Sequence record: PZ495249.1
DNA: 64,000 nucleotides
From: a phage
Direction: 5' to 3' (one strand)
In this document: piece by piece, positions 1 to 64,000 of the stretch
How the letters are laid out: the number at the start of each line of letters is the position of its first letter
Position numbering within the stretch: the first letter of the stretch is position 1
Made by a program: the position numbers and the translations under genes
The notes under the pieces: model-generated
What the model was told of the DNA's origin: nothing
The model's database searches: none
Seen by the model: the letters and a program-made list of their open reading frames with translations, nothing else

Positions 1-2
1 TG

Positions 3-503
3 GAAGATAACAGCAATCTTTTCAGACTTGTTCGCATTGAAAACAACGGTGATTGGGTGTTTAAGGGTGTAACAACAGGAACTACTCAATTCTCTGGTGC
101 TGATATGGTGAAAACTGGTGAAGCCGTTATTACGCCAATGTACCCAGTTCTTCAAACAGAAAAACCAAAACGTGCCAAACGTAAAAAGGGTGAACGAAAC
201 AAAGCCCCAACTGTAAATAAAGCGACAATTACTTTCACAAGTGGAGAGCAGTATACAGTGAAAGACTTTATTTCCATCGAAGTAACTGCTGAGAAGGTTG
301 TCTTTATCATGGAAGATAACTGGAAAGATACTGTAAACTACCGTCAAGCAATCACCGTACCTAATGATGATGTTGCGCGTGTCAAAGTCCGTGGTGTTAA
401 CCATCAATTTGAACTGGATATGTCACTCACCAACTTGGGGACTGTGATCCTCGAAGCTGAGGGTGCAGAAATGTACACATCCTCCATTAACATGACTGTA
501 TAA
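3..503 (+). CDS. hypothetical protein, 5' end probably outside the window
   Basis: ORF 57..503 stays open in frame back to base 3; next gene starts 10 nt downstream with its own RBS. Confidence 0.5.
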   Translation, partial: EDNSNLFRLVRIENNGDWVFKGVTTGTTQFSGADMVKTGEAVITPMYPVLQTEKPKRAKRKKGERNKAPTVNKATITFTSGEQYTVKDFISIEVTAEKVVFIMEDNWKDTVNYRQAITVPNDDVARVKVRGVNHQFELDMSLTNLGTVILEAEGAEMYTSSINMTV

Positions 504-513
504 GGAGAAAGAA

Positions 514-1617
514 ATGTCTAAGAGTCCATTCCTGAATGCCGTGAAAGGCAATAAGCATGGTGCAAGTGTTCTGACCACTGTTGATGACAAACGCTCTGCA
601 CTGGCTCCAAGTGTGCTGGAAGCAAGCCCTGTGTTTGCTCCGGCAGTTGTTAAACCTGTACCTGCTCTTCCTGCAATGAGCCGCAAGGAGATTGATGGAG
701 TGGGCGCTGAGGCAGGACTAACTCTGCGTAGCCTCAACAGCGAAGTGCTGAAACACCAACGTGGTAATCAAGGCGGGGAGATGAATGAACGCCTCACTGC
801 CCTGATTAAACAGGCTAAACAGCTTGATCCTTCTTCAATCAAGCAGTCAAAAGGCGTTGGTAAATTCATCAAGAAGATCATGGGGCTGAAAGAAGATCTG
901 TTTGCTGAGTACGACAACGTTAACAACCGTATTGATGTTCTGGTGAAAGAACTGGAAGGTGATGTACGTAAAGAGGAAGATTCACTTGTCTATCTGGAAA
1001 AACTGAAATCCGCTATTGCTCAGTACGCCATGAGCCTTAACCGTGATGTGGAACTCCTGACGGACACCTACGCAAAAGAGGAAGCACGTTTCTTGAATAC
1101 ACCAGAGGAACAAGTGGAAACTCGTACCGAGATCCGTGATACCCTGGATATTCTGGAGATTCGTATTGCTGACCTTAAAGCACTGCGTCTGCTGTGTGTT
1201 CAGATGGGACCACGAGTGAACAGTATGATCAAGGTTAGCGAGATGCTTATGCGATCTGCTCGTAACATAGTGAACAACGTTATTCCGGCTTACTCTGCAA
1301 ACTTCTCAATGTATATTGAGAGCTTACGCCAGGCAGAAGCTGGTAAAACTCAGGCTAATGTGTTGGATGAATTCAACACTGCAATTCAAATGGGGAGCGA
1401 TTTGGCTGCACAAAACATTATCAATGCTACGGCTCTGTCTAACCGTCAGATTCTGGACATTGAAACCCTGCGTAAAGATCAGGAAAACCTGGTTAAAATG
1501 CTGGAAGAAACCAACCGCATCAATACCGAGGCTCGCGCCGCTCGTATTGATTACATCAACGAGGTTCAATCCCTGGAAGATGGGATGATCCAAAAAGTCA
1601 AATCTGGCTTAGTGTAA
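514..1617 (+). CDS. TelA-like (toxic anion resistance family) protein, tentative
   Basis: 367 aa, coiled-coil-rich all-alpha protein of typical TelA length; sits directly upstream of a vWA and a TerD gene; RBS aaggagaaagaa before ATG; no motif-level confirmation. Confidence 0.4.
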   Translation: MSKSPFLNAVKGNKHGASVLTTVDDKRSALAPSVLEASPVFAPAVVKPVPALPAMSRKEIDGVGAEAGLTLRSLNSEVLKHQRGNQGGEMNERLTALIKQAKQLDPSSIKQSKGVGKFIKKIMGLKEDLFAEYDNVNNRIDVLVKELEGDVRKEEDSLVYLEKLKSAIAQYAMSLNRDVELLTDTYAKEEARFLNTPEEQVETRTEIRDTLDILEIRIADLKALRLLCVQMGPRVNSMIKVSEMLMRSARNIVNNVIPAYSANFSMYIESLRQAEAGKTQANVLDEFNTAIQMGSDLAAQNIINATALSNRQILDIETLRKDQENLVKMLEETNRINTEARAARIDYINEVQSLEDGMIQKVKSGLV

Positions 1618-1626
1618 GGAGAAAAC

Positions 1627-1833
1627 ATGCGAATTCGTATTTATAAACTGGAAGATGGGTATGTAGCTGTTCGTTATGATGATGAAGAGCAGTTTGCAGG
1701 GAACAGTGATCATATTTTATCTTTCCCTAATCTGGAGCCTGTGTTGGCTGTTGGTCGTGAACTCTATGGTTATGACCAGTGTTCAGCAGAACGCTTTGAT
1801 GAACTTGAGTTGGTCAAGGAGTTTGAGGTATGA
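1627..1833 (+). CDS. hypothetical small protein
   Basis: 68 aa ORF; RBS ggagaaaac before ATG; tightly packed with neighbours. Confidence 0.45.
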   Translation: MRIRIYKLEDGYVAVRYDDEEQFAGNSDHILSFPNLEPVLAVGRELYGYDQCSAERFDELELVKEFEV

Positions 1834-2069
1834 AGATTGCTCTCGTAATTGCCGATTGCGGTGATGGTAGCGCCACTATTCGTTTCTTCAAAGATGTTGA
1901 CTTTGCGGAGAAGATCGCTTACCATGATTACTTCTGTGAAGAGTTAGCAATGAGCGAAGGTGGAACAATCATCGAAGTGCCTGATGACTTCAAACCACCC
2001 GCTGGTTGGTCAGATCAAGACTATCGTGAAGAAGTAGAACGTGCAGGGTTGGATTTAGACGATGAGTGA
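1830..2069 (+). CDS. hypothetical small acidic protein
   Basis: 79 aa ORF; ATGA start/stop overlap with upstream gene. Confidence 0.45.
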   Translation: MKIALVIADCGDGSATIRFFKDVDFAEKIAYHDYFCEELAMSEGGTIIEVPDDFKPPAGWSDQDYREEVERAGLDLDDE

Positions 2070-2268
2070 TAAAATTGTCTTGACACGCGAAGAGTTGAAG
2101 ACTATCATTGAAGACGCATTCATAGATGGTTGGAAGCAAGGGCAAGAATCGGATTGGTACGATGCAGAAGACTTTTTGCACTACCACGCCAATCCAGATG
2201 GTTCTGAGGAAGAAACTCAGTCTGAAACAACCATCGCAATCAAAAACTTAATGGAGGAAAAATTATGA
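2062..2268 (+). CDS. hypothetical small protein
   Basis: 68 aa ORF overlapping the stop of the upstream gene. Confidence 0.45.
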   Translation: MSDKIVLTREELKTIIEDAFIDGWKQGQESDWYDAEDFLHYHANPDGSEEETQSETTIAIKNLMEEKL

Positions 2269-3059
2269 GCGAGAAAATTAGTCTGGTGAAACGTCAGGAA
2301 CAACTGGTAATCAGCCTGAAAAAGAAAAAGATTGCACAGATCGTACTGCGCGTTGCATCTGCACTGGATATCTCCGGTAGTATGCACAGCCTATATCGTA
2401 ACGGGACTGTTAGCGATTTCGTTGGTAAACTCCTGCCGTTCGGTATGCAGTTTGACGATAACCAGCAGATCGATATGTGGGCGTTCAACAACTACTCTTC
2501 TGAACTGCCGCCAGCTACCGCTGACGTGTACGATGACTATGTAGGTAAATGTATGCGTAACGTATCCATCAATGGTGGCACGAGCTACGCACCAGTTATC
2601 CAGGCGATCTACGACGAATACTTTGGCTCTACGCCAATGAAAACTGTATCTCGTGAAGTTGAGGTACAAGAGCAGCGTCCGGTGAGCGGTTTCTTTGCCA
2701 AACTGACAGGTAAAACTGAAACCGTTACTGTCAAGAAAACGATCACAGAACAAGTACCAGATACCTCTGCGCCTGTGGATACCACACCTGCAATGGTGTT
2801 CTTCCAGACTGATGGTGAGAACAATGACGAATCCGCAGTACGCGCTGTACTGAACCGTAACAAAGGTAAACCTATCTACTGGTTCATGGTTGGTGTTGGT
2901 AATGCTCGCTTTAGCTTCCTGAAAGCTCTGGCAAATGAATACGATAACGTAGCTTTCATCGGCATTGATGACCTGGATCTGTCTGACGAGCAACTCTATG
3001 ACAAACTGCTGTCTGATGAGTTTGGTCAGTGGGTTGAGAAAGTAGGTGCAAAAAACTAA
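2265..3059 (+). CDS. von Willebrand factor A domain protein with TerD-like N-terminal ISLxK motifs
   Basis: MIDAS DISGS, then GGTSYAPVIQA and FFQTDGENND vWA motifs; N-terminus MSEKISLVK...ISLKK resembles the TerD N-terminus of the next gene; RBS ggagg. Confidence 0.75.
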   Translation: MSEKISLVKRQEQLVISLKKKKIAQIVLRVASALDISGSMHSLYRNGTVSDFVGKLLPFGMQFDDNQQIDMWAFNNYSSELPPATADVYDDYVGKCMRNVSINGGTSYAPVIQAIYDEYFGSTPMKTVSREVEVQEQRPVSGFFAKLTGKTETVTVKKTITEQVPDTSAPVDTTPAMVFFQTDGENNDESAVRAVLNRNKGKPIYWFMVGVGNARFSFLKALANEYDNVAFIGIDDLDLSDEQLYDKLLSDEFGQWVEKVGAKN

Positions 3060-3068
3060 AAATAGTTG

Positions 3069-3096
3069 TTGACTTACCCGAAGAAATACGTAGAAT
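3069..3096 (+). promoter_or_regulatory. sigma70-like promoter TTGACT-N16-TAGAAT upstream of terD
   Basis: -35 TTGACT at 3069..3074, -10 TAGAAT at 3091..3096. Confidence 0.45.
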
Positions 3097-3109
3097 AGAT
3101 TACATCAAA

Positions 3110-3130
3110 GGGGAAGAGCGGTTCTTCCCC
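3110..3130 (+). promoter_or_regulatory. leader hairpin in the terD 5' UTR
   Basis: Perfect 8 bp stem GGGGAAGA/TCTTCCCC with loop GCGGT between the promoter and the RBS. Confidence 0.4.
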
Positions 3131-3164
3131 CCAGTAAATGAAAACAGAAAGAAGGAGAACATAC

Positions 3165-3767
3165 ATGTCTGAGAAAATTTCCCTGAAAAAAGGTTCCACC
3201 GAAAAGATCTCCCTGAAAAAGATCGCACCTCTGCTGAAAGAGATTCGTCTGGAATTCTCCTGGAAATCATCCACTAAACTGGATCTGGACGTAAGCGCAC
3301 TGGTGTGCCGTCATAATGCCTCTGGTAATCCAGAAATGCTGTCTGCCCGTCACCTGGTTTGCTATGCAAACAAAGTTGATCCAGAGCGTTCAACCTTCGC
3401 TGGCGAAGATGTTCGTGATGGTACTGGCAACCTGGAGCAGATCGATGTTACTCTGAGTAAAATCTCCCAGAATGCAGATGAAATTGCATTCGTGATCACC
3501 ATCGACGATGAAACTGGTCAGAAGCGCCTCGGTCATGCCTCCGAAGGTATGCTGAAAATCTTCGACGCAGAACGTAACGTCGAGATCCTGGACTTTGACT
3601 TCCTTGCACCGGAAGTTGCTGGTAACACCATCTGTCACGTAGCTTCGCTGGTTCGCGAAGATGGCGAATGGAAACTGAAAGCCTACGGTGTTGGTAAAGC
3701 AGGTATGGATATCTGTGATGTGGTGGTAGCATTCGGTGGTGACGTCAACTGGTTTGACTGCCCGTAA
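3165..3767 (+). CDS. terD: TerD-family protein (tellurite resistance / stress response)
   Basis: Protein-level resemblance to E. coli TerD as recalled: MSEKISLKKG...ISLKK, DLDVSALVC, DGEWKLKAYGVGKAG; RBS agaaggagaa before ATG at 3165 (ORF track start 3138 is upstream of the RBS). Confidence 0.85.
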   Translation: MSEKISLKKGSTEKISLKKIAPLLKEIRLEFSWKSSTKLDLDVSALVCRHNASGNPEMLSARHLVCYANKVDPERSTFAGEDVRDGTGNLEQIDVTLSKISQNADEIAFVITIDDETGQKRLGHASEGMLKIFDAERNVEILDFDFLAPEVAGNTICHVASLVREDGEWKLKAYGVGKAGMDICDVVVAFGGDVNWFDCP

Positions 3768-3782
3768 GGATTAATCTGCCAC

Positions 3783-3800
3783 GGAGGGCGCAAGCCCTCC
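3783..3800 (+). terminator. GNRA-tetraloop hairpin after terD (terminator or processing site)
   Basis: GGAGGGC-GCAA-GCCCTCC; no T tract follows. Confidence 0.35.
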
Positions 3801-3828
3801 CCACTGAAACTTAAAGAAGGAGAATAAA

Positions 3829-4482
3829 ATGAGTGCATTAGAGAAACTGCGTAGCCTGTTCGAAGAAGATTTTGTTATTGATGTGGACTACAACGCAGCT
3901 AAGAGCCGCAAAGCTACAGCTTTATTTCAAGATGTAAGGGATATGGGTATTCATTTCACCGTCTGCGAGAATTTTGAAGATACTTGGATGGGTAAAACTG
4001 GTTTCACAATTGATAACTGGAACTATATGGGTATCAAAGACGGTGACACCGAGATCGATGACTGCGACTGGAGTGATCGTGATCCTCTCGAAGTAGAAGA
4101 GTTTGAAGAGATGGTTAGTGCAGCAATATCGGAATTCCAGTATCTGCAAAGTTTACCATCTTCAACCACTCTTGCAGTAGGTGTAAATACTGCTCCAGTG
4201 GCAATCGTGTTGGGTGATAATCTGGTAGTTAGCGGTGGTGTAGTTGTCGTCAACTATAAAAACGGTAGTTCTTACCACCTGGAACATGACGGTAAAGCTA
4301 CTCTGATCGTCGCAGACAAGGTGGTAGTCACAGAGCGTACTTTCCTGAAAGATGGTCAACCAGCCTACGAGCGTGTGACTGTCAAACTGGAATCTCTGGA
4401 TAATATTCAGAGCGACACCCTCAAGCTCACCGTCCTTGAAGATGGCGCTAAAGTGGACTTCACCACCACTTTCACACTGTAA
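3829..4482 (+). CDS. hypothetical protein
   Basis: 217 aa ORF; RBS aaggagaa; followed by an intrinsic terminator. Confidence 0.5.
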   Translation: MSALEKLRSLFEEDFVIDVDYNAAKSRKATALFQDVRDMGIHFTVCENFEDTWMGKTGFTIDNWNYMGIKDGDTEIDDCDWSDRDPLEVEEFEEMVSAAISEFQYLQSLPSSTTLAVGVNTAPVAIVLGDNLVVSGGVVVVNYKNGSSYHLEHDGKATLIVADKVVVTERTFLKDGQPAYERVTVKLESLDNIQSDTLKLTVLEDGAKVDFTTTFTL

Positions 4483-4485
4483 CAT

Positions 4486-4511
4486 GAGAGGGGCGAAAGC
4501 CCCTTTCTCTT
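4486..4511 (+). terminator. intrinsic terminator
   Basis: AGGGGC-GAAA-GCCCCT followed by TTCTCTT. Confidence 0.55.
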
Positions 4512-4569
4512 GCAAAATCCTCCCTCCTGTGATAGAATAATAGTTCGTAAAACAAAAAGGAGGCAAAAT

Positions 4570-5094
4570 TTGCTGATACGAAACTTTGTAACAATTGCGT
4601 TACTATCATTAACTGCTTTTACATTTACACCTGTAATCGGCGTTGCCGAAGCTGCAAACGTAAAGACCGCTAAAGTAGTCCACAAGTGTACAAAGCGAGA
4701 TACGAAAGAAAATCTTTTAGCTTGTGCAATGTACGCAGAGAGCCGTAACCAAGGAAAGAAAGGAATGGCTGCTGTCGGTAATGTTGTTCTGAATCGTGTT
4801 AACGATCCTCAGTTCCCTAAGACCGTCAAAGGTGTTCTCTTCCAACCAGGACAATTCTCATACACGTATAAAGGCGCATTTAATGTCGTCGAAAAGGACA
4901 GATGGCAGGAGGCAAAGCATATTGCTGATCGCTTAATCTACCTTGATAAGAACTTCCCCGAAGCTCGTGATGCAACAGATGTAACGAAAGGGGCTAAGTA
5001 TTTCAAAAAGAAGAATATCCGTACCCATTGGGAGAAGGATATGATCTTGGTGTACCGTTACAAGGAACATCAATTCTATATACCTAAGAGCTAA
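4570..5094 (+). CDS. SleB-like cell-wall hydrolase with N-terminal signal peptide (candidate secreted endolysin)
   Basis: AMYAESRNQ...GNVVLNRV...FPKTV...QPGQFS resembles the Hydrolase_2/SleB family; predicted signal peptide MLIRNFVTIALLSLTAFTFTPVIGVAEAA; probable TTG start at 4570 after RBS aggagg. Confidence 0.6.
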   Translation: MLIRNFVTIALLSLTAFTFTPVIGVAEAANVKTAKVVHKCTKRDTKENLLACAMYAESRNQGKKGMAAVGNVVLNRVNDPQFPKTVKGVLFQPGQFSYTYKGAFNVVEKDRWQEAKHIADRLIYLDKNFPEARDATDVTKGAKYFKKKNIRTHWEKDMILVYRYKEHQFYIPKS

Positions 5095-5103
5095 GGAGAA
5101 AAT

Positions 5104-5385
5104 ATGCAGGATAGACATGTAGTGGTGGCGAGTTATTTGATGATTGGACTCACTGAGGAGGATGCTCTGTACATCCGTAAACACCTCGAAAGTTATGGTC
5201 AGATGTTCGTGGAGGAAGATGAGAACCCAAACGTGTTTCACGTAGAGGTTATTCACGACTCTATCTATCCTTGCATAGCTCTCAAGGTTGATGCAGAGGT
5301 GTGGGAACGTTTTTCACGATCTCACGACATGGTAGAACTCAGTGCTACGATGGCACAGAATAACATCTTGGGAGCAGTACATTGA
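5104..5385 (+). CDS. hypothetical protein
   Basis: 93 aa ORF; RBS aaggagaaaat. Confidence 0.45.
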   Translation: MQDRHVVVASYLMIGLTEEDALYIRKHLESYGQMFVEEDENPNVFHVEVIHDSIYPCIALKVDAEVWERFSRSHDMVELSATMAQNNILGAVH

Positions 5386-5609
5386 TGGCAGATATCATCG
5401 AAGTTAATTTTCGTACTAAGAAACGTATTGAGAAGTACACAATCCTGAAAAATGTTTGCGTTGTGTGTTTCAACAGTGTAATCTATGACTCTCGTCGGGA
5501 AGATAACTCCCCGTATATTGAACTTGAAAAGAACAAAGGCAATTGTATCTGTAAAGATTGTGCCGTAGCCATTAAGGAGGTTGTTGATGCAAACGAATGG
5601 GACAAATGA
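5382..5609 (+). CDS. hypothetical small Cys-rich protein
   Basis: 75 aa ORF with CVVC...CICKDC spacing suggesting a zinc-binding fold; ATGA overlap with upstream gene. Confidence 0.4.
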   Translation: MMADIIEVNFRTKKRIEKYTILKNVCVVCFNSVIYDSRREDNSPYIELEKNKGNCICKDCAVAIKEVVDANEWDK

Positions 5610-5784
5610 TGTAGAGGTGTTTGATGACCTGACTCAGGTGACAGACGAGAAGCTCTTGAAGCTGCGCGATGTGGCTGGTGATCATCTCCAGGAGACTTTC
5701 ACAGAGTACATGGCTGCACGAGATCGCTCTATTGCCATTCAGTTGGAGCTACAGAATCGTGGCATTGTGAAGCCTAAAGATTAA
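5581..5784 (+). CDS. hypothetical small protein
   Basis: 67 aa ORF. Confidence 0.35.
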   Translation: MLMQTNGTNDVEVFDDLTQVTDEKLLKLRDVAGDHLQETFTEYMAARDRSIAIQLELQNRGIVKPKD

Positions 5785-5846
5785 TAGGCAATACCGATTG
5801 GACATTTCCACTGATCGGTGCTAAATTAACATTACAGGAGGGAGAA

Positions 5847-6410
5847 ATGATCTTCCACATTACTCCCTATCTTTCTGGTGATATCGGCAAAGGCATCAAC
5901 GATACCATCCGTGAACTGCCGGAAGATAGTTGGATTTGCTTGAGGGATATCGACACGATGTTCCTACTACCAGAACAACCGATGTGGCTTGAAACCCTCG
6001 TCCGTTCTAACCCAGAGTATGATGTTATTGGTGCATCATGCAACCGCTTGGGATCTACTTACCAATTGTTCGGTAACGAAATAAGTGACGATTCAGACAT
6101 ACGCAATCACATAGAAATTGCGAAAGCAGCCCGAACAGCCTGGGGCAATAGCATTGAAGATGTTCCTCTGGGAGTACCACTTGCAGGATTCTTCTTATTA
6201 TTCAGGAAGAGTTTGTGGCAAGAAATTCCATTCGAAGAAAGATCTATTCAATTCGATTTAATCTTCTCTAATACTCTACACGCAGCAGGAAAGCGATTAG
6301 GAATCATGCGAGGAATGTATCTGTTCCATACTTATCGTCTTGGAGCAATCGATCCACGTAGAGCCATTTCGCATCTCATTCACTGCCAGGATATGGAGAA
6401 GGTAATATGA
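5847..6410 (+). CDS. hypothetical protein, possible small GT-A-like glycosyltransferase
   Basis: 187 aa; RBS ggagggagaa; DxD-like RDID motif; first gene of a three-gene block. Confidence 0.3.
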   Translation: MIFHITPYLSGDIGKGINDTIRELPEDSWICLRDIDTMFLLPEQPMWLETLVRSNPEYDVIGASCNRLGSTYQLFGNEISDDSDIRNHIEIAKAARTAWGNSIEDVPLGVPLAGFFLLFRKSLWQEIPFEERSIQFDLIFSNTLHAAGKRLGIMRGMYLFHTYRLGAIDPRRAISHLIHCQDMEKVI

Positions 6411-6436
6411 TTGATAATTTAAGGAGGATGTTAAAC

Positions 6437-7405
6437 ATGCTTGTTCATAAGCCCCGCTTATATTGTGATAACAAGTTAGGGAGTGGGTGCGACTATCACC
6501 GAGTGGTGATGCCTTTTGCTGATAATAAATTCAAACCAAAAGAGAATGTATTGGTGTTCAACCGTATTTATTCTCGTGGTGCAGAAGAGGTTCGCCGTCT
6601 GAAAGAGCGTGGTGTTAAAGTGGTAGTAGATTTAGATGACTTCTATGAACTTAACCCTGAGCATTACCTGGCAAGCGTGTTCACAAGTCACACACAGAAC
6701 ATCATTGACATGGTGAAATTAGCAGATATTGTTATCGTCACCACTGAATATCTGGCTTACAAGGTAAGGCCACTGAATAGAAATGTGGTGGTTATCCGTA
6801 ACGCACTGCCTTTCGACACTGGTCAGTTTACCCTGAGTGAAGATAAAGAGTCAGACACTCCGCTGATATGGGCGGGTGGTGCAAGTCACTATCCTGATCT
6901 ATCTCTTGTCTCGAACAGTTTTGATGATGATTTGTTAACAATTGCCGGATATGAAGAGCACAAGTCTGCTCCTGCTGGTAGTCATCAGCAATTGACAACT
7001 GCCGAGTGGAGAAAAGTCAGACGTAAGCTACCAAATGCACAATACAAACCAGCAGTACATCATTTAGGCGAGTATATGTCGGTGTACGATGGTCATGCCG
7101 TAGCTATTGCTCCCTTGGTTGATAACGACTTCAATGCTTGTAAAAGCAACTTGAAGATCCTGGAGGCAGGAGCTAAGGGACTACCTATCATTTGTTCTAA
7201 GGTGTTACCATATTATAATCCGGTGGATGCTAACGTGGTGTTTTATGCTGAATCCCGCGCAGAATGGCACTACGAGGTGGTGAAACTTCTTCGTAATCCA
7301 AACTACGCAGAGGATCGTGGTTTAATGCTTGCAGAACACGTCAGAACACATTACAATCTTGATGATGCAAATGAATTGCGCCGACAAGTGATCGAAAGTT
7401 TATAA
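6437..7405 (+). CDS. putative GT-B glycosyltransferase, paralog A
   Basis: Shares DGH.V.IAPLVDN.FN.(A/C)KSNLKILEAGAKGLP.ICS and MDLDD blocks with the next gene; start chosen at third in-frame ATG by RBS spacing (6407 and 6428 also possible). Confidence 0.5.
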   Translation: MLVHKPRLYCDNKLGSGCDYHRVVMPFADNKFKPKENVLVFNRIYSRGAEEVRRLKERGVKVVVDLDDFYELNPEHYLASVFTSHTQNIIDMVKLADIVIVTTEYLAYKVRPLNRNVVVIRNALPFDTGQFTLSEDKESDTPLIWAGGASHYPDLSLVSNSFDDDLLTIAGYEEHKSAPAGSHQQLTTAEWRKVRRKLPNAQYKPAVHHLGEYMSVYDGHAVAIAPLVDNDFNACKSNLKILEAGAKGLPIICSKVLPYYNPVDANVVFYAESRAEWHYEVVKLLRNPNYAEDRGLMLAEHVRTHYNLDDANELRRQVIESL

Positions 7406-7413
7406 GGAGTTCT

Positions 7414-8358
7414 ATGCCTAACATTGTGCTTGACACACGCGACGGACATAATTATAGTGTCTGTGATTTCCATAGAATTATCCTTCCATACAAACGAGCG
7501 CTCACCATTAACCCACAACACAATATCTTCGTGTTCAATGGTGTGCCTACTCGTGGGAAGTCAGGATTCCTGGCTCTCAAACAACTTGGTTTCAAAATGG
7601 TTATGGATCTTGATGACTCTCTACATATTCCAGAAGGACATATGCTTGAGGACTTGTTTGATACCCGTATCCGTGATGACCTCAAGTGGTTTTTGGAACG
7701 GAGTGATTTGGTAACAACAACTACTCCTGCTCTCCAGAAAGAACTCTCAGAATATAATGACAACGTGCATATTGTGCCGAATGGTTTGCCTTTCGATGAA
7801 TGGCAATTCACCATAACAAAGGATCGTTATTCTAAGAGTCCACTGGTGTGGGCTGGCAGTGAAACCCATAAACATGACTTGGCAATCCTACCGCCCCTCG
7901 GTAAGATGCTAACACTCTGCGGATTCCGTAGAGACAAAGAAGAGCTAAGTAGCTTGCAATGGATATTGATACGAGAAGATATTCAACCTGATTGTATCTA
8001 TGAAGGTGTCCGACCATACGCCACTTACATGGAATCGTATGACGGTCATCAGGTGAGCATTGCTCCACTTGTGGATAATCCTTTTAATAATGCAAAAAGC
8101 AATCTCAAGATTCTTGAGGCTGGAGCCAAAGGCTTACCGCTGATTTGTTCTCCTCGTGAGAATTATTTCACCGAAGAGTTTAAGGATCTGGTTTACTTTG
8201 CCGATTCATTATCCGAATGGAAAGATCTGGTAGAATACTTAGTAGAGTCTCCAGATATTTGTGTTGAAAAGGGAATGGCCTTAGCCAAATATGTACGTGC
8301 TCAATACAGTATTGACGCATTAAACGAGACTCGTAGATTACTTATTGAGAGGTTGTAA
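7414..8358 (+). CDS. putative GT-B glycosyltransferase, paralog B
   Basis: Tandem paralog of 6437..7405 with the same conserved C-terminal block. Confidence 0.5.
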   Translation: MPNIVLDTRDGHNYSVCDFHRIILPYKRALTINPQHNIFVFNGVPTRGKSGFLALKQLGFKMVMDLDDSLHIPEGHMLEDLFDTRIRDDLKWFLERSDLVTTTTPALQKELSEYNDNVHIVPNGLPFDEWQFTITKDRYSKSPLVWAGSETHKHDLAILPPLGKMLTLCGFRRDKEELSSLQWILIREDIQPDCIYEGVRPYATYMESYDGHQVSIAPLVDNPFNNAKSNLKILEAGAKGLPLICSPRENYFTEEFKDLVYFADSLSEWKDLVEYLVESPDICVEKGMALAKYVRAQYSIDALNETRRLLIERL

Positions 8359-8627
8359 TGAACACATTCGATTTTGAATATAACTTGCCGTCCGGCACTC
8401 CTGTAATTGTCGAAGTAGATTTCTTCTACGAAGAACCAAATCCATTGTCTCGTGAAAGTGATTGGGACTTCTACGGTGGACTCATCATTGATGATGTTCG
8501 TGTCTATGATGGAATGGAAGAAATATCCAACGTAAGTATTACAGGTGCAGAAATAGCTTTCCAATTTAAGAAATACAAGGAAGACTTGGAACTTAATTAT
8601 GTAATGGAGAGCAACGAATATTTTTAA
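8358..8627 (+). CDS. hypothetical small protein
   Basis: 89 aa ORF; start overlaps upstream stop. Confidence 0.4.
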   Translation: MNTFDFEYNLPSGTPVIVEVDFFYEEPNPLSRESDWDFYGGLIIDDVRVYDGMEEISNVSITGAEIAFQFKKYKEDLELNYVMESNEYF

Positions 8628-8639
8628 CAGGAGAAACCA

Positions 8640-10409
8640 GTGACACATGTTGTAAATAAGTACGGCTTTAATATTGATTTGAGTCGAGAAGGTCACACTG
8701 GTTGTCCACGTTGTATGAAGAATGGTAGAGATCGTTCACAGAATAACTTGATGGTATATGGGTTAGATAGTGGCGGTGAGCACAAAGGAGCACACTGCTT
8801 CTCATGCGAATTTACCATTCCGAGTCAAGAATGGTTGGATGAACACGGTGAAGAAATTGAAGAGGAGGATATCTTGGGAAGCGAGTTCAACCCACAAATT
8901 CATGATAAACTGAAAGAACAAACCGGAACAAACCCACGAGGCTATCGTGGAATCCGAGAAGATATTTCAAAACCCCTGGGTGTACGTTATGGTTATGATG
9001 CTGAAACAGGCAATGTGACAGACACATATTATCCAACCACTAAGAGCTATCAGATCGCAGGTTATAAACACCGCATTGATCCGAAAGACTTTACGCAACC
9101 CGTAGGGGAAACAGGTAAAGAATGTGACCTGTTCGGTGAGTTTAAATATCGAAACCACAGTGGTACAATCGTCATCGTAGGTGGTGAGCATGACATGCTT
9201 GCAGCTACACAGATGCTGATGGATCATAACAAAGGTGGTAAATACCCTGTGCCAGCCGTTGTCTCTGGTACATGCGGTGAGAGTTCCCTGCACAAGCAAC
9301 TGCAATCACGCTACAAGTTCCTTGATCAGTTCAAGAAAATCATTCTCTGCATGGACAATGATGATGCTGGTAGAGCAGCAGTAGAGAAGTGTGTTAAGAT
9401 TCTACCTCGCAACAAAGTGTACGTGATGGACTTAACTGAGGTTAAAGATCCTAATCAGGCACTTGAAGAAGGGAAGGTTGATCACTTCATTGACCGATTC
9501 TTTAAAGCGAAGATGTACACCCCTGCTGGTGTATACGCATCAAACGTCCTGTACGAGGCTGCATTGGAATGTTTGGAGGCTAAGGTCATAACCCTACCGC
9601 CATTCATGCGACAGGCTGCTAACATGCTTGGAGGCGGTTTGGTGGAGGAAGAGATTACTGTTATTCTGGCTAAAACCAGTATCGGTAAAACTCTCCTGGT
9701 GAATGAGATCACCAAACACATTATCATGGCGCACCCAGAGCATACTCTTGGCGTTCTTTCCTTGGAGGCAACGTACAAGAAGTATTCTCGTAACTTGCTG
9801 TCATCTTTCCTGCACATTCCTCTGCACCGTAAAACGGCAGAAGAGAAACAGGAGATCCTGAAAGCGAATGAGGAGAGAATTCGTAACTTCTACGAGCACG
9901 AAGACGGCACTCCACGTTTCTACGTGTGTGATGACCGAGGAGCTAACGTAGACGTTATCAAGGAAAAGGTTCTGGAGATGATCATCTACTTCGGAGTGAC
10001 AATCCTTGTTATCGACCCTTATTCTGACTTGCTTTCTGGTATGGATGTTTCCGCGCAGGAAGAACTCGCAACTTGGCTGAAACGTATTATGAAAGAGTAC
10101 GGTATCACTATTATCGTAATCTCTCACGTTAAGAAGTCTTCCAATAACAGCAATGAACACATTGTGGAAGATGATGCAATGGGTAGTAGCTTCCTGGCTA
10201 AAGGTGCTGGTATCACCATCGCACTGGAACGTGACAAACAAGCAGAAGATCCAATGGAACGAAACCGTACATATTGCTACATCCTCAAGAACCGTGAGTT
10301 CTCTGAGACAGGTGCAGCAGGTAGTTTCTTCTATGAAATCAAGACTGCTACCCTTCATGATTACGATCAGTACATGAACAAACTGCCTGTACCCGAAGGT
10401 AGTTATTAA
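8640..10409 (+). CDS. bifunctional DNA primase-helicase (T7 gp4-like)
   Basis: N-terminal zinc ribbon CPRCMKNG...CFSCEF, central TOPRIM-like region, Walker A ILAKTSIGKT; GTG start after RBS aggaga. Confidence 0.85.
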   Translation: MTHVVNKYGFNIDLSREGHTGCPRCMKNGRDRSQNNLMVYGLDSGGEHKGAHCFSCEFTIPSQEWLDEHGEEIEEEDILGSEFNPQIHDKLKEQTGTNPRGYRGIREDISKPLGVRYGYDAETGNVTDTYYPTTKSYQIAGYKHRIDPKDFTQPVGETGKECDLFGEFKYRNHSGTIVIVGGEHDMLAATQMLMDHNKGGKYPVPAVVSGTCGESSLHKQLQSRYKFLDQFKKIILCMDNDDAGRAAVEKCVKILPRNKVYVMDLTEVKDPNQALEEGKVDHFIDRFFKAKMYTPAGVYASNVLYEAALECLEAKVITLPPFMRQAANMLGGGLVEEEITVILAKTSIGKTLLVNEITKHIIMAHPEHTLGVLSLEATYKKYSRNLLSSFLHIPLHRKTAEEKQEILKANEERIRNFYEHEDGTPRFYVCDDRGANVDVIKEKVLEMIIYFGVTILVIDPYSDLLSGMDVSAQEELATWLKRIMKEYGITIIVISHVKKSSNNSNEHIVEDDAMGSSFLAKGAGITIALERDKQAEDPMERNRTYCYILKNREFSETGAAGSFFYEIKTATLHDYDQYMNKLPVPEGSY

Positions 10410-10413
10410 TAAA

Positions 10414-10429
10414 AGGGGCGCAAGCCCCT
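10414..10429 (+). terminator. GNRA-tetraloop hairpin after primase-helicase
   Basis: AGGGGC-GCAA-GCCCCT; same family as 4486 and 13370. Confidence 0.35.
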
Positions 10430-10448
10430 TGACTTAGAGGAGAGAATT

Positions 10449-10766
10449 ATGATACAGTTAAAAGGTTCCGTAACGACAGTCGAGAGAATGGATGTAGAAG
10501 TTACCCCGCAGGAACTATCCAAACACACAATAAAGAACTTCACCCCTTACGAAATAACCCGCATGGCTTATGCAAGTTGGCTTGCTGGCAAGGGTATGGG
10601 GACAGATGTTCAACTCAAACAAAATTCCCTTGGTGCATATTATTTTCAAGAGTATGAAAATAATGGGAGCCATTATTCAGGTTATTACGAAGTGAGTAAT
10701 GCATACAAGGAAGGTGACGAAGTTATTTGGGAGCAATTCCATCAGCTACTTAATACATTAAAATAA
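10449..10766 (+). CDS. hypothetical protein
   Basis: 105 aa ORF; RBS gaggagaga. Confidence 0.45.
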   Translation: MIQLKGSVTTVERMDVEVTPQELSKHTIKNFTPYEITRMAYASWLAGKGMGTDVQLKQNSLGAYYFQEYENNGSHYSGYYEVSNAYKEGDEVIWEQFHQLLNTLK

Positions 10767-10778
10767 TTAGGAGGGAAA

Positions 10779-13364
10779 ATGGGAGCATTTACTTTCGACA
10801 TTGAAAGTAACAACTTGCTTAATGATGAGAGTGTGGATTACCTGTCAAGTCCTTATCGACTGAAAGACAGTTTCGAGATGCACTGTATTGTATGCGAGAG
10901 TCATGACACCGGAGAGATTATTGCTTTCCACGATGGAGACAAGTATCACTTCGATGGTCGTCCTTACGTAGAGACTGACGGGAAATACACTTACAGCCTG
11001 TTAGAATACGAACATCAGGATTACACCCATTTTCCAATGAGCGCATTCCGAGACTTCGTTAAAGGCACTGGTGTATTTGCCAACAAACCTCAGTACAAGA
11101 TTACGAAAGTAGTTGGTCATAACATTATCAACTTTGACTTGTTAGCCATTAAACTCTACTTTAAAATGAATTACAGCGTGAAATACAATACTTGGGATAA
11201 TCAGGATGTAGAAATCTGTGATACCATGATCCTGAGTAAAGTGCTGAACCCTGACCGTTTCGGTGGTCATAGCCTGGCGGAATTATCCAGCAAGGCAGGT
11301 GGTGATGTTAAGCTTGACTTCCGTAAAGATATTCCGGTTGAAGATCGATTCAAAACGTTTGCAGCAGACATGCTCTATTACTGTATTTACGATAACAAAT
11401 CGAACACCGCCGTATATAAATATCTGATGGAAGAATGGGGAGACTACGATAAATGGGCGGAACCATTTATTCTTGAACAACGTATTGCTGATATTATCAC
11501 TCGTCAGGAACACCGTGGCTTCGCTTTCAATATGAAACAAGCCGAAGAGAATATAAAAGATCTTGATTCTAAGATGGAAGCGTGTAGACTTGAGGCTGAA
11601 CCTATTCTTCCTCCGAAACCTGCAACGAAAGGTTATCTGAAAGACTTCATTCCGCCTAAACTCCAGTTTAAGAAGAATGGTGATCCAACGAGTAACATTA
11701 CGAAGTTTGCAGCTAAGCATGGTGGTGAACTGGTTGAACGTGAAGATGGATGGTGGTTGATCGCCTTGGATAAGGAAATGAAACTTCCTATCTCCAGTGA
11801 AGAGCCAATCTGTGAACCTACTGTTCCGGCTACACTGAACGACACGACACACATCAAGAACTGGCTGGTAGGATTAGGCTGGAGTCCTTCTGAGTACAAA
11901 GATAAAGACATTACGTTGAAGTCTGGTACTAAGATTAAAAAGGACGAGGCGCAGATGGAGAAAGCGATTCGCGATTACGTGGATCAAACTTTAGCATCAA
12001 ACTTCTGTCAAGATCGTTGTGACCACCTTGAATGTACGCCTGAAACTCTTGAGTGGAAGCTGCGTGACCGTATTGCTAAGGCAAAAGGTAAAGGTGTGAA
12101 GGTATTGACTAACCCATCATTCACCAAGGGGCAGGAGAAAGAGATTTGTCCTAACTTGGCTGAACTGGGTGAGAAGTTCCCGTATGCTACCCAGATCGTG
12201 GAATACCTGACGTACAAACACCGTCGAAACTCTATTCTCGGTGGTGGTGCAGATTGGGAAGATGATGAAGAGGATCAGGAATACAACAAAGGTTATCTTG
12301 CAGCAGTAAGGGCAGACGGGCGTATTCCAACGCCAGCGGCAACGTGTGACGCTGCTACTTCTCGTATGAAACACCGTCTTGTTGCTAACATTCCTCGTGT
12401 AACCTCTCTATACGGTTTCCAGATGCGTAACATGTTTGGTGTAGAGGTTCCGGCATACTTCCAGATTGGTTATGACTTTGACTCACTTGAGGCGAAGATT
12501 GAATCACATTACTGCTGGAGATATGAAGCAGAGCCGCATGAATATTGTAACGCTCTTCTGTTAGAAAAGCCGCACGATGTTCACTCAATGATGGCACGAC
12601 GCATTACAGAAACTATCGGACGTAAGTTTGAACGTGCTCCGGCTAAATCTGTTAAGTATGGTATCACATACGGCGCTCAGGCTGCGAAGGTGGCTAAGAC
12701 AATCGGTAGTGATATGCACACAGGCCAGATGGTTTATGATGCATTCTGGGAAGCTGCAAAGCCTCTCGCATTACTGAAAGAACGTCTGCATGACTTCTGG
12801 GTTAAAACAGGTAAGAAATACATTCTCGGTATCGACGGACGTAAAGTGCCTACCCGTTCTGCTCACGCTATCCTGAACTCACTTTTCCAGAGTGGCGGGG
12901 TAATCTGTGCGAAACGTGCAATGGTGATTTACGACGACCTGATCGAAGAAGAAGGGCTGGCAGTTGACTTCTTTGTTGACGATTGGAAAAACAAATCCTT
13001 CGTGCAGCAAATGATCGCTTACCACGATGAAGCACAACTTGAGGTTACTCGTGACCTGGTTGAGTTCAAATGGTTCTCCAAAGAATCTCTGGGCTGGATT
13101 CAAGTTGAGGATGAGAAAGAGCAGGAACGAATCGACAAAGAATGTATGGCTAAAGTAAATGCGTGGAAAGCTGAGGAAGAAACTCGTACTGGTAAGATCT
13201 GGGCTAACGTACACGAATCTCCGAAAGGTGGTTGGTTTACTGGCTACAGTCGTGCAGGTGAACTGGCATCCATCGCAGTTAAGAAAGCAGGTGAATTCTA
13301 TGGCCTGAACGTAGAACTGACAGCAGGTTATGACTTAGGTAATTCCTGGGCGTCCTGTCACTGA
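10779..13364 (+). CDS. DNA polymerase, family A, with 3'-5' exonuclease domain
   Basis: Exo I FDIESNN; motif A YDFDSLEAKI; motif B RAPAKSVKYGITYGAQAAK; motif C YHDEAQLEV; 861 aa. Confidence 0.9.
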   Translation: MGAFTFDIESNNLLNDESVDYLSSPYRLKDSFEMHCIVCESHDTGEIIAFHDGDKYHFDGRPYVETDGKYTYSLLEYEHQDYTHFPMSAFRDFVKGTGVFANKPQYKITKVVGHNIINFDLLAIKLYFKMNYSVKYNTWDNQDVEICDTMILSKVLNPDRFGGHSLAELSSKAGGDVKLDFRKDIPVEDRFKTFAADMLYYCIYDNKSNTAVYKYLMEEWGDYDKWAEPFILEQRIADIITRQEHRGFAFNMKQAEENIKDLDSKMEACRLEAEPILPPKPATKGYLKDFIPPKLQFKKNGDPTSNITKFAAKHGGELVEREDGWWLIALDKEMKLPISSEEPICEPTVPATLNDTTHIKNWLVGLGWSPSEYKDKDITLKSGTKIKKDEAQMEKAIRDYVDQTLASNFCQDRCDHLECTPETLEWKLRDRIAKAKGKGVKVLTNPSFTKGQEKEICPNLAELGEKFPYATQIVEYLTYKHRRNSILGGGADWEDDEEDQEYNKGYLAAVRADGRIPTPAATCDAATSRMKHRLVANIPRVTSLYGFQMRNMFGVEVPAYFQIGYDFDSLEAKIESHYCWRYEAEPHEYCNALLLEKPHDVHSMMARRITETIGRKFERAPAKSVKYGITYGAQAAKVAKTIGSDMHTGQMVYDAFWEAAKPLALLKERLHDFWVKTGKKYILGIDGRKVPTRSAHAILNSLFQSGGVICAKRAMVIYDDLIEEEGLAVDFFVDDWKNKSFVQQMIAYHDEAQLEVTRDLVEFKWFSKESLGWIQVEDEKEQERIDKECMAKVNAWKAEEETRTGKIWANVHESPKGGWFTGYSRAGELASIAVKKAGEFYGLNVELTAGYDLGNSWASCH

Positions 13365-13369
13365 TAAAC

Positions 13370-13386
13370 AGGGGCGAAAGCCCCTT
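13370..13386 (+). terminator. GNRA-tetraloop hairpin after DNA polymerase
   Basis: AGGGGC-GAAA-GCCCCTT. Confidence 0.35.
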
Positions 13387-13402
13387 ATTAGAGGAGAAAA
13401 CA

Positions 13403-13633
13403 ATGAAATTAGTATTCCAAACAGACGACATTTTCATGTTCACAAAGGATATGGGAACATATACAGGTGGACAGATTATCATCCTGGGAGATAAAAACGG
13501 ATCATCATTTAATATCTTAGGTGACATTCGTAAGGATGGGGAAGAAAAACCTGTGACTGTAACAGGTTCAGAGAGTTGGTTAGAAACTTTATACCAAACT
13601 GGTGTTATCAAATTTATTGGGGAGAAAAAATGA
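13403..13633 (+). CDS. hypothetical small protein
   Basis: 76 aa ORF; RBS gaggagaaaacaATG. Confidence 0.45.
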   Translation: MKLVFQTDDIFMFTKDMGTYTGGQIIILGDKNGSSFNILGDIRKDGEEKPVTVTGSESWLETLYQTGVIKFIGEKK

Positions 13634-13872
13634 AACTTGTAGAAACAGTAATCACTACCGTAGAATTTGAAGTAGGGGATGTAGTTATGTTCCTGGATGA
13701 AGTTGGCTTTTATAAATTGGGAGATGTAATTGTTCTCCGTAAAGATTCCGAGCCAGAGAGATTCAAAGCTGAGGGTGCAGGGTTTATTGCTGGAGAAGCT
13801 AATGTAACACAGAAATGGCTGCATGATCTTCTGAAAGAAGGTCGAGTGAAACTGTTAGGGGAGTTAAAATAA
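13631..13872 (+). CDS. hypothetical small protein
   Basis: Start chosen at ATG 13631 after RBS ggggagaaaaa; shares MKLV start and LLGELK-like end with the previous gene. Confidence 0.4.
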
Positions 13873-14510
13873 TGGCATTATTCATGACCGTAGATAATCA
13901 AAAGCAAGCAGCATCAGAACTTCTTTCTAAATTGAAGATGGTAGATCCGTTTGCTATGATCGCAGGTGGTGCTCCTCGTGACTGGTACTTTAACACCGTT
14001 GCCAAGGACTTGGACGTATATCTCCGTCTTCCTAACCACAATACCATTGGATTGGTAACTTCCTTGGCTGCAATGGTGGGGATTAAAGATTTCTACCCTA
14101 TCGACAAGATTAAGGAATCAACCTACGCAGAATTACCTAACCTGAAATGGGTGTTTGAAGGTCGTTACAACGGTGTTCAAGTTAATCTGATGGTTATGGA
14201 GAAGGGTGTACGCGAAGAAATTATCAAAGATTTCGACGTGGCTATCTGTCGGGCATGGTTTGATGGGATCGAGTGTCATTACAATGAAGAATTTCAATTC
14301 TGTGTGAAGACTCGTGTTTGCCTGGTTCATGAGAACTACACTGGTAAAGAAGCCCACCTGCGTAAGATGGCTAAACGTTTCCCACAATTCATGTTCTATA
14401 AGAAAGTGGAGATCCCAGAAGAACCGGACGTGAGCTTTGACGCACCTCCAAGCCACGCTAAGGCTGCACCGCTTCCTCGTAAGCTGCCTGATTTCTGTGA
14501 TGAAATTTAA
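13872..14510 (+). CDS. pol-beta-superfamily nucleotidyltransferase (CCA-adding / poly(A) polymerase head-domain-like)
   Basis: IAGGAPRDW...KDLDVYL fits the GGxxRD...DxD head motif of class II tRNA nucleotidyltransferases; 212 aa. Confidence 0.5.
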   Translation: MALFMTVDNQKQAASELLSKLKMVDPFAMIAGGAPRDWYFNTVAKDLDVYLRLPNHNTIGLVTSLAAMVGIKDFYPIDKIKESTYAELPNLKWVFEGRYNGVQVNLMVMEKGVREEIIKDFDVAICRAWFDGIECHYNEEFQFCVKTRVCLVHENYTGKEAHLRKMAKRFPQFMFYKKVEIPEEPDVSFDAPPSHAKAAPLPRKLPDFCDEI

Positions 14511-14514
14511 TAAA

Positions 14515-14550
14515 TAAGGGGTTGACAAGCCCCTCCATTTTATGTTAAGA
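14515..14550 (+). promoter_or_regulatory. hairpin whose loop carries TTGACA; possible promoter TTGACA-N18-TAAGAT
   Basis: GGGG-TTGACAAG-CCCC at 14515..14533 directly upstream of gene 14562. Confidence 0.25.
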
Positions 14551-14561
14551 TGAGGACTTGA

Positions 14562-14960
14562 ATGACAGATTCACGCGCTAAAATAACAGTCGAGACTTCT
14601 TACAGTCGTGAGATGAACAGTCTCGTTCTCGTTGAGAAAGAAGCACTTCCGCAAGACAATTCGTTCTTCATACAACTCCTGAGTATCACTGGCGGTGCAG
14701 TACGTTTAAGTGTACGTATCGACGATTCTCAGTTCTCAGAACAAACTGTCACCCGTAAAGAATTTACCCTGTTGCAAGACACACTCCGAAATATCTTAGA
14801 TACTCCAGGCAAAGCCGGAATCATTAATCTTGGTGGAAACAAGATTCAACTTCTGCATTTTGAAAATGGTGAAATCGGTGTGGGTATTGGGAAAGGTAAA
14901 TATCTGTTAGAACCAACAGATGCAATTCTATTAAGAGAATTCTGTGTCAAAGTAATGTAA
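14562..14960 (+). CDS. hypothetical protein
   Basis: 132 aa ORF. Confidence 0.45.
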   Translation: MTDSRAKITVETSYSREMNSLVLVEKEALPQDNSFFIQLLSITGGAVRLSVRIDDSQFSEQTVTRKEFTLLQDTLRNILDTPGKAGIINLGGNKIQLLHFENGEIGVGIGKGKYLLEPTDAILLREFCVKVM

Positions 14961-14977
14961 TCCAAAGAGGAGAATAT

Positions 14978-15886
14978 ATGCCAGTAATTAATTCCGAAAT
15001 CGACCGCAAGACTAAACAAGAAGCATTCTGGGCTGAGGGTATTGTAGAATACGTTAAGCTGGATAAGTTTGCAGAGATGAAAGTCTCTTACATTAAAGTC
15101 GCTGGTCAGCCGGATAAGAAAATTGAGTCCACTCACAAAGCTTCCATTCTTCTGAAAGAGAAAGGTGCTGGTAAGGATGATCCAGGTGTTTGGATCGGTC
15201 TGGGTGATGTTAAGCTGCATCCAGAGCATGAAAATCTGCAAGTCAAGAAAGACGACCAGTGGGTGACTATCGAACGTGGTGTTGAAATTACACTGGACGT
15301 TAAGCCTAATGAATGGCAGGGTAAAACTTATTACCAATCATCCAAAGGTAAGATCTTCGTTGTATCTACCGAAGGTGTTCAAGCTGCTGCTCCGAAAGCA
15401 GGAAAAGGTGGTGATAGCACTCCAGCTAAACAACCGTTCAAGAAACGCGATACCGTAGGTATTGAAACTGGTCACGCTGTTAACGGTGCTCTTGAGCTAA
15501 TCCGTGGTGGTGTGAAAGGTGATGCCTTTGAACTCGCAGGTGTAGTACAGTCTGCCACTGTAACGCTGAAAGCAGAAGTTGCTAAGGCTCGTGGTGTGGA
15601 TATCACTGATTACGATCTGGGTGCTTCTGTCGGTCATGCTATCCTGAATGCTTGCCGTGATCACTCTCGCGATGATGTGACCATTGACGAACTGATTGAA
15701 GCTGCTCGCGATGTGCTGGCGCTATCTGATAAGGTGGCTGCTGCAATCCGTGGTGATGCTCCTGTTGCTGAATCCAAACCAGCCGCAGAGAAGCCAAAGA
15801 CAACTCGTAAGCCAAAAGAGGCGGTAAAAGCTCCTGAGCCAGAGCCAGAACCTCCAATGGACTTCGACGACGATATTCCTTTCTAA
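14978..15886 (+). CDS. ssb: single-stranded DNA-binding protein
   Basis: Ends PMDFDDDIPF, the canonical acidic SSB C-terminal tail; Gly/Ala/Pro-rich linker; RBS agaggagaa; sits with polymerase and primase. Confidence 0.8.
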   Translation: MPVINSEIDRKTKQEAFWAEGIVEYVKLDKFAEMKVSYIKVAGQPDKKIESTHKASILLKEKGAGKDDPGVWIGLGDVKLHPEHENLQVKKDDQWVTIERGVEITLDVKPNEWQGKTYYQSSKGKIFVVSTEGVQAAAPKAGKGGDSTPAKQPFKKRDTVGIETGHAVNGALELIRGGVKGDAFELAGVVQSATVTLKAEVAKARGVDITDYDLGASVGHAILNACRDHSRDDVTIDELIEAARDVLALSDKVAAAIRGDAPVAESKPAAEKPKTTRKPKEAVKAPEPEPEPPMDFDDDIPF

Positions 15887-15899
15887 GGATAAAAATAAA

Positions 15900-15930
15900 G
15901 GGAGCCTCTTTCGAGGTTCCCTTTTTTATT
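15900..15930. terminator. bidirectional intrinsic terminator between the convergent plus and minus modules
   Basis: GGGAGCCTC-TTTC-GAGGTTCCC flanked by an A run upstream and TTTTTTATT downstream; SSB ends at 15886 and the minus-strand gene ends at 15929. Confidence 0.7.
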
Positions 15931-17080
15931 ACACAGCATTTACGGATAAGTAGGAGCTATCAGAAGCAACCACCGTACCTTGATATGTGGCAGTACATCC
16001 TATCCTGCACCCGCCATCGCCTACTCCAGTAATAAGACCATTACTATCAACCGTAGCCACTGTAGGATCTGTTGTGGTATAAGTGATAACCATATCTGAT
16101 AACGACGCTGCACCATCTGGTGTTATCGTTGCCACAAGTTGTTGTGTAGTCCCTACACTCATTGCACTCAAGCTTTCAGTGTACACGCTTAATGTAGATG
16201 CATAGCCTCCAGAACTATCAGAGAGCGTTGTTCCAACATTGTTTTTAGCTGTTAAACTTGCATCGAAACCACCTTCACTAACAAACGACATTAGCCCATT
16301 AGTATCAATGGTCATAATAGAAGTATTACTTGAAGCATAAACTTTATCTGTTATTGGTGCTCCGGTTGGAGTAACAGAGTATGTTAATTGTTTCGTGCCT
16401 CCCACTATTGCAATACCGATGGAATCTGTGGTAATGCTTGTGGCTGTCGGTACTATACTGGTCATGATAGTTAGATCGTCTATTTTACCACGCAGCATTA
16501 GCGCGTTATCTGTAGTCCCAGCAATACAGAAGGGATTAGCAGTATTTCCCCCGAAACCCTTAGAAATAGTTAAAACAGATCCGAGAAAGACATTATCTTT
16601 CTTCACATACAAGCTACTCCCTGACTTCGTTATTGTCAGTCGAAACCAAGTATTAACTGGTAGTGCAGCAGTCCCAAAACGAAATCTTTGGACTTCCCCT
16701 GTCGTGCTGTAGCCATCTATACTAACGGATGCGAATACTTGATACGTATTGTTTAAGGTTATCCACCAACTACCAGAACCAGCATTGTTATTCAAGTTAC
16801 CGCATAGAATAGCTTGAGAGGTGTTATCTAAATATAACCATGTGTCTATAAGTAGGTCGGTAGTAGTCCCAACCACAAGACCAGTAGGTAGGCCACCAGA
16901 CGGGTTTGTAACGGTTATTTTACTATTAGATGTTCCACTAAATATGAGCGAACCTTTCCCTGATGCCGAATCTGTAGACTCGGCAACACCTGCACCCAAG
17001 GTAACTACACCGAATTCTTGCAAGCGTTTAACGATGTAGTTTACGTAAGGCTTTCCTCCGGCGAGTAACACTTCAAGCAT
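15929..17080 (-). CDS. LamG/concanavalin-like domain protein with Ig-like repeats (virion-associated)
   Basis: 383 aa; N-terminal MLEVLLAGGKP motif shared with 55897..56553; Thr/Ser-rich beta-rich sequence. Confidence 0.5.
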   Translation of the reverse strand: MLEVLLAGGKPYVNYIVKRLQEFGVVTLGAGVAESTDSASGKGSLIFSGTSNSKITVTNPSGGLPTGLVVGTTTDLLIDTWLYLDNTSQAILCGNLNNNAGSGSWWITLNNTYQVFASVSIDGYSTTGEVQRFRFGTAALPVNTWFRLTITKSGSSLYVKKDNVFLGSVLTISKGFGGNTANPFCIAGTTDNALMLRGKIDDLTIMTSIVPTATSITTDSIGIAIVGGTKQLTYSVTPTGAPITDKVYASSNTSIMTIDTNGLMSFVSEGGFDASLTAKNNVGTTLSDSSGGYASTLSVYTESLSAMSVGTTQQLVATITPDGAASLSDMVITYTTTDPTVATVDSNGLITGVGDGGCRIGCTATYQGTVVASDSSYLSVNAV

Positions 17081-17089
17081 AAGTTCACC

Positions 17090-17758
17090 TTAACTAATAA
17101 ATGTATTAGGTACAGCAGGTAGATTCTGCTTACTTGTCGCCTCGTATGTTGCTTTCAAGACAGTCAGATAATTTTGTACCACAACACCCCATTGCTTCAT
17201 AGCTTCATCAATTAGGCCAAGGGTATCTGTTTTATTTAGTGGATTTGACACACCTTCTTTCAGATTGATCAGATAAGTATCGGTGGCAGTTCCGCTGGTA
17301 GCAGACGTTTTGATAATATTTAATAGTGCCATACCATCTGCTGTCATTTGCAGGGTGTAATTTTGACCTGCGTATGTAACAGTGATACCTGTGAAACCAT
17401 CTTGAATAAAGATGTTATACAAGTTAGCTGCTTGACCTTGTTTTCTTTGTGCAAGATCTGCTGCGGCTTCTTGTTCATCAAAATCACGTACAACATAAGT
17501 ACGGTAGAATTTACCATCTGCCCCTTGCACTGGAGTGACTTCTGTAATAACATCACCATCAGGAATAGGTGAATCGAAAATCACAGCATAACCAAACTCT
17601 TCAAGAATGTAATCTCGGCAAGGGTATGGATAACTGATGTTAGTGTTAGAAGCACGAATAGCAGGGAAATAAATAGGCCAAGAAAGATCAGCCATATTAA
17701 TTAACGGGGTGTAATCATAAACCAAAGTAAAATCTTCGATTGAAGTAGTTTCTTCCAT
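17090..17758 (-). CDS. hypothetical tail-fibre-associated protein
   Basis: 222 aa; RBS ggaggaata; immediately downstream of the collagen-like fibre gene. Confidence 0.4.
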   Translation of the reverse strand: MEETTSIEDFTLVYDYTPLINMADLSWPIYFPAIRASNTNISYPYPCRDYILEEFGYAVIFDSPIPDGDVITEVTPVQGADGKFYRTYVVRDFDEQEAAADLAQRKQGQAANLYNIFIQDGFTGITVTYAGQNYTLQMTADGMALLNIIKTSATSGTATDTYLINLKEGVSNPLNKTDTLGLIDEAMKQWGVVVQNYLTVLKATYEATSKQNLPAVPNTFIS

Positions 17759-17779
17759 CGTATTCCTCCGAATAAAAGA

Positions 17780-17799
17780 AGAGGGGATTTCTCCCCTCT
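17780..17799 (-). terminator. intrinsic terminator, copy 1 of an identical 20-nt hairpin
   Basis: AGAGGGGA-GAAA-TCCCCTCT (minus sense) followed by TCTTTTATT; identical to 20341..20360. Confidence 0.55.
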
Positions 17800-17803
17800 G
17801 TTA

Positions 17804-20296
17804 TTAAGCGTAACCACCTGGTTTGAAACCAAGTAGGCTCGTTCCGTCCCATAACAGACTAACTGTGCAACGTCCAGTGGTGTAGGTTGGAGCCGTTCCA
17901 TCTGTCCAGTTGATTGTGTTAGTCCATGACACTGAACCTGTATTACCAGTGAAGATAACAACAATGGTCATCGCTCTACCCGCTGGTAGGTTAGTAATCG
18001 TTAGGGTTTTGCTTGATGCCAGAGAGACAGTAAACACTTGTCCCTGACTTGCGTCAAGTGTAGCAGTTGCAGTAGATACAGCCAAATCGTAACGATTTAG
18101 ACGAGTCCACACACCACCGCTTTGCATGTAATATCCATCTGTGGTAGGGGCTTTCGCCAGTGTTTCTACCCAAGCTGTATCTTTACGTGCATAAACTTTC
18201 CCATCAGCAGGAGCATCTGAGATTCCTGGAGAAGGAATCGTAAACGCTGTCCAACCACCGTCTTTACGAGCGTACATAGAGCCATCGCTTGGTGCGTCAT
18301 AGACGTTACCACCACCCATGTAACCCATAGAAGCCCAGTTAAGGCTGCTGGTTTTCTGGAAGAACTGTAGTGTTAAGGAGTTTAGGAAGTAGTCGCCTAC
18401 ACGTCCGTCAGCAGGTCCAGGGTTACGCTGCAATACGATCCACAGTGTACCTTGATCACCCTTATCACCTTTCACACCCTGCGCACCTTGCGGTCCCGCT
18501 GGTCCCTGGATATTACCTGCGTTCTGGTATGATCCATTTCCTGAGCTATCTACGTTCCAAACCCAGAAGTTGCCATCAATCAGATAACCTTCACCGATGG
18601 TTCCAGTTGCAGGAAGATCTGCGGTTGAATCAAGTTCACCAAGGATCTTAACCCCTGGTCCCATAGGACCTGGAATACCCTGAATACCTTGTTCCCCTTG
18701 AATACCCTGCTCACCCTGGATACCTTGTGGACCGCTGTTCACGCCCATATCGATCCAAGCTGTACCGCTCCAGATGTATGAACGCTGGTGAATGTAGTAC
18801 ATGTCACCTTGAATGTTACCAGTGGTAGGTAGGTCTGAGGTGTTACTTAGTTCACCCTTCGCATGAATAGAATTACCAGTGGCTCCTGTTGCACCTTGTT
18901 CCCCTTGGATGCCACGAAGAACACCCATATCCACCCAACCTTCACTCTTGTCAAAGTTTAGCGTATAGATGTAAAGATTGCCAGTGTCTTCTAAGCTATA
19001 TGCGCTACCGTATGGAGGCTTAACTGGAAGATCGCTTGCAGATGGTACTTGACCTTTAGCGGTGATTGAGATACCTTGTAGAACACCAGCGTTGAGCCAT
19101 TCACCAGTTCCTGCAACAGGATCTATTGCTACCCAAATATAGATGTATTTATCAGGACCGACTAAGTAAGCTGTACCATAATTAACATCTTCCGGCGGAG
19201 GTAATTGACTTTCGTTATCTACTTCACCTACGATGTTAAGACCTGTACCAGGAACACCTTGGATACCAGGTACACCTTGCTCGCCTTGGATACCTTGTTC
19301 ACCTCTATCTCCTTTATCTCCCTTCAGAGATGCAAGGAAATCGGCTTCGGAACCAAAGTTACCAGCATTAATCCAGATTTGGTAAGCGGAGTCCCCGTCT
19401 TTACCATCTGCACCGTTTGTACCAGCATTACCTTTGTCTCCCTTATCCCCTTTGTCGCCTTTCGGACCGACAATAGCTCCCATGTCCACCCACGCAGTAC
19501 CGTTAGATACGTAGAGGTAGGTTCCATAGCTCCATGCCTGAGATACGTTAGCTGGAGATGGTAGTGGCAGTAGTCCAGGATCAGAGATAGCACCCTGATA
19601 ATCAAATCCGTTAGCGTTTACACCAGGATCACCTTTCTGTCCTTGTGGACTTGGATCACCTTTATCGCCCTTGATGGATTGAACGAAGTCAAGCTCTGTA
19701 CCTGTGTTACCAACGTCTAACCAACTTTGATACGCAGATTTACCTTCCGGTCCCACTTGACCAACAGGCGACCATTGGATACTATCCCATACCCACATTT
19801 GCTCTTGAACAATATATGCATCACCAGGAGAGTTTCCTGTCATAGGTAGGTCGGATACAGAATCAAAGCTTCCTTTGATTACAAGACCACTACCTGTATC
19901 TCCTTTCAGAGAATCAAGCCATTCTTGTTCAGTACCGACGAAGCCATTATCTACCGCAATATCATATGCAGATTTACCAGCTTCTGGAATTTGTGTAGCG
20001 AGGTCGTCGATCTCTTGTTGAATAGTTGTGAACTTGGCATTGATAATAGCAATATCGTCAGCTTTACCAACGTTAACCCAAGTGTTAACACCGATGCCAC
20101 CTGTAGAACCAGGGGTAGAGTTTGCTGGAACGACTTTCGGTAAAGCGCCCTTCCATTGATAGTAGTTACCGTCTGTATCGTACAGTAATACTTCTCTTGC
20201 ATTTGTTAATGTAAAGCCAGCTACAAAGCTTCTACGCTTTCTGTAGGTAGCTTCGACCATATCAGCAATAGCGCTATTAGGTCTTGTTAGAATCAT
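17804..20296 (-). CDS. tail fibre protein with collagen-like Gly-X-Y repeats
   Basis: 830 aa; GXY tracts such as GPQGIQGEQGIQGEQGIQGIPGPMGPG and GPKGDKGDKGDKGNAGTNGADGKDG. Confidence 0.7.
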   Translation of the reverse strand: MILTRPNSAIADMVEATYRKRRSFVAGFTLTNAREVLLYDTDGNYYQWKGALPKVVPANSTPGSTGGIGVNTWVNVGKADDIAIINAKFTTIQQEIDDLATQIPEAGKSAYDIAVDNGFVGTEQEWLDSLKGDTGSGLVIKGSFDSVSDLPMTGNSPGDAYIVQEQMWVWDSIQWSPVGQVGPEGKSAYQSWLDVGNTGTELDFVQSIKGDKGDPSPQGQKGDPGVNANGFDYQGAISDPGLLPLPSPANVSQAWSYGTYLYVSNGTAWVDMGAIVGPKGDKGDKGDKGNAGTNGADGKDGDSAYQIWINAGNFGSEADFLASLKGDKGDRGEQGIQGEQGVPGIQGVPGTGLNIVGEVDNESQLPPPEDVNYGTAYLVGPDKYIYIWVAIDPVAGTGEWLNAGVLQGISITAKGQVPSASDLPVKPPYGSAYSLEDTGNLYIYTLNFDKSEGWVDMGVLRGIQGEQGATGATGNSIHAKGELSNTSDLPTTGNIQGDMYYIHQRSYIWSGTAWIDMGVNSGPQGIQGEQGIQGEQGIQGIPGPMGPGVKILGELDSTADLPATGTIGEGYLIDGNFWVWNVDSSGNGSYQNAGNIQGPAGPQGAQGVKGDKGDQGTLWIVLQRNPGPADGRVGDYFLNSLTLQFFQKTSSLNWASMGYMGGGNVYDAPSDGSMYARKDGGWTAFTIPSPGISDAPADGKVYARKDTAWVETLAKAPTTDGYYMQSGGVWTRLNRYDLAVSTATATLDASQGQVFTVSLASSKTLTITNLPAGRAMTIVVIFTGNTGSVSWTNTINWTDGTAPTYTTGRCTVSLLWDGTSLLGFKPGGYA
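18460..19435 (-). repeat. coding collagen-like GXY repeat region inside the tail fibre gene
   Basis: Five or more interrupted Gly-X-Y tracts; approximate boundaries. Confidence 0.6.
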
Positions 20297-20340
20297 TTAT
20301 TACTCCTCGTTCGATTATTAAACGGTAGCATAGAAATTAA

Positions 20341-20360
20341 AGAGGGGATTTCTCCCCTCT
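20341..20360 (-). terminator. intrinsic terminator, copy 2 of the identical hairpin
   Basis: Same 20 nt as 17780..17799, placed right after the tailspike stop codon. Confidence 0.55.
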
Positions 20361-20362
20361 AT

Positions 20363-23300
20363 TTACGTCGTTGGTACATCGTTTGGAGTTGGACGAATTA
20401 CCGCAGTGTTACCCACTGAAACATTACTTGCGTCGTTAGGAACAGTTTTAATTCTAATTCCAGCCGCAGTAGCTGTTTGAATAGGATCGGCAATATCAAT
20501 CTTGACAGGGTTTGTCCACAGGTCATTATCTTGATATGGTGCGCGGGTAATTACAGTATCGAGATCTGCACCACCTGCACCTGCCCCAGGAATACGGATA
20601 CGTGTTCCGGCTGATAATGGGTAATGGTATAACCAAGAAGCGTTTGTCGCCGTTCCATTTGGTACTAAGTTCTGAGCCAGTGATTTATCGCCAACAGTTG
20701 TTGCACGAATTCCGAATGCTGCAATATCTGGGATATATGCACCACTTGTCGTAACAAGGAAGAACGTGTTATCTGCTTTAACGATCATGTCACCTTTATC
20801 AAACTCTTTCCCAGTTGGGAAGTGCAGACCATCAATGTTTCTGCTTGGGTTAGCTTCCAGGTAATAAACCTTTCCGGTAGAACCAAGAAGAGCACCAATT
20901 CCGCCAGCGATGTTGGTATACATGTTGGCTTCAACGTTACAGTTGACACGGTGAATGTCAGAGTAACGGCAACGGCTCCATGCTGGACGACCACTAACCA
21001 TTGTGTTACCATTTGGGTAGCAGTTTACGTTAACCATTTCAAGAACAGATTTCTCGCGACGGAAGAATCCATCGTAGAATGTACCTGGTCCTGACTCTGG
21101 TTGACCAACACACTCGAAGCTGTTACAAGTGATGTTTGACATTGACAGCCAAGAAGCAATACCGAATAGCTGTAGTGCAGCACAACGGATGTTCTCGAAG
21201 CTCACACGGTTTTCAAATCCTGGTCCTGCTGAAACACCTGCGAACACACGCCCTGTGCGGGTATGAACGTTCTTAACAGAGTAGTTGAAGCAAGGGTTTG
21301 AAGGTCTACCTTGTGGTGGCTGAACTGGTTGTCCATCCGGTCCCAATACTGGGTTAGTACCCCACTCCAAGTAAATCAGACGGATATTACTTGCTGGAGT
21401 GTTAGCATCAGTTTTAGGTTCACCGTAAACACCGTCAATCGTGAAGTCTTTGCTTCCGTACATTACCACTGCACCTGTTGCTAAACCAGTACCTGTCGAA
21501 ACAGTCTGATCAGGATCACCGTGGATGTTCTCAATAGTAATGTTACGTCCAACTTCTACGTGAACAATTTGACGACAACGTTTTGCAAACACGTTGCGGA
21601 TTGTGATATTCTTACAGTATTGACTGTCTGGGATATCGTAACCATATGGTCCCTGTCCTGCCACACCGATACCGATACCCCAGTTGGAGTTAGCGATAGG
21701 AGCGTTTGTACCGTCAATGTTAGACAGATAGATGTTCTCGATCACACAACCATCATCATAGTGTTTACTGATAACGTTAAGTTCGATAGCATCACCTTGC
21801 ATATCCATGAAGGTAAGGTTGCGGAATACACCACGAGTTACAGGCTCACCAGTACCTTGTTGAAGAATACCGTATAAACCGTTTTTGAAGGTACAGTTGT
21901 CAATCTCGAATGTACCCGTGATTGGGTTGCCCTGGAATACCAGGCTACCAACTTGTCCTGCGCGTGGCGCACCGTCCCACAGGCAGTCGTAGATACGAAC
22001 TGCACCACCCCAATACATAACGCGAGCGTTACGGAAGGTTACACCTTCTAAGGTAGCATTTTGTAAACGATAGTCACGTTGACCACGGAATACACCACCT
22101 TTCAGCGTGATACCAGTGATATCAAAGCTGCTTGTAGTGAAAGTCATGTCACACCCGTAGGCGTTCAACACTTTCCCTTTGCTGTTAGCAGTTGCTGTCA
22201 GAGCCGCCTGGAAAGCTGCTTCTGGTGTGGTGTATTTTGAATTGTTCGCAAACTCAGACAAGTAAACAACGTCGAACAGATCGTTGAATACACCACCGTG
22301 TGGTGTTAGAAGCGCTTCTGTGTTCGTCAGAACCCAAGTGGTAGGGCTAACCCCTCCGCTGCTTTCTAAAGTGTCTGTAGCTGAAATTGTCTTAGGTAGA
22401 GTACCAGCCCAACGATAACGACCTGAACCCATACCGATAGTTTGGTTCTTGATAGTTAAAGTAGCTGCGTTACCGAAGCTCGTTGGCAGGTGAACAAATT
22501 GTCCACGTTCAACAGCCAGTGCAGCAAGGTCAACTGTACCACCTGAGTAAGTTAACACACCTGTTGCAGAAAGGCTACCGAAGTTACCGCTAATACCTAC
22601 TGGTAGAGTGTACGCTGCTTGGGTTGTAGGATCGTAAAGAGCCTTAATCCCTGTTAGAGACTGCCCTGTTTGTGCTAAACCAACTTCTGCATCTTTCAGA
22701 CCGAACTTACGTGCCACAATCTGTGTTGGAACTTTACTCATCTGAGTCGTCAGATCAGAAGTAGTAGTTTCCAGTGCAGTAACACGGTTTGCCAGGTTAG
22801 GATCGTTATCTGCGGCAGCTACAATTTTACCAATGTACGCAAACAGTTTGTTAGGTAGTCCAGTAGCAGGATCTAAACCAAGAGGTTCAGAAAGAATGAT
22901 CTTGCTGTCCTGAATAGTATACGCATCACCAACAATCTGCACAACCCCGTTGATAGTTACGATAGCACTATCAAACACGTATGGAGGGCTGATAACTTTC
23001 TCATAACCTGTTGCGCCAGTGTACAACCAAGGGTATACTTCGTTAGCAAGCTGTTCAGTTTTCATAGCCCAGAGAACCCAGTTATTATCTCCTACTGGAG
23101 TCCCTTGCATAGGGATTGGGTTAGCGGTTGTCGCTGTTGGAGCGTAGTAATACCCACTCAGAATCCCATTCTGGAAGAAACGGAGTTGGTTAAATACTGT
23201 TTCATTAGTACCTGCCGCCCAAGCGACAGGGCTTTTGAAATAGAAGTTATCAAGCAACGCTTTACGCAGCGTAGGAATTAAACCTGTTTCAGTTTCAACC

Positions 23301-23407
23301 GTAGCTGTCGCAGCACCGTTAATAACATCGTGCAACTGGTTAGAAGAGAAAATAACCAGGTCAACACCCTGATCGAGTGTTGTAGCAGGATATGTTGGAA
23401 ATGCCAT
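20363..23407 (-). CDS. tailspike protein with right-handed beta-helix (pectate-lyase-like, candidate depolymerase)
   Basis: 1014 aa; long run of N/G/T/V-rich beta-helix-type repeats (NITIRN, NITIEN). Confidence 0.6.
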   Translation of the reverse strand: MAFPTYPATTLDQGVDLVIFSSNQLHDVINGAATATVETETGLIPTLRKALLDNFYFKSPVAWAAGTNETVFNQLRFFQNGILSGYYYAPTATTANPIPMQGTPVGDNNWVLWAMKTEQLANEVYPWLYTGATGYEKVISPPYVFDSAIVTINGVVQIVGDAYTIQDSKIILSEPLGLDPATGLPNKLFAYIGKIVAAADNDPNLANRVTALETTTSDLTTQMSKVPTQIVARKFGLKDAEVGLAQTGQSLTGIKALYDPTTQAAYTLPVGISGNFGSLSATGVLTYSGGTVDLAALAVERGQFVHLPTSFGNAATLTIKNQTIGMGSGRYRWAGTLPKTISATDTLESSGGVSPTTWVLTNTEALLTPHGGVFNDLFDVVYLSEFANNSKYTTPEAAFQAALTATANSKGKVLNAYGCDMTFTTSSFDITGITLKGGVFRGQRDYRLQNATLEGVTFRNARVMYWGGAVRIYDCLWDGAPRAGQVGSLVFQGNPITGTFEIDNCTFKNGLYGILQQGTGEPVTRGVFRNLTFMDMQGDAIELNVISKHYDDGCVIENIYLSNIDGTNAPIANSNWGIGIGVAGQGPYGYDIPDSQYCKNITIRNVFAKRCRQIVHVEVGRNITIENIHGDPDQTVSTGTGLATGAVVMYGSKDFTIDGVYGEPKTDANTPASNIRLIYLEWGTNPVLGPDGQPVQPPQGRPSNPCFNYSVKNVHTRTGRVFAGVSAGPGFENRVSFENIRCAALQLFGIASWLSMSNITCNSFECVGQPESGPGTFYDGFFRREKSVLEMVNVNCYPNGNTMVSGRPAWSRCRYSDIHRVNCNVEANMYTNIAGGIGALLGSTGKVYYLEANPSRNIDGLHFPTGKEFDKGDMIVKADNTFFLVTTSGAYIPDIAAFGIRATTVGDKSLAQNLVPNGTATNASWLYHYPLSAGTRIRIPGAGAGGADLDTVITRAPYQDNDLWTNPVKIDIADPIQTATAAGIRIKTVPNDASNVSVGNTAVIRPTPNDVPTT

Positions 23408-23748
23408 TAATTTTTGTCCTTACTTTGTGTGCGTTTAGTTATTTCCTCTAACATCATCTGGATAGTCGCATTCTTGAGATCCATAATCTTTTCGATTTTC
23501 TGTTCAAGAGCGGTATTGTTTGCCATCAGAGTAGAGTTTATCTGGTTCAGCATCTGAGCAAGTTCGGCTTTCGTTGCGTAAGTTGATTCGACAAAGACGA
23601 GTTTCTTTTCTAATTCTCGATACTTGTCTTCAACTTCTTCTAAATCCGATGACATGTCATCAACTTTCTGTTTGAAGAAGAACCAGATAACACCAATTAA
23701 AGGGAGTATCGTTTCCTTTGCGATATCCCATAGTTCGGTAATTTGCAT
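23407..23748 (-). CDS. hypothetical protein (possible fibre assembly factor)
   Basis: 113 aa; coiled-coil-like; start overlaps upstream stop. Confidence 0.35.
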   Translation of the reverse strand: MQITELWDIAKETILPLIGVIWFFFKQKVDDMSSDLEEVEDKYRELEKKLVFVESTYATKAELAQMLNQINSTLMANNTALEQKIEKIMDLKNATIQMMLEEITKRTQSKDKN

Positions 23749-23757
23749 GTGATCTCC

Positions 23758-24303
23758 TTATTTGGTTGGCAGGATAGGCCATTCAATATTAGTTGGATAG
23801 CCCTCTTGCGAAGTCACACGGCTTAGATATACCAAGTAACGTTGCAATTCTTTTAAGTAGGCAGCTTCTTCGTCAGTCATCATATCCAACTCTTTAGCCG
23901 CCTGTAACGGAGCCATAAGTTGAGAGACTTCGTTTTGTAATGTATCTGCTTTACTTTTTGCATTTGCAATCAGTTCTTCACGAGTTGGTATACGATCTTT
24001 TATTTTCCCTGTTCGAAGATCAAACACCTTGTTTTTGAAATCATCAATGACACCATCTAAATCAATATCGGCAATGCAAGCATTGATAGGCCACAAGCCA
24101 GATACATCCTTGGAGACGGATGTAATTACCCCAGACTGTTTATCGAAAACAATTTTCAGCTTATCATTATCAAACAAACGCTGGCATTCGTACCAATCTA
24201 CACCTTCTTGACTTTTCAGAAAAATGACGTTTAAAGTTTTCTGTAACTCCAGCTTGTCTTTATCTTCTGGGTTGTAAATTTTAAAATTTGTTAAAATAGT
24301 CAT
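23758..24303 (-). CDS. hypothetical protein (possible tail fibre chaperone)
   Basis: Start set at ATG 24303 (TAATG overlap with upstream stop) rather than ORF-track 24327. Confidence 0.4.
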   Translation of the reverse strand: MTILTNFKIYNPEDKDKLELQKTLNVIFLKSQEGVDWYECQRLFDNDKLKIVFDKQSGVITSVSKDVSGLWPINACIADIDLDGVIDDFKNKVFDLRTGKIKDRIPTREELIANAKSKADTLQNEVSQLMAPLQAAKELDMMTDEEAAYLKELQRYLVYLSRVTSQEGYPTNIEWPILPTK

Positions 24304-25358
24304 TATAATTGTCCCACCGTGTACCAATTTCCGTTAACATTCTTCTGGACAGGTTTGAAATATAATGTATCCCCGCCAGGGTTTTCACCCTCGAAGTAAT
24401 AACCCATTACAAAACCGCCACCATCTGCTAAGACAGCCTGATTGTGTTTAATAATCTTCGTGTACGTCGCGCCTAAGCGGATATCTATAACACAGTTAGC
24501 AAGAGTCCAGTTCCAGTTGTTAGAGATCTGCCCTTGCAGGTAGTCCTGTACGTTAGTAATACGGTTGTTAACTGCACCAATCTGAGAGTTGATGTAGTTA
24601 GTTAGGTTGGTATTAACGTTGTTGATGTTGTTTTGCAACGTCGTCTGTAACGTGTTTAAACGTGAGTTTAAATAGTCTAAACGAACAAGCGCATTCTGGT
24701 TCACTGTATCCTGTGCATCGTTTGTACGAGGACTTGTCAGGGTAACATAACCACCATCCCACATAGTAACAACAGCAGTTTGAGCACCGTTTGCAGGGTT
24801 AATACGTGCCATTGATAAATAACCACCACCCGCATAAGTGGATGAGAAGTTACCATTAGTCTGACCAGCGAAATTCTGAAAGAAGATCGTTGCAGCATCT
24901 GTTGTGCTTGTACCACAGACATAAATATCACCGCCCCAAATACCACCATTACCATCTCGCTTAACTAATACGTTAGGAGTGACAACATTACTTGTAGCAT
25001 CTGAGATATTCGCTGATAAGTGGTTGTGACTGTTATCTACCACCTGAATTGAAAGAGTAACCTCTTTGTTACCATTCCAAGTTACAGAACCCGTGGCATC
25101 ACCAGCCATTGTAATCTTAGTACCAACAAGCGGAAGATAGGTGTTTGGTAACGTTGGCATGAAGTCATCTACGATGTAGTGAATCCATAATCCAAGGTTA
25201 TTCAGCAGCCAGTTTAATTCTTCGCAAGTCATAATTTGACCGAAGTCCATACCCACTGTGCGGATAGTTTCTTTCGGTCTAATCTTGTTTGTGTTCCCTG
25301 TCCCTGGAAGCGTTACTGTTTGTGTCGCCCAATCAGGGTAGTATGTTGGCTTAGCCAT
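24303..25358 (-). CDS. tail fibre protein
   Basis: 351 aa; Asn/Thr/Gly-rich with C-terminal NxxN repeats; lies after the baseplate genes. Confidence 0.5.
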   Translation of the reverse strand: MAKPTYYPDWATQTVTLPGTGNTNKIRPKETIRTVGMDFGQIMTCEELNWLLNNLGLWIHYIVDDFMPTLPNTYLPLVGTKITMAGDATGSVTWNGNKEVTLSIQVVDNSHNHLSANISDATSNVVTPNVLVKRDGNGGIWGGDIYVCGTSTTDAATIFFQNFAGQTNGNFSSTYAGGGYLSMARINPANGAQTAVVTMWDGGYVTLTSPRTNDAQDTVNQNALVRLDYLNSRLNTLQTTLQNNINNVNTNLTNYINSQIGAVNNRITNVQDYLQGQISNNWNWTLANCVIDIRLGATYTKIIKHNQAVLADGGGFVMGYYFEGENPGGDTLYFKPVQKNVNGNWYTVGQL

Positions 25359-25367
25359 TTAAACTCC

Positions 25368-25997
25368 TTACTCTATTTGCGCTATTAGCATACACATGCG
25401 TCCAGTTTCTTCTCCGGTAGATTCCATGTATAGGGAACCCAGGCCACCAATCCCATGAGGGGGCTTAGTCGCGTAATAGGAAGTGAAACCGAAAGCCGAT
25501 CCAGACTTCGCTCCTAAACGGTAGCTACTTAAAATTGGGAAAACGTTAAGCAGTTGCGCAATAGCCTGATCAGATTGCAGACACAAGTTATAAAAGAATA
25601 CGTCGAAGGTTTTGTTTAACCCAACGTATGTGTTAATCGTAGATCTATCTGTACCTGTGAAACGAGCGAAAATATCAATAATGTCGCCTCGTGTACCAGA
25701 GGATGCAACACGATATGCCCTGATTTTTAAAATCGTTCTATACTCTTCATCGTCAGAACCATTTCGTTCGATCCCCATTTCTTCACCGATGATATCGAGA
25801 TATTCACCTGTAGCAGTGGAGATCAAACGGTGTTTAGCAAGATAGATCATTGCCTGATCTATCTTTTGCTTTTCACTTGAAATGACGTAAAGGAGCTTGA
25901 CAATGTTTTCAGAAGATTTAAAATCTTCAATCAGGAGGTTTTTAACATCTTCATTGATATTATCCCAAGTCGTTACATGGTCAACACTCACTGCCAT
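25368..25997 (-). CDS. baseplate protein (gpI-like position)
   Basis: 209 aa immediately downstream of the baseplate J-like gene. Confidence 0.4.
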   Translation of the reverse strand: MAVSVDHVTTWDNINEDVKNLLIEDFKSSENIVKLLYVISSEKQKIDQAMIYLAKHRLISTATGEYLDIIGEEMGIERNGSDDEEYRTILKIRAYRVASSGTRGDIIDIFARFTGTDRSTINTYVGLNKTFDVFFYNLCLQSDQAIAQLLNVFPILSSYRLGAKSGSAFGFTSYYATKPPHGIGGLGSLYMESTGEETGRMCMLIAQIE

Positions 25998-25999
25998 TT

Positions 26000-27487
26000 T
26001 TAGACTCCGTATTCGTATGAAATGTTTTCAAGGTCGAATGATGGTACAACGTTGTACGCAGGAACGATATCGCTCTCAGTGTATTTACTGTCATCCTCAG
26101 TATTAAGTTTAACATAAACACGCAGAGAAGTCAAGCGTCCAAACGCCAGAGCGGAATAAATTACCCCTTTAATCTGGTCGTTAGTAACAGTTGAACCTAA
26201 TTCGAAGTAAGCTTGCAGGTCAGAGAGAGCCTTGACAATGTTTTCTCTTTCTGTCGTACTTAGAGTAGAACCGTTAGCACTCTGATAAACCAGTTTCAGA
26301 GAGTAAACTTGGCTATCACCTGGAGAGAAACGAATAATCTCTTGACCACCGTCTTCCGTTGTGATAGTAATAGCTGTAGTCCCATAAGTCAGGGTGTTGA
26401 TTGGCTTAGTGTCATAAATAACTTTAGCCACTTCCTCAGCGTTACCACCGAATACGATAGTTTGGAAAGTAAAGGCTGGTGCATATGTCTGATCGTGCAG
26501 TGTCGGGTTATCATAAATCTTAACCTTAGTTACACCGTCAGTTAACAGCAGAGCTTTGACAATCGCAGCACGAGTAGCAGCATTTGCTTCATCAAGGTTG
26601 TCATTGAAACGTGAACGGAATTCCGCATCGGTTTCAACATCACGACCTGGGGAGAATGCATAGAAGTTACCAGTGTCTAAGTAACCCGCAAATGTTGAAG
26701 AGATACCAGTGATACTCTCCACGCCAACAGGGTTATATCCAGCCTCTGCACCAACGACAGGAATTTCACTCCACTTAATTCCGATAGGAATGGAAGCGTA
26801 GAATTTCATTGGAGTAACAAGCCCAACGGGATTAACGTTATCTGAGGTATTAAAACCTACGTATACGTTGCTTGAATCGTTCCATACAAGGTTTCTATCC
26901 GTGATAGATACGTTTGCCTTAATGAAATTCATTAAGTCTGTAATGAACGTTGTAGAGTTCGGATTTAGCGTTTTACTGTTCAGACCACCATCACTTGCGT
27001 TCTGCATGTAGAATGTAATAGCGTTTACACCAGATCCTGTTGCGTTAGCCTTGGAAATAGTGTATGCTCCAATCTTAGCATTAAGCATGGTAGGAGTGCT
27101 GACGTAATATGTCAAGTCGTTATCTGCATTGAAATAGGTTTCTGTGCCTAATTCATAAGTCCAAGCAGCTTTGTTGTTTGTCTTAACGTAAGCATAACCA
27201 CTACCAGCAGATGCACCTTGGCGGTAGAAACCACGTTTAGAGAAAATCTCGTCGAGGTAAATACCTTCTGCGCCATCTAAGGTTTGCGTGTTATAGACAC
27301 CCTGCATACCTTCCCACAATGTGTAGTCGGTGTATGCAACAATGCGGAACAACTGCCCGAAAACCGTATCTTCGGAAGTTGCAGTGTCTGCCCCGAAAGT
27401 GTTTTTCAGGGAAGTCATGTAGTTATTCAGAATGTCATCGAATGTCGGGATTACAAATCCCGCATCTGTTAGGCCATAATCTGCCAT
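26000..27487 (-). CDS. baseplate J-like protein
   Basis: 495 aa; size and position typical of Baseplate_J proteins. Confidence 0.5.
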   Translation of the reverse strand: MADYGLTDAGFVIPTFDDILNNYMTSLKNTFGADTATSEDTVFGQLFRIVAYTDYTLWEGMQGVYNTQTLDGAEGIYLDEIFSKRGFYRQGASAGSGYAYVKTNNKAAWTYELGTETYFNADNDLTYYVSTPTMLNAKIGAYTISKANATGSGVNAITFYMQNASDGGLNSKTLNPNSTTFITDLMNFIKANVSITDRNLVWNDSSNVYVGFNTSDNVNPVGLVTPMKFYASIPIGIKWSEIPVVGAEAGYNPVGVESITGISSTFAGYLDTGNFYAFSPGRDVETDAEFRSRFNDNLDEANAATRAAIVKALLLTDGVTKVKIYDNPTLHDQTYAPAFTFQTIVFGGNAEEVAKVIYDTKPINTLTYGTTAITITTEDGGQEIIRFSPGDSQVYSLKLVYQSANGSTLSTTERENIVKALSDLQAYFELGSTVTNDQIKGVIYSALAFGRLTSLRVYVKLNTEDDSKYTESDIVPAYNVVPSFDLENISYEYGV

Positions 27488-27735
27488 TAATCTTCCTCCT
27501 TCTTATCAGGGGCAGGTGTTCTGCCCCAACGTAGATCGATCAGATTCTTCATTAAGCGTGAAGGTGTGATCATGAAAACGAAAGCCCAACCCATCCACTC
27601 AGGGATCTCTTTTTCGATCCCTAAGAAGATGAACATTCCTGTCATGGTAAGCATTCCGACTGCGTTCCACACTTTGGTAGAACTAACTTTGCTGTTTGGA
27701 TAAGTACAAAACATTCCGATTAAAAATTTCTTCAT
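27487..27735 (-). CDS. small membrane protein
   Basis: 82 aa with two or three hydrophobic segments (GMLTMTGMFIFLGI, WMGWAFVFMITP); overlapping stops and starts with both neighbours. Confidence 0.45.
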   Translation of the reverse strand: MKKFLIGMFCTYPNSKVSSTKVWNAVGMLTMTGMFIFLGIEKEIPEWMGWAFVFMITPSRLMKNLIDLRWGRTPAPDKKEED

Positions 27736-30566
27736 TGGTTTTTTCTCAAGTCAATGCCAATATCTGGTAGGCTTGACTGCGGATTCAGTTCACGGTAAAG
27801 TGCATACAGACCGAAGCCACGTAGCAATTCACCTGCGTGGAAACCGAAGAACATGCCGTTGTCCGTATTGGCGCGAGGTGCAACACTCCAGCTTCCGTTC
27901 ATTGGATGATTAGGAGTCAGAATGATGTAATTTTCTTGGATCAGTTCGAAGCAACGATCAGCCACAATACCGATGTTAGGAATTTGATTTTCCAGACCAG
28001 CAAGACCAACATAAGAACATCCAGCCATCCACAACGCTGACATGTGACTTGTGAAGTCATCAATAGGTGCAAGCACTGTTCCATCTGGGTTAAAGATGGT
28101 TGGTGTACGTCCATCATTATGATCCTGGAACCATTTCAGGTAATCAACCCAGTTCTTAACAACTGTCAGTAGTTTAGGTGGAATAGGCTCGTTACGAGCT
28201 TTTAGTTCGTGCAGACAACGTGCAGCACAATAGAATGCGCGAGCTTCGTATCCATCCCAAGCTTTCTCGTTCCAGTGTTTCATTGTGAACTCATTGGTGT
28301 CACCGTATTTCTTAGCATCCCAACGATCCCATACGAATGCTTGAGCCATAGGACCAGGCATTACAGGATTGAATGTTGTGTAGAACCATTGTTGAGCGTC
28401 ATAAAGGAAGTTGATACTTTCATTCAGACGTGTATAATCAATGTTCTGACCTTTGAAGCAATACAGAGTAGGGTACTGGTATCCTGGGTATGGAAGTCCA
28501 CGCCATCCATCAAACAAAGCCGTATTAGGGTCACTGATGTTGGAGAACGGGATAATACCAGGTGTGTAGTACAAACTGTTTAGCTTATAGTCGATGATTA
28601 CACAATCACCAAGTTTGGCATTGTACGGATTGCTTCCCTGTACCGTGATACGGAAATACATGGTATAATCATCACCACTCGTAGAGGAGTAGGTGGTAGG
28701 TACGTCATTAACGCAATACCAATCAATTTTACCATTTACACCGTTCACTGGATCTGTATCCAGCACCAGGTTGATTTGATCTACATGGCTTAAATCAATA
28801 ACAGATGGTTTAGGATCTGTCTCTGGGTGGTTAGGCTGATAAGCACTTAATTTGAAGCTTGCTGGAGTTAGGTTTAATGTAGACCATGCACCACCAGTTT
28901 TCGGAACCATAGCCCACCATCTCCATCCGGCAGCATCTGTAATCGTGATATTAAAATCATCGTTGTAAGATCTGTACGATAGAGACTTTAAGTTTGTTGT
29001 CTCAGCATCAAGTAACCAGAAACCGATAGTGATACCACCATCGCCATCCATTGTTGCACTGCAAATCTGATCACTAATTCCTGATAGAATGTTAGTAGTA
29101 TACTGGAATTGTACCACAGTATTATCACCCCAGTCAACAACAATTCGTGGATCTGCAATAATATATTGACCACCACCAGGAGGAGTTGAACGGACGAAGT
29201 TATATAGCGGAATATCCATTGACTGAATCGCTGTTGTACCTAATGGCAAACCACAACGATACTCAACTAAATCATTCTCAGTTTTTGATTTACTCAGTGA
29301 TAATTCAGGGCGGAACAGCAGACCATTACCTGCATCATCTACACCGGAGAATTGAACACGGAGTTTAGAATTCTGATCTACACGGAACCAGATTGCTTGT
29401 TGTTCCAGTGTAGTTTGTGCAGCCACATTCTGACGAATTGTGATATAACCCTTTGAGTCACGTCCATATACCGGAGTAGCATCTGAGGGGTATGTGTAAT
29501 CATAACTGATACCGTCAGTAAATGGAATAGCTGCCATTGTTGATTTACGGAAGAATTTATCAAAACGGTCAATATCTGAATAGTCGATACATACCATTAA
29601 TGAAGACTGCCAGCAAAGCCAGTATTTTCTTTCTCCAGTAATTTTATACATGATGTAGTTAACATCGCACCACCATGTCTCAGCATCCGAGGCATTGTCT
29701 GCGAAGTCAAGAGAAATAGGAACGTTCACAGGACGGTTATGCCACATTTCATTACGTCCCATTAAATATCCACCTTTATCCACCGGATTGCAAGTTGCGT
29801 AATTGAACTTGTGGTTTCCATTTAATGTTGTGTTCTTTAACTGAACTGTTCCATATTCGGCAACAGAATACCCTTCTTGGATAATATTTCCGTCCCAATC
29901 CACTTTACGTCCCAGGCGGTCGATAATCCAATCCACATCATATTGCTGTCCCTTAGCATCCCAGTTTGTTGATCCGTCAGCGTTAGCAGCATATACTGTT
30001 GCGTTAACAGAATTCCAACCTAAGTTACCGTCGAAAGCGAACCATGCTTTGTCCAGATATTCACCCCAATGCGGAGCACCGTGAGGAATAACAGTACGCC
30101 CGTTTGTCCATGTCATCATGCTTCCTTTGAAGCCACCATGAGTAGGATATCCGTCATCGGTTAACGGGTAGTGTGCCAGGCGCGGTTCTTTCCCGTTAAT
30201 GATCCAGTTAGGACGATATTTAGCCGGAGGATCAGGAATAGGTTGACCACCGAAGAAGTGATCAATATAGGCTTGCCAGTATTTCTTAGCAGAGTCTAAA
30301 TATTTCTTATCCCCCGTAGCAAGATATGCATAGGCACATCCAAGAATCAGCACTGATTGACCTTCGGTAGTAGCGTCACCATTTGGCTGACCTTCTTGAC
30401 CTGTCCAGTTAATAAAGTGTCTGTTGTTCGCTAATACGAATTGTGGGTTGAATACGTAGTGTTGAACTGTAGGATCAATAGTCAAACCCGTATTACGATC
30501 AAGGAACTGAATATGTCCCTCAATCAATTGAAAAGCATTGTCAATATTGTGCTGTGTTCTTGACAT
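27732..30566 (-). CDS. large baseplate/tail-associated protein, function unknown
   Basis: 944 aa, Trp/Tyr/Asn-rich; embedded among baseplate genes. Confidence 0.5.
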   Translation of the reverse strand: MSRTQHNIDNAFQLIEGHIQFLDRNTGLTIDPTVQHYVFNPQFVLANNRHFINWTGQEGQPNGDATTEGQSVLILGCAYAYLATGDKKYLDSAKKYWQAYIDHFFGGQPIPDPPAKYRPNWIINGKEPRLAHYPLTDDGYPTHGGFKGSMMTWTNGRTVIPHGAPHWGEYLDKAWFAFDGNLGWNSVNATVYAANADGSTNWDAKGQQYDVDWIIDRLGRKVDWDGNIIQEGYSVAEYGTVQLKNTTLNGNHKFNYATCNPVDKGGYLMGRNEMWHNRPVNVPISLDFADNASDAETWWCDVNYIMYKITGERKYWLCWQSSLMVCIDYSDIDRFDKFFRKSTMAAIPFTDGISYDYTYPSDATPVYGRDSKGYITIRQNVAAQTTLEQQAIWFRVDQNSKLRVQFSGVDDAGNGLLFRPELSLSKSKTENDLVEYRCGLPLGTTAIQSMDIPLYNFVRSTPPGGGQYIIADPRIVVDWGDNTVVQFQYTTNILSGISDQICSATMDGDGGITIGFWLLDAETTNLKSLSYRSYNDDFNITITDAAGWRWWAMVPKTGGAWSTLNLTPASFKLSAYQPNHPETDPKPSVIDLSHVDQINLVLDTDPVNGVNGKIDWYCVNDVPTTYSSTSGDDYTMYFRITVQGSNPYNAKLGDCVIIDYKLNSLYYTPGIIPFSNISDPNTALFDGWRGLPYPGYQYPTLYCFKGQNIDYTRLNESINFLYDAQQWFYTTFNPVMPGPMAQAFVWDRWDAKKYGDTNEFTMKHWNEKAWDGYEARAFYCAARCLHELKARNEPIPPKLLTVVKNWVDYLKWFQDHNDGRTPTIFNPDGTVLAPIDDFTSHMSALWMAGCSYVGLAGLENQIPNIGIVADRCFELIQENYIILTPNHPMNGSWSVAPRANTDNGMFFGFHAGELLRGFGLYALYRELNPQSSLPDIGIDLRKNQ

Positions 30567-31039
30567 TAAATAACTCCTGCTGTCGCTAACTTACCTGTCC
30601 AGGTAGCGCCGTTGTCATAGCTGGTGAACTCGAAAGTGTCAACAGCCCCTTGTGCATAACTCAACACCGGATCACGTCCATAGCTCCACTTGACAGAAGG
30701 AGGCCATGATACTAAATTAGCACCACTGCCTTGTTTCAATGCCAATACAAACGTCTGAACCACGTTCGTAGTTACAGGAATGTTTGTGAAGCTGATTGTA
30801 CATGTTGAGGATGATAGTGTGGCAGTGAAATAGTCTGCCGTGTTTAAGTCTAAAGATAAAGCACTACCTACTGTTCCTCTTACAGAGAGGCGGTTACGCA
30901 CCACCCCTCCTCCGGCAAGAAGAACTTTCAAGGCAGTTTTCTTAGTGATACCCGCTTGGTCAGTAATGAAGAAATCATTATCTCCTACTGACGTTGTTTG
31001 GGAAAGATCACTAACCTTGATTGTTGTTAGATCTGCCAT
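30566..31039 (-). CDS. hypothetical tail/baseplate protein
   Basis: 157 aa; translationally coupled to neighbours. Confidence 0.4.
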   Translation of the reverse strand: MADLTTIKVSDLSQTTSVGDNDFFITDQAGITKKTALKVLLAGGGVVRNRLSVRGTVGSALSLDLNTADYFTATLSSSTCTISFTNIPVTTNVVQTFVLALKQGSGANLVSWPPSVKWSYGRDPVLSYAQGAVDTFEFTSYDNGATWTGKLATAGVI

Positions 31040-31667
31040 TTATACTGTTAACTCCCATAGTTGCAGTAATACCGAAGCCATTATCATTCGCCAATGCTTT
31101 ACCACCCTCGTTGACCATGATTTTCTCAACGAGTCCTTCTTCAACCCATTCATTCCACCAGGTAGAATATGTTCCTCTTGGTAGCCCAACAAAGTTGATG
31201 AAGCGGTATAGACGGTTAGAAGAATCGACAATTTCGAATGCTTCACAAGTGATCGAAGCGTTATCATCCCCAGATTCAGGATAAATAAATTCTTCGGAAG
31301 GTTGTGTGTTAAATACTGAGGTAACAGTATCTGCACCAACTGTAACAGTGACATTCATAGAGTAATATCTTTCATCACGATCAAAGTAGGACGTGTATGA
31401 ATTGATATTGTCTACGTAAATGTTGTTAGCAATTTCAGCCAGGAAGATTCTGTCCACAACTTCTTTCTTCTTAGCCACACCTACAATTTCTTGGAGATAT
31501 GGTACACCGAATTGAGAATTTAGGAACCACTCTCCACGATATGTTTTAAGAGTGATACCTAAAGTTTGAGCAGCAATTTCCGTCTTCGTTGTCGTTAGTG
31601 TAAGATCCCCGTTCGCAAGAACGAGGTCATTATTACTACCTAACTTTAGATCAAATGGAATACCCAT
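31011..31667 (-). CDS. hypothetical baseplate protein
   Basis: 218 aa. Confidence 0.4.
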   Translation of the reverse strand: MGIPFDLKLGSNNDLVLANGDLTLTTTKTEIAAQTLGITLKTYRGEWFLNSQFGVPYLQEIVGVAKKKEVVDRIFLAEIANNIYVDNINSYTSYFDRDERYYSMNVTVTVGADTVTSVFNTQPSEEFIYPESGDDNASITCEAFEIVDSSNRLYRFINFVGLPRGTYSTWWNEWVEEGLVEKIMVNEGGKALANDNGFGITATMGVNSINGRSNNNQG

Positions 31668-31669
31668 TA

Positions 31670-32404
31670 TTATTCTCCAGTAGGTGGATCAGATTCACGA
31701 GAACTATTACCGCTCTGAACGTTACGGACTGTGTGGGTGTGGTTATGGAATCCAATACCGTTACCATCAGTCATCTTACCGCTTTCGTCGATAATTAAGC
31801 CGTTAATGTTTACTACGCCACCTTTCCATGTTAACTTACCGCCAGAGATGGTTAATGTTCCTGTACCATCCGTGATAGTTATTCCAGAAGGTGTCATATC
31901 CATTTTCATGCCTTGGCTATTGTAAATGGAAATAGTACCTGTCGGGTCGAATGAGGCGTATGTATTTTTATTGTTTGAGATAACCACTTTATCGGAGTCA
32001 ACTGGTTCAGTCGAATCGGTTGCAGTAGAAATCTTAGGAATGAAGCAAGCCGGATAAAGCCCACACGGTTGAATTAAAGTGCTTCCACTGGAAGAGTCAC
32101 CAGATGTTTGGAATGCATTAGATGGATCTCGTTCAGAGAAGATCACCACTCCAATATCCCCCGCTTTAATCGGGAATGAAATGCGTCCAGTACCACCACC
32201 ATTTACCATAAAGGGTACATCGTGGAATGTTGGGTAGTCAATTTCATCATCAGTAGAACGTGTGTTCTTTACGATAGATTCCAGTGTAACTGTTTTACCG
32301 CCGTAATCAACGCCTGTAACACGTACAGGCAATGATGTATGAACTTCCGCAAGTTGCTCCAGCATTAAACCTCGAAGAGAGGTTACAAAATTAAGAGCGT
32401 CCAT
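31670..32404 (-). CDS. baseplate central spike (gpV-like) with C-terminal His-rich apex
   Basis: 244 aa; C-terminal GIGFHNHTHTV motif resembles metal-binding spike tips. Confidence 0.45.
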   Translation of the reverse strand: MDALNFVTSLRGLMLEQLAEVHTSLPVRVTGVDYGGKTVTLESIVKNTRSTDDEIDYPTFHDVPFMVNGGGTGRISFPIKAGDIGVVIFSERDPSNAFQTSGDSSSGSTLIQPCGLYPACFIPKISTATDSTEPVDSDKVVISNNKNTYASFDPTGTISIYNSQGMKMDMTPSGITITDGTGTLTISGGKLTWKGGVVNINGLIIDESGKMTDGNGIGFHNHTHTVRNVQSGNSSRESDPPTGE

Positions 32405-33423
32405 TATTTACCTTTCTTGATAATTGCGGATACAGATACAGACTCAACTTCTGTTGTCCAATCTTTCCCTTCTTTGTCGCCAGTGTGTGTCACAGACACA
32501 ACTTTAAATCCACCATCATAATCATGACTCTTGAGCCAAACTGTTTTCTCTGGTAGAATAGCACCATTCATTTCACATTTGAATTTAACACCATCAGTAG
32601 GTTTCTTAGCCTTCTTAGAAGACTTGGTAACTTTCTGGGTTGGTTTAATATCGTTGTGGAAAGGTTCGGGACTTCCTATTAAACCTGTCTCTGGGCTAAT
32701 GTACGCACAACGTGCGCTTGACATTTGAGAACGAGGTGTAACATAAACTGAACCATCTTGAATAGACACGTTATGATCGATACTTCGACAAATATGTTCA
32801 AGATAGTGCGAAGTGTTTCCGCACATCGCTGTGGCTGATGAAAGTGTTTGGTCTGTGTCAATGTGAATATTACCCTCGGTTGTACCGAGATCTTTCACCA
32901 GGTCACTTACTACTTTCTTAACCTTAGTACCTTTTGGATAACTACGACTTGTACGGGCTTCGGCAATGTTAATGCCACCATCAAGGCAATGTAACACTGT
33001 CTTGCGTTCCGTGTTATTGAATGTGTCACTTACCCATTGCACAGTTCCTTTGAAAATCATAACTAAATCTTGACCTTCATATCCAACTGCCAATGCAACT
33101 GCCAAGTTGTTTCGGATAGAACGGTTAATATAGTTTACTGTGTCATCTGATAAGTTATAAATAGTAATCTCTGCCTGATTAGGATCTTTATTATTATCTT
33201 TCTTTACTGTGAAAGATATTTGATGTTCCGTAAGTAGATATAAATTAGCAGACGACTTTGTTGTACTTGAAATCTTTGTGTCCAAATCAACTGTCGATTT
33301 AAATGAAGAGTTCTTAGTACGTTTCTTTGAAGTATCGGTAGCTGTACCGATTAGAAGCTTATAGGCTCTATTTAAGTTAGGAGCCGGAGCTTTCGTATAT
33401 TGTCTTTCTGTTGTATCTGCCAC
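32404..33423 (-). CDS. baseplate hub / tail protein
   Basis: 339 aa; position between spike and tape measure. Confidence 0.4.
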   Translation of the reverse strand: MADTTERQYTKAPAPNLNRAYKLLIGTATDTSKKRTKNSSFKSTVDLDTKISSTTKSSANLYLLTEHQISFTVKKDNNKDPNQAEITIYNLSDDTVNYINRSIRNNLAVALAVGYEGQDLVMIFKGTVQWVSDTFNNTERKTVLHCLDGGINIAEARTSRSYPKGTKVKKVVSDLVKDLGTTEGNIHIDTDQTLSSATAMCGNTSHYLEHICRSIDHNVSIQDGSVYVTPRSQMSSARCAYISPETGLIGSPEPFHNDIKPTQKVTKSSKKAKKPTDGVKFKCEMNGAILPEKTVWLKSHDYDGGFKVVSVTHTGDKEGKDWTTEVESVSVSAIIKKGK

Positions 33424-33434
33424 GTAACCTCCTA

Positions 33435-33854
33435 TTAAGCTTGATCAGATACTGCATCTATGTAGACAAGTGCAAAACGTTTATCTAATCCGGTTGTTGT
33501 GAAACCTGGTCTTCCGTTCATCTTCACTGTGTCTACCAAGAAAAGCTGTCCATCTGGTACTGATTCTAAATGTTTGTACGGCAACAGTAAGTCTAAACCG
33601 TTTGTAATCTTGAAGGTAATACTCGGATCATCCCCAGATAACCCCAACTGACATTGCCAGGATTCATCTCTGGTGTTCCAACGCAGACGAATATCGTAAT
33701 CTACTCCATCCAGTGTTACGGTGTAAGTTTGATCTGGGTATTCTTCTGTCTTGAGATACCATGCGAAATATGTTGAACGGTCGTCAAGGAATACTGCTTT
33801 GTAGCCAGTGTTCGTTGTTGTACGGCTGGCTTGAGAGAATGAAGAAATAGCCAT
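33435..33854 (-). CDS. hypothetical tail protein
   Basis: 139 aa. Confidence 0.4.
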   Translation of the reverse strand: MAISSFSQASRTTTNTGYKAVFLDDRSTYFAWYLKTEEYPDQTYTVTLDGVDYDIRLRWNTRDESWQCQLGLSGDDPSITFKITNGLDLLLPYKHLESVPDGQLFLVDTVKMNGRPGFTTTGLDKRFALVYIDAVSDQA

Positions 33855-34558
33855 TATCTTCCTGTCGGACCTCCGTTGTTAAGATTAGACGTTCCTGTTG
33901 TATCACCAGTACGCTGAGTTAAATCACCCTGTGGTGCAACAACCTTCTGCTTAACTGTGCCACCGACGTTCTTGTTGGCTTTGGTTTTAGTTGCAATTAT
34001 GTTTGTTTCGCCATAGGATACAAGACGAATTTGCTCAAACTCCAATTCAAATTGCATGGCATATTCAGATTGATAGTCGTAAGAAATTCCCTTGAGGATC
34101 ACATTTTCATAAACTCTATGTTCTGTGATAAGAATAATTGGTTGACGCGCATCAAAAATCTGGTCAAGATAGGTGATAGCCTGACTAATACGTGTTCCGT
34201 TAACTCCTGCACTGTAGAGCATGTCCCTCATAAGACGGACAGGCGTTTCAGTTATCATACCCGATAATGTGAATGTGTTGTTCTTAATTTGCACATGGTC
34301 TGATACGTCAGCGCCATTTTCTACAGGATAACTTGTAACGTCTGCTTGACGTTTAATCCCTACACTCGGAACGGCATCGAACACAATGGCTTGAAAGTTC
34401 TGAATGTACTGATCGCTGGAACTGTTGTAGATGCTTGCAAGAATACAAAATCCGTTTTCACTTTTTACCGTAGAACTGGTATTACTATTCTGCGTAGAGT
34501 TAATGGCTCTTTCCATTTCGGACATTTCGCCAGTGTTTTGGCTTGGTTGTGTTGCCAT
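33854..34558 (-). CDS. hypothetical tail protein
   Basis: 234 aa; preceded by a promoter-like element. Confidence 0.4.
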   Translation of the reverse strand: MATQPSQNTGEMSEMERAINSTQNSNTSSTVKSENGFCILASIYNSSSDQYIQNFQAIVFDAVPSVGIKRQADVTSYPVENGADVSDHVQIKNNTFTLSGMITETPVRLMRDMLYSAGVNGTRISQAITYLDQIFDARQPIILITEHRVYENVILKGISYDYQSEYAMQFELEFEQIRLVSYGETNIIATKTKANKNVGGTVKQKVVAPQGDLTQRTGDTTGTSNLNNGGPTGR

Positions 34559-34603
34559 GTTTTACCTCTTAGTTAGTTTAGGGTGGATCTTCCCATATGA
34601 CTT

Positions 34604-34633
34604 ATTTTAACACATATAGCAAGAGTTTGTCAA
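34604..34633 (-). promoter_or_regulatory. sigma70-like promoter TTGACA-N18-TAAAAT with TGT extended -10 (minus sense)
   Basis: Reverse complement of 34628..34633 is TTGACA and of 34604..34609 is TAAAAT; sits between the tape-measure terminator and the next gene. Confidence 0.4.
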
Positions 34634-34646
34634 GAGAAACGAAAAA

Positions 34647-34668
34647 ACCCCGCCGAAGCGAGGTTTAT
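34647..34668 (-). terminator. intrinsic terminator after the tape measure gene
   Basis: Minus sense CCTCGC-TTCG-GCGGGG followed by TTTTTTC. Confidence 0.5.
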
Positions 34669-34670
34669 CA

Positions 34671-36629
34671 TTATCCGCCAGTTGATGAACCACCACTTGA
34701 CATTTGTAATGTCAGTGACTGAGTGTATGAGTTACTGAATTCATTCATACGAGCATCAAACATGTTCTGGAATCCGTAGCTGTCTGGTGTAATCAGAACT
34801 TGGAACGCCTCTTTAGGGATCGTCAGAGTGTTCTGTACTAATAGTTGAGACTGCGTAGGACGATAAGAGTTAGCACCAAGAGTTGCTTGGTTAGCAGCAA
34901 AACTGTATGGGTCCATACTTGCGTAGCTGTTTGCAAATCCAACCTGGTTCGGACCGAGAGCAGCCTGTCCAGCCATAAGGTTAGGATCTTGTACGCCAGG
35001 GATCATGTTCAGATTGGCTGCGCTATTCATCATACTATTCCAACGAGCTACCAACCAACCAACTGCACTATCTTCATAGTACAAGCCGTTATCGGAAAGT
35101 TTTTCATGCTTATTCTCAGGATTAATACTTACAACCCAACTTGCAAGAGATGCAAGAGCGACAGCAATTTCACCCGCTGATTTACCGATCTCTTTCGCTG
35201 CATTCATGAATAGAGGAACATTCTTCTGGAACTCAGGAGCTTCCTTCATTGCATCCATGAAACCAACCACCATGTTAGCGCTAAAACCGTCACCGAACTG
35301 ATTCATTTTCTCTGAAAGAATAACGTACTGTTGAGCGGCTTTGATTTGTTGATCAGTTAGCGCACCACCAGTTTGAGTTAACTGGCGAACCATGTCCATG
35401 TACTCTTTACCGTTGTCCAGGAACATACGTTGGTAGTGCATTAAGTCATCACCTAAGTTTTCCATTAGACGACCAATCTGCGCAGAGTTCATACCACGAC
35501 GCTGACCTTCATTCACAGTTGCCTGGATAAAGTCAAGAGGTCTGTTCTGGAATTGTTTAAGCTGATCAATGTTCCAACCAAACTGGTTCATGATATCGTT
35601 AATACCGCTATCACCACCTTTCCACTTCCCTGATTTTTGGTCAAAGGTAGAGTTCATCGCAGAGTTACCTAAGCGTTCACGAACGTCTTTGATGTTGTCG
35701 ATTGCTTTGATGATGTTAGCTGAGTCAACACCGTTCACACGTCCCCAGGCTTGCATAGCTAAGATTGCGTTAGGGTTAGTCTGTACGTTCTGAGCACCAC
35801 GAGAAATCATGTTGGTACGTTCAGCACTCTTCGACATTGTTTCCTGAATACGGCGTAGTCCTTCAACCACTCCAGCACCAAGAATAGCCCCTGCAATCAT
35901 GCTTGGGTTAAGTCCTAAACCACCTTCTTTGATTCTATCATAACGACGAGCACGATCTCTTGCTCTTTGATCCTGTTCACGCTTCTGTTCACGTTCACGA
36001 AGTTTACGTTCTCTTTCACGTTGACGAATACGGGCTTTTGCGATAGCCTCTTCTTCACGTTTGACACGGCGACGGCCTCTCACTTCATCTTCGATCTCTG
36101 CGTTCTTAGCGCGGTGAGAACGACGAATGTTATCAAGCTGATGAGCCATTGTTTGGTTTAAACGTTGAAGAGTGATTTGCTCTTGACGATATAAATCTAA
36201 CGTCTGTGAGACAATACGGTTTGCTTGTTGGAGTGTAGCGTTATCGGCTTTTGGAAGCTGTGCTGCTCGGAACGAGAAGTTTTCCATCTTCATGTTCGCG
36301 ATATCATTTCTACGTACAGCCGGATCTACCTTCGGTGGTTTTGGCGGCTTAGGTGGACGTGGAGGAGGTGGCGCGGGTGGTGGATTACCACCGCCAGCAC
36401 CTGGAGGAGGATTGCCCCCTCCGGCTCCGCGCATAGCGTCACGAATACGTTTAGCGTAACGTTCCATCTCTTGCATCTGGCGTCTAATCTTCGTCATGTT
36501 CAATGACGGTTGAATACCTTCCGCAAAATTTTTGATACCTTGGATGGAATCCTTTGCCTCTTTCAGACTCTGTTTATCCACCGTAAAGGTAACGGTGTTT
36601 TTGATTTTCGAAGTGTTAATTTCTAACAA
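34671..36629 (-). CDS. tail tape measure protein
   Basis: 652 aa; Lys/Arg/Glu coiled-coil tract, Pro/Gly-rich GGGNPPPGAGGGNPPP segment; located after the chaperone frameshift pair. Confidence 0.65.
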   Translation of the reverse strand: MLEINTSKIKNTVTFTVDKQSLKEAKDSIQGIKNFAEGIQPSLNMTKIRRQMQEMERYAKRIRDAMRGAGGGNPPPGAGGGNPPPAPPPPRPPKPPKPPKVDPAVRRNDIANMKMENFSFRAAQLPKADNATLQQANRIVSQTLDLYRQEQITLQRLNQTMAHQLDNIRRSHRAKNAEIEDEVRGRRRVKREEEAIAKARIRQRERERKLREREQKREQDQRARDRARRYDRIKEGGLGLNPSMIAGAILGAGVVEGLRRIQETMSKSAERTNMISRGAQNVQTNPNAILAMQAWGRVNGVDSANIIKAIDNIKDVRERLGNSAMNSTFDQKSGKWKGGDSGINDIMNQFGWNIDQLKQFQNRPLDFIQATVNEGQRRGMNSAQIGRLMENLGDDLMHYQRMFLDNGKEYMDMVRQLTQTGGALTDQQIKAAQQYVILSEKMNQFGDGFSANMVVGFMDAMKEAPEFQKNVPLFMNAAKEIGKSAGEIAVALASLASWVVSINPENKHEKLSDNGLYYEDSAVGWLVARWNSMMNSAANLNMIPGVQDPNLMAGQAALGPNQVGFANSYASMDPYSFAANQATLGANSYRPTQSQLLVQNTLTIPKEAFQVLITPDSYGFQNMFDARMNEFSNSYTQSLTLQMSSGGSSTGG

Positions 36630-36644
36630 GGGATTCCTCCGCTA

Positions 36645-36995
36645 TTACTCGTTAGGGATCATATTCTTGAAGACATTATCCAGTTGTTTAACTGTACGTT
36701 GTTGTCCTCGTTTAATATCATGATCTTTGGCATAAAGCGCCTCAACATATTCTTCGTAAGTCAGATATTCATACAACTTGAGAAGATAGTCCACCCCGTA
36801 GTTATCCAGCGTGTACAATGTTTCAGAGGTGTGTTTCACTACTTTACAGAGAATAACTTCATACCATGTTAAGCTAATTGTTTGCGAGGCAATGTCAATT
36901 GCATGTTTAATGGCTGGATTTAGCTCTTCGCCAGGCTCTCTATTCCTTTGAACTGTGTCAACAGTTTTCCGAAACCTCGTTTGAAAAAAGGGGAA
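36645..36995 (-). CDS. -1 frame extension of the tail assembly chaperone (GT-like product)
   Basis: The -1 frame is open from the slippery site at 36993..36999 down to the stop at 36645 and contains ORF 36645..36839. Confidence 0.55.
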   Translation of the reverse strand, partial: FPFFQTRFRKTVDTVQRNREPGEELNPAIKHAIDIASQTISLTWYEVILCKVVKHTSETLYTLDNYGVDYLLKLYEYLTYEEYVEALYAKDHDIKRGQQRTVKQLDNVFKNMIPNE

Positions 36996-37402
36996 TAGTT
37001 CACCTCAAGAACTTTCGCAGTTAATTCAATTACGAGTTCAGGGTGAGCAAAGAATAATTCGTCGAAGTTTTCTGATACGTTATGACCAGATTCAGTATAA
37101 ACCTCATCAAGAATTTTCTGGAGGAATAACGCCAGGTTCTTTTCTTCCAATCCTGAGAATAGCTGAATAAGTGCCATCGCAATACGCGCTTCAAGATCCT
37201 CGTCTGCTGACGAAGTAGCCGTGTCATACATGATCATTGGGACAGCTAATACGCTTCCCAGTTCAGGAATCCTTTCAAATACTTTGGTTGGACTCCATTT
37301 TAAAATTCTGAATCGGACAGAACGACCTTCATCAAGTTCAATGTCTACGATTTCTTCTGGACGTGCATACTTTTGGATAGTATTATCTTTCTGTTTTTCC
37401 AT
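36920..37402 (-). CDS. tail assembly chaperone (G-like, 0-frame product)
   Basis: Sits between tube and tape measure; start set at ATG 37402 after RBS gagagaggaatatata; slippery heptamer 18 codons before its stop. Confidence 0.6.
   Translation of the reverse strand: MEKQKDNTIQKYARPEEIVDIELDEGRSVRFRILKWSPTKVFERIPELGSVLAVPMIMYDTATSSADEDLEARIAMALIQLFSGLEEKNLALFLQKILDEVYTESGHNVSENFDELFFAHPELVIELTAKVLEVNYSPFFKRGFGKLLTQFKGIESLAKS
36993..36999 (-). other. programmed -1 ribosomal frameshift slippery heptamer T_TTT_TTC
   Basis: Minus sense ccT TTT TTC in the X_XXY_YYZ register of the 0 frame. Confidence 0.55.
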
Positions 37403-37425
37403 TATATATTCCTCTCTCAAAAAAT

Positions 37426-37446
37426 AAAGGGCATTGCTGCCCTTTT
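37426..37446 (-). terminator. intrinsic terminator after the tail tube gene
   Basis: Minus sense AAAGGGCA-GCAA-TGCCCTTT followed by ATTTTTT. Confidence 0.5.
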
Positions 37447-37449
37447 ATA

Positions 37450-37929
37450 TTACTGAATGGTCAGCGCAGAAATTGAGTTCAGCGCGTTAACGCCAACACC
37501 AATTGTTGAGCGAAGCAGAGTCGCATCTTGCAGACCGATTACCCACTGGTTTTCCTGAATAGTGTCACCGATGGTATCGTCTGGTTGACTTTGAATCCAA
37601 CCAATGGTAGTAATGTAGTAACCGCGAGGGTCTTCCAGGTATACGCTGAAAGCTACTGCGCGAGTAGAATACATTTGCTGTGCATAGGCTGAAAGAACTT
37701 CATTAGCCGGAGATGTACGTTGCAAAGACATAGTTAGCGTACCAAGACGGTTACGGCTAAGCGCTAATGAAACATCACCATCAGTACCAGCATATGGGTT
37801 GATGATATCGTTGGTTTTAGATACTACGATCTTAGTATCTGAGGCAAAGCCCCACGGTTCCCAACCACCCAGAGAAAGAATTACCTGAGAAGGGTCGTAG
37901 GCCATCATGCCTGTAAGCATTTTATCCAA
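37450..37929 (-). CDS. tail tube protein
   Basis: 159 aa directly downstream of the sheath gene. Confidence 0.55.
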   Translation of the reverse strand: MDKMLTGMMAYDPSQVILSLGGWEPWGFASDTKIVVSKTNDIINPYAGTDGDVSLALSRNRLGTLTMSLQRTSPANEVLSAYAQQMYSTRAVAFSVYLEDPRGYYITTIGWIQSQPDDTIGDTIQENQWVIGLQDATLLRSTIGVGVNALNSISALTIQ

Positions 37930-37955
37930 AGTGGATCTCCTTTACTTGTGTATAA

Positions 37956-37973
37956 GCGGGGCTTTCACCCCGC
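37956..37973 (-). promoter_or_regulatory. hairpin between sheath and tube genes (possible attenuator)
   Basis: GCGGGG-loop-CCCCGC, 6 bp GC stem, no strong T tract. Confidence 0.3.
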
Positions 37974-37979
37974 CCTCGA

Positions 37980-39386
37980 TTATGAGGATACTGTAGTGCT
38001 GTTAGAGTTCTGTACGTTGGCAGTACGGTTCGTTAGAACGTTCACCTGCACTTTAACGTAGTGGAAGAATCCAGCATATACATACTCAATCACCATACCG
38101 TCTACCAGGCGCTGGTTGATTTGCGCATCGGTCATGTCGGCACGAGATGGGATGTAAACCGTTGGTTTCAGACTCACAAGCAGTCCAGTTTCTTCTGAGG
38201 TAACTACTTCGTTAGAAATAGAACCGTTACGAATACCCACTTGGATTGGGTTTGCCATTACCGCTTGACGAATCAGAGCGATACCAGCAGATGTTGCACG
38301 AACACCGCTTCCAAGCATTGATTGCTGCTTGAACAGAGTGAATAGAGATTCTTCTGTACGAGCTTTGAACCACAGTGAGTGAACAACGTAGTCAACGAAG
38401 AACCCATTAACCATGAAGCCATCACGATAGAACAGTACGCCGTGTTCTTTACGGTAGATGTTACCATTCTGTTGAACAATATAGTTCTCGGAAGTCTGAT
38501 CCAGTTTTTCAATCTCAATACCAACCAGAGTCTTACCGTGAAGGGTAGTCGTACCAGGTTGAGCAGAGCAGATTGAACCTACAACCGCAGCTTCTGGGAA
38601 TACAGTGTCAGCTTTCGTCATCCACAGGGCAAAACAAGTGTTCACATAACCCATGTCGCCAAGGCGTTCAAGGATGTTATCTGTGGCCTTAGTTTTGATG
38701 CCAGGTTCAGAGCTTGAGAAGAAGTACACTTTATCGTGTTCTTCAACATACCCTGCTACGTCAATGATATCCTGATCTACGTGAGAATCAGAAACTACCC
38801 AGAAGTAACTGTTATCTTCGTTAGAGATTGCTGTCAGATCTTCGAGAATAGAGTTCTCATAAGTTGTTACGCTTGTGAAACCTTGGCTTGATACGGAAGC
38901 AAATTTACCTGCTTTCGGTGCGAAGGTCATCTTAGCTCCATCGTTTGCCACGGTGAAGAAAGCGTTATAAGTTGTGTCTGCGTTGATCATTTCGGTTAAA
39001 CCTACTACGATCTCTTGCGCAGTTGCAGTGTCGTCAGAAACGAACTTGAAGTCCTTGCTCTTAGTACCGTTCTTGATAGTTACAATGTAGGTGTAGCTAT
39101 CTGTTACAATCGGTGTTAGAGTGAACTGGTCAACGTCACGTTTACCAACGATTACTTGTTGTGGTGCGAACAGTCCATCAAATAGCAGTTTTGCCATTTT
39201 ATAAGCTGGATCGCTCGTACTGAAACCTGCCGCCAGAAGTGCATCTGACGAAGTGAAGTAGTCAACTAAATTACCTGTTACAGAATGCCCTGTAAGAATT
39301 AGCGGAATGTCGAACTGAACTTCACTAATTGCAGTAGCACCGTAGGTAAGAGTAACGGAAACTACCTTTTCGCGAAAAGTTGCCAT
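37980..39386 (-). CDS. tail sheath protein
   Basis: 468 aa; size and position upstream of tube typical of contractile tail sheath. Confidence 0.6.
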   Translation of the reverse strand: MATFREKVVSVTLTYGATAISEVQFDIPLILTGHSVTGNLVDYFTSSDALLAAGFSTSDPAYKMAKLLFDGLFAPQQVIVGKRDVDQFTLTPIVTDSYTYIVTIKNGTKSKDFKFVSDDTATAQEIVVGLTEMINADTTYNAFFTVANDGAKMTFAPKAGKFASVSSQGFTSVTTYENSILEDLTAISNEDNSYFWVVSDSHVDQDIIDVAGYVEEHDKVYFFSSSEPGIKTKATDNILERLGDMGYVNTCFALWMTKADTVFPEAAVVGSICSAQPGTTTLHGKTLVGIEIEKLDQTSENYIVQQNGNIYRKEHGVLFYRDGFMVNGFFVDYVVHSLWFKARTEESLFTLFKQQSMLGSGVRATSAGIALIRQAVMANPIQVGIRNGSISNEVVTSEETGLLVSLKPTVYIPSRADMTDAQINQRLVDGMVIEYVYAGFFHYVKVQVNVLTNRTANVQNSNSTTVSS

Positions 39387-39420
39387 TTATGCTCCTGTTA
39401 GAAACTTTATTCCAATGAAT

Positions 39421-40098
39421 TTATCCGTTAGGATTATTAAATAATGATCCATCACTTGGCACATAAACCCCGTTAGGATTATGAGTGACGTAAACTCTAT
39501 CCAATGTTAAATCCAATGGATAAGGATCATCGTAAGTATCTCTGAATGAAAGAATGTGCATGTTGATTGCTTCAATTGGTGTGGTATCGAGGTCTTCGAT
39601 AATCATCTGCGTATTGAAGGTCATAAACATACGCGCTCTTGGTTCAGTTTTATCTCCATCCAGTACGGTGTTAGCTTGTGCAATATTACTTGCAGATAAG
39701 AAGCCAAGCCCTTTGGAATAAAGATACTGGTATTTTAATTCCTCTGCACCACGAAGAGCAGCCAGAACGTAAGTCATTAACGTCATCGGTCTACCACGAA
39801 CAGCAACAAGTTCTATTTCATACGTGTTGTCCATTGCATAGGATTGAGCCGATTGCGTGAATGAATATCTTTGTGACCACCCGCCTGAGTCATCAGACGA
39901 AACGATCCGTAGTGCCAGGTAGGGTGTTGTTGGTTTGACGAATGGTTTGTCCATTACATAAACCGGAAGCCCCGTTAATCTCTGTAAGAAACTCCCGATA
40001 TTAAGCAGGATGTTATTTTCATACAGTTCAATTTGTTCGTAGATATTAGCCAAAGTTGCCACCTTGTTCCGAATAAGAATATGTGTTGCTTTGGTCAT
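39421..40098 (-). CDS. hypothetical head-tail joining / tail completion protein
   Basis: 225 aa between the connector genes and the sheath. Confidence 0.35.
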   Translation of the reverse strand: MTKATHILIRNKVATLANIYEQIELYENNILLNIGSFLQRLTGLPVYVMDKPFVKPTTPYLALRIVSSDDSGGWSQRYSFTQSAQSYAMDNTYEIELVAVRGRPMTLMTYVLAALRGAEELKYQYLYSKGLGFLSASNIAQANTVLDGDKTEPRARMFMTFNTQMIIEDLDTTPIEAINMHILSFRDTYDDPYPLDLTLDRVYVTHNPNGVYVPSDGSLFNNPNG

Positions 40099-40489
40099 CT
40101 AAGATAGCCACACAATGTGTGTGAATCAGGAAGGAAGTTCTTGTCCAATCCTTTAAAGAGTAAATGGAGTACCACAGACCGTCAATTAAGATCATGTCCG
40201 GTAGTTGATTCGTTCCTTGCTGGATGCCTCTGATATCTGTTTTAGTCCAGAAGCTGTATTGAGCCTTAGATCTGTAACCTTCTGGAAGCGCCTGGAGAGT
40301 CTTGCCTGAAATAGGTTGCAAGCTCGCTGCTTCGATGGTAAATTCTTCGTAATCGACAGAGTTACCCATGTTGGCAATTGGCGAATCAGGATCTGAGACA
40401 TAGATTCTTCTACGTCCCTGATATGTTGTAAGATCAAGGAGAGTAAATTGGTCTAATAGCATTAGTATCTCCTTTTTAGTATACATCAA
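40046..40489 (-). CDS. hypothetical head-tail connector protein
   Basis: 147 aa; overlaps the downstream gene start. Confidence 0.35.
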   Translation of the reverse strand: MMYTKKEILMLLDQFTLLDLTTYQGRRRIYVSDPDSPIANMGNSVDYEEFTIEAASLQPISGKTLQALPEGYRSKAQYSFWTKTDIRGIQQGTNQLPDMILIDGLWYSIYSLKDWTRTSFLIHTHCVAILDDQSNTYSYSEQGGNFG

Positions 40490-40507
40490 AAACAGACTTA
40501 TTGCAAG

Positions 40508-40996
40508 TTATTTTTTCTTGCGACCACGCTTAACGTCTGACTCAATCGAGTTAATCAAGTGAGCAGTGTCGATAAGAATGTGAGTTGACATGTTGCCTCT
40601 GTCTTGACGAATCTTAATTGTCACAGGAGACAGCGGTTTATAACGTTGCAATGCAATTGCTTGCGCAATCCCTTCTCGTGTTGCCTTGGCAATAGGTTCG
40701 AATGCGCCCAATCCTTTACCTCTTAGCAGATAATCTCTGAACACGGATTGCCAGTGTTTAGGTATTTCTTTCGAAGCATGAAGCGCCCCGTCTGTTAAGA
40801 AGGGACGCGCAGGAACATTGTTGCTCTCGTTACCGAATTGTTGAATGGCAGCGATAGTAGGGATTGTGAGATCTGATTCAGGATGCATTTTCGGTTGAAG
40901 GAAACCTGCCTCTATTTCAATATAGTCCAGGGCTTCCATCTTGCGGAAATAATCTTCGAGAGACATATCATCGCCTTTAAGGATCTCACATTTCAT
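40508..40996 (-). CDS. hypothetical head-tail connector protein
   Basis: 162 aa. Confidence 0.35.
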   Translation of the reverse strand: MKCEILKGDDMSLEDYFRKMEALDYIEIEAGFLQPKMHPESDLTIPTIAAIQQFGNESNNVPARPFLTDGALHASKEIPKHWQSVFRDYLLRGKGLGAFEPIAKATREGIAQAIALQRYKPLSPVTIKIRQDRGNMSTHILIDTAHLINSIESDVKRGRKKK

Positions 40997-41544
40997 TATT
41001 TGTCTCTTCTGTAATAGCCTATGTTGCCATAATTACGGAGATAATTAATGTTACGTGTTTGTCTATCAACACTTGCAACCCCTCCGAGTCCGTTAACGGA
41101 ATCAGGATCACTGTTGACACGATCAATTTCACGAGCGCTAACGCCACCAACAATCACTTTACTCGTTACGCCACGTCCAGAAGCACAACCAGGAATCATC
41201 ATGTCACCATTGATATATCCATTGTAGATATCTTCCCAAGGTGATTTATATTCTGTTTGTCCGTTACTGAACACAACTTCAACTTGCACCTCTCCGACTT
41301 TTTCTTTGCGAGAGAGAGCACCACCAGATTGACTATTATGATTTAGTATATCGGTGTTCCACAGGTATTCAAGAACAGAGATTAAACTGTTCCACAGTAC
41401 AGCACATTTATTCGAGTCTTCATTCCCAAGAATATCAATCCAAGTTTGGATAATTGGGATTAGCACTTCATCCGGCAATACTTCCTGTGAAGGACTAAAT
41501 ACCAGGATACGAATCATAGGTGCGAGTTCAGTAGCAATAAGCAT
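40996..41544 (-). CDS. hypothetical head completion protein
   Basis: 182 aa. Confidence 0.35.
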   Translation of the reverse strand: MLIATELAPMIRILVFSPSQEVLPDEVLIPIIQTWIDILGNEDSNKCAVLWNSLISVLEYLWNTDILNHNSQSGGALSRKEKVGEVQVEVVFSNGQTEYKSPWEDIYNGYINGDMMIPGCASGRGVTSKVIVGGVSAREIDRVNSDPDSVNGLGGVASVDRQTRNINYLRNYGNIGYYRRDK

Positions 41545-41554
41545 TACTCACTCC

Positions 41555-41914
41555 TTATTTTTTAAGGGATGTGCGTTGAGATCTTTTCTTAGCTGGAGTA
41601 TCTACGGCTTTAACTTCAATCTTTTCCGCAGGGGCTTGCTCGTCTAATTTGGTATAGTCTTCAAAGCTCACCAGGTAATAACCAACGTGTTCTTCGCTGC
41701 TGAATGGAAGCACTTTAAGACCAGTTTCTTCACGTAGACGCACAAGGAAGTGTACAAAGTTTCCACCAAGTGCTACTCTACCATCAGTTGTGTAGAAGGA
41801 CATTGGCGGCGCAACGCTCAGAGTCTTACCTGCATCGAGAGATGGGGCAAGAGAGGCGAAGTCCATGATCATTTCATGGTATGAAAAATAACGTTTTAGT
41901 TCAGGGCTTGACAT
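41555..41914 (-). CDS. hypothetical head protein
   Basis: 119 aa downstream of the capsid terminator. Confidence 0.35.
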   Translation of the reverse strand: MSSPELKRYFSYHEMIMDFASLAPSLDAGKTLSVAPPMSFYTTDGRVALGGNFVHFLVRLREETGLKVLPFSSEEHVGYYLVSFEDYTKLDEQAPAEKIEVKAVDTPAKKRSQRTSLKK

Positions 41915-41948
41915 TTGAGTTCTCCTCGTTTATATTCTTCTCATAACA

Positions 41949-41975
41949 AAAAAGCCCACCCGCAAGGGGCAGGCT
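41949..41975 (-). terminator. intrinsic terminator after the major capsid gene
   Basis: GC-rich hairpin with GCAA/TTGC loop followed by TTTTTTGTT on the minus strand. Confidence 0.55.
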
Positions 41976-41993
41976 TTTTAGAATCCGTTAGGA

Positions 41994-42995
41994 TTAAGCA
42001 GTAGTCAGACGAACAACCAGTTCTGGGCGAGTGTTAACTGCCAGAAGAGAGAATTCAGACTGTAGCTGAACTGTACGGTGTTCTGATACCATGAAGGTAT
42101 ACAGTTCACGAGCAACAGTGTTCGCCAGTTCAGGTGTGTCAGCAGGAGCGTAGTGCGCCTGGAACATATCTGGGATACCCATTGGCAGCACGAATGCTTC
42201 ACCAGCAGGGATGTTTCCGTGGATATCTTCGATGTAAGTTACACCGTTCCATTCGAACACTTGAACGTCCATGTTGCCACTCAGACGGTCACGCAGCAGG
42301 TTTGGAGTACCTTGGAAATACTGGTACGCCTGACGCACGAACGGAGAGTTCACCAGAGAGGCGAAGAACTCGCGAGAGCACAGAGCGATGATACGAGTAG
42401 CGGTAGAACCGTCTTGTTTCTCGTCGATGATGTACGCACGAGCTTCCTGTTCTACAGTTGCCGCAGGGGAAACAGTAGTAGAAGTGAAGTCGATTGGTAC
42501 AACTTTCTGTGTTGCGTTCCATTCTGTGTACCAGTTGTACGCAGAGTTAGCTGCACCACCTGGTCCATTGTACGCGAAACCACGTACTGCATCAGCAAAG
42601 ATAGTTTCTTTGGTTTTGGCTACGTCGCGCATGATTTGAGTCATGTAGCGGTTAACAACTTCCGCTTCGGTACGAAGACTATCGTTGATACCAGCCATAG
42701 CGAAGCTACGGAAGGATTGGATATCCTGTGCCTTAATGTTCTTATCCAGAGGGAAGAACGGAATACGGAAGACTTTAACGCTTGGTGCGTCCATAGTCAG
42801 GAAGTTACGTTCACCACCACGTTCACGGGCAGGAATCAGACCATCAGCGTTTTTCTGTTTACCGATTTCGATAGCAGTAGTCGCGTGATAGTGAGTGTCG
42901 AACAGGCCAAGACTTGCGATCAGAGTATCAGGGGTGTCCTGTAACTCGATCATTGGGCTAAAGTCTACAACCTGGTCCAGAATAATAGCTGGCAT
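41994..42995 (-). CDS. major capsid protein (lambda gpE-like family)
   Basis: 333 aa; preceded by a small decoration-like gene and a scaffold gene; followed by a strong terminator. Confidence 0.6.
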   Translation of the reverse strand: MPAIILDQVVDFSPMIELQDTPDTLIASLGLFDTHYHATTAIEIGKQKNADGLIPARERGGERNFLTMDAPSVKVFRIPFFPLDKNIKAQDIQSFRSFAMAGINDSLRTEAEVVNRYMTQIMRDVAKTKETIFADAVRGFAYNGPGGAANSAYNWYTEWNATQKVVPIDFTSTTVSPAATVEQEARAYIIDEKQDGSTATRIIALCSREFFASLVNSPFVRQAYQYFQGTPNLLRDRLSGNMDVQVFEWNGVTYIEDIHGNIPAGEAFVLPMGIPDMFQAHYAPADTPELANTVARELYTFMVSEHRTVQLQSEFSLLAVNTRPELVVRLTTA

Positions 42996-43016
42996 GTATT
43001 AATCTCCTATTAATAA

Positions 43017-43409
43017 TTAAGAAGTGAAAACGACTTTTTCAGTCAGTTTCAGATCGTGAGTTTCCAGAGCAGCTACACCAGCGTCGTCGATCAGATTACC
43101 ATTTTTGTAGTAAACTGCGAAACGGTTTAGAGTCAGGTCACGTACACCAACAACTGCGGTGAAAGTGTCACCCACAGCTACATCGTCGATACCGAACAGT
43201 GCATCAGTCCATAGAAGAACTTTAACAGCACCAGAGGCAGCGGTAGCTTCCGTGTTGTCGGCTTGCAGTACAGAACCAATTTTCATGGTTGCAGTTTTAA
43301 CCAGGTTTACTTCGCGAACGCAGTGTCCAAGGTCAGAACTGAATACTCCACCCAGAACAAGGTGTCCGAATTCCTGGCGGTAGTTAGATAATGAAATTCC
43401 AGTTGCCAT
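43017..43409 (-). CDS. head decoration protein (gpD-like position)
   Basis: 130 aa immediately upstream of the capsid gene. Confidence 0.45.
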   Translation of the reverse strand: MATGISLSNYRQEFGHLVLGGVFSSDLGHCVREVNLVKTATMKIGSVLQADNTEATAASGAVKVLLWTDALFGIDDVAVGDTFTAVVGVRDLTLNRFAVYYKNGNLIDDAGVAALETHDLKLTEKVVFTS

Positions 43410-43427
43410 TAATTAAATCTCCTGAGA

Positions 43428-44558
43428 TTATTTCTGGGCTTTAGATTTTTTAAGTTCAGCGGCTTTCTGACGAATCAGATCAGAGGCAGATTTAGCAACT
43501 TGTTCTTGGTTGTTAACATCAACACCAACTTCTTTGCCAAATTCTTTCTTCACTGCTTCAACTTCTTCGCGAGCTTTCTCAAATGCAACAACAATAGTTT
43601 CAGCGATATCTTTGTTTTCGATCAGGTATTTAACCAGCGCTTCTACTTTGTCTTCTGCTACGAAATCATAAGATTTGATTACGGTAGCGTATTCGTCTTC
43701 AACACGAGCCAGTTCAGCTTTACGCAGTTCTTCTGCTGCTGCCTGTGCCTTAGCGATTTCTTCCTGAGCAGCGGCTTCGGCTTCTGCTTTCGCTTCGGCT
43801 TTTGCTTTTGCAATTTCTTCTGCTACCTGAGCTTTAATTAGCTCTTGGATTTCCGCAGATTTCAGGATTTCGTCTTTGTCGATATTTTCCAAAGGGATAT
43901 CTCCTTTATTTATGTCGGTTGTGTTTGCAGGGGAATTTGTATTTCCTTCTGCTGGATTATCCTCTGCAATCACAGAGTTCTTATCGGCGCGAGCATCAGA
44001 TGCTTTCACCAGGTAATCTTTTACATGATCAAATTTAATAGCACCTTTAACAAGGTTGCCTAATGCATCGTCGATCAGGTTATCAAAGAAATCCAGAGAG
44101 ACTAAAACATCACCGTCAACTACTTGATAATCTGTTGTCTGCACTACCGGATTAGCCACATCACCAACTTCAACAAGAAGTCCATTCAGTGTAAACTCAG
44201 TAGAGAACATTCCGTAGTCGCTACAGAAAATTACGATACCATTATCAAAGTCGGCATCCACAACATATACCCAATCCCAACCTGATTCGTATTTCTCACG
44301 AACAGCTTCTTGCAGAAGTGACATTAGTTGGTTAAGGTATGATTTACGTAGTTCGGTAACATCTTCACCCATCTTTTCGAGAGCTTCTAATTTCTCAAGA
44401 TTGATTTCAGGGTTGTCACCAGATTTGAAAAGTAAGGGGGTATTAAACCCAGAAGCTGCACCGCCTTGGAAATCGAAGGTATATGCGATGTGCGCTCCGC
44501 ATGAGTCTTCCGTAGCTTTACTTGAAAAGTCTACGTCAGTTAAATAAGTATGTGCCAC
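43428..44558 (-). CDS. capsid scaffolding protein (possibly protease-scaffold)
   Basis: 376 aa with C-terminal Ala/Glu/Lys coiled coil AEEIAKAKAEAKAEAEAAAQEEIAKAQAAAEELRKAE. Confidence 0.5.
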   Translation of the reverse strand: MAHTYLTDVDFSSKATEDSCGAHIAYTFDFQGGAASGFNTPLLFKSGDNPEINLEKLEALEKMGEDVTELRKSYLNQLMSLLQEAVREKYESGWDWVYVVDADFDNGIVIFCSDYGMFSTEFTLNGLLVEVGDVANPVVQTTDYQVVDGDVLVSLDFFDNLIDDALGNLVKGAIKFDHVKDYLVKASDARADKNSVIAEDNPAEGNTNSPANTTDINKGDIPLENIDKDEILKSAEIQELIKAQVAEEIAKAKAEAKAEAEAAAQEEIAKAQAAAEELRKAELARVEDEYATVIKSYDFVAEDKVEALVKYLIENKDIAETIVVAFEKAREEVEAVKKEFGKEVGVDVNNQEQVAKSASDLIRQKAAELKKSKAQK

Positions 44559-44560
44559 GA

Positions 44561-45040
44561 TTAGTCCTTCTTGACTATTCTACCCATAGCGCCAATGCTC
44601 AAGCCTTTAAGAACTCCGTCCTTACGTGCTTGGTATAGCTCTGCGTCGTAGAATTGGATTTTAACGAGAGGTGTACCTTCAACAACGAGTTCGTCACCAA
44701 TATAACAATCAACTTCATTAACCCATGCTTTAACTGGTTTAAATTTGTCAGTGTTTTTCAAGTGACCAAGATTGCCACTTACGTTGGCAATGTTTGCGTT
44801 GAAGTTGTCAACCATCTTTCTGATCTCAAGGTCAGACATACGTTCACCGTGAAGGTCGTCGTATTCTGGTGGACAATACATCACTTCGATAACTTGCATT
44901 TGTTCTTCATCAAACTTATTGTGTTTGATTACTTGCGCAGGTGTATCTTCTGGTGTAGAATCTTGTTGAGATGTGGAATCCTTACCCATAGCTTTAAAGG
45001 TTTCGAATAGATTCCAAAGTGTGTCTTTATTCAGTTCCAT
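44561..45040 (-). CDS. hypothetical head morphogenesis protein
   Basis: 159 aa between portal and scaffold. Confidence 0.35.
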   Translation of the reverse strand: MELNKDTLWNLFETFKAMGKDSTSQQDSTPEDTPAQVIKHNKFDEEQMQVIEVMYCPPEYDDLHGERMSDLEIRKMVDNFNANIANVSGNLGHLKNTDKFKPVKAWVNEVDCYIGDELVVEGTPLVKIQFYDAELYQARKDGVLKGLSIGAMGRIVKKD

Positions 45041-45076
45041 GAGGTTCCTCGTAAAAACAAATATCCCATAAATCTT

Positions 45077-45105
45077 AGTCTACAGGATATTCGCTTATTT
45101 GTCAA
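45077..45105 (-). promoter_or_regulatory. sigma70-like promoter TTGACA-N17-TAGACT in the AT-rich gap downstream of portal
   Basis: Minus sense TTGACA at 45100..45105, TAGACT at 45077..45082; 95 nt AT-rich intergenic region. Confidence 0.3.
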
Positions 45106-45135
45106 TACCTAAATTAAAAATTTTTCAAATTATTT

Positions 45136-46704
45136 TTAATTCGATAAATTTGCTGCTGAGTTGTCGGTTGCTGATGGGCTTGTTGAAGTGCCGTTTCCGG
45201 CTCCTGCTGCGAGTCCATCCCCAGAGCGTGAGGTTTTATCCGGTAAGAACGTAGCTGAGAACTCAGCCCACTTCTCAGGGCTTGTCACAATATCATCAGG
45301 GATACGATAGTTGATTCCACACATTGCGTAGAACTGGTTCATAACTTCTGGTGTCACTGCGATAGCTCCGGCTGCTACCAGTTGCTGGATAGCTTTGGCA
45401 TTTACCTCGATATTAGGATCGCCAATGTCATCACTGACAAACTTAGGCATATCTTCATCAGATAAGAAAATACCGTTAAGGCGAAGCATCTGCGGAATTA
45501 ACTGCGTATTGATGGCTTCTACCACGATATCAACATCACGTTCAATAAAGTGTGATAGTAATGTTTGTTTGTTATCGGATAATGCAAAACTACCTGCATC
45601 TCCGTCACCCATAATCAGAACACCTGCACCGAAACGGTTAAAGATATCCAGCTTACGCTGTTTGATTAGGGCTTGTGTGTCAAACTGTTTACCTGTACCT
45701 TGAACACCCTGGAAAGCAAGATCATATTGACGCATTACCGTTCCTTCGTAAACGTCAGAAGGTAGCACCATGTATGACTGCTCACCTGCGTGTAGGTTGG
45801 CAATATTAGCCTGTAGCACACGTAGAGATTGTGCCTCATCACCTTCTGGGTTCAGAGATGCACGATTAAGAATGTCGCTTGGAACCATCAGCACTGGCAT
45901 ACCGCCAAGGTCTTTTGATACCCCAACAACTTCGTATTCTTGGATCAGAGATTTCTCACGCCATGATCTGTACACTGCTAACAGTGGACTCACACCGAGA
46001 GGGTTATTCTCTGTAATATTGCTCCCGACATAAAGCACCTTATCCATCGGGATTTCTTTACGACCAAGCAGAGATACGTTAGTGCCTGGTGTCACCATAG
46101 ATCCGGTGATATTCTGGTTCACCGTAAGAATTGTGCGACCATCAGCAGAATAAGTGAAAGGCTCTGATAGATCAATTGTATCCTGGGGTCTAAACGCCAA
46201 TTTAGTAATGCGATAGTAACCGAAATACGGACTCTTTGGATCTTCGTCAAGTTCAAATACTTTCTCCGCAAACGCGAAACCAAACTGCTTGTATGTCAGT
46301 AATGAACGAACATACTGGCGAAGTGGAGCGTTCATGTTACGCAGAGCGAAGTCAACAAATTTTGCAGCCTTTCTTGACTTAGCTGATTTAACGTTGTATT
46401 CTATTGTGAAATCAAAGAATGCTCTGTCTACAAAGATATAGGTAGCGTCAAGAGCAGTTGCTACGTCTGGGTCTTCGCCCATCTCTTTGTACGTGCGGAT
46501 ATTCTCTGGGAAGCGAGTTTCATATGGCTGCATGAAATTCGTAAAGGCTTTGATTGAATTAAGCCCGATAGTACCAATTTCAGGCGACAGGAGTAAACTC
46601 TTTTCCTGCTGTGCTGTCTTAGTCGGTGAAAGTGTGGCTTTATTCGTCGTACCTTTGTTCCAGTAATCCGATTTTTTAGTGTACTTACGTTTTTCCGTTG
46701 ACAC
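45136..46704 (-). CDS. portal protein
   Basis: 522 aa directly downstream of the large terminase. Confidence 0.55.
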   Translation of the reverse strand: MSTEKRKYTKKSDYWNKGTTNKATLSPTKTAQQEKSLLLSPEIGTIGLNSIKAFTNFMQPYETRFPENIRTYKEMGEDPDVATALDATYIFVDRAFFDFTIEYNVKSAKSRKAAKFVDFALRNMNAPLRQYVRSLLTYKQFGFAFAEKVFELDEDPKSPYFGYYRITKLAFRPQDTIDLSEPFTYSADGRTILTVNQNITGSMVTPGTNVSLLGRKEIPMDKVLYVGSNITENNPLGVSPLLAVYRSWREKSLIQEYEVVGVSKDLGGMPVLMVPSDILNRASLNPEGDEAQSLRVLQANIANLHAGEQSYMVLPSDVYEGTVMRQYDLAFQGVQGTGKQFDTQALIKQRKLDIFNRFGAGVLIMGDGDAGSFALSDNKQTLLSHFIERDVDIVVEAINTQLIPQMLRLNGIFLSDEDMPKFVSDDIGDPNIEVNAKAIQQLVAAGAIAVTPEVMNQFYAMCGINYRIPDDIVTSPEKWAEFSATFLPDKTSRSGDGLAAGAGNGTSTSPSATDNSAANLSN

Positions 46705-46803
46705 TCCAATCTCCTTAGATTGATGCTGGACAAATAAAACTACCCCAATAAAGGGGTAGACTCTAAAGTTACTTTAACATACTTTGACAACTTTTGTCAA
46801 GCT

Positions 46804-48897
46804 TTATCTGCGACGAGTAGACCAAGGCTGAGCGAAGGAAGCCCTTGAACTGTTTTGCAGTTTTCCGTATCCGGTGGTTGCTCCCATCGGTGTAGGAATG
46901 GCTACAGCTTTGAATACTTGCTCTTTTGACAATGTGTTGAAGCATGATGCCGCAGCATCGGGAATATCGTCTTTAAGCGTTGCGGTAGAACGTTCCCCGT
47001 TGAACGATTCGAGTTCTTTGTAAAAGTGATCCAAAGTCTCTTTGTTCGGGAATGATTCTTCAACGATGTAAACGAAACCATTCTGACATGCACTACTGAA
47101 CGGCATGAAACGCTGGAGCTTCTTCTTGTTACCAGGCATTGCGTCCGGCTTAACAATGAATCCCTCTGCGATCAATTTCTTCGCTGACTCGGTGTATTCA
47201 ATTAAACCTGCACCAGATGGATCTTTCGGTAACACTACCGTCACTTCATCACCATCAATTTTACATTGCTGGAGAATCAGATTATCACGATCACCTGGTA
47301 GGCGACGGAATCGACCAAAGATCTTGCTGTCTTTATCCTTAGCGTCATAATCATAATCACCAAAGATATAAATATTCCCGTCCGAGTCTTTCGCCATCTT
47401 AACAGATGTTGTATAGTCAGGGTAACGATAAGATTCAGTTGGAACAGAAACAGCCTTATCCCATGCTCGCATGTATTTCAGGTTGTTTGGCAGATCTGCA
47501 AACTTGATTACGTTCAGCCATTCGCGCTGGAAGAAACTCTCTTCTTGCGCACGAGCAAACCAGCAACCATCCAGAAGCTGTGCTCTCTTAACCGCAGTCT
47601 GAGATTTCAGAGCAGCAAGATATTTAGGGTTGAGGCGAATCAATTCAGGGTTATCGAAGATTGTACCACCGATGAACACGAAACTCTGTGGTTCAATGTC
47701 AACCATCTCTCCGGTGTTTGGGTTGATGATTTGACAGTTGTCAGGATACTTCTCTTTGAGTTCTTCTGCTGTCTCAGCAAATACTGGTTCATCTTGAACG
47801 ATGATGAAGTAAAGCTGCTTACCGCACATATCTTCACGAGGGAATCCCGCTTCATCCAGATATGGCAACACCCAATTCAATACCCAACTATCTGCATCAG
47901 GGTTACAGGTGCAAAGCATGAATGACGTTTCAGATTCAGAACGAAGACGACCAAGCAGGTATAGGAATTCATACTGTGTGAAGTGTGTCAATTCGTCGAA
48001 ACCAATCATAGAATACTGTGTACCCTGATGGTTAGTCTCTGCTGTTACGTTATCATTCTCTAAGTGGTCAAACTTGAGCGTACCACCTTTCGTTGCTCTG
48101 AATTCCATCTCCATTGCCTGTTCACGAACGTGCGGGCGTAGTGGAGAATATAGTTTCTTAGCCTCAGAGAACAAGCCCCCTGGTTTACGGTGAGCAGTGG
48201 TATTCTTACGGAATAAGATTCCCCCGAAGAGAGGATCTTTGTATGCGTATTTAAGCGCCTTTAAAAGCAGTAGGCGAGACTTACCGCTATTGCCAGTAAC
48301 GAAGATGTGATCGCCACGTCTAAAGACAACATAGCTACTTGGAGTTTCAAAACAGTATTTCTTATCATCGGTTGTCATTACCTCGTGAATTTTCAGGTGA
48401 GTGCTTGGCTTACCTTGAATGTTAAACGGTACACGCTTTCCAAACGGGTTTTCAATATATCCTCTGAGAGGATGCCCTGCTTGTTGTAACGCGATCAGAT
48501 CCCCAACAAGGATCTCGAAATGCTTCTTGGATTTCTTCTTCTTGTAGAATACAAATCGGTGTTCCATACTCAATTCTTGGAATACACCAACACCATTCGT
48601 AATACGATGTAAGTTGTCACTTGTTTCATGTTCTACGAAATACGGTGAAGTTAGTTCAAGACGTTTATTACGAGGATTGTATTGATAAATATCCTCTCCT
48701 GAATATCCGCTGATTGGCTTCCAGCCATCCACTGTCAGATATTCTGTTTCTGCACTGACACATCCCGCAGCCCCACCGTAAATCATTAGCTCCGGCATTA
48801 AATCCATCGCCAGTGTTTGTTTACCTGGTTGTGCTTTTACTTCAATGTCAGCATCTGCCAACGACATATTGGCCTTAGCTTTTGGTGTCCTTGCCAC
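46804..48897 (-). CDS. terL: terminase large subunit interrupted by a candidate mini-intein
   Basis: Walker A split as YGGAAG / SGKS by a 158-codon insert; Walker B IGFDELTHF; CTCNP motif; GTG start after RBS aggagg. Confidence 0.75.
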   Translation of the reverse strand: MARTPKAKANMSLADADIEVKAQPGKQTLAMDLMPELMIYGGAAGCVSAETEYLTVDGWKPISGYSGEDIYQYNPRNKRLELTSPYFVEHETSDNLHRITNGVGVFQELSMEHRFVFYKKKKSKKHFEILVGDLIALQQAGHPLRGYIENPFGKRVPFNIQGKPSTHLKIHEVMTTDDKKYCFETPSSYVVFRRGDHIFVTGNSGKSRLLLLKALKYAYKDPLFGGILFRKNTTAHRKPGGLFSEAKKLYSPLRPHVREQAMEMEFRATKGGTLKFDHLENDNVTAETNHQGTQYSMIGFDELTHFTQYEFLYLLGRLRSESETSFMLCTCNPDADSWVLNWVLPYLDEAGFPREDMCGKQLYFIIVQDEPVFAETAEELKEKYPDNCQIINPNTGEMVDIEPQSFVFIGGTIFDNPELIRLNPKYLAALKSQTAVKRAQLLDGCWFARAQEESFFQREWLNVIKFADLPNNLKYMRAWDKAVSVPTESYRYPDYTTSVKMAKDSDGNIYIFGDYDYDAKDKDSKIFGRFRRLPGDRDNLILQQCKIDGDEVTVVLPKDPSGAGLIEYTESAKKLIAEGFIVKPDAMPGNKKKLQRFMPFSSACQNGFVYIVEESFPNKETLDHFYKELESFNGERSTATLKDDIPDAAASCFNTLSKEQVFKAVAIPTPMGATTGYGKLQNSSRASFAQPWSTRRR
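48289..48762 (-). mobile_element. candidate mini-intein (Hint domain, no endonuclease domain) in the terminase P-loop
   Basis: Begins with Cys (CVSAETEYLTVDGW), ends with Asn followed by Ser; 158 aa; removal restores GGAAGSGKS. Confidence 0.55.
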
Positions 48898-48905
48898 TTA
48901 TCCTC

Positions 48906-49235
48906 CTACTTGGAAATGATACCTTTCTCTTGCAATGTTCTGATATAATTCTGCAAGGATGTTAGTTTAGCTCTATCTTTACTCCACAACACATTGTTTG
49001 AGGCTTGGTTATCAACCACCTCAGAACGGCTCACGCCGCGCTCTATCTGTTTTGTAGTGTAAGGAATAGGGTGAGATGGGTTATCCATGTCTGTAGCGTC
49101 TGGAGCCTTAATCTGCTCCGTTGCTACCGCTTTGCATTGATCAATTAGAATCGGTTGGGAAGCTTTCGTTGATGATGCGCAGCCCGTCATCGCGAGGGGC
49201 AAAGCAAGACATAGAGCCAGCAGAAGTTTTCGCAT
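48906..49235 (-). CDS. o-spanin (Rz1-like outer-membrane lipoprotein)
   Basis: MRKLLLALCLALPLAMTGC signal peptide with lipobox Cys; start lies inside the i-spanin gene in another frame. Confidence 0.6.
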   Translation of the reverse strand: MRKLLLALCLALPLAMTGCASSTKASQPILIDQCKAVATEQIKAPDATDMDNPSHPIPYTTKQIERGVSRSEVVDNQASNNVLWSKDRAKLTSLQNYIRTLQEKGIISK

Positions 49236-49584
49236 AGTCAGTCTTCTCTTGGTTAGTCTTCCTTTCTTTCTTATCAAGTTGCTCACGAAGATCTTTGTTC
49301 GTTGCTGAAAGAGAGGTGATTTGTTTATTAAGATCAGTTCTGTCCTTGTCGGCTTGTGCCTGGAGAACATCAAACTGTTGTTTAGCTTTTGCCTGATTAT
49401 TCTTATCAACTTGCACTTGATATGCAATACCAGCACCATACCCTTCTTGGTATATGCTGTCTCGGATACTTGCTGCACATAGATATAGAACAATCACAGA
49501 TGCAATGATGAGAATAGCACTTCTCACCCACTTATTCTGAAATATCTTCGCCAGTAGGCTCAGGAATGTCGTCATAATCTGCAA
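49141..49584 (-). CDS. i-spanin (Rz-like)
   Basis: N-terminal transmembrane helix SAILIIASVIVLYLCAASI followed by a charged coiled coil. Confidence 0.6.
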   Translation of the reverse strand: MQIMTTFLSLLAKIFQNKWVRSAILIIASVIVLYLCAASIRDSIYQEGYGAGIAYQVQVDKNNQAKAKQQFDVLQAQADKDRTDLNKQITSLSATNKDLREQLDKKERKTNQEKTDYAKTSAGSMSCFAPRDDGLRIINESFPTDSN

Positions 49585-49947
49585 ACCTTATCTTCGGGAG
49601 ACTCGGTGAATTATTCTTGATTTGTTTCACTGCCATTGGCTGAGCTTCTTGAAGAATCTCTTCCCATGTCTTTTCCGTCATCATAATCTAATTCCTCATC
49701 GAGATCCCAGTTACGGGAATAATCATTCTTCTTGTCACGGTGGACAGAAGAACGGTTAAAGTCATTCTTTGCTACATAGTTTCTCATACTTTCCTCCTTT
49801 TCTTTGATCTTATCACAAAACGCACAGTAATTGCAAGCATTTTAAACGAAAAAATCCCCTAACCTTTCGGAGAGGGGCGTTAAATAACGAGGAGGATGGG
49901 AGCAAGGCTCCCAAGAGAGGAGAGATGTTAATCAAGCAGACACTTGA

Positions 49948-50247
49948 TTAGATTGAGATTTTAAGACGTTCAGTACCAGCAGACTCAGGCGTTTCCTCGT
50001 CGGCTTCTTCCATTGCTTCGTAATGTTCTTCCAGCCATCCTTCGACTTGCTCTTTGACAGTCTTCGCTGCTTGGAAGCGCAGATTCTTGGGTGCTTGATC
50101 GTCCATAACAAGTTCGACGATATATTTCATAGCAGCCAGATATTTATCTGCGAACAGTTCCTTTACTTGTGCCTGGGCAGCGTCCATCGCGTAGATTTGC
50201 TGCATCTCGGCTGTTGGTCTACCACGACCACGTTTTAGTTTTGGCAT
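49948..50247 (-). CDS. hypothetical small DNA-binding protein (possible terminase small subunit)
   Basis: 99 aa; basic N-terminus MPKLKRGRGRP, acidic C-terminus. Confidence 0.3.
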   Translation of the reverse strand: MPKLKRGRGRPTAEMQQIYAMDAAQAQVKELFADKYLAAMKYIVELVMDDQAPKNLRFQAAKTVKEQVEGWLEEHYEAMEEADEETPESAGTERLKISI

Positions 50248-50321
50248 AATTGCACCTCCTAATAATTCATTTTAACATGAAATTATTAGTTTGTAAAGTA
50301 ATTTGTTTTGGACAAAAGAAA

Positions 50322-50338
50322 ACCCGCCGGAGCGGGTT
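50322..50338 (-). terminator. intrinsic terminator at the 3' end of the tRNA array
   Basis: Minus sense AACCCGC-TCCG-GCGGGTT followed by TTCTTTTGT. Confidence 0.55.
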
Positions 50339-50449
50339 ATCAGATTTGCGTTTAGAAGTCGCAACCCTTCACTCTTAGAAGGAACCAGGCAAGGTCTTCG
50401 AAGATACCGCTGGAGCGGAATTTGGTATTCAGACTTGCGTCTTCAATAT

Positions 50450-50524
50450 TGGTTGTAGCAGATGGAATCGAACCATCATCAATCGGTTATCAGCCGAACG
50501 TATTAGCCGTTATACTATGCCACA
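50450..50524 (-). tRNA. tRNA-Ile (anticodon GAT)
   Basis: 7 bp acceptor with encoded CCA, loop CTGATAA, T arm GATGG-TTCGATT-CCATC; hand-folded. Confidence 0.55.
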
Positions 50525-50530
50525 ATTGTT

Positions 50531-50613
50531 TGGCATCCAGGTGAGGAATCTAACCCCTTGAAACTGGTTTTGGAGGCCAGCAACGGGAACACCCATTTTT
50601 AATCTACCCAGAT
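50531..50613 (-). tRNA. tRNA-like element, possibly Trp (CCA) with aberrant D region
   Basis: Acceptor pairs with two G/U wobbles; loop CTCCAAA; T loop TTAGATT lacks C56; D region about 7 nt too long. Confidence 0.25.
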
Positions 50614-50619
50614 ATTGTT

Positions 50620-50695
50620 TGGAGGCGGGAGCCGGAATCGAACCGACCTGCGACAAGCATATGAAACTTGTGAGTTCCCAGAACTCTATCCCGCA
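50620..50695 (-). tRNA. tRNA-Met (anticodon CAT) with U1/C72 mismatch
   Basis: Loop TTCATAT, T arm GTCGG-TTCGATT-CCGGC, CCA encoded. Confidence 0.5.
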
Positions 50696-50776
50696 CTTTT
50701 GGTTGATAGTAAGAGAATCAAACTCTTCTCACAACGCCGTATGAAAGCGTCCGAAACATCAGCTTCACACTATCAA

Positions 50777-51040
50777 TTAAACACGATGGATTATTTTAAC
50801 TGTCTCACCCTTATCATTCATAAGGTAGGCACTTTCATTCCTATGAATAAAGTCCGTAGAGTTGCCACTAATGACACTTGCAATAACACCATCCAGCTTA
50901 TCATAACCTTCAAAATGATATTGGATGTGTATATTTCCATCAAGTTCTATATAATGTTCTTCTTCATCTACCTCGTAAGGTACTGAGTCATAAATTTTTG
51001 TCCCTTTGGGGAACTTGCGAACTATTTTCAATGTATACAT
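50777..51040 (-). CDS. hypothetical protein inside the tRNA array
   Basis: 87 aa; RBS gaaggaaa. Confidence 0.4.
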   Translation of the reverse strand: MYTLKIVRKFPKGTKIYDSVPYEVDEEEHYIELDGNIHIQYHFEGYDKLDGVIASVISGNSTDFIHRNESAYLMNDKGETVKIIHRV

Positions 51041-51124
51041 AGTATTTCCTTCGTAGTGTTTATATTAGTAATATGCCGTCCCAAGCCGAACGGCGATTAG
51101 TGTTTTAGCTTGGCATTGATAATA

Positions 51125-51199
51125 TGGTACTTCCTGGAGGAATCGAACCACCGACGCTCACCTTGTAAGGATGACGTTCTACCATTGAACTAAGGAAGT
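51125..51199 (-). tRNA. tRNA-Val (anticodon TAC)
   Basis: D arm GTTC-AATGGTA-GAAC, loop CTTACAA, T loop TTCGATT. Confidence 0.6.
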
Positions 51200-51272
51200 A
51201 TGGCGGGGATTTTCCGCACTGTCTATCGCGATATGGACTCGGACAGTGTTCTCGGCTAAATACCCCATTGTT

Positions 51273-51359
51273 TGGTACATCAGGTCAGACTCGAACTGAC
51301 ACGCCCTCACGAGCACTGGAACCTAAATCCAGGGCGTCTACCAATTTCGCCACTGATGC
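51273..51359 (-). tRNA. tRNA-Leu (anticodon TAG), long variable arm
   Basis: Loop TTTAGGT, 15 nt variable arm, T loop TTCGAGT. Confidence 0.6.
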
Positions 51360-51367
51360 ATTTAATT

Positions 51368-51444
51368 TGGTGGAGAAGTGGAGAATCGAACTCCATACTC
51401 GAAGGTGCAAACCTCGTGTTTTAACCGAATATTACTACATCCCC
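51368..51444 (-). tRNA. tRNA-Ala (anticodon TGC)
   Basis: Loop TTTGCAC; G3/U70 wobble in the acceptor stem (Ala identity element); T arm TGGAG-TTCGATT-CTCCA. Confidence 0.6.
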
Positions 51445-51506
51445 AATTTGTATACACTACACAGAAGATAGGTCTGATTGCCTCGGCAGTTGCCGTAGTG
51501 TTTATC

Positions 51507-51582
51507 TGGTACGGATGGAAGGAGTCGAACCTCCGACGCAGGGCTTCGTAGACCCTCGTTCTATCCACTGAACTACACCCGT
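51507..51582 (-). tRNA. tRNA-Arg (anticodon ACG)
   Basis: D arm GTTC-AGTGGATA-GAAC, loop CTACGAA, T arm GGAGG-TTCGACT-CCTTC. Confidence 0.7.
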
Positions 51583-51588
51583 ATTGTT

Positions 51589-51663
51589 TGGTGCAGAGTG
51601 TTGGTAACGATCCAACCTGTGTGGCTTTTCAGACCACCACTAATCCATCTCAGTTAACTCTGC
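51589..51663 (-). tRNA. tRNA-Phe (anticodon GAA)
   Basis: Loop CTGAAAA; T loop ATCGTTA (A54/U58 covariation). Confidence 0.6.
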
Positions 51664-51669
51664 ATAATC

Positions 51670-51745
51670 TGGTCAGTGAGAGAGGACTCGAACCTCCAAC
51701 AGCTACGCCCCAAACGTAACACTCTACCACTTGAGCTACTCACTG
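51670..51745 (-). tRNA. tRNA-Pro (anticodon TGG)
   Basis: C1-G72 first pair typical of bacterial tRNA-Pro; loop TTTGGGG. Confidence 0.6.
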
Positions 51746-51752
51746 ATAAATC

Positions 51753-51827
51753 TGGCTACAGGTCTTGGGATCGAACCAAGTCATACGGTGGTCAAAGCAC
51801 CGTGCCTTCCCATTTGGCTACCCTGTA
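51753..51827 (-). tRNA. tRNA-Gln (anticodon TTG)
   Basis: U1-A72 and 3 bp D stem GCC/GGC as in E. coli tRNA-Gln; loop CTTTGAC. Confidence 0.6.
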
Positions 51828-51834
51828 ATTAAAT

Positions 51835-51922
51835 TGGTATCGTGGACGAGATTCGAACTCGCAAGGGATTACTCCCGCCAGATTGAAAGTCTGGTTACTT
51901 AGGCCGTTTTGTATACCACGAT
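51835..51922 (-). tRNA. long-variable-arm (type II) tRNA with anticodon loop CTTTCAA (anticodon TTC); isotype ambiguous
   Basis: Perfect acceptor ATCGTGG/CCACGAT, anticodon stem CCAGA/TCTGG, 15 nt variable arm with GGGA-GTAA-TCCC stem, T arm GCGAG-TTCGAAT-CTCGT. Confidence 0.45.
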
Positions 51923-52025
51923 ATAAAATTTCTTAAAGAGAACTGCTGAAAGTTGAAGGAGAAAACCATGAGCGAAAAGAGAAAAGGTTTCCAGCAGTTC
52001 CATTTAAAAAATCTCGTAGGGTTGT

Positions 52026-52104
52026 TGGCGCGGGTGACAGGATTCGAACCTGCGACGAACTGGGTGGAAGCCAGACACTCTACCAAACTGAGTTACACAC
52101 GCGC
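52026..52104 (-). tRNA. tRNA-Gly (anticodon TCC)
   Basis: Loop CTTCCAC, T arm GCAGG-TTCGAAT-CCTGT; D region slightly long. Confidence 0.5.
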
Positions 52105-52170
52105 TGATTAACAACTCTATAATACTACTCTACTACATTTTAGCCCTCGTTGTCAAGGGCTTTTGACAAA

Positions 52171-52497
52171 TTATTTCAGAAGTTTTTCCAAACCTTGCTT
52201 CATCGCATACTCTATGAAGAAGTTTAGTTCACCGATTAACTCTGGTTCCCACTGGTCTTCCAAGCCATAACATGAACAATGTCCACCATGAACTTCATAA
52301 AACTTATTGTCACGCTTATCGTAGAAGTAAACATCGGATGATCCAGTGTAGCACTCATACGTATAATCTGCGTACAGGATGATAATATCATCTTCTGTTA
52401 GATCAACATGATAATCACTCATCACTTGATCGAAGTCTGAAAAGTCGTTATCATACACGTCAACATGCAGATACTTTTCTAATTCTTGTTTATCCAT
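52171..52497 (-). CDS. hypothetical acidic protein inside the tRNA array
   Basis: 108 aa; strong RBS aagaggaggaaac; HGGHCSCYG motif. Confidence 0.5.
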   Translation of the reverse strand: MDKQELEKYLHVDVYDNDFSDFDQVMSDYHVDLTEDDIIILYADYTYECYTGSSDVYFYDKRDNKFYEVHGGHCSCYGLEDQWEPELIGELNFFIEYAMKQGLEKLLK

Positions 52498-52737
52498 GTT
52501 TCCTCCTCTTTAGAATATGTGGGGCAGTGACGGATACCCCTTTGGGTGACAAACCCTACGTTCGGAAGCTCGGTCAGACTGACACAAAACACGAAGTCAA
52601 ATGTCCTTCCTCCCTGCTGTCGATTGGAGAGAGCCGATCCCCTCTGAACTTCATTTAAGCGCGATACCACTTAGGGCTGTCTAACACTTTCCTGAACTTA
52701 CCAATCCACCTAATCCCAGTCACGGTTTCGGATTTTC

Positions 52738-52813
52738 TGGTGCTCCCACACTGAATCGAACAGTGATTTGCGGGTTACAAAGCCGCAGTAATAGGCCATT
52801 ATACGATAGGAGC
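52738..52813 (-). tRNA. tRNA-Thr (anticodon TGT)
   Basis: T arm CACTG-TTCGATT-CAGTG, loop TTTGTAA closed by a C/C mismatch. Confidence 0.55.
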
Positions 52814-52819
52814 AAATTT

Positions 52820-52895
52820 TGGCGGGCAATATTGGATTCGAACCAATTACCATTCGGTTAACAGCCGACCGCACATCCGTATGTGCTTATCACCC
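52820..52895 (-). tRNA. tRNA-Asn (anticodon GTT)
   Basis: Loop CTGTTAA, T arm ATTGG-TTCGAAT-CCAAT, acceptor with two G/U pairs. Confidence 0.55.
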
Positions 52896-52973
52896 ATGTT
52901 CTTCGTTAAGAGTAGGCGCGTTTCATCAGTCGCCTCGTGTTATTTTCTCCTGTTTCCAGGCTCCCTTTAGTGC

Positions 52974-53096
52974 TCGCGAGGGAGGGATTCGAACCACTCA
53001 CCTCTGCCAGAGCCAACCAGATCTTTCGGGTAATTACTCCGTCCAACCATTTGATTAACCTGCTGGCAGCGTCCATCGCCCTTAGACTGCCTCGCG
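52974..53096 (-). ncRNA. tRNA-like element, 123 nt, perfect 7 bp acceptor but weak T stem (pseudo-tRNA or tRNA with insertion)
   Basis: Acceptor CGCGAGG/CCTCGCG, T loop TTCGAAT present, about 35 nt more than a type II tRNA. Confidence 0.2.
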
Positions 53097-53136
53097 TCTG
53101 TCAATTCAGATGCCACTAAAGCTCTCTCAACTAATT

Positions 53137-53220
53137 TGGTGTGGGTAGATGGATTCGAACCACCGCGCCTTTCGGATCAGATTTACAGTCTGGTGCATTC
53201 AGCCACTCTGCCATACCCAC
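53137..53220 (-). tRNA. tRNA-Tyr (anticodon GTA), long variable arm
   Basis: Loop CTGTAAA, T arm GGTGG-TTCGAAT-CCATC, CCA encoded. Confidence 0.7.
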
Positions 53221-53226
53221 ATTGTT

Positions 53227-53303
53227 TGGTGCGCCGGAAAGGATTCGAACCTTTAGTCCTCTCATTAAAAGTGAGATGCCTTATCCAGTTTAGCTACCGA
53301 CGC
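53227..53303 (-). tRNA. tRNA-Lys (anticodon TTT)
   Basis: D arm GCTA-AACTGGATAA, loop CTTTTAA, T arm AAAGG-TTCGAAT-CCTTT. Confidence 0.7.
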
Positions 53304-53443
53304 ATAAATTTTCTTTAGGATAGGAAGTGTGGGGCACTTCACTATTTATATCGGTGATGGTTGCCGCCATCTGCCGAAAGTTTACTCTATCTAAGTAAGA
53401 GTCGAAACGCTACACGAATAGTATTTCTATCATAAAGAAAACT

Positions 53444-53529
53444 TGGCGGAAGAGGGGAGGGTTGAACTCCCACGCCCTTTCGGACGGCAGTTTAGCAAAC
53501 TGCTATGGCTACCATTTCATCACTCTTCC
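53444..53529 (-). tRNA. tRNA-Ser (anticodon GCT), long variable arm
   Basis: Loop TTGCTAA, 14 nt variable arm, T arm GGGAG-TTCAACC-CTCCC. Confidence 0.65.
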
Positions 53530-53537
53530 ATTTTGTT

Positions 53538-53614
53538 TGGCAGTCGCGACGGGTTACGATCCCGCATTCTCTCCCGTGACAGGGGAGTACCATTACCAAG
53601 CCAGCCCCGCGACT
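53538..53614 (-). tRNA. tRNA-Asp (anticodon GTC)
   Basis: Anticodon arm CTCCC-CTGTCAC-GGGAG; T loop ATCGTAA. Confidence 0.65.
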
Positions 53615-53621
53615 ATTAATT

Positions 53622-53711
53622 TGGAGGAAGATAATGGAGTCGAACCATCACCGTATCACTACAATGGGCCAGGGTTCAAATCTGGTTGCGTACCACTACG
53701 CCCTATCTTCC
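53622..53711 (-). tRNA. tRNA-Ser (anticodon TGA), long variable arm
   Basis: Acceptor GGAAGAT/ATCTTCC, loop TTTGAAC, long variable arm. Confidence 0.55.
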
Positions 53712-53775
53712 AATCTATACTTCTTAGTCTATCATACTTTTCAATCGGTTGTCAATAGCTTTTTGAAAATTATTT

Positions 53776-53853
53776 TGGTCGGGGAGATAGGACTCGAACC
53801 TACATTTCCTCCATTACGCTATACGGCTTAGAAGACCGCCACGGTACACCCCG
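53776..53853 (-). tRNA. tRNA-like element, possibly Arg (TCT), with aberrant D region
   Basis: T arm GTAGG-TTCGAGT-CCTAT and arm GCGGT-CTTCTAA-GCCGT present, but no canonical D arm and 19 nt between anticodon and T arms. Confidence 0.3.
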
Positions 53854-53881
53854 ATCTCTTAGTGCTGACTATAACATAACT

Positions 53882-54052
53882 TATTCGTTACTGTCAAGCT
53901 CTTTTTTAATTTCTTTTCTTGCTTTCTGACGTTCAGTGGCTTTACACACTTCCTGCCAAGATTCGTACTCGTCACCTTTACGGTAGCCACGGCTACGACA
54001 AAGGGAGCAGAGACAACCTTCTTGACGATATTTCAAACCATGAGGTTTCATA
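53882..54052 (-). CDS. hypothetical small Cys-rich protein (not in ORF track, 56 aa)
   Basis: ATG after strong RBS aaggaggatatATG; MKPHGLKYRQEGCLCSLCRSRGYRKGDEYESWQEVCK. Confidence 0.4.
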
Positions 54053-54064
54053 TATCCTCCTTAA

Positions 54065-54139
54065 TTGGTGAGCATTACCAGATTCGAACTGGTGTCTTTC
54101 GGGTTTAGAATCCTACGCTTTACCGCTAAGCTAAATGCC
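54065..54139 (-). tRNA. tRNA with anticodon CTA (candidate amber suppressor); low-confidence fold
   Basis: Acceptor GGGCATT/AATGCTC, D arm GCTT-AGCGGTA-AAGC, T arm ACCAG-TTCGAAT-CTGGT, loop TTCTAAA; anticodon stem has two mismatches. Confidence 0.35.
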
Positions 54140-54371
54140 CTTCGTAAATGTCACGACTATCAGGATCGTGATACAATTCTGCAATTTCTTTACTTAAAGT
54201 AGCTCTCAGTATAATCCCTTTGTGCGAAACAATCAAGTAGATTTTCGTTTCACTTACATCTCCAGGGGCTAAGAGTTTACCTCTTACAATCCGCAAACGT
54301 TCTGCTGAATACCCTTCTTCGAGATCAGCCAACATATCTGCCAACGATTTAGAGAAAGTTAACCGATGCAA
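54126..54371 (-). CDS. hypothetical protein (TTG start, weak)
   Basis: 81 aa ORF with weak RBS; 3' end overlaps the CTA tRNA. Confidence 0.25.
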   Translation of the reverse strand: MHRLTFSKSLADMLADLEEGYSAERLRIVRGKLLAPGDVSETKIYLIVSHKGIILRATLSKEIAELYHDPDSRDIYEGHLA

Positions 54372-55459
54372 GGTATTACTTTCACGGTTTACAATTCCCC
54401 AGATACGATCATCCAGTTTGCAACTTCCTGACTCACAATTAGTCTATGACATTTTCGTTCTCCTGTTTGTTAATAAAACATATAAAGAAGGACAATGATC
54501 AGGTGACGTTTGCCAACGCCCTGCCGAAGTTCCGAAGATTGCAAGTCTTCGCTTGAACCGCATTTCATCAGGAGTAACGTATGATCAGTACGTTTTTCCG
54601 AAATGCTCACACCCCACGGTGCTGACAGTTTTAACACCAATCAATGCCTTTCTTTATATGTTCTGTCGATGGTGGAGGACGGTACGGGATTTTAACCCGT
54701 CTAAACTGGTTTGCAATCAGCCACATAGACACTCTGACAACCGTCCCATCGAAAAGCCAGTCTGTTCCTGGCTGTCACCACAGTTTTAACATTCTGTGGC
54801 TTGAACGTAGGAGCTATTCGATGCTGGCATTCTCCCGTAGCTCTGCCTTTATAGGGGTATGAACCCGTAGGGCGCACCTTATTGTTCCGTTCAAGGGATC
54901 ATGTTGAATGTTAACCTCTGCTTTTCCTTTAGGTTATTCGGAGAGGTACAACGATTGGGTTAGCGAAGCCCAAACACCTCCAGAGCAAACAACAATCTCC
55001 AAAACTGGTGTGACTGGTGGGGCATGATCCCACATCATCTCCTTCACAGGGAGGAACGTTAACCAGCTTACGCTCACAGTCACCATTGTTTGTAGTGTCT
55101 CCAAGGCTTCCTATTCCATCCTAAGATGATCCACCCCTTCAACTAACGCGCTACATCCCTACGAAGAATGAACGTCATTCTCATCGTCTGAAATCTTGTT
55201 CAGAGCATACCACTGCGGAGATTAACCCGCTTCTCATCCTACGTGGTCGGTAGTAGTTGTCAATCAAACAACTCGTAAAATATATTCTCGTAAGAACACA
55301 TATTGCGAGAGTTTGGCACCAGGAGGAGGAGTCGAACACTCCTAATCAGGTCATGACTCCTGACTATCTCAAACCAAACACTGTTGTGTCGGCTATTGCA
55401 TAACAGCGAGCGCTCACTCCTATGCAGACCTTCACCAGTGTCGAGATCCTGGTATTGTT

Positions 55460-55550
55460 TGGTACGGGTGACGAGATTCGAACTCGTAAGATCATCAAAG
55501 ACCTGGGGGATTTTAAGTCCCATGTGTACTGCCAATACCACCACACCCGC
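55460..55550 (-). tRNA. tRNA-Leu (anticodon TAA), long variable arm
   Basis: Anticodon arm GGGA-CTTAAAA-TCCC as in E. coli Leu-UAA; T arm ACGAG-TTCGAAT-CTCGT; 91 nt. Confidence 0.7.
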
Positions 55551-55558
55551 TTTATTTA

Positions 55559-55741
55559 TTATCGACGAAGAATATCAATCACTTCGCCAAGCAACGCACT
55601 GTACGCCGCATCTTCGAGAATATCCTTCTGGAGTTCACTGTCAATCCCTGTTACGCTCTCGACAGTATCTGTTACCGGAGATACAACATCACGAGCAACG
55701 CTGGTAACATCATCAAGCACTTCACCGATAAATCCGAACAT
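55559..55741 (-). CDS. hypothetical small acidic protein
   Basis: Start set at ATG 55741 after RBS aaagaggagaa. Confidence 0.4.
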   Translation of the reverse strand: MFGFIGEVLDDVTSVARDVVSPVTDTVESVTGIDSELQKDILEDAAYSALLGEVIDILRR

Positions 55742-55760
55742 AATATTCTCCTCTTTAAGT

Positions 55761-55838
55761 TGGTGGTTCCACCTGGTTTCGAACCTGGACACTCTCGGTT
55801 ATGAGCCGAGTGCTCTGACCTACTTGAGCTATGGAACC
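55761..55838 (-). tRNA. tRNA with anticodon CAT (elongator Met or Ile2)
   Basis: Perfect acceptor GGTTCCA/TGGAACC, anticodon arm CTCGG-CTCATAA-CCGAG, T loop TTCGAAA. Confidence 0.6.
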
Positions 55839-55896
55839 AATATGCCTACCTTAACACAGATAGGCTTTCATTGTCAATACCTTATCGTAAAATATT

Positions 55897-56553
55897 TTAA
55901 TCTACGACAAACGGTGTAGTTGGAACAGAGAAGTTAGCATTATATCTGGCAACTTTACTGATGCGGATCTGATCAATATCACCAAACATTGTAGCTTCAC
56001 CAAAGCCGATTCGAGCTATGGCTGTAGCCAGTCCCCAACCGCCAGAAGCAAATCCAGCGCCAGTTACAGCCGTCGAACCATTGACATACAACTTAGTTAC
56101 ACCGTCCTTGTTAACCAAGGCAATGTGTGTCCAGTTAGTAAGAGGCCAAAAGTTACCATTGAAAGTTAATCCGGCAGATTGATCTCTCAAAGTAATGGTT
56201 CCACCATTGTTTCGCAAATAACTCTGTGTATTGTTACCAGCAAAGTATAACCACCAAGATCCAGCAATACTGTTGTTTCTTGACCACCATTCAATTGTGT
56301 AGTCTTGATTAGCAGCAAAAACCAAATCTGCTCTTTCGGATGCAATCATTTCGAAATAGTTCGGTGAACTTGTGCAAGTAAACATCTTATTGTTAAACTT
56401 TGCCACACTCGAAGTCGTTACCGTTGGTACTTTCGAAAAGGCTCGCGTTGGCTTTGCCTGGTCTACACCACCTTTATCTGCCTGTAACAGTAATAGTGTA
56501 CTGTTTGGCTGAGGTGTTGGTGGCTTGCCACCTGCTAACATTGTTTCTAACAT
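55897..56553 (-). CDS. LamG/concanavalin-like domain protein, paralog of 15929..17080
   Basis: 218 aa; N-terminal MLETMLAGGKP shared with the other LamG gene; Trp/Asn/Gly-rich lectin-like sequence. Confidence 0.5.
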   Translation of the reverse strand: MLETMLAGGKPPTPQPNSTLLLLQADKGGVDQAKPTRAFSKVPTVTTSSVAKFNNKMFTCTSSPNYFEMIASERADLVFAANQDYTIEWWSRNNSIAGSWWLYFAGNNTQSYLRNNGGTITLRDQSAGLTFNGNFWPLTNWTHIALVNKDGVTKLYVNGSTAVTGAGFASGGWGLATAIARIGFGEATMFGDIDQIRISKVARYNANFSVPTTPFVVD

Positions 56554-56570
56554 GCTTTACCCTTAAGTTC

Positions 56571-56840
56571 TCAAGAGAAGATAGCAAGTTCCTCATCACC
56601 TTCTGCGCGACGTTCAAACAGGACAGTAGCCAATGCACAAGCATTACCTTCTGTACGTTCTAAACCCATTATATCCATTGTCGCCAAGAAGTCAAGAAAT
56701 TCTGCGTCTTCATTCAAAATAAAACCTTCACCAGATGGATTAGGTGTGACTGCCTTTTCAGGCTCAAATACTAAAATTGTTGATCCGTCAGTACCCACTA
56801 ACAAGTGTTTGTTCAGGGTGTCGATATCGATCATTTCCAT
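56571..56840 (-). CDS. hypothetical protein
   Basis: 89 aa ORF. Confidence 0.4.
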   Translation of the reverse strand: MEMIDIDTLNKHLLVGTDGSTILVFEPEKAVTPNPSGEGFILNEDAEFLDFLATMDIMGLERTEGNACALATVLFERRAEGDEELAIFS

Positions 56841-56842
56841 TA

Positions 56843-56938
56843 TTGCTCTCCTCTTTCTCGGTATCCTGCTATGTAACCAGCAGCGAATGACACTACTGCG
56901 ATAAAGACACCGACACCAAACAGCATTTCAGTAGTCAT
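56843..56938 (-). CDS. hypothetical single-pass membrane micro-protein (32 aa, not in ORF track)
   Basis: MTTEMLFGVGVFIAVVSFAAGYIAGYRERGEQ read on the minus strand. Confidence 0.25.
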
Positions 56939-56947
56939 GGTATCTCC

Positions 56948-57166
56948 TTAATTATAATCTGAGTCGTCCTCACCAACGGAGGTGAGAAGCAAGTCTGTTA
57001 TCATTTGATGCTGATAAACCCTTTCGGGAGTATCATCGAAAGCCAAGCCTGTACATATCGAACAGAGATCCGACTCTTGAATAGTTCCTGTCCTATCTCG
57101 ACGGGAGTGATTCTTCAAGTGCCTATTACAGGCTCGGCATCGAAAGTAAAAATTGTTTTGTGACAT
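56948..57166 (-). CDS. hypothetical zinc-ribbon protein
   Basis: 72 aa with CRACNRH...CSICTG Cys pairs. Confidence 0.4.
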   Translation of the reverse strand: MSQNNFYFRCRACNRHLKNHSRRDRTGTIQESDLCSICTGLAFDDTPERVYQHQMITDLLLTSVGEDDSDYN

Positions 57167-57244
57167 AATTCCTTCATACCCCAGAGTGGGGAGTTATCGG
57201 CATCTCCTCACTCTTATATTAACATGAAGGAATCATTTAGTCAA

Positions 57245-58942
57245 CTATTTCACCTCAATCAGATGATTCATAACCTCTTTATCCAGACGCGCACGAATAT
57301 CGTTGAAATCTTCATCTCGACCGTTCACCTGCGGAATCAGCACATCTCCGTTACGGAAGATTGGCTGCAACAGGTTATCTTCATCGTTGATCTCGTTGAA
57401 GGAGATGTTGTCAACCTGACGGATAACACCATCGTCACCACGAACAACTTTGATGAAGCCTTTCGCAGAGCGTTTACCTGGATCAGTTTTCGGCTCTTTG
57501 CTCACCATGATTTCGTAATCGTCAATGAAGCAACCAGTAGCTTTCACAGCAATACCGAAGGTATCACGAGTGTTGAACTGGTAGGTGAAGCTACCAACAC
57601 CGAATACGATGTTTGAGGAAGCAAAACCGTTACGTTTCAGACGAGACAGAATTTCAATCTCACGCTGAACAGTGATTGAATCACCGTAAATCATGCCGAT
57701 ATGAGTATCCAGCACTTTGTAACCTTTGTTGTTCACTTCACCACCGAAGATTTCCCACAGGATCTGGATAGAACCTACCGCCTCATGGCGTGGAATCTCA
57801 CGGTCTTCGTCGATCAGCCAGTAAATATTCTCTTCTTTCAGGAACGCAACTTCTGTCAGGATATGACGAGAAGTGTTAATGAAGTGTTCACGATTCTCGA
57901 ACTCTTCAATATGATAACCAGCAACAACATGTACCGGATTACCTGAGTCAGGGCGAATAACCAGGCGACCATCACGAGCCATAATCTCTTCTTTCAGTTC
58001 GCTCAGGATGCGAGTCAGTACAGTCCAGTAATCGTAGGAGTCAGCAACGTAAGAGCAGAAACCTTTAGGAACCACTTTGGTAATAAAGTGCAGCAGGAAT
58101 TCTTTCTCTGCAAGATAACGGAGGCCATCAACATCACCTGCGAGGTGAGGGAAATGCTCTTCGAGATCTTTTACGATACGACTGATGTTTGTAGTTGCCA
58201 CAGAGTGCTCAGACGCAGGGATACTACCAGCAACGAAATCATCTTCATCAATACCGTAGTATTCGTAAACCGCGTCGATTGCCAGAATGTTATCTGTACC
58301 AGTGAACGCTGCCAGGTGAGCGATACCGCTCTTATAGCCGTCTTCAATACAAGATAAACCGCGCAAACTGAAATCGTGACACTGGAAATTAACGTGATCC
58401 ACATTGTCACAAGTTGCCAGTGCATATGACATTGCCACACGCTTGTACTGGAACGCAGCAGTTGCGTTGGTGATCGCTTTCCAGCTTTCGGTTGACATTA
58501 CGGTTTCAACGTAGTTAGTCACCCAGAAGAATTTCTCAATCGTATTGTGAATGGTATAAACCGGAACACCAATCGGAGACAGAATACCTTCTGGCAGAGC
58601 ACGAATTTCCAGAGGCAGGTAGCCTAAATCGTGCAGTTCACCCCAACATTCAGCGCTTGGCGCAGATTCACCGAGTGATTTTTTAGCCATGCGATCAAAA
58701 CGCTTAACGGCTGCTTCTCGCTTCATCTTGAAGAATTTCTTCCACATGCCTACCATTGAGTCCATCACCATACGGCGGAAGCCGATGACGATAACACCGC
58801 GAGCATTTTTATCTGCGTAATGCGCAAAGTTCTTGTCATTACGTGGAGTCAGGTTAGAGAAGATCAGTTTAGTGTTTGGATTGTACATTGGCTTGTGACC
58901 AGGTTTGTACCAATCGGCAGCAGACGGTGCATAAATTTCCAT
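57245..58942 (-). CDS. nadV: nicotinamide phosphoribosyltransferase (NAMPT/NadV)
   Basis: 565 aa; NAMPT-family motifs recalled by eye (GTDNILAIDAVYEYYGI, FGVGSFTYQ); RBS aaggagaaaca. Confidence 0.8.
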   Translation of the reverse strand: MEIYAPSAADWYKPGHKPMYNPNTKLIFSNLTPRNDKNFAHYADKNARGVIVIGFRRMVMDSMVGMWKKFFKMKREAAVKRFDRMAKKSLGESAPSAECWGELHDLGYLPLEIRALPEGILSPIGVPVYTIHNTIEKFFWVTNYVETVMSTESWKAITNATAAFQYKRVAMSYALATCDNVDHVNFQCHDFSLRGLSCIEDGYKSGIAHLAAFTGTDNILAIDAVYEYYGIDEDDFVAGSIPASEHSVATTNISRIVKDLEEHFPHLAGDVDGLRYLAEKEFLLHFITKVVPKGFCSYVADSYDYWTVLTRILSELKEEIMARDGRLVIRPDSGNPVHVVAGYHIEEFENREHFINTSRHILTEVAFLKEENIYWLIDEDREIPRHEAVGSIQILWEIFGGEVNNKGYKVLDTHIGMIYGDSITVQREIEILSRLKRNGFASSNIVFGVGSFTYQFNTRDTFGIAVKATGCFIDDYEIMVSKEPKTDPGKRSAKGFIKVVRGDDGVIRQVDNISFNEINDEDNLLQPIFRNGDVLIPQVNGRDEDFNDIRARLDKEVMNHLIEVK

Positions 58943-59011
58943 TTGTTTCTCCTTTCTCTTGTTTGTTTCGATGAGGAGAAGATTAAGTTATCCTCTCCAC
59001 AAAGTCAACAC

Positions 59012-59911
59012 TTATTTGTAATTTTTACGAAGATTGCCGTTCAGAATGAAATTCTGGAGCGCTTGTTGGTTTAACACCAGTTTACCTGTCTCGTCAACAT
59101 TATTCTCCCACACATTGAAAGAATGGATGCAATCAAAGTGCTCATTTAGTTCTTTCATACCCTTAGAGAAGATACCGTGGGTAACGAACAGTTCAATCTT
59201 ACCAGCGTTACGTTCACGCAATACTTTGGCAAGCTCAATGAAAGTACGACCACCATCGCAGATATCATCCACGATCATCAAATTCTTACCGCAGAAGTCC
59301 TCGACGTTGATGTTGGTCTTGACAATATCTCCGGTCTTCGTATCACGGATTTTCTCTGCACAGTGTACAATGAGTTGCATTGGTTTAGCCAGTTTGAAGA
59401 TTTTCTTCAAGGCTCCACCGTCTGGACTAACCAGATCAAACTCTTCCATACGGAGTTTCCAGTTAATCGCGAACATTGCAATCTCTTCTTGTGGGATAAC
59501 AAACAAGTTATGGATTACAGCCGGAGTTACATCACTGTGCGGATCAGCAACAGTCACACGGTCAAAGTTAAGGTTGTTAAGTGCTTCTGCAAACGCACCG
59601 ATACCATTGGCTTCACCTGGTTCACACACTCGGTCTTGTCGAGCATATGGCACATAGAGCATAACAAGCTCTGTTGTGTGAGGGATGAATTTAAGAATGT
59701 TATCAATTGCATTCTTAGTCATCAGCAACACCATGAAGTCATTACCTGATCTTACTTCGTGATGGATAATCACACGAGAACCTGGTTCAGTTAATGCAAT
59801 CATCGTGTCTGCATCAACACGTACATGTTCTTCTCCGCCAGAGAAGGTGAATGTTTTGATTGGTACAGGATAAACTTCACTGTTGTGTGGGTGCATGATA
59901 TCAATCTTCAT
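59012..59911 (-). CDS. prs: ribose-phosphate pyrophosphokinase (PRPP synthetase)
   Basis: PRPP-binding loop NLMIVDDICDGGRTF, conserved YARQDRV; start set at ATG 59911 after RBS gaggagg. Confidence 0.8.
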   Translation of the reverse strand: MKIDIMHPHNSEVYPVPIKTFTFSGGEEHVRVDADTMIALTEPGSRVIIHHEVRSGNDFMVLLMTKNAIDNILKFIPHTTELVMLYVPYARQDRVCEPGEANGIGAFAEALNNLNFDRVTVADPHSDVTPAVIHNLFVIPQEEIAMFAINWKLRMEEFDLVSPDGGALKKIFKLAKPMQLIVHCAEKIRDTKTGDIVKTNINVEDFCGKNLMIVDDICDGGRTFIELAKVLRERNAGKIELFVTHGIFSKGMKELNEHFDCIHSFNVWENNVDETGKLVLNQQALQNFILNGNLRKNYK

Positions 59912-60113
59912 TGTCTTCCTCCTCTTCTTCAATTTCTTCAATTTCACTTAAACGATCAAGAATTGTCTGAGCCTGGTCCCAGAGAGCATCATAGGCTCTA
60001 CGCTCACGAGGAGATAGCTGTGAAGGTCTGAAATCATCTTGGTACATCTTATCAATAATATCTTGCATATCGTTCGATGTATTCTCGAACATACAATAAC
60101 TCATGTTTGACAT
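59901..60113 (-). CDS. hypothetical acidic protein
   Basis: 70 aa with poly-Glu C-terminus. Confidence 0.35.
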   Translation of the reverse strand: MSNMSYCMFENTSNDMQDIIDKMYQDDFRPSQLSPRERRAYDALWDQAQTILDRLSEIEEIEEEEEDNED

Positions 60114-60378
60114 ATCTTTCTCCTTGGTTAGTTGATGGACAGGAGTATAGATATGTAAGATCAGTAAGTCAACTACTTTCTTAGTATGAATTAATTAAGG
60201 AATAGATTGACTCAGGTATGTTAGATCTGATACATTGACAGACATGAAAGATATCTATACAGACAACTCTACTGTCTAAGAGATCTAAGTGAAACAGAAT
60301 GAGAGAATCTCCCCTCGCTTCGCTCGGCAAACTTCGTGTTTAGGGTAGCATGTTTCAAAACAAAAGTCAATACCTCAA

Positions 60379-60528
60379 AGGAGAAAAATGAAAATTAATT
60401 TAGAACAAGTAAAAGACCTCACACCTAAGTATAAGAGAGGCGGTGCATCACGCCGTAGAACGCTGCGTGAGGGCATTGACAAGCCACGGTTAGTGGTTTA
60501 TCATCCAGAGAAAGAAAACGGCTCATAA
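60379..60528 (+). CDS. hypothetical small basic protein (49 aa, not in ORF track)
   Basis: RBS caaaggagaaaaATG; first plus-strand gene after the divergent intergenic region. Confidence 0.35.
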   Translation, partial: RRKMKINLEQVKDLTPKYKRGGASRRRTLREGIDKPRLVVYHPEKENGS

Positions 60529-60546
60529 CGCGATACAGGAGGTCTG

Positions 60547-60849
60547 ATGGACTTTACGCACACAACTTTGATGGGAGAGCTTCACGGATTCTACAATGGT
60601 GAAGTTTTCTGTGCTGCTTACCACGACGATGATATGTCAGTGGAATGGGAGCAACTTGAATTTATCTCGGAGAAAGCCAGTGTGATGGTTGACTTCGACC
60701 ACATCGAGTGGTACATTGGCAACTCTGTTAAGGTGGTAGGTTTGGATCGTAACCAGATCATTGATCTTGATTGCAAATTAATCAACTTCCAATTTGGGAA
60801 TAAGATTCCCTTGGAGCGACAATTACAACTCGTTTGTGAGGAGGAGTGA
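60547..60849 (+). CDS. hypothetical protein
   Basis: 100 aa; RBS aggaggtctg. Confidence 0.45.
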   Translation: MDFTHTTLMGELHGFYNGEVFCAAYHDDDMSVEWEQLEFISEKASVMVDFDHIEWYIGNSVKVVGLDRNQIIDLDCKLINFQFGNKIPLERQLQLVCEEE

Positions 60850-61073
60850 TGAGTAAATATCAAAAAGGTATCTGGTATCCTTGGGGAGAAAGCGGGGATA
60901 AGCGTAATGGTTTCCCGCCTGTCCCGCTTGGTACAAAAGTAACTGTTCGTCATCGTGACGGTGACGTGATTCCTGATCAGTTTGTAGGGTATGGTGCTGC
61001 CGAAACATGGGTAGTAATCAATGACCGTTACTGGGACGGTGATATCATGGCTTTTATGGTTGAGGAGGAATGA
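60846..61073 (+). CDS. hypothetical protein
   Basis: 75 aa; ATGA overlap. Confidence 0.45.
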   Translation: MMSKYQKGIWYPWGESGDKRNGFPPVPLGTKVTVRHRDGDVIPDQFVGYGAAETWVVINDRYWDGDIMAFMVEEE

Positions 61074-61285
61074 TGGAGACTATCTACCGTGTAACCCTGG
61101 GTGGTATTCATGATGTTAAATCGACGTACAACTACGCAGAGGCGAAGGAACACTTCCTTATGTGGGTTCAAGAGGAGATTATGGATGAAAAGGTGGCTTA
61201 TAAAAGTGTGACGCTAACTGCCGATCATGAGCCAATCCTGGAGTATATTCGTCAACCCTACCCAGAGGAGTTTGACAATGAGTAA
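61070..61285 (+). CDS. hypothetical protein
   Basis: 71 aa; ATGA overlap. Confidence 0.45.
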   Translation: MMETIYRVTLGGIHDVKSTYNYAEAKEHFLMWVQEEIMDEKVAYKSVTLTADHEPILEYIRQPYPEEFDNE

Positions 61286-61517
61286 ACATCCGATCACAGG
61301 TGTTACCTACTCTTGCGTTGGTAAGGGTGGACTGTATTCAGTGCTAAGTTTCCCTACCCCTGCTGGTGTATCGAAGGTATTTGATCCTATTGTGATCTAC
61401 GAAGACCTTCGTACTGGTGCGCAATATTGGCGTTTTCAGGGCGATTTCTTAGATCGTATGGAGGTGGTGAGTGGCGAAAACACCGAAGAAGCAATCCGCT
61501 CGAAAACCCGCTACTAA
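61279..61517 (+). CDS. hypothetical protein
   Basis: Start set at ATG 61279 (MSKHPITG). Confidence 0.4.
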
Positions 61518-61809
61518 GCGTACAACGCCAGCTAAATCGCAAACTGCACCGAAACCTAAGTTTGACACGGAGGCATTTGTCTTTGACACACCGATTGAGA
61601 AGATTGAAGAGGCGCTCCAACGCCTTGAAGAGCAGGAGGCAGATCCTATGGCTGAACCTCTCACGCAGGATCAACTCTACTGGTGGGGATGGTGGACATT
61701 GCACATGCCTGATGCAAAAAGACGTGGCATGACTACGGTTCCGATTTGTGCGAAAGAGTCTGCGGTGTTGGGGCTTTACGAGAAACCGAAAGGGAGGAAG
61801 AAGAAATGA
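61471..61809 (+). CDS. hypothetical basic protein
   Basis: GTG start after RBS ggaggtg; Lys/Arg-rich N-terminus. Confidence 0.4.
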   Translation: MAKTPKKQSARKPATKRTTPAKSQTAPKPKFDTEAFVFDTPIEKIEEALQRLEEQEADPMAEPLTQDQLYWWGWWTLHMPDAKRRGMTTVPICAKESAVLGLYEKPKGRKKK

Positions 61810-61961
61810 AACTACGTATCACTGATATCCGAGCGTTTGACAACTATCACATAGCCTTGTCAATTCTTGGCGCACATAATGTAGGTGATGTGTTGGAGTA
61901 TAACGAACATATGCCTATCTTCGATATCTTGATCGAAAAAGGTTGGGTGCAAAAGGTATGA
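61806..61961 (+). CDS. hypothetical small protein
   Basis: Start ATG 61806 after RBS gggaggaagaagaa. Confidence 0.4.
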   Translation: MKLRITDIRAFDNYHIALSILGAHNVGDVLEYNEHMPIFDILIEKGWVQKV

Positions 61962-62302
61962 GAATCTGGCTTGATGATTTACGTGATCCAAGAGATTACG
62001 GATACCCTGATGCCATCTGGGTTAAAAACTCCATTGATTTCAAGCTGCAACTTATTGATTGTCTGCTTATGGAAGATGATGGTGATAGCCTGGTAGCGAT
62101 CCACTTTGACAACGATATTGGAGAAAAGACCGAAGGTTATCACCTCTTCTTAAAAGTGGAGGAGATCATTCATGCTGGAAAATTCAAGGGCTTGAAAGAA
62201 ATCTTTGTCCATACGTCGAATTCAGGGGCGGCTCAGAAATTTATGCTTGCAAAAGACGGGTTAGCTCGTTATGATGTGAACATAATTCGTAAATACTATT
62301 GA
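61958..62302 (+). CDS. hypothetical protein
   Basis: Start ATG 61958 overlapping upstream stop. Confidence 0.4.
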   Translation: MRIWLDDLRDPRDYGYPDAIWVKNSIDFKLQLIDCLLMEDDGDSLVAIHFDNDIGEKTEGYHLFLKVEEIIHAGKFKGLKEIFVHTSNSGAAQKFMLAKDGLARYDVNIIRKYY

Positions 62303-62314
62303 GGAGAGATAACA

Positions 62315-62481
62315 TGTGGAGCACACCATCAAGAGGCCAACTGCCTAACCAAAACGAAGTTGTTGTGGCTGTCAGTCCAGAGGGTAAGGAATTGGAGATG
62401 TACCGAATTGGCAATCTGTGGTTCCCTGTCGGTGACACATGTTATGTCTACTGGACACCTGTAATGTGGAGGAATAAGTAA
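62315..62481 (+). CDS. hypothetical small protein
   Basis: Start ATG 62315 after RBS gaggagag. Confidence 0.4.
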
Positions 62482-63044
62482 TGTTTGTGACGAGTGATCG
62501 CCACTTCTGGCATGATAAAGTGCTGGATTTTCAGGCGCATACCCGCCCATTCTCTGATTTAGAAGAGATGCATGAGGCATATATTAAAGAGTGGAACGCC
62601 TGTGCAACCAAACCTGGGGTGAAAATGTTCCACTTGGGAGATTTCAGTTTTGGTCTTCAAGACCAGACAGAAGAAATCTGCAAGCGTTTGCAGGGTGATA
62701 TCACCTTCATCGTTGGCAACCATGACCGCAGCTATACCCGTTCCGTAATGGAAAAGTATGGGCGTGTCGTCTGGTATGATGAAGTGAAATATCAGAAACA
62801 CTTCTTTGTATTGAGCCACTACCCTATGCTCACCTGGAACAAATCCCACAAGGGGAGTATCATGTTACATGGTCACGAGCATGGCAACTTGGTGCATCTC
62901 GAAGAGGAGCGTGGTAAAACTATGGATGTGGGCGTAGACGTTCACGGTCGCTTCTTACATTTCGATGAAATCATTGAGATTATGAAAGACCGTCCTATGC
63001 GCATGGATCATCGTAAATTTAGAGGGGAGGATATTATCCGATGA
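62481..63044 (+). CDS. calcineurin-like metallophosphoesterase
   Basis: GDFSFG, GNHD and GHEH metal-binding motifs in order; 187 aa. Confidence 0.65.
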   Translation: MFVTSDRHFWHDKVLDFQAHTRPFSDLEEMHEAYIKEWNACATKPGVKMFHLGDFSFGLQDQTEEICKRLQGDITFIVGNHDRSYTRSVMEKYGRVVWYDEVKYQKHFFVLSHYPMLTWNKSHKGSIMLHGHEHGNLVHLEEERGKTMDVGVDVHGRFLHFDEIIEIMKDRPMRMDHRKFRGEDIIR

Positions 63045-63201
63045 GTACAATTTATATACTGTTTGCTCTGTTCACCTACGGTGAGAGTAACAGTTCTTTT
63101 GATAAGGAATTCAACTCACAAGGTGCTTGTATCATGGCTATGAATGAAGGTGTCAGTAAGCGGATATTTACCCGCGCAATGTGCGTACCGAAGGGCTGAT
63201 T

Positions 63202-63444
63202 ATGCGTATACCTGATGATTTTTATACCCACGAAGATACGTGGAGAAAGGCTCTTGAGCGTCTGATCGAACTGGAGCCAGTAACGGGTGAACCTGATGAA
63301 GATAACAGAGGGTTCTGGCAACATGAATTGAATGCGTTCAACCGCGCCTATGCAGAACTTCATGAAGGTTGTCCTCATGATGGCGCTACCTACTATGATA
63401 TGAGTGGGCGTGAACGCTGCGGAATGTGTGGAGGTGACATGTGA
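63202..63444 (+). CDS. hypothetical protein
   Basis: Start ATG 63202 after RBS aaggg; C-terminal CPHDG...CGMCGG. Confidence 0.4.
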   Translation: MRIPDDFYTHEDTWRKALERLIELEPVTGEPDEDNRGFWQHELNAFNRAYAELHEGCPHDGATYYDMSGRERCGMCGGDM

Positions 63445-63632
63445 GTACACTGAAACGTGGAGACACTGTTATGTTGAAATTCCCATTAGGTGGTACTTGG
63501 AGAAAACTTCTTCTGGTAGAACAAACACCGTACTTGGATAATAAAGTCGATGTAATCTACTTTGATACGCAAGAACGTATTTGTCGTGATCGCCTCCACA
63601 TTGATCTTGTAGAGAAAGTAGGAGAAGATTAA
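63441..63632 (+). CDS. hypothetical small protein
   Basis: 63 aa; ATGA overlap. Confidence 0.4.
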   Translation: MSTLKRGDTVMLKFPLGGTWRKLLLVEQTPYLDNKVDVIYFDTQERICRDRLHIDLVEKVGED

Positions 63633-63817
63633 TGAAAAGTTTTGTAGTTCCTTGGTTAGATTGTCCTTGCACATCTCATAATATTGAGGTAAGCTCGGAG
63701 AAAGGTGATGAACTCTATCTTTACTTTGGCGATGAAGTGAAGTGTCTCGATTGTGGTCGAGAGGGTGTCATTGAAACAGATGATTGCTGCGCATACGCAG
63801 TGTGGGAGGATGATTGA
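63632..63817 (+). CDS. hypothetical zinc-ribbon protein
   Basis: 61 aa; CPC...CLDCGREG...DCCAY. Confidence 0.4.
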   Translation: MKSFVVPWLDCPCTSHNIEVSSEKGDELYLYFGDEVKCLDCGREGVIETDDCCAYAVWEDD

Positions 63818-63993
63818 TGGCTGATTTCAGCTCGACAAAACGGAATGCTTCTCTTGAGGATTGGGGAGAAGCTCTTGAGTGTATGGTTGAACTTAACGGT
63901 AAATCGTTCGACATTACAGAAATGGAGATCGAGGCAGCTTATGAAGCATATAAGCGTGTAGACGATTTCTATTATGAAGAATGGGAGGACTGA
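63817..63993 (+). CDS. hypothetical small acidic protein
   Basis: 58 codons with ATGA overlaps at both ends. Confidence 0.35.
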   Translation: MADFSSTKRNASLEDWGEALECMVELNGKSFDITEMEIEAAYEAYKRVDDFYYEEWED

Positions 63994-64000
63994 TGAGTAC

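What the first reader, a model, noticed from the sequence alone, without database searches (positions are those of the whole stretch)
13872..14510. Minimal pol-beta-type nucleotidyltransferase resembling the head domain of CCA-adding enzymes
The motif IAGGAPRDW...KDLDV matches the catalytic head of class II tRNA nucleotidyltransferases, but the protein is only 212 aa. In a phage with about 25 tRNA genes this could repair or mature tRNA 3' ends (for example against host tRNA-targeting defences), or it could be an unrelated minimal nucleotidyltransferase.
Basis: partly seen in the sequence, partly recalled or inferred. Interest (0 to 1): 0.5.

Follow-up and report, generated by a model that had tools for sequence, protein, structure and literature searches.

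The report
Short phage CCA-enzyme-like nucleotidyltransferase gene

Summary
The ORF (13872..14510, +, 212 aa) and its motif IAGGAPRDW-x7-KDLDV are real. The gene is under purifying selection.

**Why it is not a canonical CCA-adding enzyme.**
- PF01743 does not hit it.
- Only motif A of the class II invariant residues survives. Motif B (RRD), motif C, motif D (EDxxR) and the third carboxylate are replaced family-wide.
- The fold ends at about residue 180, with no body or tail (tRNA-binding) domain.

**The family.** It is large (2,806 cluster representatives), already catalogued (PF26128; phrog_10174 and phrog_1614; GenBank "nucleotidyltransferase") and found almost only in viruses.

**Context.**
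- All 23 tRNA genes in the window already encode CCA.
- Two family-bearing phages have no tRNA genes at all.
- The gene is linked to the T7-type primase/helicase and PolA genes in 20 of 31 dereplicated lineages, against about 5 expected.

**Verdict.** The class II resemblance is supported; the tRNA-repair idea is not. This is a new member of a known kind, and its substrate is unknown. Interest 0.37.

The parts
13872..14510 (+). CDS of the 212-aa minimal class II-like nucleotidyltransferase (stop codon 14508-14510)
   Evidence: ORF. phrog_10174 at 5.4e-28 and phrog_1614 at 1.5e-24. PF26128 is precomputed on homologues up to 90% identical. AF2 pLDDT 85.5 and 90.4. Purifying selection.
13959..14018 (+). 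Motif A (residues 30-49, IAGGAPRDWYFNTVAKDLDV): GG/RD triphosphate-binding turn and the two catalytic carboxylates D46 and D48
   Evidence: Invariant or at least 90% conserved in 104 homologues. Aligns to G7 G8 R11 D12 D21 D23 of E. coli Cca and to PDB CCA/PAP chains.
14142..14198 (+). Beta4-beta5 hairpin (residues 91-109). It carries the conserved cross-strand pair E96 / N105, in the place where Pol-beta enzymes have the third carboxylate.
   Evidence: AF2 strands 91-99 and 102-109. Position 105 is Q 82% / N 14%; position 96 is E 55% / D 11% / N 16%. Assigning this strand as the third-carboxylate strand is an inference from topology.
14220..14264 (+). Block equivalent to class II motif B (residues 117-131, IIKDFDVAICRAWFD). 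RRD is replaced by K-D-F-D here and by x-F-x in the family.
   Evidence: hhalign aligns D120 F121 D122 .. A124 I125 C126 with R90 R91 D92 .. T94 I95 N96 of Cca at confidence 7-9. Family frequencies; class II invariants.
14337..14384 (+). Last helix of the fold (residues 156-171, YTGKEAHLRKMAKRFP), equivalent to the motif D helix (F..EDPLR..R..RF). E160 and R164 are kept in this clade; D131 of Cca is replaced by A161.
   Evidence: hhalign. Family-wide, only Y156, Y/H162, K165, K/R169 and F170 are conserved.
14412..14507 (+). Disordered, proline-rich, acidic C-terminal tail (residues 181-212, ending ..LPDFCDEI); specific to this clade
   Evidence: pLDDT 45-74. Tail pI 4.4. Not a family-wide feature.
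13627..13872 (+). Small upstream ORF (81 aa from the ATG at 13627). Its stop overlaps the NTase start (TAATG), which suggests translational coupling. It is a paralogue of ORF 13403..13633.
   Evidence: sequence. Paralogy E 3e-08. A small ORF abuts the NTase in the same way in FKP3 and in L012-L015.
14517..14551 (+). Hairpin AGGGGTTGACAAGCCCCT followed by T-rich sequence, overlapping a TTGACA-18-TAAGAT promoter-like site. Probable transcript boundary after the NTase gene.
   Evidence: These are consensus matches only; the total number of such sites is not above the shuffled expectation.
8640..10409 (+). Context: T7 gp4-type DNA primase/helicase
   Evidence: phrog_239 at 1.1e-165. Homologues lie next to the NTase in 51 of 80 viral loci.
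10779..13364 (+). Context: family A DNA polymerase
   Evidence: phrog_17 at 1.5e-110. Homologues lie next to the NTase in 40 of 80 viral loci.
14978..15886 (+). Context: 302-aa protein with an SSB-like C-terminal tip (..PMDFDDDIPF)
   Evidence: Translation. Weak SSB PHROG hits confined to the C-terminus, plus phrog_4477.

Best explanation
The ORF encodes a member of a large, virus-restricted family of single-domain nucleotidyltransferases (Pfam PF26128; PHROG 10174/1614). The family derives from the head and first neck helices of class II tRNA-nucleotidyltransferase/poly(A)-polymerase enzymes.

**Shown.**
- The class II-like fold.
- An intact motif A (GG..RD and the DxD metal ligands).
- Truncation right after the motif D helix.
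- Loss of the class II residues for ribose and base selection.
- Restriction of the family to viruses.
- Tight linkage to the T7-type primase/helicase and PolA genes.
- Independence from phage tRNA genes.

**Inferred mechanism.** The protein still binds an (d)NTP-Mg2+ through motif A. It transfers the nucleotidyl group, without a template, to a hydroxyl acceptor. That acceptor is most probably the 3'-OH of an RNA or DNA end met during the replication phase of infection. A remodelled, aromatic-rich pocket (W38, Y85, F121, W129, Y156, H162, K165) sets a specificity different from CCA.

It is not a measuring CCA-adding enzyme and is not needed to mature this phage's tRNAs.
For: **Fold**
- The top 40 Foldseek PDB hits are all class II CCA/CC/A-adding enzymes or PAP (E 5.5e-06 to 6.5e-04).

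**Sequence**
- The family profile hits PDB CCA/PAP chains at E 0.0012-0.015.
- 46 of 104 members hit PF01743 weakly, best 3.9e-05.
- hhalign against a 60-sequence class II profile gives E 3.5e-05 to 4.7e-05 over about 160 columns.
- Motif A is invariant.

**Family and distribution**
- 2,806 cluster representatives, nearly all 175-220 aa.
- PF26128 is precomputed on close homologues.
- Only 9 MAG contigs among 185,579 species genomes carry the signature.
- 140 related viral predicted structures exist, many of them short and annotated as PAP head domain or tRNA nucleotidyltransferase.

**Context**
- In the window the order is primase/helicase, DNAP, two small ORFs, NTase, unknown, SSB-like. FKP3 has the same order.
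- In DU_RP_I the gene lies between primase and DNAP. In fHe-Kpn01 the sister gene abuts DNAP.
- 20 of 31 dereplicated lineages have the primase/helicase or polymerase within 6 kb, against about 5 expected. The linkage holds across several gene orders.
Against: - No biochemical data exist for any member; none was found.
- The third catalytic carboxylate (E57 of Cca, 96% conserved in class II) has no acidic counterpart. The topologically equivalent strand carries Q/N105, and the alternative hhalign mapping gives T84. Polymerase-type two-metal catalysis is therefore not assured. E96 is acidic in only 66% of members.
- The core is not basic: pI 7.65 here and a family median of 6.9. That is not typical of a free-standing nucleic-acid enzyme.
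- Gene linkage in phage 'middle' regions also holds for host-takeover and anti-defence genes, so synteny does not prove a replication role.
- The lineages counted are not fully independent.
Confidence: 0.6

Rival explanations
1. tRNA 3'-end (CCA) repair or maturation enzyme. It would rebuild CCA ends on phage or host tRNAs damaged by host defences.
For: Nearest structural relatives are CCA-adding enzymes. The phage carries 23 tRNA genes. Full-length CCA enzymes occur in jumbo phages and are read as tRNA repair (PMC7824862). Host cca matters for T4 (Morse & Deutscher 1976, as cited in PMC7693777). This clade keeps D122, E160 and R164 at motif B/D positions.
Against: All 23 tRNA genes encode CCA. 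Family members occur in phages with no tRNA genes. There is no body or tail domain. RRD and EDxxR are not conserved, and D131 of EDxxR is Ala here. PF01743 and my own class II HMM do not hit the protein. Neighbours are replication genes, and no RNA ligase or PNK cluster recurs.
Confidence: 0.12
2. Unregulated RNA-tailing enzyme, poly(A)-polymerase-like or MenT-like. It would add nucleotides to host RNA or tRNA 3' ends to shut down or recycle host RNA.
Against: Gp22 aligns with this family's profile only over motif A, so the phenotype transfers weakly. The pocket residues that give PAP its ATP choice are not conserved. No RNA-binding domain; neutral pI.
Confidence: 0.25
3. Not a polymerase-type enzyme. 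It could be a nucleotide-binding regulator or pseudoenzyme, or an NTase that nucleotidylylates a protein or small molecule, as MntA AMPylates HepT or as antibiotic NTases act.
For: The canonical third-carboxylate position holds Gln/Asn in 96% of the family. There is no nucleic-acid-binding domain and the pI is neutral. The pocket is heavily remodelled.
Confidence: 0.15
4. Spurious ORF, or a chance motif with no function.
For: None beyond the short length and the lack of a direct Pfam hit in the local library.
Against: Thousands of homologues. A confident fold. Purifying selection. Conserved synteny.
Confidence: 0.01

Closest known systems
Class II tRNA nucleotidyltransferases and bacterial poly(A) polymerase I (PF01743 head; e.g. 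E. coli Cca, PcnB/3AQL, B. stearothermophilus 1MIV)
   Same: The Pol-beta head fold and the first neck helices. Motif A (GGxxRD-x8-DxD) with identical spacing. The order of secondary-structure elements up to the motif D helix.
   Different: About half the size: no motif E and no body or tail domain. The class II invariants E57, R62, D87, RRD, N96, D108, G112, D115, D131, R134 and R137 are not conserved. Below the PF01743 threshold. Virus-restricted.
PDB 2LA3, S. pneumoniae NP_344798.1: a 191-aa stand-alone 'CCA-adding enzyme head domain' protein
   Different: Bacterial, with no detectable sequence similarity: it is absent from the profile searches. I found nothing on its function.
Short podovirus NTases: Klebsiella phage fHe-Kpn01 Gp22 (182 aa); Pectobacterium phage PP47 gp28 / Q19 gp24; LKD16 'nucleotidyltransferase'
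   Same: The same truncated architecture and the same PHROG for Gp22 (phrog_1614). Gp22 lies next to the DNA polymerase gene, and the Pectobacterium-phage map legend lists NT directly before DNAP. Structural neighbours in BFVD. The literature annotates them as CCA-type NTases (PMC7291057, PMC7693777).
   Different: Against this family's profile, only motif A aligns. Gp22 keeps FDCNLN at motif B. Toxicity in E. coli was shown for Gp22 only.
Full-length CCA-adding enzymes of jumbo and other phages
   Same: Phage-encoded class II enzymes; 80 viral loci found here.
   Different: Most are 330-460 aa, and some about 615-790 aa. All class II invariants are present. They are interpreted as tRNA repair enzymes (PMC7824862).
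MenT/AbiEii NTase toxins and CD-NTases (cGAS/DncV)
   Same: The Pol-beta superfamily core; small proteins involved in phage-host conflict.

Membership tests
Class II CCA-adding enzyme / poly(A) polymerase (PF01743 family) | Pol-beta-type head-domain fold | tested here: met
Class II CCA-adding enzyme / poly(A) polymerase (PF01743 family) | Motif A: GGxxRD followed by DxD, the two catalytic carboxylates | tested here: met
   G32 G33 R36 D37 D46 D48 align to G7 G8 R11 D12 D21 D23 of Cca and are invariant or at least 91% conserved in the family.
Class II CCA-adding enzyme / poly(A) polymerase (PF01743 family) | Third conserved acidic residue on the strand next to DxD (E57 of Cca; 96% in the class II profile) | tested here: not met
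   Mapping by topology gives N105 (family Q 82% / N 14%). The hhalign mapping gives T84, which is not conserved. Neither is acidic. The neighbour E96 is acidic in 66% of members. Which mapping is right is uncertain, because model coordinates could not be read.
Class II CCA-adding enzyme / poly(A) polymerase (PF01743 family) | Motif B RRD..T.N (ribose and triphosphate recognition; 100% conserved) | tested here: not met
   The aligned block is D120-F121-D122-V-A124-I-C126. In the family, position 121 is F 86%, 122 is D only 16%, and 126 is C/S.
Class II CCA-adding enzyme / poly(A) polymerase (PF01743 family) | Motif C (D108, G112, D115) | tested here: not met
   The aligned positions Y137, F141 and C144 do not match these residues. 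In the family, F141 is 84% conserved while positions 137 and 144 vary.
Class II CCA-adding enzyme / poly(A) polymerase (PF01743 family) | Motif D EDxxR, the amino-acid template for CTP and ATP | tested here: not met
   The window has E160-A161-H-L-R164, so D becomes A. Family-wide, position 160 is D/E 55%, 161 is variable and 164 is variable. The conserved residues are instead Y/H162 and K165.
Class II CCA-adding enzyme / poly(A) polymerase (PF01743 family) | Neck motif E plus body and tail domains that bind the tRNA elbow | tested here: not met
   The fold ends at about residue 177-180 and the rest is disordered. Family members are 175-220 aa. Viral class II enzymes are mostly 330-460 aa.
Class II CCA-adding enzyme / poly(A) polymerase (PF01743 family) | Score above Pfam PF01743 gathering threshold | tested here: not met
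   No PF01743 hit at E up to 10 for the window protein. 46 of 104 relatives give weak hits, best 3.9e-05. My own class II HMM has no hit at E up to 1.
Class II CCA-adding enzyme / poly(A) polymerase (PF01743 family) | CCA addition to tRNA, or poly(A) addition to RNA | not testable with these tools
   Needs biochemistry.
Phage short NTase family (Pfam PF26128; phrog_10174 / phrog_1614) | Significant full-length profile match | tested here: met
   phrog_10174 at 5.4e-28 (residues 5-129) and phrog_1614 at 1.5e-24 (residues 11-201). Family HMM 1.9e-63. PF26128.2 is precomputed on homologues 46-90% identical. PF26128 is not in the local Pfam copy, so it could not be scored directly.
Phage short NTase family (Pfam PF26128; phrog_10174 / phrog_1614) | Single-domain architecture of about 175-220 aa and the family signature (Q10, AGGAPRDW, D.D.Y, Y85, Q/N105, F121, C126, W129, Y156, Y/H162, K165, F170) | tested here: met
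   All signature residues are present in the window protein (N at 105, H at 162; A replaces S at 124).
Phage short NTase family (Pfam PF26128; phrog_10174 / phrog_1614) | Viral origin, located in the replication / nucleotide-metabolism module | tested here: met
CD-NTase (cGAS/DncV-like) | Profile or fold match to CD-NTases | tested here: not met
MenT/AbiEii toxins and MNT-type minimal NTases | Profile or fold match | tested here: not met

The most novel reading that the evidence does not exclude
The family is a replisome-associated, template-independent terminal transferase. Its remodelled pocket has lost the RRD ribose sensor and the EDxxR base template, and holds an amide in place of the third carboxylate. 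This could let it add specific nucleotides, possibly deoxynucleotides, to primer or DNA 3' ends made by T7-type primase/helicase-PolA replisomes. That would be a previously unrecognised accessory activity of phage replication.
Probability: 0.1. Interest if true: 0.8.

Novelty: new member of a known kind. Interest (0 to 1): 0.37.

Why it matters
The family is abundant: thousands of sequence clusters, spanning rV5/phi92-like myoviruses, ICP1, Zobellviridae and T7-like podoviruses. It is routinely labelled 'tRNA nucleotidyltransferase/poly(A) polymerase', yet no member has a known substrate. This analysis shows the label is only half right. The catalytic metal site is class II-like, but everything that makes a CCA-adding enzyme specific for tRNA, ribose, C and A is gone, and the gene travels with the replisome genes rather than with tRNAs. 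That turns a vague annotation into concrete experiments: which acceptor, which nucleotide, and which replisome partner. It also warns against inferring tRNA repair from this motif in tRNA-rich phages.

Tried and rejected
- **Direct sequence searches on the window protein.** phmmer against the PDB found nothing. Pfam, NCBIfam and PADLOC found nothing significant.
- **Homology search with E. coli Cca 1-240.** It returned only relatives at least 87% identical, which was useless for a profile. I built the class II profile from 58 viral class II sequences plus E. coli Cca and PcnB instead.
- **hhalign against single Cca or PcnB sequences.** It aligned motif A only.
- **Idea: the acidic, hydrophobic-ended C-terminal tail is a family-wide replisome-docking tail, like those of T7 gp4/gp2.5 or SSB.** Rejected. 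The frequency is 13% in the family against 10% in the background. It is specific to this clade.
- **Idea: 'KDFDV' is a conserved RRD-type motif B.** Rejected family-wide.
- **Idea: the fHe-Kpn01 Gp22 toxicity applies directly.** Weakened. Only motif A aligns with this family's profile, although both fall in phrog_1614.
- **Other dead ends.** KP34 lacks the gene. N- and C-terminal extensions of 10 longer members have no Pfam domains. The AFDB50 fold library was unavailable.
- **Literature.** Searches for PF26128, 2LA3/NP_344798.1, ICP1, phi92/rV5 and phiKMV NTases found no functional study. The Mom paper mentions a CCA enzyme only as a reagent.
- **Unresolved.** The hhalign mapping of Y85 onto the E57 strand conflicts with the AF2 topology. 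I could not settle this because model coordinates cannot be read.

Full report

Yes. An ATG-initiated ORF runs 13872..14510 on the + strand and encodes 212 aa. Residues 30-49 read IAGGAPRDWYFNTVAKDLDV.

- The ATG overlaps the stop of an upstream 81-aa ORF (TAATG).
- A hairpin and a TTGACA-18-TAAGAT site follow the stop codon.
- Against three relatives, codon differences are mostly synonymous: 15:6, 58:34 and 69:35. The gene is therefore under purifying selection.
- ARAGORN finds 23 tRNA genes at 50450-55838.

**2. Which phage and which family?**

The window is a Stephanstirmvirinae-like myovirus. At the DNA level it matches only Citrobacter phage Tr1, at 78% over 41% of the query. The protein is 77% identical to the 'nucleotidyltransferase' of Klebsiella phage FKP3, a Justusliebigvirus, and 36-51% identical to phi92 gp158 and rV5-like homologues. 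Some of those are annotated 'putative tRNA nucleotidyl transferase/poly(A) polymerase'.

- PHROGs places it in phrog_10174 (5.4e-28) and phrog_1614 (1.5e-24), both named 'nucleotidyltransferase'.
- Close homologues carry a precomputed Pfam PF26128 hit. That model is not in the local Pfam copy.
- An exhaustive profile search finds 2,806 50%-identity cluster representatives at E up to 0.001. Nearly all are 175-220 aa.
- Only 9 contigs among 185,579 species-representative genomes carry the signature. All are from MAGs and several are phage-sized.
- 100 of 102 pattern matches in IMG/VR are confirmed relatives.
- BFVD holds 140 related viral models. Many are short and annotated as PAP head domain or tRNA nucleotidyltransferase.

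The family is therefore known at the annotation level, and it is found almost only in viruses.

**3. Is it class II-like?**

Yes, but distantly.

*Sequence*
- The window protein gives no PF01743, NCBIfam, PADLOC or PDB sequence hit.
- Family profiles hit PDB CCA-adding enzymes and PAP at E 0.0012-0.015, over motif A only.
- 46 of 104 diverse members hit PF01743 weakly, best 3.9e-05.
- hhalign of the family against a 60-sequence class II profile gives E 3.5e-05 to 4.7e-05 over about 160 columns.

*Structure*
- Two AlphaFold2 models (pLDDT 85.5 with 23 sequences, 90.4 with 104) agree on the fold of residues 1-180 and on a disordered tail.
- The top 40 Foldseek hits against the PDB are all class II CCA/CC/A-adding enzymes or bacterial PAP.

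**4. Is it a CCA-adding enzyme?**

The membership test fails on most defining features. In the class II profile, 23 positions are invariant or nearly so: G7, G8, R11, D12, D21, D23, E57, R62, D87, R90, R91, D92, T94, N96, D108, G112, D115, E130, D131, R134, R137, R140 and F141. The phage family keeps only the motif A set (G32, G33, R36, D37, D46, D48) and a terminal K/R-F.

- *Motif B.* RRD aligns, at good confidence, with D120-F121-D122. Family-wide, position 121 is Phe (86%) and position 122 is Asp in only 16%.
- *Motif D.* EDxxR aligns with E160-A161-H-L-R164. The base-reading Asp is Ala here. Family-wide, the conserved residues are instead Y/H162 and K165.
- *Motif C.* Its residues are absent.
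- *Third carboxylate.* E57 has no acidic counterpart. hhalign maps it, at low confidence, to T84. The AF2 topology places the equivalent strand at 102-109. The only conserved polar residue on that strand is Q/N105 (96%), paired across the hairpin with E96, which is acidic in 66% of members. Strand order follows PMC11646218.
- *Domains.* The fold stops right after the motif D helix. There is no motif E and no body or tail domain. Viral full-length class II enzymes are mostly 330-460 aa.

**5. Tests of the tRNA idea**

- All 23 tRNA genes end in a genomically encoded NCCA, so de novo CCA addition is not needed.
- Two phages carrying the family have no tRNA genes: Vibrio phage 1.264.O (Zobellviridae, 47.7 kb) and Ralstonia phage DU_RP_I (Autographiviridae, 40.7 kb).
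- The window holds no second copy of the family and no full-length class II enzyme.

**6. Context**

In the window the order is three glycosyltransferase genes, primase/helicase, a small ORF, PolA, two paralogous small ORFs, NTase, an unknown 132-aa protein and an SSB-like protein ending ..DFDDDIPF. Tail genes follow on the other strand. FKP3 has the same order.

- Among 80 diverse viral loci, at least 51 have a homologous primase/helicase and at least 40 a PolA within a few genes of the NTase. Several gene orders occur: PH-NT-POL, POL-NT-PH, NT-PH-POL and PH-POL-NT.
- Other recurrent neighbours are HNH endonucleases, a 5'-3' exonuclease and dCMP deaminase.
- After dereplication at 70% identity, and keeping only contigs of at least 30 kb, 20 of 31 lineages show the linkage against about 5 expected. 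P is about 3e-4 even with the expectation doubled.
- Two caveats apply. The lineages are related to each other. In T7-like phages, this region also hosts accessory and anti-defence genes.

**7. Literature**

- Short podovirus NTases have been noted as CCA-enzyme-like by HHpred. fHe-Kpn01 Gp22 (182 aa) is toxic in E. coli (PMC7291057).
- 'CCA-nucleotidyltransferases' are frequent in Pectobacterium autographiviruses (PMC7693777).
- Gp22 abuts the DNA polymerase gene. It falls in phrog_1614 and has the same truncated architecture. It aligns with this family's profile only over motif A.
- Jumbo-phage full-length CCA enzymes are read as tRNA repair (PMC7824862).
- I found no biochemical study of this family.

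**8. Most likely mechanism**

*Shown:* a class II-derived head-and-neck fold with an intact metal and triphosphate site, a remodelled aromatic-rich pocket, no tRNA-binding domains, restriction to viruses, and linkage to the replication module.

*Inferred:* the protein binds an (d)NTP-Mg2+ and transfers the nucleotide, without a template, to an acceptor hydroxyl. That acceptor is most probably a nucleic-acid 3' end present during the replication phase. Its specificity is unlike CCA addition. Confidence in this general statement is 0.6.

Sub-hypotheses for what the enzyme does, with rough probabilities:
- RNA tailing of host RNAs or tRNAs: 0.25
- tRNA CCA repair: 0.12
- non-polymerase chemistry or a nucleotide-binding pseudoenzyme: 0.15
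- replisome-linked terminal transferase, the most novel reading: 0.10

The missing third carboxylate and the neutral pI (7.65 here; family median 6.9) are the main reasons for caution.

**9. Verdict**

This is a new member of a known, annotated family whose function is unknown. Interest is moderate (0.37). The gene itself is ordinary. What is worth following up is the family's remodelled active site and its persistent association with the replisome genes.

Noticed in passing
window 13403-13633 and 13627-13872 (+): Two tandem small ORFs (76 and 81 aa) just upstream of the NTase are paralogues of each other (BLASTP E 3e-08). The second is translationally coupled to the NTase (TAATG overlap). A small ORF abuts the NTase in the same way in FKP3 and related contigs. 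Function unknown (weak phrog_31972 hit only).
   Followed up: partly
window 14978-15886 (+): A 302-aa protein (phrog_4477, unknown function) ends in PMDFDDDIPF. By my recollection this matches the C-terminal tip of E. coli SSB (not checked here). It may be a phage SSB, or a mimic that competes for SSB-tail-binding host proteins. No PDB sequence hit.
   Followed up: partly
window 14412-14507 (residues 181-212 of the NTase) and alignment A1: The window's own clade has a disordered Pro-rich linker ending in an acidic stretch with an aromatic residue and a hydrophobic last residue (..LPDFCDEI, ..LDEAWDNDNF, ..AWDECF, ..PWDEEF). This recalls replisome-docking tails. It is not a family-wide feature (13% against 10% background).
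   Followed up: yes
window 54066-54140 (-): ARAGORN calls a tRNA with anticodon CTA ('tRNA-Pyl'). It is most likely a phage amber-suppressor tRNA. It also ends in an encoded CCA.
   Followed up: no
window 5847-8358 (+): Three consecutive glycosyltransferase genes (phrog_14179, then two copies of phrog_7162) lie immediately upstream of the primase/helicase. FKP3 has two in the same place. They could act on DNA or on surface glycans.
   Followed up: no
window 14517-14551 (+): A hairpin (AGGGGTTGACAAGCCCCT) whose loop and 3' arm contain a perfect TTGACA -35 box, followed 18 nt later by TG-n-TAAGAT. This looks like a combined terminator and promoter between the NTase gene and the next gene.
   Followed up: partly
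L168 (Ralstonia phage DU_RP_I) 10904-11545; L165 (fHe-Kpn01) 7894-8442: In T7-like podoviruses the short NTase gene lies exactly between primase and DNA polymerase (DU_RP_I), or overlaps the end of the polymerase gene (fHe-Kpn01). This is the position of T7 genes 4.3-4.7 / 5.3-5.5.
   Followed up: yes
window 51835-51922 (-): The predicted tRNA-Glu is unusually long (88 nt) for a class I tRNA. This may be an ARAGORN boundary or intron call, or an atypical tRNA.
   Followed up: no

What the first reader, a model, noticed from the sequence alone, without database searches (positions are those of the whole stretch)
15929..17080. Two LamG-like proteins sharing an N-terminal MLExxLAGGKP motif at distant loci
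The gene at 15929..17080 (end of the tail module) and the gene at 55897..56553 (beyond the tRNA array) begin with almost the same 11 residues and both continue into lectin-like domains. A shared N-terminal anchor with divergent C-terminal binding domains suggests alternative or accessory host-binding or decoration proteins.
Basis: seen in the sequence. Interest (0 to 1): 0.4.

Follow-up and report, generated by a model that had tools for sequence, protein, structure and literature searches.

The report
Shared N-terminal tag on phage lectin proteins
Two lectin-fold proteins of this large tailed phage start with the same 11-residue tag, a version of a short tag that related phages put on many virion proteins with sugar- or ligand-binding folds, probably to plug them into the virus particle.

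Summary
Genes at 15929..17080(-) and 55897..56553(-) begin MLEVLLAGGKP and MLETMLAGGKP (9/11 identical). Their LamG cores are only about 18% identical, and six of the eight shared residues that have synonymous codons use different codons.

The window is a Vequintavirinae/phi92-like myophage. Gene A is tag + LamG + two Big_2 domains. Its C-terminal half is 72% identical to the phi92 gp152 tail protein. Its LamG half is a stand-alone gene in relatives such as GAP31_106. Gene B is tag + LamG (phrog_3545).

AlphaFold leaves the tag unstructured, outside the fold. The same tag (M-x-E-x-[LM]-L-x-G-G-K) heads other domains in relatives: phrog_6011 jelly-rolls, RCC1 propellers and a glycine-rich protein. 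In jumbo phages (CBB, XbC2) orthologous domains carry MLPFPxLxxYGN instead, in arrays of 9-11 genes.

Published mass spectrometry finds such proteins in virions: CBB_548, a homologue of B, and W70_237-239, which carry MLE-type tags.

Best reading: a short docking tag on exchangeable virion adhesin domains. Docking itself is inferred. A T4-like capsid-targeting signal is the main rival. The tag appears to be undescribed.

The parts
15929..17080 (-). Gene A, 383 aa: N-terminal tag + LamG jelly roll + two Big_2 domains. It is the last gene of the tail-fibre operon.
   Evidence: ORF; Pfam; PHROG. The exact protein is present on 8 independent metagenome contigs, including a 153,725-bp one.
17048..17080 (-). 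Codons 1-11 of A: tag MLEVLLAGGKP.
   Evidence: AF2 pLDDT is 39 for residues 1-10, outside the fold.
16451..17047 (-). A residues 12-210: ConA-like/LamG domain ('A-type'). Orthologues are stand-alone proteins of about 203-220 aa, such as GAP31_106 and P0001-P0008.
   Evidence: pLDDT about 90. Foldseek PDB E 2e-8 to BoNT HCN lectin domains. BFVD top hit is GAP31 K4F6R3, TM 0.88. Homologues.
15932..16450 (-). A residues 211-383: two Big_2 Ig-like domains, 72-74% identical to phi92 gp152 and related Justusliebigvirus 'tail protein' genes.
   Evidence: Pfam Big_2 at 48.8 bits, 2 stretches. tblastn. phrog_11922 'tail protein' E 2.4e-83.
55897..56553 (-). Gene B, 218 aa: N-terminal tag + LamG jelly roll ('B-type', phrog_3545). 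It lies just upstream of the tRNA array.
   Evidence: ORF. Pfam Laminin_G_3 at 39.2 bits. phrog_3545 E 1.6e-36. tRNAs.
56521..56553 (-). Codons 1-11 of B: tag MLETMLAGGKP.
   Evidence: In 21 family members E3 is invariant and M1, L6 and G9 are at least 90% conserved. AF2 residues 1-17 have pLDDT below 50.
55900..56502 (-). B residues 18-218: LamG domain. It is homologous from residue 18 on to CBB_548, a virion protein of phage CBB.
   Evidence: BLASTP 32% identity over 205 aa, E 3e-26, starting at residue 18 in both proteins. Foldseek.

Best explanation
A and B are two members of a widespread family of small accessory virion proteins of large myoviruses. Each consists of an N-terminal tag of about 10-12 residues that is unstructured on its own, followed by a beta-rich ligand-binding module: a LamG/ConA-like jelly roll here, and RCC1 or Kelch propellers or other jelly rolls in relatives.

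I infer that the tag is a docking peptide that inserts into one common site on the particle, so that different binding domains can be displayed and exchanged like cassettes. The lectin and Ig-like domains would then make weak, multivalent contacts with surface glycans.

Gene A arose when a stand-alone tag+LamG gene (the GAP31_106 type) was joined to the Big_2 x2 module of the last tail-operon gene (the phi92 gp152 / PVP-SE1 gene 40 type). This replaced that gene's own MYPIP-type N-terminus.

Shown:
- the domain architecture;
- conservation and modularity of the tag;
- lineage-specific replacement of the tag;
- virion presence of homologues.

Inferred:
- docking by the tag;
- an external location;
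- glycan binding.
For: (1) The tag is far better conserved than the domains. It is 9/11 identical, against about 18% identity for the LamG cores by hhalign, E 3e-5. Synonymous codons have diverged.

(2) The tag lies outside the fold. pLDDT is below 50 for A residues 1-10 and B residues 1-17.

(3) The same MLE-type tag heads unrelated domains.
- GAP31_108 and FENT2 CDS0216: phrog_6011, starting MEEMLLTGG.
- GAP31_106, starting MQEMLLGG.
- PVP-SE1 gp010, true GTG start giving MKELLLVGG.
- W70_237-239: RCC1 propellers, starting MLEMLNLG...
- The L020 RCC1 propeller, starting MFEMMLAGGK.
- Three consecutive L018 genes, including a Gly_rich_2 protein.
- In 21 sequences M1 and E3 are 100% conserved and L6 is 81% conserved.

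(4) Orthologous domains in jumbo phages carry a different tag, MLPFPxLxxYGN.
- XbC2_587 corresponds to GAP31_108.
- CBB_548 corresponds to B, with homology starting exactly after the tag.
- These genes sit in arrays of 9-11 consecutive genes.

(5) Tags in one genome resemble each other more than tags in other genomes: 8.49 against 6.76 identities out of 12, with 0 of 5000 permutations reaching the observed difference. This is expected if they co-evolve with one partner.

(6) Virion mass spectrometry supports a structural role.
- CBB_536, 537, 548, 549, 551, 552 and 553 are listed as structural proteins (PMC5259590).
- W70_237-239 gave 141-233 spectra although they are encoded far from the structural module (PMC11370258).

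(7) The repertoire attached to the tag is limited to binding-type folds: LamG, RCC1, Kelch, Big_2 and Gly-rich. No enzymes or DNA-binding domains were found.

(8) A sits in the tail-fibre operon and carries Big_2 domains.

(9) There is a precedent. N-terminal docking peptides of 7 to 11 residues attach secondary receptor-binding proteins in K1-5/K1E/SP6 and in KP34 ('MALxxLV'). See PMC6872550; a 2026 paper's abstract (PMC13352976, seen) reports experimental validation of this docking.
Against: - There is no direct evidence that A or B themselves are in virions.
- No binding partner has been identified.
- No solved phage structure contains a homologue.
- The 2026 phi92 cryo-EM paper does not mention gp152.
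- B and its Seunavirus homologues sit among small non-structural genes.
- Known docking peptides belong to trimeric tailspikes, not to small lectin domains.
- Within GAP31 the three tags are much less alike than A and B are here.
- The within-genome similarity of tags could partly reflect local duplication or gene conversion rather than co-evolution with a partner.
Confidence: 0.55

Rival explanations
1. The tag is a capsid-targeting sequence like that of the T4 internal proteins. It would direct diverse proteins into the prohead core so that they are packaged inside the head, and possibly injected. It may be trimmed by the prohead protease.
For: [quoted passage not shown] That is the same genetic pattern as seen here: diverse proteins, one N-terminal peptide of about 10 aa, genes outside the structural module and often in arrays. 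Virion mass spectrometry does not separate inside from outside. E3 is invariant, and T4-type prohead proteases cut after Glu (my own knowledge). The W70 authors suspected a role inside the capsid.
Against: The peptide does not end in a conserved (L/I)xE site. In A and B the only Glu is residue 3. In the MLPFP class the corresponding position varies between Q, E and K. The attached folds are lectins, propellers and Ig-like domains typical of surface adhesins, not small basic proteins or enzymes. A is acidic, pI 4.5. A and the MYPIP-type relatives are encoded in the tail-fibre operon with Big_2 domains.
Confidence: 0.2
2. This is plain paralogy with no special role for the tag. A(1-210) and B would be diverged copies of one LamG family, and the N-terminus is simply a slowly evolving part needed for folding, stability or expression.
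For: Both LamG types belong to, or sit next to, phrog_3545. hhalign links the cores. MAFFT aligns A's tag region with the tag region of the A-type family.
Against: The tag is not part of the predicted fold. It occurs on non-homologous folds such as RCC1 and Kelch propellers and a Gly-rich protein. It is exchanged wholesale between lineages while the domain remains orthologous. An mRNA-level constraint is unlikely given the codon divergence.
Confidence: 0.12
3. These are non-virion proteins. The tag would address intracellular or secreted phage proteins to some other machinery, such as a chaperone, a protease or a modification enzyme.
For: B lies among small uncharacterised genes next to NadV and the tRNA array. 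The GAP31 and FENT2 homologues lie in non-structural regions.
Against: Mass spectrometry finds seven tag-bearing CBB proteins and three W70 proteins in purified virions. The tag has no hydrophobic signal-like stretch and no lipobox (from the sequence itself).
Confidence: 0.1
4. The similarity of two N-termini is due to chance.
For: The pairwise BLAST E-value of 0.002 is modest on its own.
Against: The anchored-match probability is about 3e-5 for the whole window. The motif is also conserved across dozens of relatives.
Confidence: 0.01

Closest known systems
Conserved N-terminal docking peptides of secondary receptor-binding proteins (K1-5/K1E/SP6 hepta- and undecapeptides; KP34-like 'MALxxLV'; KP32 second RBP). 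Sources: Latka et al. 2019, PMC6872550; experimental validation reported in the abstract of PMC13352976.
   Same: A very short conserved peptide (7-11 aa) at the extreme N-terminus is shared by proteins whose distal domains differ. The consensus is specific to each lineage. The hydrophobic pattern is loosely similar (M-A-L-x-x-L-V against M-L-E-x-x-L-A).
   Different: The known cases are large trimeric tailspikes or depolymerases of podoviruses that dock on a T4gp10-like branching domain. Here the cargo is small lectin, propeller or Ig modules of large myoviruses. No partner is identified and binding is untested. The resemblance is functional analogy, not shown homology.
T4 capsid targeting sequence (CTS) of internal proteins IPI-III and Alt (PMC3012670)
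   Same: A conserved N-terminal peptide of about 10 residues sits on otherwise diverse proteins. The genes lie outside the main structural module and are often clustered. The proteins are found in virions.
   Different: No (L/I)xE cleavage site at the end of the peptide. The cargo folds are adhesin-like. One member (A) is encoded in the tail-fibre operon.
Phage CBB structural proteins CBB_536/537/548/549/551/552/553 and XbC2_581-591 (Mimasvirus)
   Same: CBB_548 is a homologue of B (32% identity, phrog_3545). XbC2_582 is 44.7% identical to A's LamG. The architecture is the same: tag + one beta-rich domain. Mass spectrometry places the CBB proteins in virions.
   Different: The tag is MLPFPxLxxYGN instead of MLExxLAGGK. 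The genes form long arrays. The phages are 360-380-kb jumbo phages. The published work does not mention the shared N-terminus.
phi92 gp152 / PVP-SE1 gene 40 / ALITA 719-aa protein: the last gene of the tail-fibre operon (phrog_11922, phrog_32204)
   Same: Same operon position. The Big_2 x2 module is 72-74% identical to A's C-terminal half. The module is variable: none in phi92, an RCC1 propeller before the Big_2 domains in PVP-SE1, a long extension after them in ALITA, and LamG before them here.
   Different: These proteins start MYPIP(L/C)F, not MLExxLAGGK. A's N-terminal 210 residues come from a different gene family.
Escherichia phage W70 virion proteins W70_237-239 (Vequintavirinae; PMC11370258)
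   Same: MLE-type tag (MLEMLNLG..). They are stand-alone proteins encoded far from the structural module and are proven virion components.
   Different: The cargo is an RCC1-like propeller, not LamG. They are labelled 'regulator of chromosome condensation' in the paper and in PHROGs.

Membership tests
Pfam PF13385 Laminin_G_3 (ConA-like lectin/glucanase superfamily) | Sequence match above the curated gathering score (27.6 bits) | tested here: met
   B scores 39.2 bits, E 1e-9. A scores only 25.5 bits, just below the cut-off, so A is not met by sequence alone.
Pfam PF13385 Laminin_G_3 (ConA-like lectin/glucanase superfamily) | Two-sheet jelly-roll fold resembling solved ConA-like lectin domains | tested here: met
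   AF2 gives A residues 11-210 pLDDT about 90 and the B core 70-88. Foldseek PDB probability is 1.0 to BoNT HCN, the arabinanase CBM, sialidase lectin domains and galectins.
Pfam PF13385 Laminin_G_3 (ConA-like lectin/glucanase superfamily) | Carbohydrate or other ligand binding | not testable with these tools
   No ligand-site analysis was possible. This needs glycan arrays or binding assays.
phrog_3545 (stand-alone phage LamG proteins) | Full-length HMM match | tested here: met
   B: E 1.6e-36 over residues 2-216. CBB_548: E 8e-37. Full-length A gives no phrog_3545 hit at E<=0.01, although its orthologue GAP31_106 does (2.2e-9) and FENT2 CDS0218 is annotated phrog 3545. A is therefore a borderline member.
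phi92 gp152-type terminal tail protein (phrog_11922 / phrog_32204) | Big_2 x2 module and position as last gene of the tail-fibre operon | tested here: met
   A residues 211-383: phrog_11922 E 2.4e-83. 72-74% identity to Justusliebigvirus genes. Synteny.
phi92 gp152-type terminal tail protein (phrog_11922 / phrog_32204) | MYPIP-type N-terminus | tested here: not met
   phi92, PVP-SE1 and ALITA start MYPIP(L/C)F. A starts MLEVLLAGGKP.
N-terminal docking-peptide RBP systems (K1-5/SP6/KP34 type) | Short conserved N-terminal peptide shared by proteins with divergent distal domains | tested here: met
N-terminal docking-peptide RBP systems (K1-5/SP6/KP34 type) | Partner protein with a T4gp10-like branching domain in the same phage | tested here: inconclusive
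   The two neighbouring fibre/spike proteins carry Tail_spike_N (PF18668). No T4gp10-like domain was specifically detected or searched for by profile-profile methods.
N-terminal docking-peptide RBP systems (K1-5/SP6/KP34 type) | Cargo is a trimeric tailspike or fibre with an enzymatic or fibrous domain | tested here: not met
   The cargo is LamG, Big_2, RCC1 or Kelch modules of 170-400 aa. No beta-helix or enzyme domain was found.
N-terminal docking-peptide RBP systems (K1-5/SP6/KP34 type) | Physical binding of the peptide to the partner | not testable with these tools
   No multimer prediction or experiment was available.
T4-type capsid targeting sequence (internal proteins) | Conserved N-terminal peptide of about 10 aa on diverse proteins found in virions | tested here: met
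   The family is defined in PMC3012670.
T4-type capsid targeting sequence (internal proteins) | Prohead-protease site (L/I)xE at the end of the peptide | tested here: not met
   A and B have only E3 and no Glu at positions 4-17. The MLPFP class has Q, E or K at the equivalent position. That the T4 site is (L/I)xE is my own knowledge.
T4-type capsid targeting sequence (internal proteins) | Location inside the capsid | not testable with these tools
   Needs accessibility assays or cryo-EM.

The most novel reading that the evidence does not exclude
The tags are universal 'plugs' for conserved sockets on the virions of many large myoviruses: Vequintavirinae, Mimasvirus, Iapetusvirus and PCH45-like phages. 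There would be two plug classes for two sockets. One class is MLExxLxGGK, equivalent to MLPFPxLxxYGN. The other is MYPIPxF, equivalent to MLPFPIIS. This would form a cassette display system through which phages shuffle lectin and propeller heads. It could account for undetermined features such as the tail 'whiskers' of CBB-type phages, and it could be used to display foreign proteins on virions.
Probability: 0.3. Interest if true: 0.7.

Novelty: new variant of a known kind. Interest (0 to 1): 0.5.

Why it matters
If the tag is a docking peptide, about 11 residues would be enough to load lectin, propeller or Ig modules onto the particles of a broad set of large myoviruses, including therapeutic-candidate Vequintavirinae. 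That would have four consequences.

- It would explain why virion proteins are encoded far from the structural genes.
- It would correct 'chromosome condensation' annotations of RCC1-like virion proteins.
- It would point to the unknown components of accessory structures on jumbo phages.
- It would offer a minimal handle for engineering host range or displaying cargo.

The result also shows how a tail gene (A) was rebuilt by capturing a stand-alone tag+LamG gene.

Tried and rejected
- **Recent duplication or gene conversion of the 5' ends.** Rejected: DNA identity is 20/33 with different synonymous codons.
- **A as an assembly artefact or read-through.** Rejected: the identical 383-aa protein is on 8 independent contigs.
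- **The tag as the first strand of the jelly roll.** Rejected by AF2.
- **Megablast of the region against phages.** Only marginal hits, no close sequenced relative.
- **Profile search of 1.84 billion representatives with the B family.** The top hits were swamped by giant multi-LamG proteins. It yielded only two more small members.
- **PDB sequence searches.** No phage structure contains a homologue.
- **Literature.**
  - No paper was found linking Vequintavirinae and LamG.
  - No paper was found linking RCC1, jumbo phages and an N-terminus.
  - The XacN1, RsoM2USA, FLC6, phAPEC6 and jumbo-phage review papers do not describe the tag.
  - The PVP-SE1 and phi92 J Virol papers are not held.
- **The 'tail carbohydrate esterase' label of the ALITA homologue.** Pfam, PDB and PHROG searches could not confirm it, so it is not used as evidence.
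- **CB7_55 as a possible family member.** Not supported.
- **A strict IMG/VR scan for MLExxLAGGK.** Most of the 18 hits were chance internal matches. Only L018 and L020 were informative.

Full report
**Observation.** Two ORFs lie on the minus strand exactly where stated: A at 15929..17080 (383 aa) and B at 55897..56553 (218 aa).
- They begin MLEVLLAGGKP and MLETMLAGGKP. BLASTP aligns only these 11 residues (9/11, E 0.002) and nothing else.
- Both ATGs lie within 3 codons of an upstream in-frame stop. The motif occurs at no other N-terminus in the six-frame translation.
- My estimate of a chance N-terminally anchored match of this quality is about 3e-5 for the whole window.
- At DNA level the 33 nt are 20/33 identical. 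Six of the eight shared residues with degenerate codons use different codons. The peptide is therefore conserved by selection on the protein and was not copied recently.

**What the genes are.** The window belongs to a Vequintavirinae/Stephanstirmvirinae-like myophage with no close sequenced relative.
- B matches Pfam Laminin_G_3 above threshold and matches phrog_3545 over its full length.
- A has a sub-threshold Laminin_G_3 match and two Big_2 domains.
- AlphaFold2 models A residues 11-210 as a confident jelly roll (pLDDT about 90) and the B core at moderate confidence. The first 10 residues of A and the first 17 of B have pLDDT below 50 and lie outside the fold.
- Foldseek places both in the ConA-like lectin fold.
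- The two LamG cores are only distantly related: hhalign gives 18% identity, E 3e-5.

**A is a fusion.**
- Its C-terminal 174 residues are 72-74% identical to phi92 gp152 and its Justusliebigvirus homologues. That gene occupies the same place, last in the tail-fibre operon.
- Its N-terminal 210 residues have only stand-alone homologues of 203-220 aa.
- These homologues include GAP31_106 and FENT2 CDS0218, which lie in a non-structural region about 4-6 kb from those phages' B homologues.
- The same operon slot is variable elsewhere. PVP-SE1 gene 40 is MYPIPCLF + RCC1 propeller + Big_2 x2. phi92 gp152 is MYPIPLF + Big_2 x2. ALITA has a 719-aa version.
- The fused A protein is real: the identical sequence is found on eight metagenome contigs.
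- Neighbouring genes are a phrog_4998 protein (17090..17758), a collagen-like fibre with Tail_spike_N (17804..20296) and a colanidase-type tailspike (20363..23407).

**The tag is a module, not a peculiarity of this pair.**
- In the B family (21 sequences, down to 40% identity) E3 is invariant and M1, L6 and G9 are at least 90% conserved. More distant members keep the motif.
- PVP-SE1 gp010 keeps it once the start is moved to an upstream GTG.
- The same MLE-type tag heads other domains:
  - GAP31_108 and FENT2 CDS0216, phrog_6011, starting MEEMLLTGG;
  - the three RCC1-like propellers W70_237-239, starting MLEMLNLG..;
  - an RCC1 propeller on contig L020, starting MFEMMLAGGK;
  - three consecutive genes of a 287-kb contig (L018), including a Gly_rich_2 protein;
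  - two adjacent PhiEaH1 proteins.
- Over 21 such sequences the consensus is M-x-E-x-[LM]-L-x-G-G-K.

**A second tag flavour on orthologous domains.**
- In jumbo phages the same domain families carry MLPFPxLxxYGN or MIPFxRMLKYGN instead.
- There are 11 consecutive genes in Xanthomonas phage XbC2, 9 on metagenome contig L003 and 9 in Pectobacterium phage CBB.
- XbC2_587 is the phrog_6011 counterpart of GAP31_108.
- CBB_548 is a B homologue whose similarity (32%, E 3e-26) starts exactly at residue 18, after the tag.
- XbC2_582 and P0005 are A-type LamG proteins.
- MAFFT aligns A's LLAGGKPY with LIKYGGTPY of these proteins. The two flavours are therefore probably homologous.
- A minority variant, MLPFPIIS.., resembles the MYPIP start of phi92 gp152 and PVP-SE1 gene 40.
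- Tags within a genome are more alike than tags between genomes: 8.49 against 6.76 out of 12, with 0 of 5000 permutations reaching this.
- The cargo repertoire found is LamG, other jelly rolls, RCC1, Kelch, RCC1+Kelch, Gly-rich and Big_2. No enzymes or nucleic-acid-binding domains were found.

**Virion evidence from the literature.**
- ESI-MS/MS of purified CBB virions lists CBB_536, 537, 548, 549, 551, 552 and 553 as structural proteins, with 2-8 peptides and up to 50.7% coverage (PMC5259590). All of them carry the tag.
- In the Vequintavirinae phage W70, W70_237-239 were detected with 141-233 spectra although they are encoded about 100 genes away from the structural module. W70_130, the homologue of the window gene next to A, was detected too (PMC11370258).
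- Neither paper mentions the common N-terminus.
- The jumbo-phage review, the phi92 cryo-EM paper and the other papers read do not mention it either.

**Mechanism.** The best-supported reading is that the tag is a docking peptide. It is short, flexible, outside the domain, portable between folds and evolving in concert within a genome. It would attach exchangeable lectin, propeller or Ig modules to one site of the particle.
- This works like the 7- to 11-residue peptides that attach secondary receptor-binding proteins in K1-5/SP6 and in KP34 ('MALxxLV') (PMC6872550; PMC13352976 abstract).
- It is not a member of those systems. The cargo is not a trimeric spike, and no T4gp10-like partner was identified.
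- The main rival is a T4-like capsid-targeting sequence (PMC3012670), which has the same genetic signature.
- I rank the rival lower for three reasons. There is no (L/I)xE site at the end of the peptide. The cargo folds are adhesin-like. A and the MYPIP-type proteins are encoded in the tail-fibre operon with Big_2 domains.
- Docking, external location and glycan binding are inferences. None was testable here.

**Verdict.** The proteins themselves are members of known but uncharacterised families. The shared tag and its two flavours across Vequintavirinae and jumbo phages appear to be undescribed in the literature I could search. I classify it as a new variant of the known docking-peptide principle, of moderate interest.

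Noticed in passing
window 50450-55838 (-): An array of 23 tRNA genes. One, at 54066-54140, has anticodon CTA (ARAGORN calls it tRNA-Pyl) and is a possible amber-suppressor tRNA.
   Followed up: no
L033 (PVP-SE1, NC_016071.1) 6752-7417: The RefSeq start of PVP-SE1 gp010 (6809) appears to be 19 codons too far downstream. A GTG at 6752, right after two stop codons, gives MKELLLVGGRAGP..., restoring the conserved tag.
   Followed up: partly
L045 (PhiEaH1, NC_023610.1) 779-1459: PhiEaH1 gp002 is probably annotated with a start that is too early. An internal Met gives MEANLLGGQK, an MLE-type tag. The adjacent gp003 starts MFESNLMGKK.
   Followed up: no
L001 (phi92) 5959-7621 and L036 (ALITA) 2459-4618: phi92 gp152 (202 aa) and gp153 (annotated 'no RBS, weak statistics') may correspond to a single 719-aa ORF in phage ALITA that begins almost identically. 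If so, the phi92 gene would be split or truncated; gp153 was not compared with the ALITA protein.
   Followed up: partly
L035 (W70) 1645-5143; PHROG phrog_4219: RCC1-like beta-propeller virion proteins are labelled 'regulator of chromosome condensation' and filed under nucleotide metabolism. The label seems to derive only from the fold name.
   Followed up: partly
window 17090-17758 (-): The 222-aa protein just upstream of A (phrog_4998, unknown function) has a homologue, W70_130, that mass spectrometry detected in W70 virions. It could be a partner of A, but this was not examined.
   Followed up: no
window 17804-20296 (-): An 830-aa tail fibre combining a Tail_spike_N domain, collagen triple-helix repeats, many G-x-x and 'GDKGD' repeats, and a Fibritin_C-like end.
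   Followed up: no
window 57245-58942 (-): A 565-aa ORF close to B looks like a nicotinamide phosphoribosyltransferase (NadV). This is by eye only and was not checked with a tool.
   Followed up: no
The word-indexed protein search with A(1-215) did not return the full-length A protein, although that exact protein is on record on 8 contigs. Absence from that search is therefore not evidence of absence.
   Followed up: no

What the first reader, a model, noticed from the sequence alone, without database searches (positions are those of the whole stretch)
17780..20360. Identical 20-nt terminator hairpins bracketing the collagen-like tail fibre gene
The sequence AGAGGGGATTTCTCCCCTCT occurs twice (17780..17799 and 20341..20360), just after the tailspike stop and just after the collagen-like fibre stop. 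Beyond terminating transcription, identical flanking repeats around a receptor-binding gene could act as recombination anchors for exchanging the fibre cassette.
Basis: seen in the sequence. Interest (0 to 1): 0.45.

Follow-up and report, generated by a model that had tools for sequence, protein, structure and literature searches.

The report
Twin terminator hairpins flanking fibre gene
Two identical 20-base stem-loops sit just after the tailspike and tail-fibre genes of a new phi92/phAPEC8-like phage; they look like ordinary, probably leaky, transcription terminators, each tied to the gene before it, and relatives give no sign that they act as swap points for the fibre gene.

Summary
AGAGGGGATTTCTCCCCTCT occurs exactly twice (17780-17799, 20341-20360), and identity extends to 21 nt. 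The genes lie on the minus strand, where the RNA reads AGAGGGGA-GAAA-UCCCCUCU plus a U-rich tail. One copy starts 2 nt after the tailspike stop, the other 4 nt after the collagen-like fibre stop.

The terminator reading is supported by comparison only. Every relative examined has a stem-loop plus U-tract at both positions: Phapecoctavirus, phiWec phages, phi92, one IMG/VR contig and six metagenome lineages. The sequences often differ. Hairpin B shows compensatory base-pair changes, and its loop variants stay GNRA (GAAA, GUAA, GAGA). It is 19-20/20 conserved inside flanks only about 73% identical.

The recombination-anchor idea is not supported.
- Where the tailspike body is swapped (L138, L141), hairpin A is swapped with it, and homology resumes about 12 nt downstream.
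- A divergent block in L136 (fibre tip, p222, p383 N-domain) runs through hairpin B.
- Other junctions lie inside genes or where no hairpin exists.
- The fibre locus is invariant in 70 Phapecoctavirus records.
- The same 20-mer occurs in more than 120 unrelated viral contigs.
- A second identical hairpin pair exists elsewhere in the window.

This is an ordinary feature of low interest.

The parts
20341..20360 (-). Hairpin A: AGAGGGGA-GAAA-UCCCCUCU on the coding strand, starting 2 nt after the tailspike stop codon
   Evidence: Orthologous to the Phapecoctavirus hairpin AGAGGGGG-AAT-CCCCCTCT, which is annotated as a terminator. 19-20/20 conserved in L130-L137.
20331..20340 (-). U-rich tail of hairpin A (UUAAUUUCUA)
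   Evidence: The rough d'Aubenton-Carafa-type score is -1.7, which is borderline.
20297..20327 (-). Conserved fibre leader (TACCGTTTAATAATCGAACGAGGAGTAATAA) carrying the ribosome-binding site. Homology with L138 and L141 resumes here after the swapped tailspike body and hairpin.
   Evidence: Alignment; single copy in the window.
17780..17799 (-). Hairpin B: identical stem-loop, starting 4 nt after the fibre stop codon and ending 21 nt before the p222 start codon
   Evidence: Orthologous hairpins occur in six metagenome lineages with compensatory changes. It is an island of 19-20/20 identity inside flanks about 73% identical.
17770..17779 (-). U-rich tail of hairpin B (UCUUUUAUUC), running straight into the GGAGG ribosome-binding site of p222
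   Evidence: score +4.0, borderline.
20363..23407 (-). Tailspike gene (1014 aa), colanic-acid-degrading type
   Evidence: phrog_6117, E 1e-266. 84% amino-acid identity to Phapecoctavirus tailspikes.
17804..20296 (-). Collagen-like tail fibre gene (830 aa) with a Tail_spike_N anchor. It looks chimeric: the N-terminal 475 aa match phrog_15437 and the C-terminal part matches phrog_3904.
17090..17758 (-). p222 (phrog_4998, function unknown). It has no room for a promoter after hairpin B, so it must be expressed by read-through.
15929..17080 (-). p383, with a Laminin_G_3-like N-domain and Big_2 C-terminal domains; last gene of the unit
   Evidence: The N-domain is swapped, or the gene is absent, in relatives.
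15897..15924 (.). Long 12-bp hairpin between the converging gene blocks, terminator-like on both strands; it ends the late tail-gene unit
   Evidence: The equivalent site is annotated as a terminator on both strands in ASO2A.

Best explanation
The two copies are intrinsic (rho-independent) terminator-type RNA hairpins on the minus-strand late transcript. One closes the tailspike gene and one closes the collagen-like fibre gene.

Each is an 8-bp G/C-cored stem capped by a GNRA tetraloop and followed by a moderately U-rich tract. The downstream genes start 44 nt (fibre) and 21 nt (p222) after the hairpins, and no promoter is predicted in between. The hairpins therefore most likely stop only part of the transcription. 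That would grade expression along tailspike > fibre > p222/p383, and the hairpins would probably also protect the 3' ends of the upstream messages. Final termination would occur at the long hairpin at 15897-15924.

Each hairpin belongs to the gene upstream of it. The two are identical because both descend from already similar purine-arm/GGGG-core hairpins under the same RNA-level selection, possibly helped by one short-patch conversion between them. The identity has no demonstrable role in exchanging the fibre gene.

Shown here: sequence, position, fold, conservation, covariation and breakpoint positions. Inferred: termination itself, leakiness, the stabilising role, and how the identity arose.
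For: (1) Position and shape fit a terminator. Stem-loop plus T-rich tail on the coding strand, 2-4 nt after the stop codons, dG -14.

(2) Every relative has a hairpin plus U-tract at both sites. These are ASO2A, Schickermooser, tuntematon, phiWec188, phiWec181, phi92 and IMG/VR contig L123. In these seven the A and B sequences differ from each other. Other groups predicted the sites as terminators with TransTermHP/WebGeSTer and ARNold.

(3) Six metagenome lineages share the order spike-hpA-fibre-hpB-p222. Hairpin B changes by compensatory pairs: G-C to A-U in L138, and A-U to G-C plus G-C to A-U in L141. Overall 98.2% of cells are paired and 2 of 8 pairs have double changes.

(4) The only changes inside the close clade are loop changes, GAAA to GUAA (L132 B) and GAAA to GAGA (L136 A). 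Both remain GNRA on the coding strand, which points to selection on the RNA.

(5) Hairpin B is 19-20/20 conserved while the 600 nt around it is 72-74% identical (P 0.002-0.02; L136 B is an exact 20/20 by direct reading).

(6) No sigma-70-like promoter is predicted between either hairpin and the next start codon. With only 21 nt before p222, read-through is required.

(7) The terminator score is close to zero for both, consistent with leakiness.

(8) Recurrence of this design is common. There is a second identical pair in the window, and the same 20-mer occurs in more than 120 unrelated viral contigs, none with homologous neighbouring genes.
Against: There are no transcript 3'-end data for this phage or any relative, so termination is inferred.

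The U-tracts are interrupted (UUAAUUUC, UCUUUUAU), and my rough score is borderline. A pure mRNA-stabiliser or processing role cannot be separated from termination.

The late promoters of this phage group are unknown. The absence of sigma-70-like promoters therefore does not prove read-through.

Exact 20/20 identity including the loop is more than the shared design strictly requires, so a copying event is likely but unproven. The covariation sample is small: 7 sequences and 2 covarying pairs.
Confidence: 0.75

Rival explanations
1. Recombination anchors. The two identical direct repeats would serve as homology sites through which the fibre gene is excised, inserted or exchanged between co-infecting phages as a cassette.
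For: The two copies are direct repeats that exactly bracket the fibre gene. T4-type phages have a precedent in which repeated promoter/stem-loop cassettes mediate indels and mini-circles, with crossovers sometimes mapped in the stem-loop (PMC2839356; PMC4122927). One module boundary does lie right beside hairpin A: the tailspike swap in L138 and L141 ends about 12 nt 3' of the hairpin. The identity of A and B could itself be the trace of a conversion between them.
Against: At the L138/L141 boundary the hairpin is not conserved. It is replaced along with the tailspike body (3-4/20 matches), so the shared homology is the fibre leader and N-terminus, not the hairpin.

Against L136, the divergent block 18100-16200 contains hairpin B in its interior.

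The other junctions lie inside genes: tailspike around 22,800-23,000, fibre around 18,100 and p383 around 16,200-16,450. One lies at the p222|p383 junction, which has no hairpin.

Against L130, identity blocks of 98-100% run straight through both hairpins.

The fibre locus is 93-100% identical in 70 of 71 Phapecoctavirus records. No relative lacks the fibre or carries an unrelated one between the hairpins.

Only 21 nt are shared, and there is no common promoter or flank. From my own recollection, efficient homologous recombination in E. coli needs about 23-27 bp and phage T4 about 50 bp; PeSL conservation spans about 100 bp.
Confidence: 0.05
2. RNA 3'-end stabilisers or processing boundaries without real termination. 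The hairpins would block 3'-to-5' exonucleases after endonucleolytic cuts of a long polycistronic late transcript, setting different half-lives for the tailspike and fibre messages.
For: The stems are stable with GNRA caps, selection is visible at the RNA level, the U-tracts are weak, and downstream genes need read-through.
Against: Nothing separates this from leaky termination. The T-rich tail is retained after the hairpin in nearly all relatives, which a pure exonuclease block would not need. The two roles are not exclusive.
Confidence: 0.15
3. Common binding site for a phage regulator, such as a boxB-like antitermination hairpin or a translational operator. The identical sequence would let one protein control both receptor-binding genes together.
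For: Identical stem and loop at two receptor-binding-gene boundaries. The GNRA loop and the closing A-U pair are conserved in all p222-bearing lineages at site B.
Against: At site A the hairpin is entirely different in L138, L141, phiWec and phi92, while the gene order is the same. Stem sequences covary rather than stay fixed. GNRA loops are generic stabilisers of terminator hairpins. No candidate regulator was identified.
Confidence: 0.03
4. Coincidence with no function: two chance palindromes in AT-rich spacers.
For: Short G4/C4 palindromes are common, and the same 20-mer occurs in many unrelated viruses.
Against: Shuffles expect 0.01 matches. Position, covariation and island-like conservation across lineages argue for function.
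Confidence: 0.02

Closest known systems
Rho-independent (intrinsic) terminators predicted after the tailspike and fibre genes of Phapecoctavirus phages (ASO2A MZ726793, Schickermooser MK373788)
   Same: Same two positions in the same gene order: colanidase tailspike, hairpin, fibre, hairpin, next tail gene, then a long terminator-like hairpin. Stems of 8 bp with a G/C core, loops of 3-4 nt, and a T-rich tail. Hairpin A shares the outer 7 bp, AGAGGGG/CCCCTCT.
   Different: In Phapecoctavirus the two hairpins differ from each other: A is AGAGGGGG-AAT-CCCCCTCT and B is GAAGCCCC-GAAA-GGGGCTTTC. Here they are identical. The gene after hairpin B is also different (p222 instead of an 891-aa tail protein). 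All are predictions; none has been tested.
PeSL (promoter-early stem-loop) cassettes of T4-type phages (Arbiol et al. 2010, PMC2839356; Comeau et al. 2014, PMC4122927)
   Same: Repeated intergenic stem-loops, often polyG followed by polyC, that act as terminators or attenuators and flank genes as direct repeats. This is the documented case of regulatory repeats acting as recombination sites.
   Different: PeSLs are composite motifs of about 100 bp with a strong sigma-70 promoter. They are present in many copies in hyperplastic regions of early ORFans, and indels and mini-circles map to them. Here only 21 nt are shared and there is no promoter. There are two copies, in a late structural operon, and the breakpoints in relatives do not use them.
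Modular exchange of receptor-binding proteins in phi92-like phages (conserved N-terminal anchor, variable C-terminal body)
   Same: The tailspike N-terminal ~200 aa is conserved (81% to phi92, 80-90% nt to L138) while the body is replaced. The fibre N-terminus is conserved while its tip varies.
   Different: This is the process that actually accounts for the variation at this locus, and its junctions are intragenic or just 3' of hairpin A. The hairpins are passengers, not anchors.

Membership tests
Intrinsic (rho-independent) terminator | G/C-rich stem-loop in the RNA of the transcribed strand | tested here: met
   8-bp stem with 5 G-C pairs and a GAAA loop, dG -14.0 kcal/mol on the minus strand.
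Intrinsic (rho-independent) terminator | Run of U directly after the stem | tested here: inconclusive
   The tails are UUAAUUUCUA (A) and UCUUUUAUUC (B). Each has 5-6 U in the first 8 nt but is interrupted. The rough d'Aubenton-Carafa-type score is -1.7 and +4.0, i.e. borderline.
Intrinsic (rho-independent) terminator | Placed at the 3' end of a gene or operon on the coding strand | tested here: met
   The hairpins start 2 nt and 4 nt after the stop codons of the tailspike and the fibre.
Intrinsic (rho-independent) terminator | Structure conserved in relatives (covariation) | tested here: met
   Hairpins are present at both sites in all 13 lineages or loci examined. Hairpin B has 98.2% of cells paired and 2 of 8 pairs with compensatory changes.
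Intrinsic (rho-independent) terminator | Transcripts end there (release of RNA polymerase) | not testable with these tools
   No transcriptome data were found for this phage group. Term-seq or in vitro transcription is needed.
PeSL-type mobile regulatory cassette | Composite motif: sigma-70-like promoter with AT-rich upstream element plus stem-loop, conserved over about 100 bp | tested here: not met
   Identity is limited to 21 nt (23/24). No promoter-like site lies on the minus strand next to either hairpin.
PeSL-type mobile regulatory cassette | Many copies clustered in hyperplastic regions flanking non-essential ORFans | tested here: not met
   There are two copies in 64 kb, flanking an essential-type structural gene.
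PeSL-type mobile regulatory cassette | Indels or replacements between close relatives map to the repeats | tested here: not met
   Breakpoints against L130-L141 lie inside genes, 12 nt 3' of a non-conserved hairpin A, or at a junction without a hairpin. Hairpin B lies inside a divergent block.
PeSL-type mobile regulatory cassette | Mini-circles formed by recombination between flanking repeats | not testable with these tools
   Requires inverse PCR on infected cells or virion DNA.

The most novel reading that the evidence does not exclude
The two hairpins were made identical by short-patch gene conversion and occasionally recombine with each other. That would loop out the fibre gene as a mini-circle carrying one hairpin, which can re-insert at the equivalent hairpin of a co-infecting relative. 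This would be a minimal, promoter-less version of the PeSL mechanism, acting on a receptor-binding gene. The handful of genomes available would not reveal rare events of this kind.
Probability: 0.05. Interest if true: 0.5.

Novelty: new member of a known kind. Interest (0 to 1): 0.15.

Why it matters
It matters little beyond annotation. It gives a clean comparative case that each receptor-binding gene in phi92/phAPEC8-like phages carries its own hairpin, with covariation and GNRA loops. It also shows that host-range modules in this group are exchanged at intragenic domain borders, with the terminator travelling along with the upstream gene. That is useful for anyone engineering tailspike or fibre swaps in these phages: cut after the hairpin and before the conserved fibre leader, or at the N-terminal anchor border. 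It also cautions against reading short identical terminators as recombination sites.

Tried and rejected
- Close relatives in the GenBank phage collection: none. The best matches are about 75-76% identical Phapecoctavirus genomes.
- IMG/VR search with the fibre protein: only distant loci, L123-L125.
None encodes homologues of the four neighbouring proteins, so they are unrelated occurrences and not relatives.
- Search for a donor of p222 in the phage collection: only about 30% identical proteins of rV5-like phages, which was not informative.
- Rfam: no family at either hairpin.
- A repeated promoter-like motif in the conserved fibre leader: single copy in the window.
- The terminator score uses modern folding energies in a 1990 formula. 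It also depends on where the stem is taken to end, because several 3' arms are themselves T-rich. I treat it only as 'borderline'.
- In the pairwise global alignment, L136 hairpin B scores 19/20 because of a neighbouring 1-nt indel. Direct reading shows 20/20.
- I considered whether hairpin B arrived with an imported 'fibre tip + p222' cassette. The arrangement fibre-hairpin-p222 is old, being shared with L123, L138 and L141, so this cannot explain the identity with A.
- Which hairpin was the template, or whether the identity is convergent, could not be resolved.
Full report
**1. The observation**

The 20-mer AGAGGGGATTTCTCCCCTCT occurs exactly twice in the 64-kb window, at 17780-17799 and 20341-20360. 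Dinucleotide-preserving shuffles expect 0.01 matches even with three mismatches allowed. Identity extends one base further, so the exact repeat is 21 nt (17779-17799 = 20340-20360), or 23 of 24 nt. No longer repeat brackets the fibre gene.

In order of transcription they are:
- a lipoprotein-like gene, 23748-23407;
- a 1014-aa colanidase-type tailspike, 23407-20363;
- hairpin A;
- an 830-aa collagen-like fibre, 20296-17804 (Pfam Tail_spike_N, Collagen, Fibritin_C);
- hairpin B;
- a 222-aa protein of unknown function, 17758-17090 (phrog_4998);
- a 383-aa protein with Laminin_G_3-like and Big_2 domains, 17080-15929;
- a 12-bp hairpin at 15897-15924, terminator-like on both strands, which faces the opposing gene block.

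On the coding strand each copy reads AGAGGGGA-GAAA-UCCCCUCU: an 8-bp stem, a GNRA loop and dG -14.0 kcal/mol. Copy A starts 2 nt after the tailspike stop codon and copy B 4 nt after the fibre stop codon. They are followed by UUAAUUUCUA (A) and UCUUUUAUUC (B). The description 'after the tailspike stop and after the fibre stop' is therefore correct.

**2. What the phage is**

The window is about 75-76% identical in nucleotides to Phapecoctavirus genomes (phAPEC8 group, subfamily Stephanstirmvirinae). It is collinear with them and with phi92. No closer genome exists in the GenBank phage set or in IMG/VR.

**3. Hairpins at the same two places in relatives**

ASO2A, Schickermooser, tuntematon, phiWec188, phiWec181 and phi92 all have a stem-loop plus T-rich tail directly after the tailspike stop and directly after the fibre stop. 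So does the 153-kb IMG/VR contig L123, which has the same spike-fibre-p222-p388 order.

In ASO2A and Schickermooser these sites were annotated as rho-independent terminators, using TransTermHP/WebGeSTer and ARNold. The sequences differ between genera and, in these seven relatives, between the two sites:

| Phage | Hairpin A (after tailspike) | Hairpin B (after fibre) |
|---|---|---|
| Phapecoctavirus | AGAGGGGG-AAT-CCCCCTCT | GAAGCCCC-GAAA-GGGGCTTTC |
| phi92 | AAAGGGGC-GAAA-GCCCCTTT | AAGCCCC-TTCG-GGGGCTT |

What is kept is structure and position, not sequence. That is the signature of an RNA-level function.

**4. Close relatives from metagenomes**

A metagenome scan with p222 found one contig, L130, that is 89% identical over 12.4 kb. 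A protein search with p222 then gave seven clusters at 95-51% identity, and I fetched contigs for six of them. All have the order spike, hairpin, fibre, hairpin, p222. The hairpins on the coding strand are as follows.

| Locus | Hairpin A | Hairpin B |
|---|---|---|
| window, L130, L131, L134 | AGAGGGGAGAAATCCCCTCT | identical to A |
| L132, L133 | as window | loop GUAA |
| L136, L137 | loop GAGA | as window |
| L138-L140 | GGAGCGGGG-TTCA-TCCCTGCTCC (unrelated) | AAAGGGGAGAAATCCCCTTT |
| L141 | AAAGAGCGGGG-TTTA-TCCCTGCTCTTT (unrelated) | AAGGGGGAGAAATCCCCCT |

Three points follow.
- Hairpin B changes by compensatory pairs. On the alignment, 98.2% of cells are paired and 2 of 8 pairs carry double changes; slid-register controls show none. 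The sample is small.
- The only substitutions within the close clade are in the loop, and all three loops (GAAA, GUAA, GAGA) are GNRA on the coding strand.
- Hairpin B is 19-20/20 identical to the window in L132, L134 and L136, although the 600 nt around it are only 72-74% identical (P 0.002-0.02, with L136 read directly).

**5. Test of the recombination-anchor idea**

I aligned the locus of each relative to the window and profiled identity.

- L130/L131: blocks of 98-100% identity run straight through both hairpins. Divergence is concentrated in the collagen-repeat part of the fibre (about 19760-19070) and in p222 and p383.
- L138 and L141: the tailspike N-terminal ~200 aa are conserved, but the body is about 55% identical, i.e. 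replaced. Hairpin A is replaced with it (3-4/20 matches). Homology resumes abruptly about 12 nt downstream of the hairpin, at TACCGT, and the first 100 nt of the fibre gene are 92-93% identical. The hairpin travels with the tailspike module, and the shared homology is the fibre leader and N-terminus.
- L136: identity is 92-96% up to about 18100. It drops to 60-80% through the fibre tip, hairpin B and p222, and to none in the N-domain of p383. It returns to 90-100% from about 16200. Hairpin B sits in the interior of this divergent block.
- L132 and L134: both sides of hairpin B are similarly diverged.
- The p383 N-domain is replaced (L132, L136) or the gene is missing (L138, L141). The boundary is at the p222|p383 junction, which has no hairpin.
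- In Phapecoctavirus itself the region from the tailspike end to the next gene is 93-100% identical in 70 of 71 records. The fibre is not a variable cassette there.

No relative lacks the fibre or carries an unrelated fibre between conserved hairpins. The prediction that matters, fibres varying between conserved copies, fails.

**6. Why the two copies are identical**

Hairpin A shares its outer seven base pairs with the orthologous Phapecoctavirus hairpin. Hairpin B shares its core and loop (GGGGA-GAAA-TCCCC) with the orthologous hairpins of L138 and L141. The two ancestors were therefore already alike, and few changes, or one short conversion tract, would make them identical. The single loop changes in L132 and L136 show that they now drift independently.

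Recurrent sequences are normal for this design:
- the window holds a second identical pair, AGGGGCGAAAGCCCCTT at 4488-4504 and 13369-13385, next to unrelated + strand genes;
- ASO2A is reported to have 55 predicted terminators;
- the exact 20-mer occurs in more than 120 unrelated IMG/VR contigs, none with homologous neighbouring genes.

I cannot decide between conversion and convergence.

**7. Mechanism**

The best reading is a pair of intrinsic terminator hairpins that are leaky.
- p222 starts 21 nt after hairpin B, and that spacer holds only the ribosome-binding site.
- The fibre starts 44 nt after hairpin A.
- No sigma-70-like promoter is predicted on the minus strand in either spacer, although the late promoters of this phage group are unknown.
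- The U-tracts are interrupted, and a rough terminator score is near zero for both.

Partial termination would grade expression along the operon, and the hairpins would also protect upstream 3' ends. The two roles cannot be separated here. Rfam has no family at these sites.

**8. Comparison with known systems**

The hairpins meet the sequence-level criteria of intrinsic terminators, except that the U-tract is only moderate and termination itself is untested. PeSLs are composite motifs of about 100 bp, combining a promoter and a stem-loop, in hyperplastic regions. Indels and mini-circles map to them. The present repeats fail three defining features that I could test: no promoter or long conservation, only two copies in a structural operon, and breakpoints elsewhere. 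From my own recollection, 21 nt is also below the homology needed for efficient recombination in E. coli (about 23-27 bp) or T4 (about 50 bp).

**9. Verdict**

The terminator interpretation is supported by comparative evidence. The recombination-anchor interpretation is not supported. This is an ordinary regulatory feature in a previously unsequenced lineage of phi92/phAPEC8-like phages, and its interest is low.

Noticed in passing
window 4488-4504 and 13369-13385 (+ strand): A second pair of identical hairpins, AGGGGC-GAAA-GCCCCTT (17 nt), lies next to unrelated + strand genes. A third similar one (AAGGGGC-GCAA-GCCCCTT) is at 10413-10430. This shows that terminator-type hairpins recur in this genome.
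   Followed up: partly
window 22,800-20,330 compared with L138 and L141: The tailspike body after the N-terminal ~200 aa, together with its hairpin, is replaced in two metagenome lineages. Homology resumes at TACCGT (about 20327), 12 nt 3' of hairpin A. This is a neat module boundary for tailspike swapping.
   Followed up: yes
window 18,100-16,200 compared with L136: A divergent block covers the last ~100 aa of the fibre, p222 and the N-terminal Laminin_G_3-like domain of p383, inside an otherwise 92-100% identical neighbourhood. These three parts may co-vary as one receptor-recognition unit.
   Followed up: partly
window 15929-17080 (p383) and relatives L132, L136, L138, L141: The gene after p222 is highly variable. 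It is 383 aa here, 494 aa in L132 and 186 aa in L136, and absent in L138 and L141. Only the Big_2 C-terminal part is shared with phi92 gp152 and with the 891-aa Phapecoctavirus tail protein.
   Followed up: partly
window 17804-20296 (fibre): The fibre looks chimeric. Residues 1-475 match the Stephanstirmvirinae fibre family (phrog_15437, about 59% identity to Phapecoctavirus). Residues 407-825 match a different fibre family (phrog_3904). A Fibritin_C-like segment lies near residue 700.
   Followed up: no
window 17704-17840 compared with L130: A mismatch-free stretch of 135 nt is centred on hairpin B, in a region otherwise about 10% diverged. It includes synonymous sites of the fibre end and the p222 start. 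The cause could be selection or a recent conversion tract.
   Followed up: no
window 50,453-55,838 (minus strand): An array of 17 tRNA genes detected by Rfam.
   Followed up: no
window 13872-14510 (+), by synteny with L131 10244-10867 and equivalents: The syntenic gene in the relatives carries a weak precomputed Pfam hit to PF26128 (Gad2). I did not scan the window ORF itself.
   Followed up: no
IMG/VR loci L003-L122: The exact 20-mer AGAGGGGATTTCTCCCCTCT occurs in more than 120 viral contigs whose neighbouring genes are unrelated to those here. I estimate, without computing it, that this is far above chance for a random 20-mer. It suggests the sequence is a convergently favoured terminator.
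   Followed up: partly
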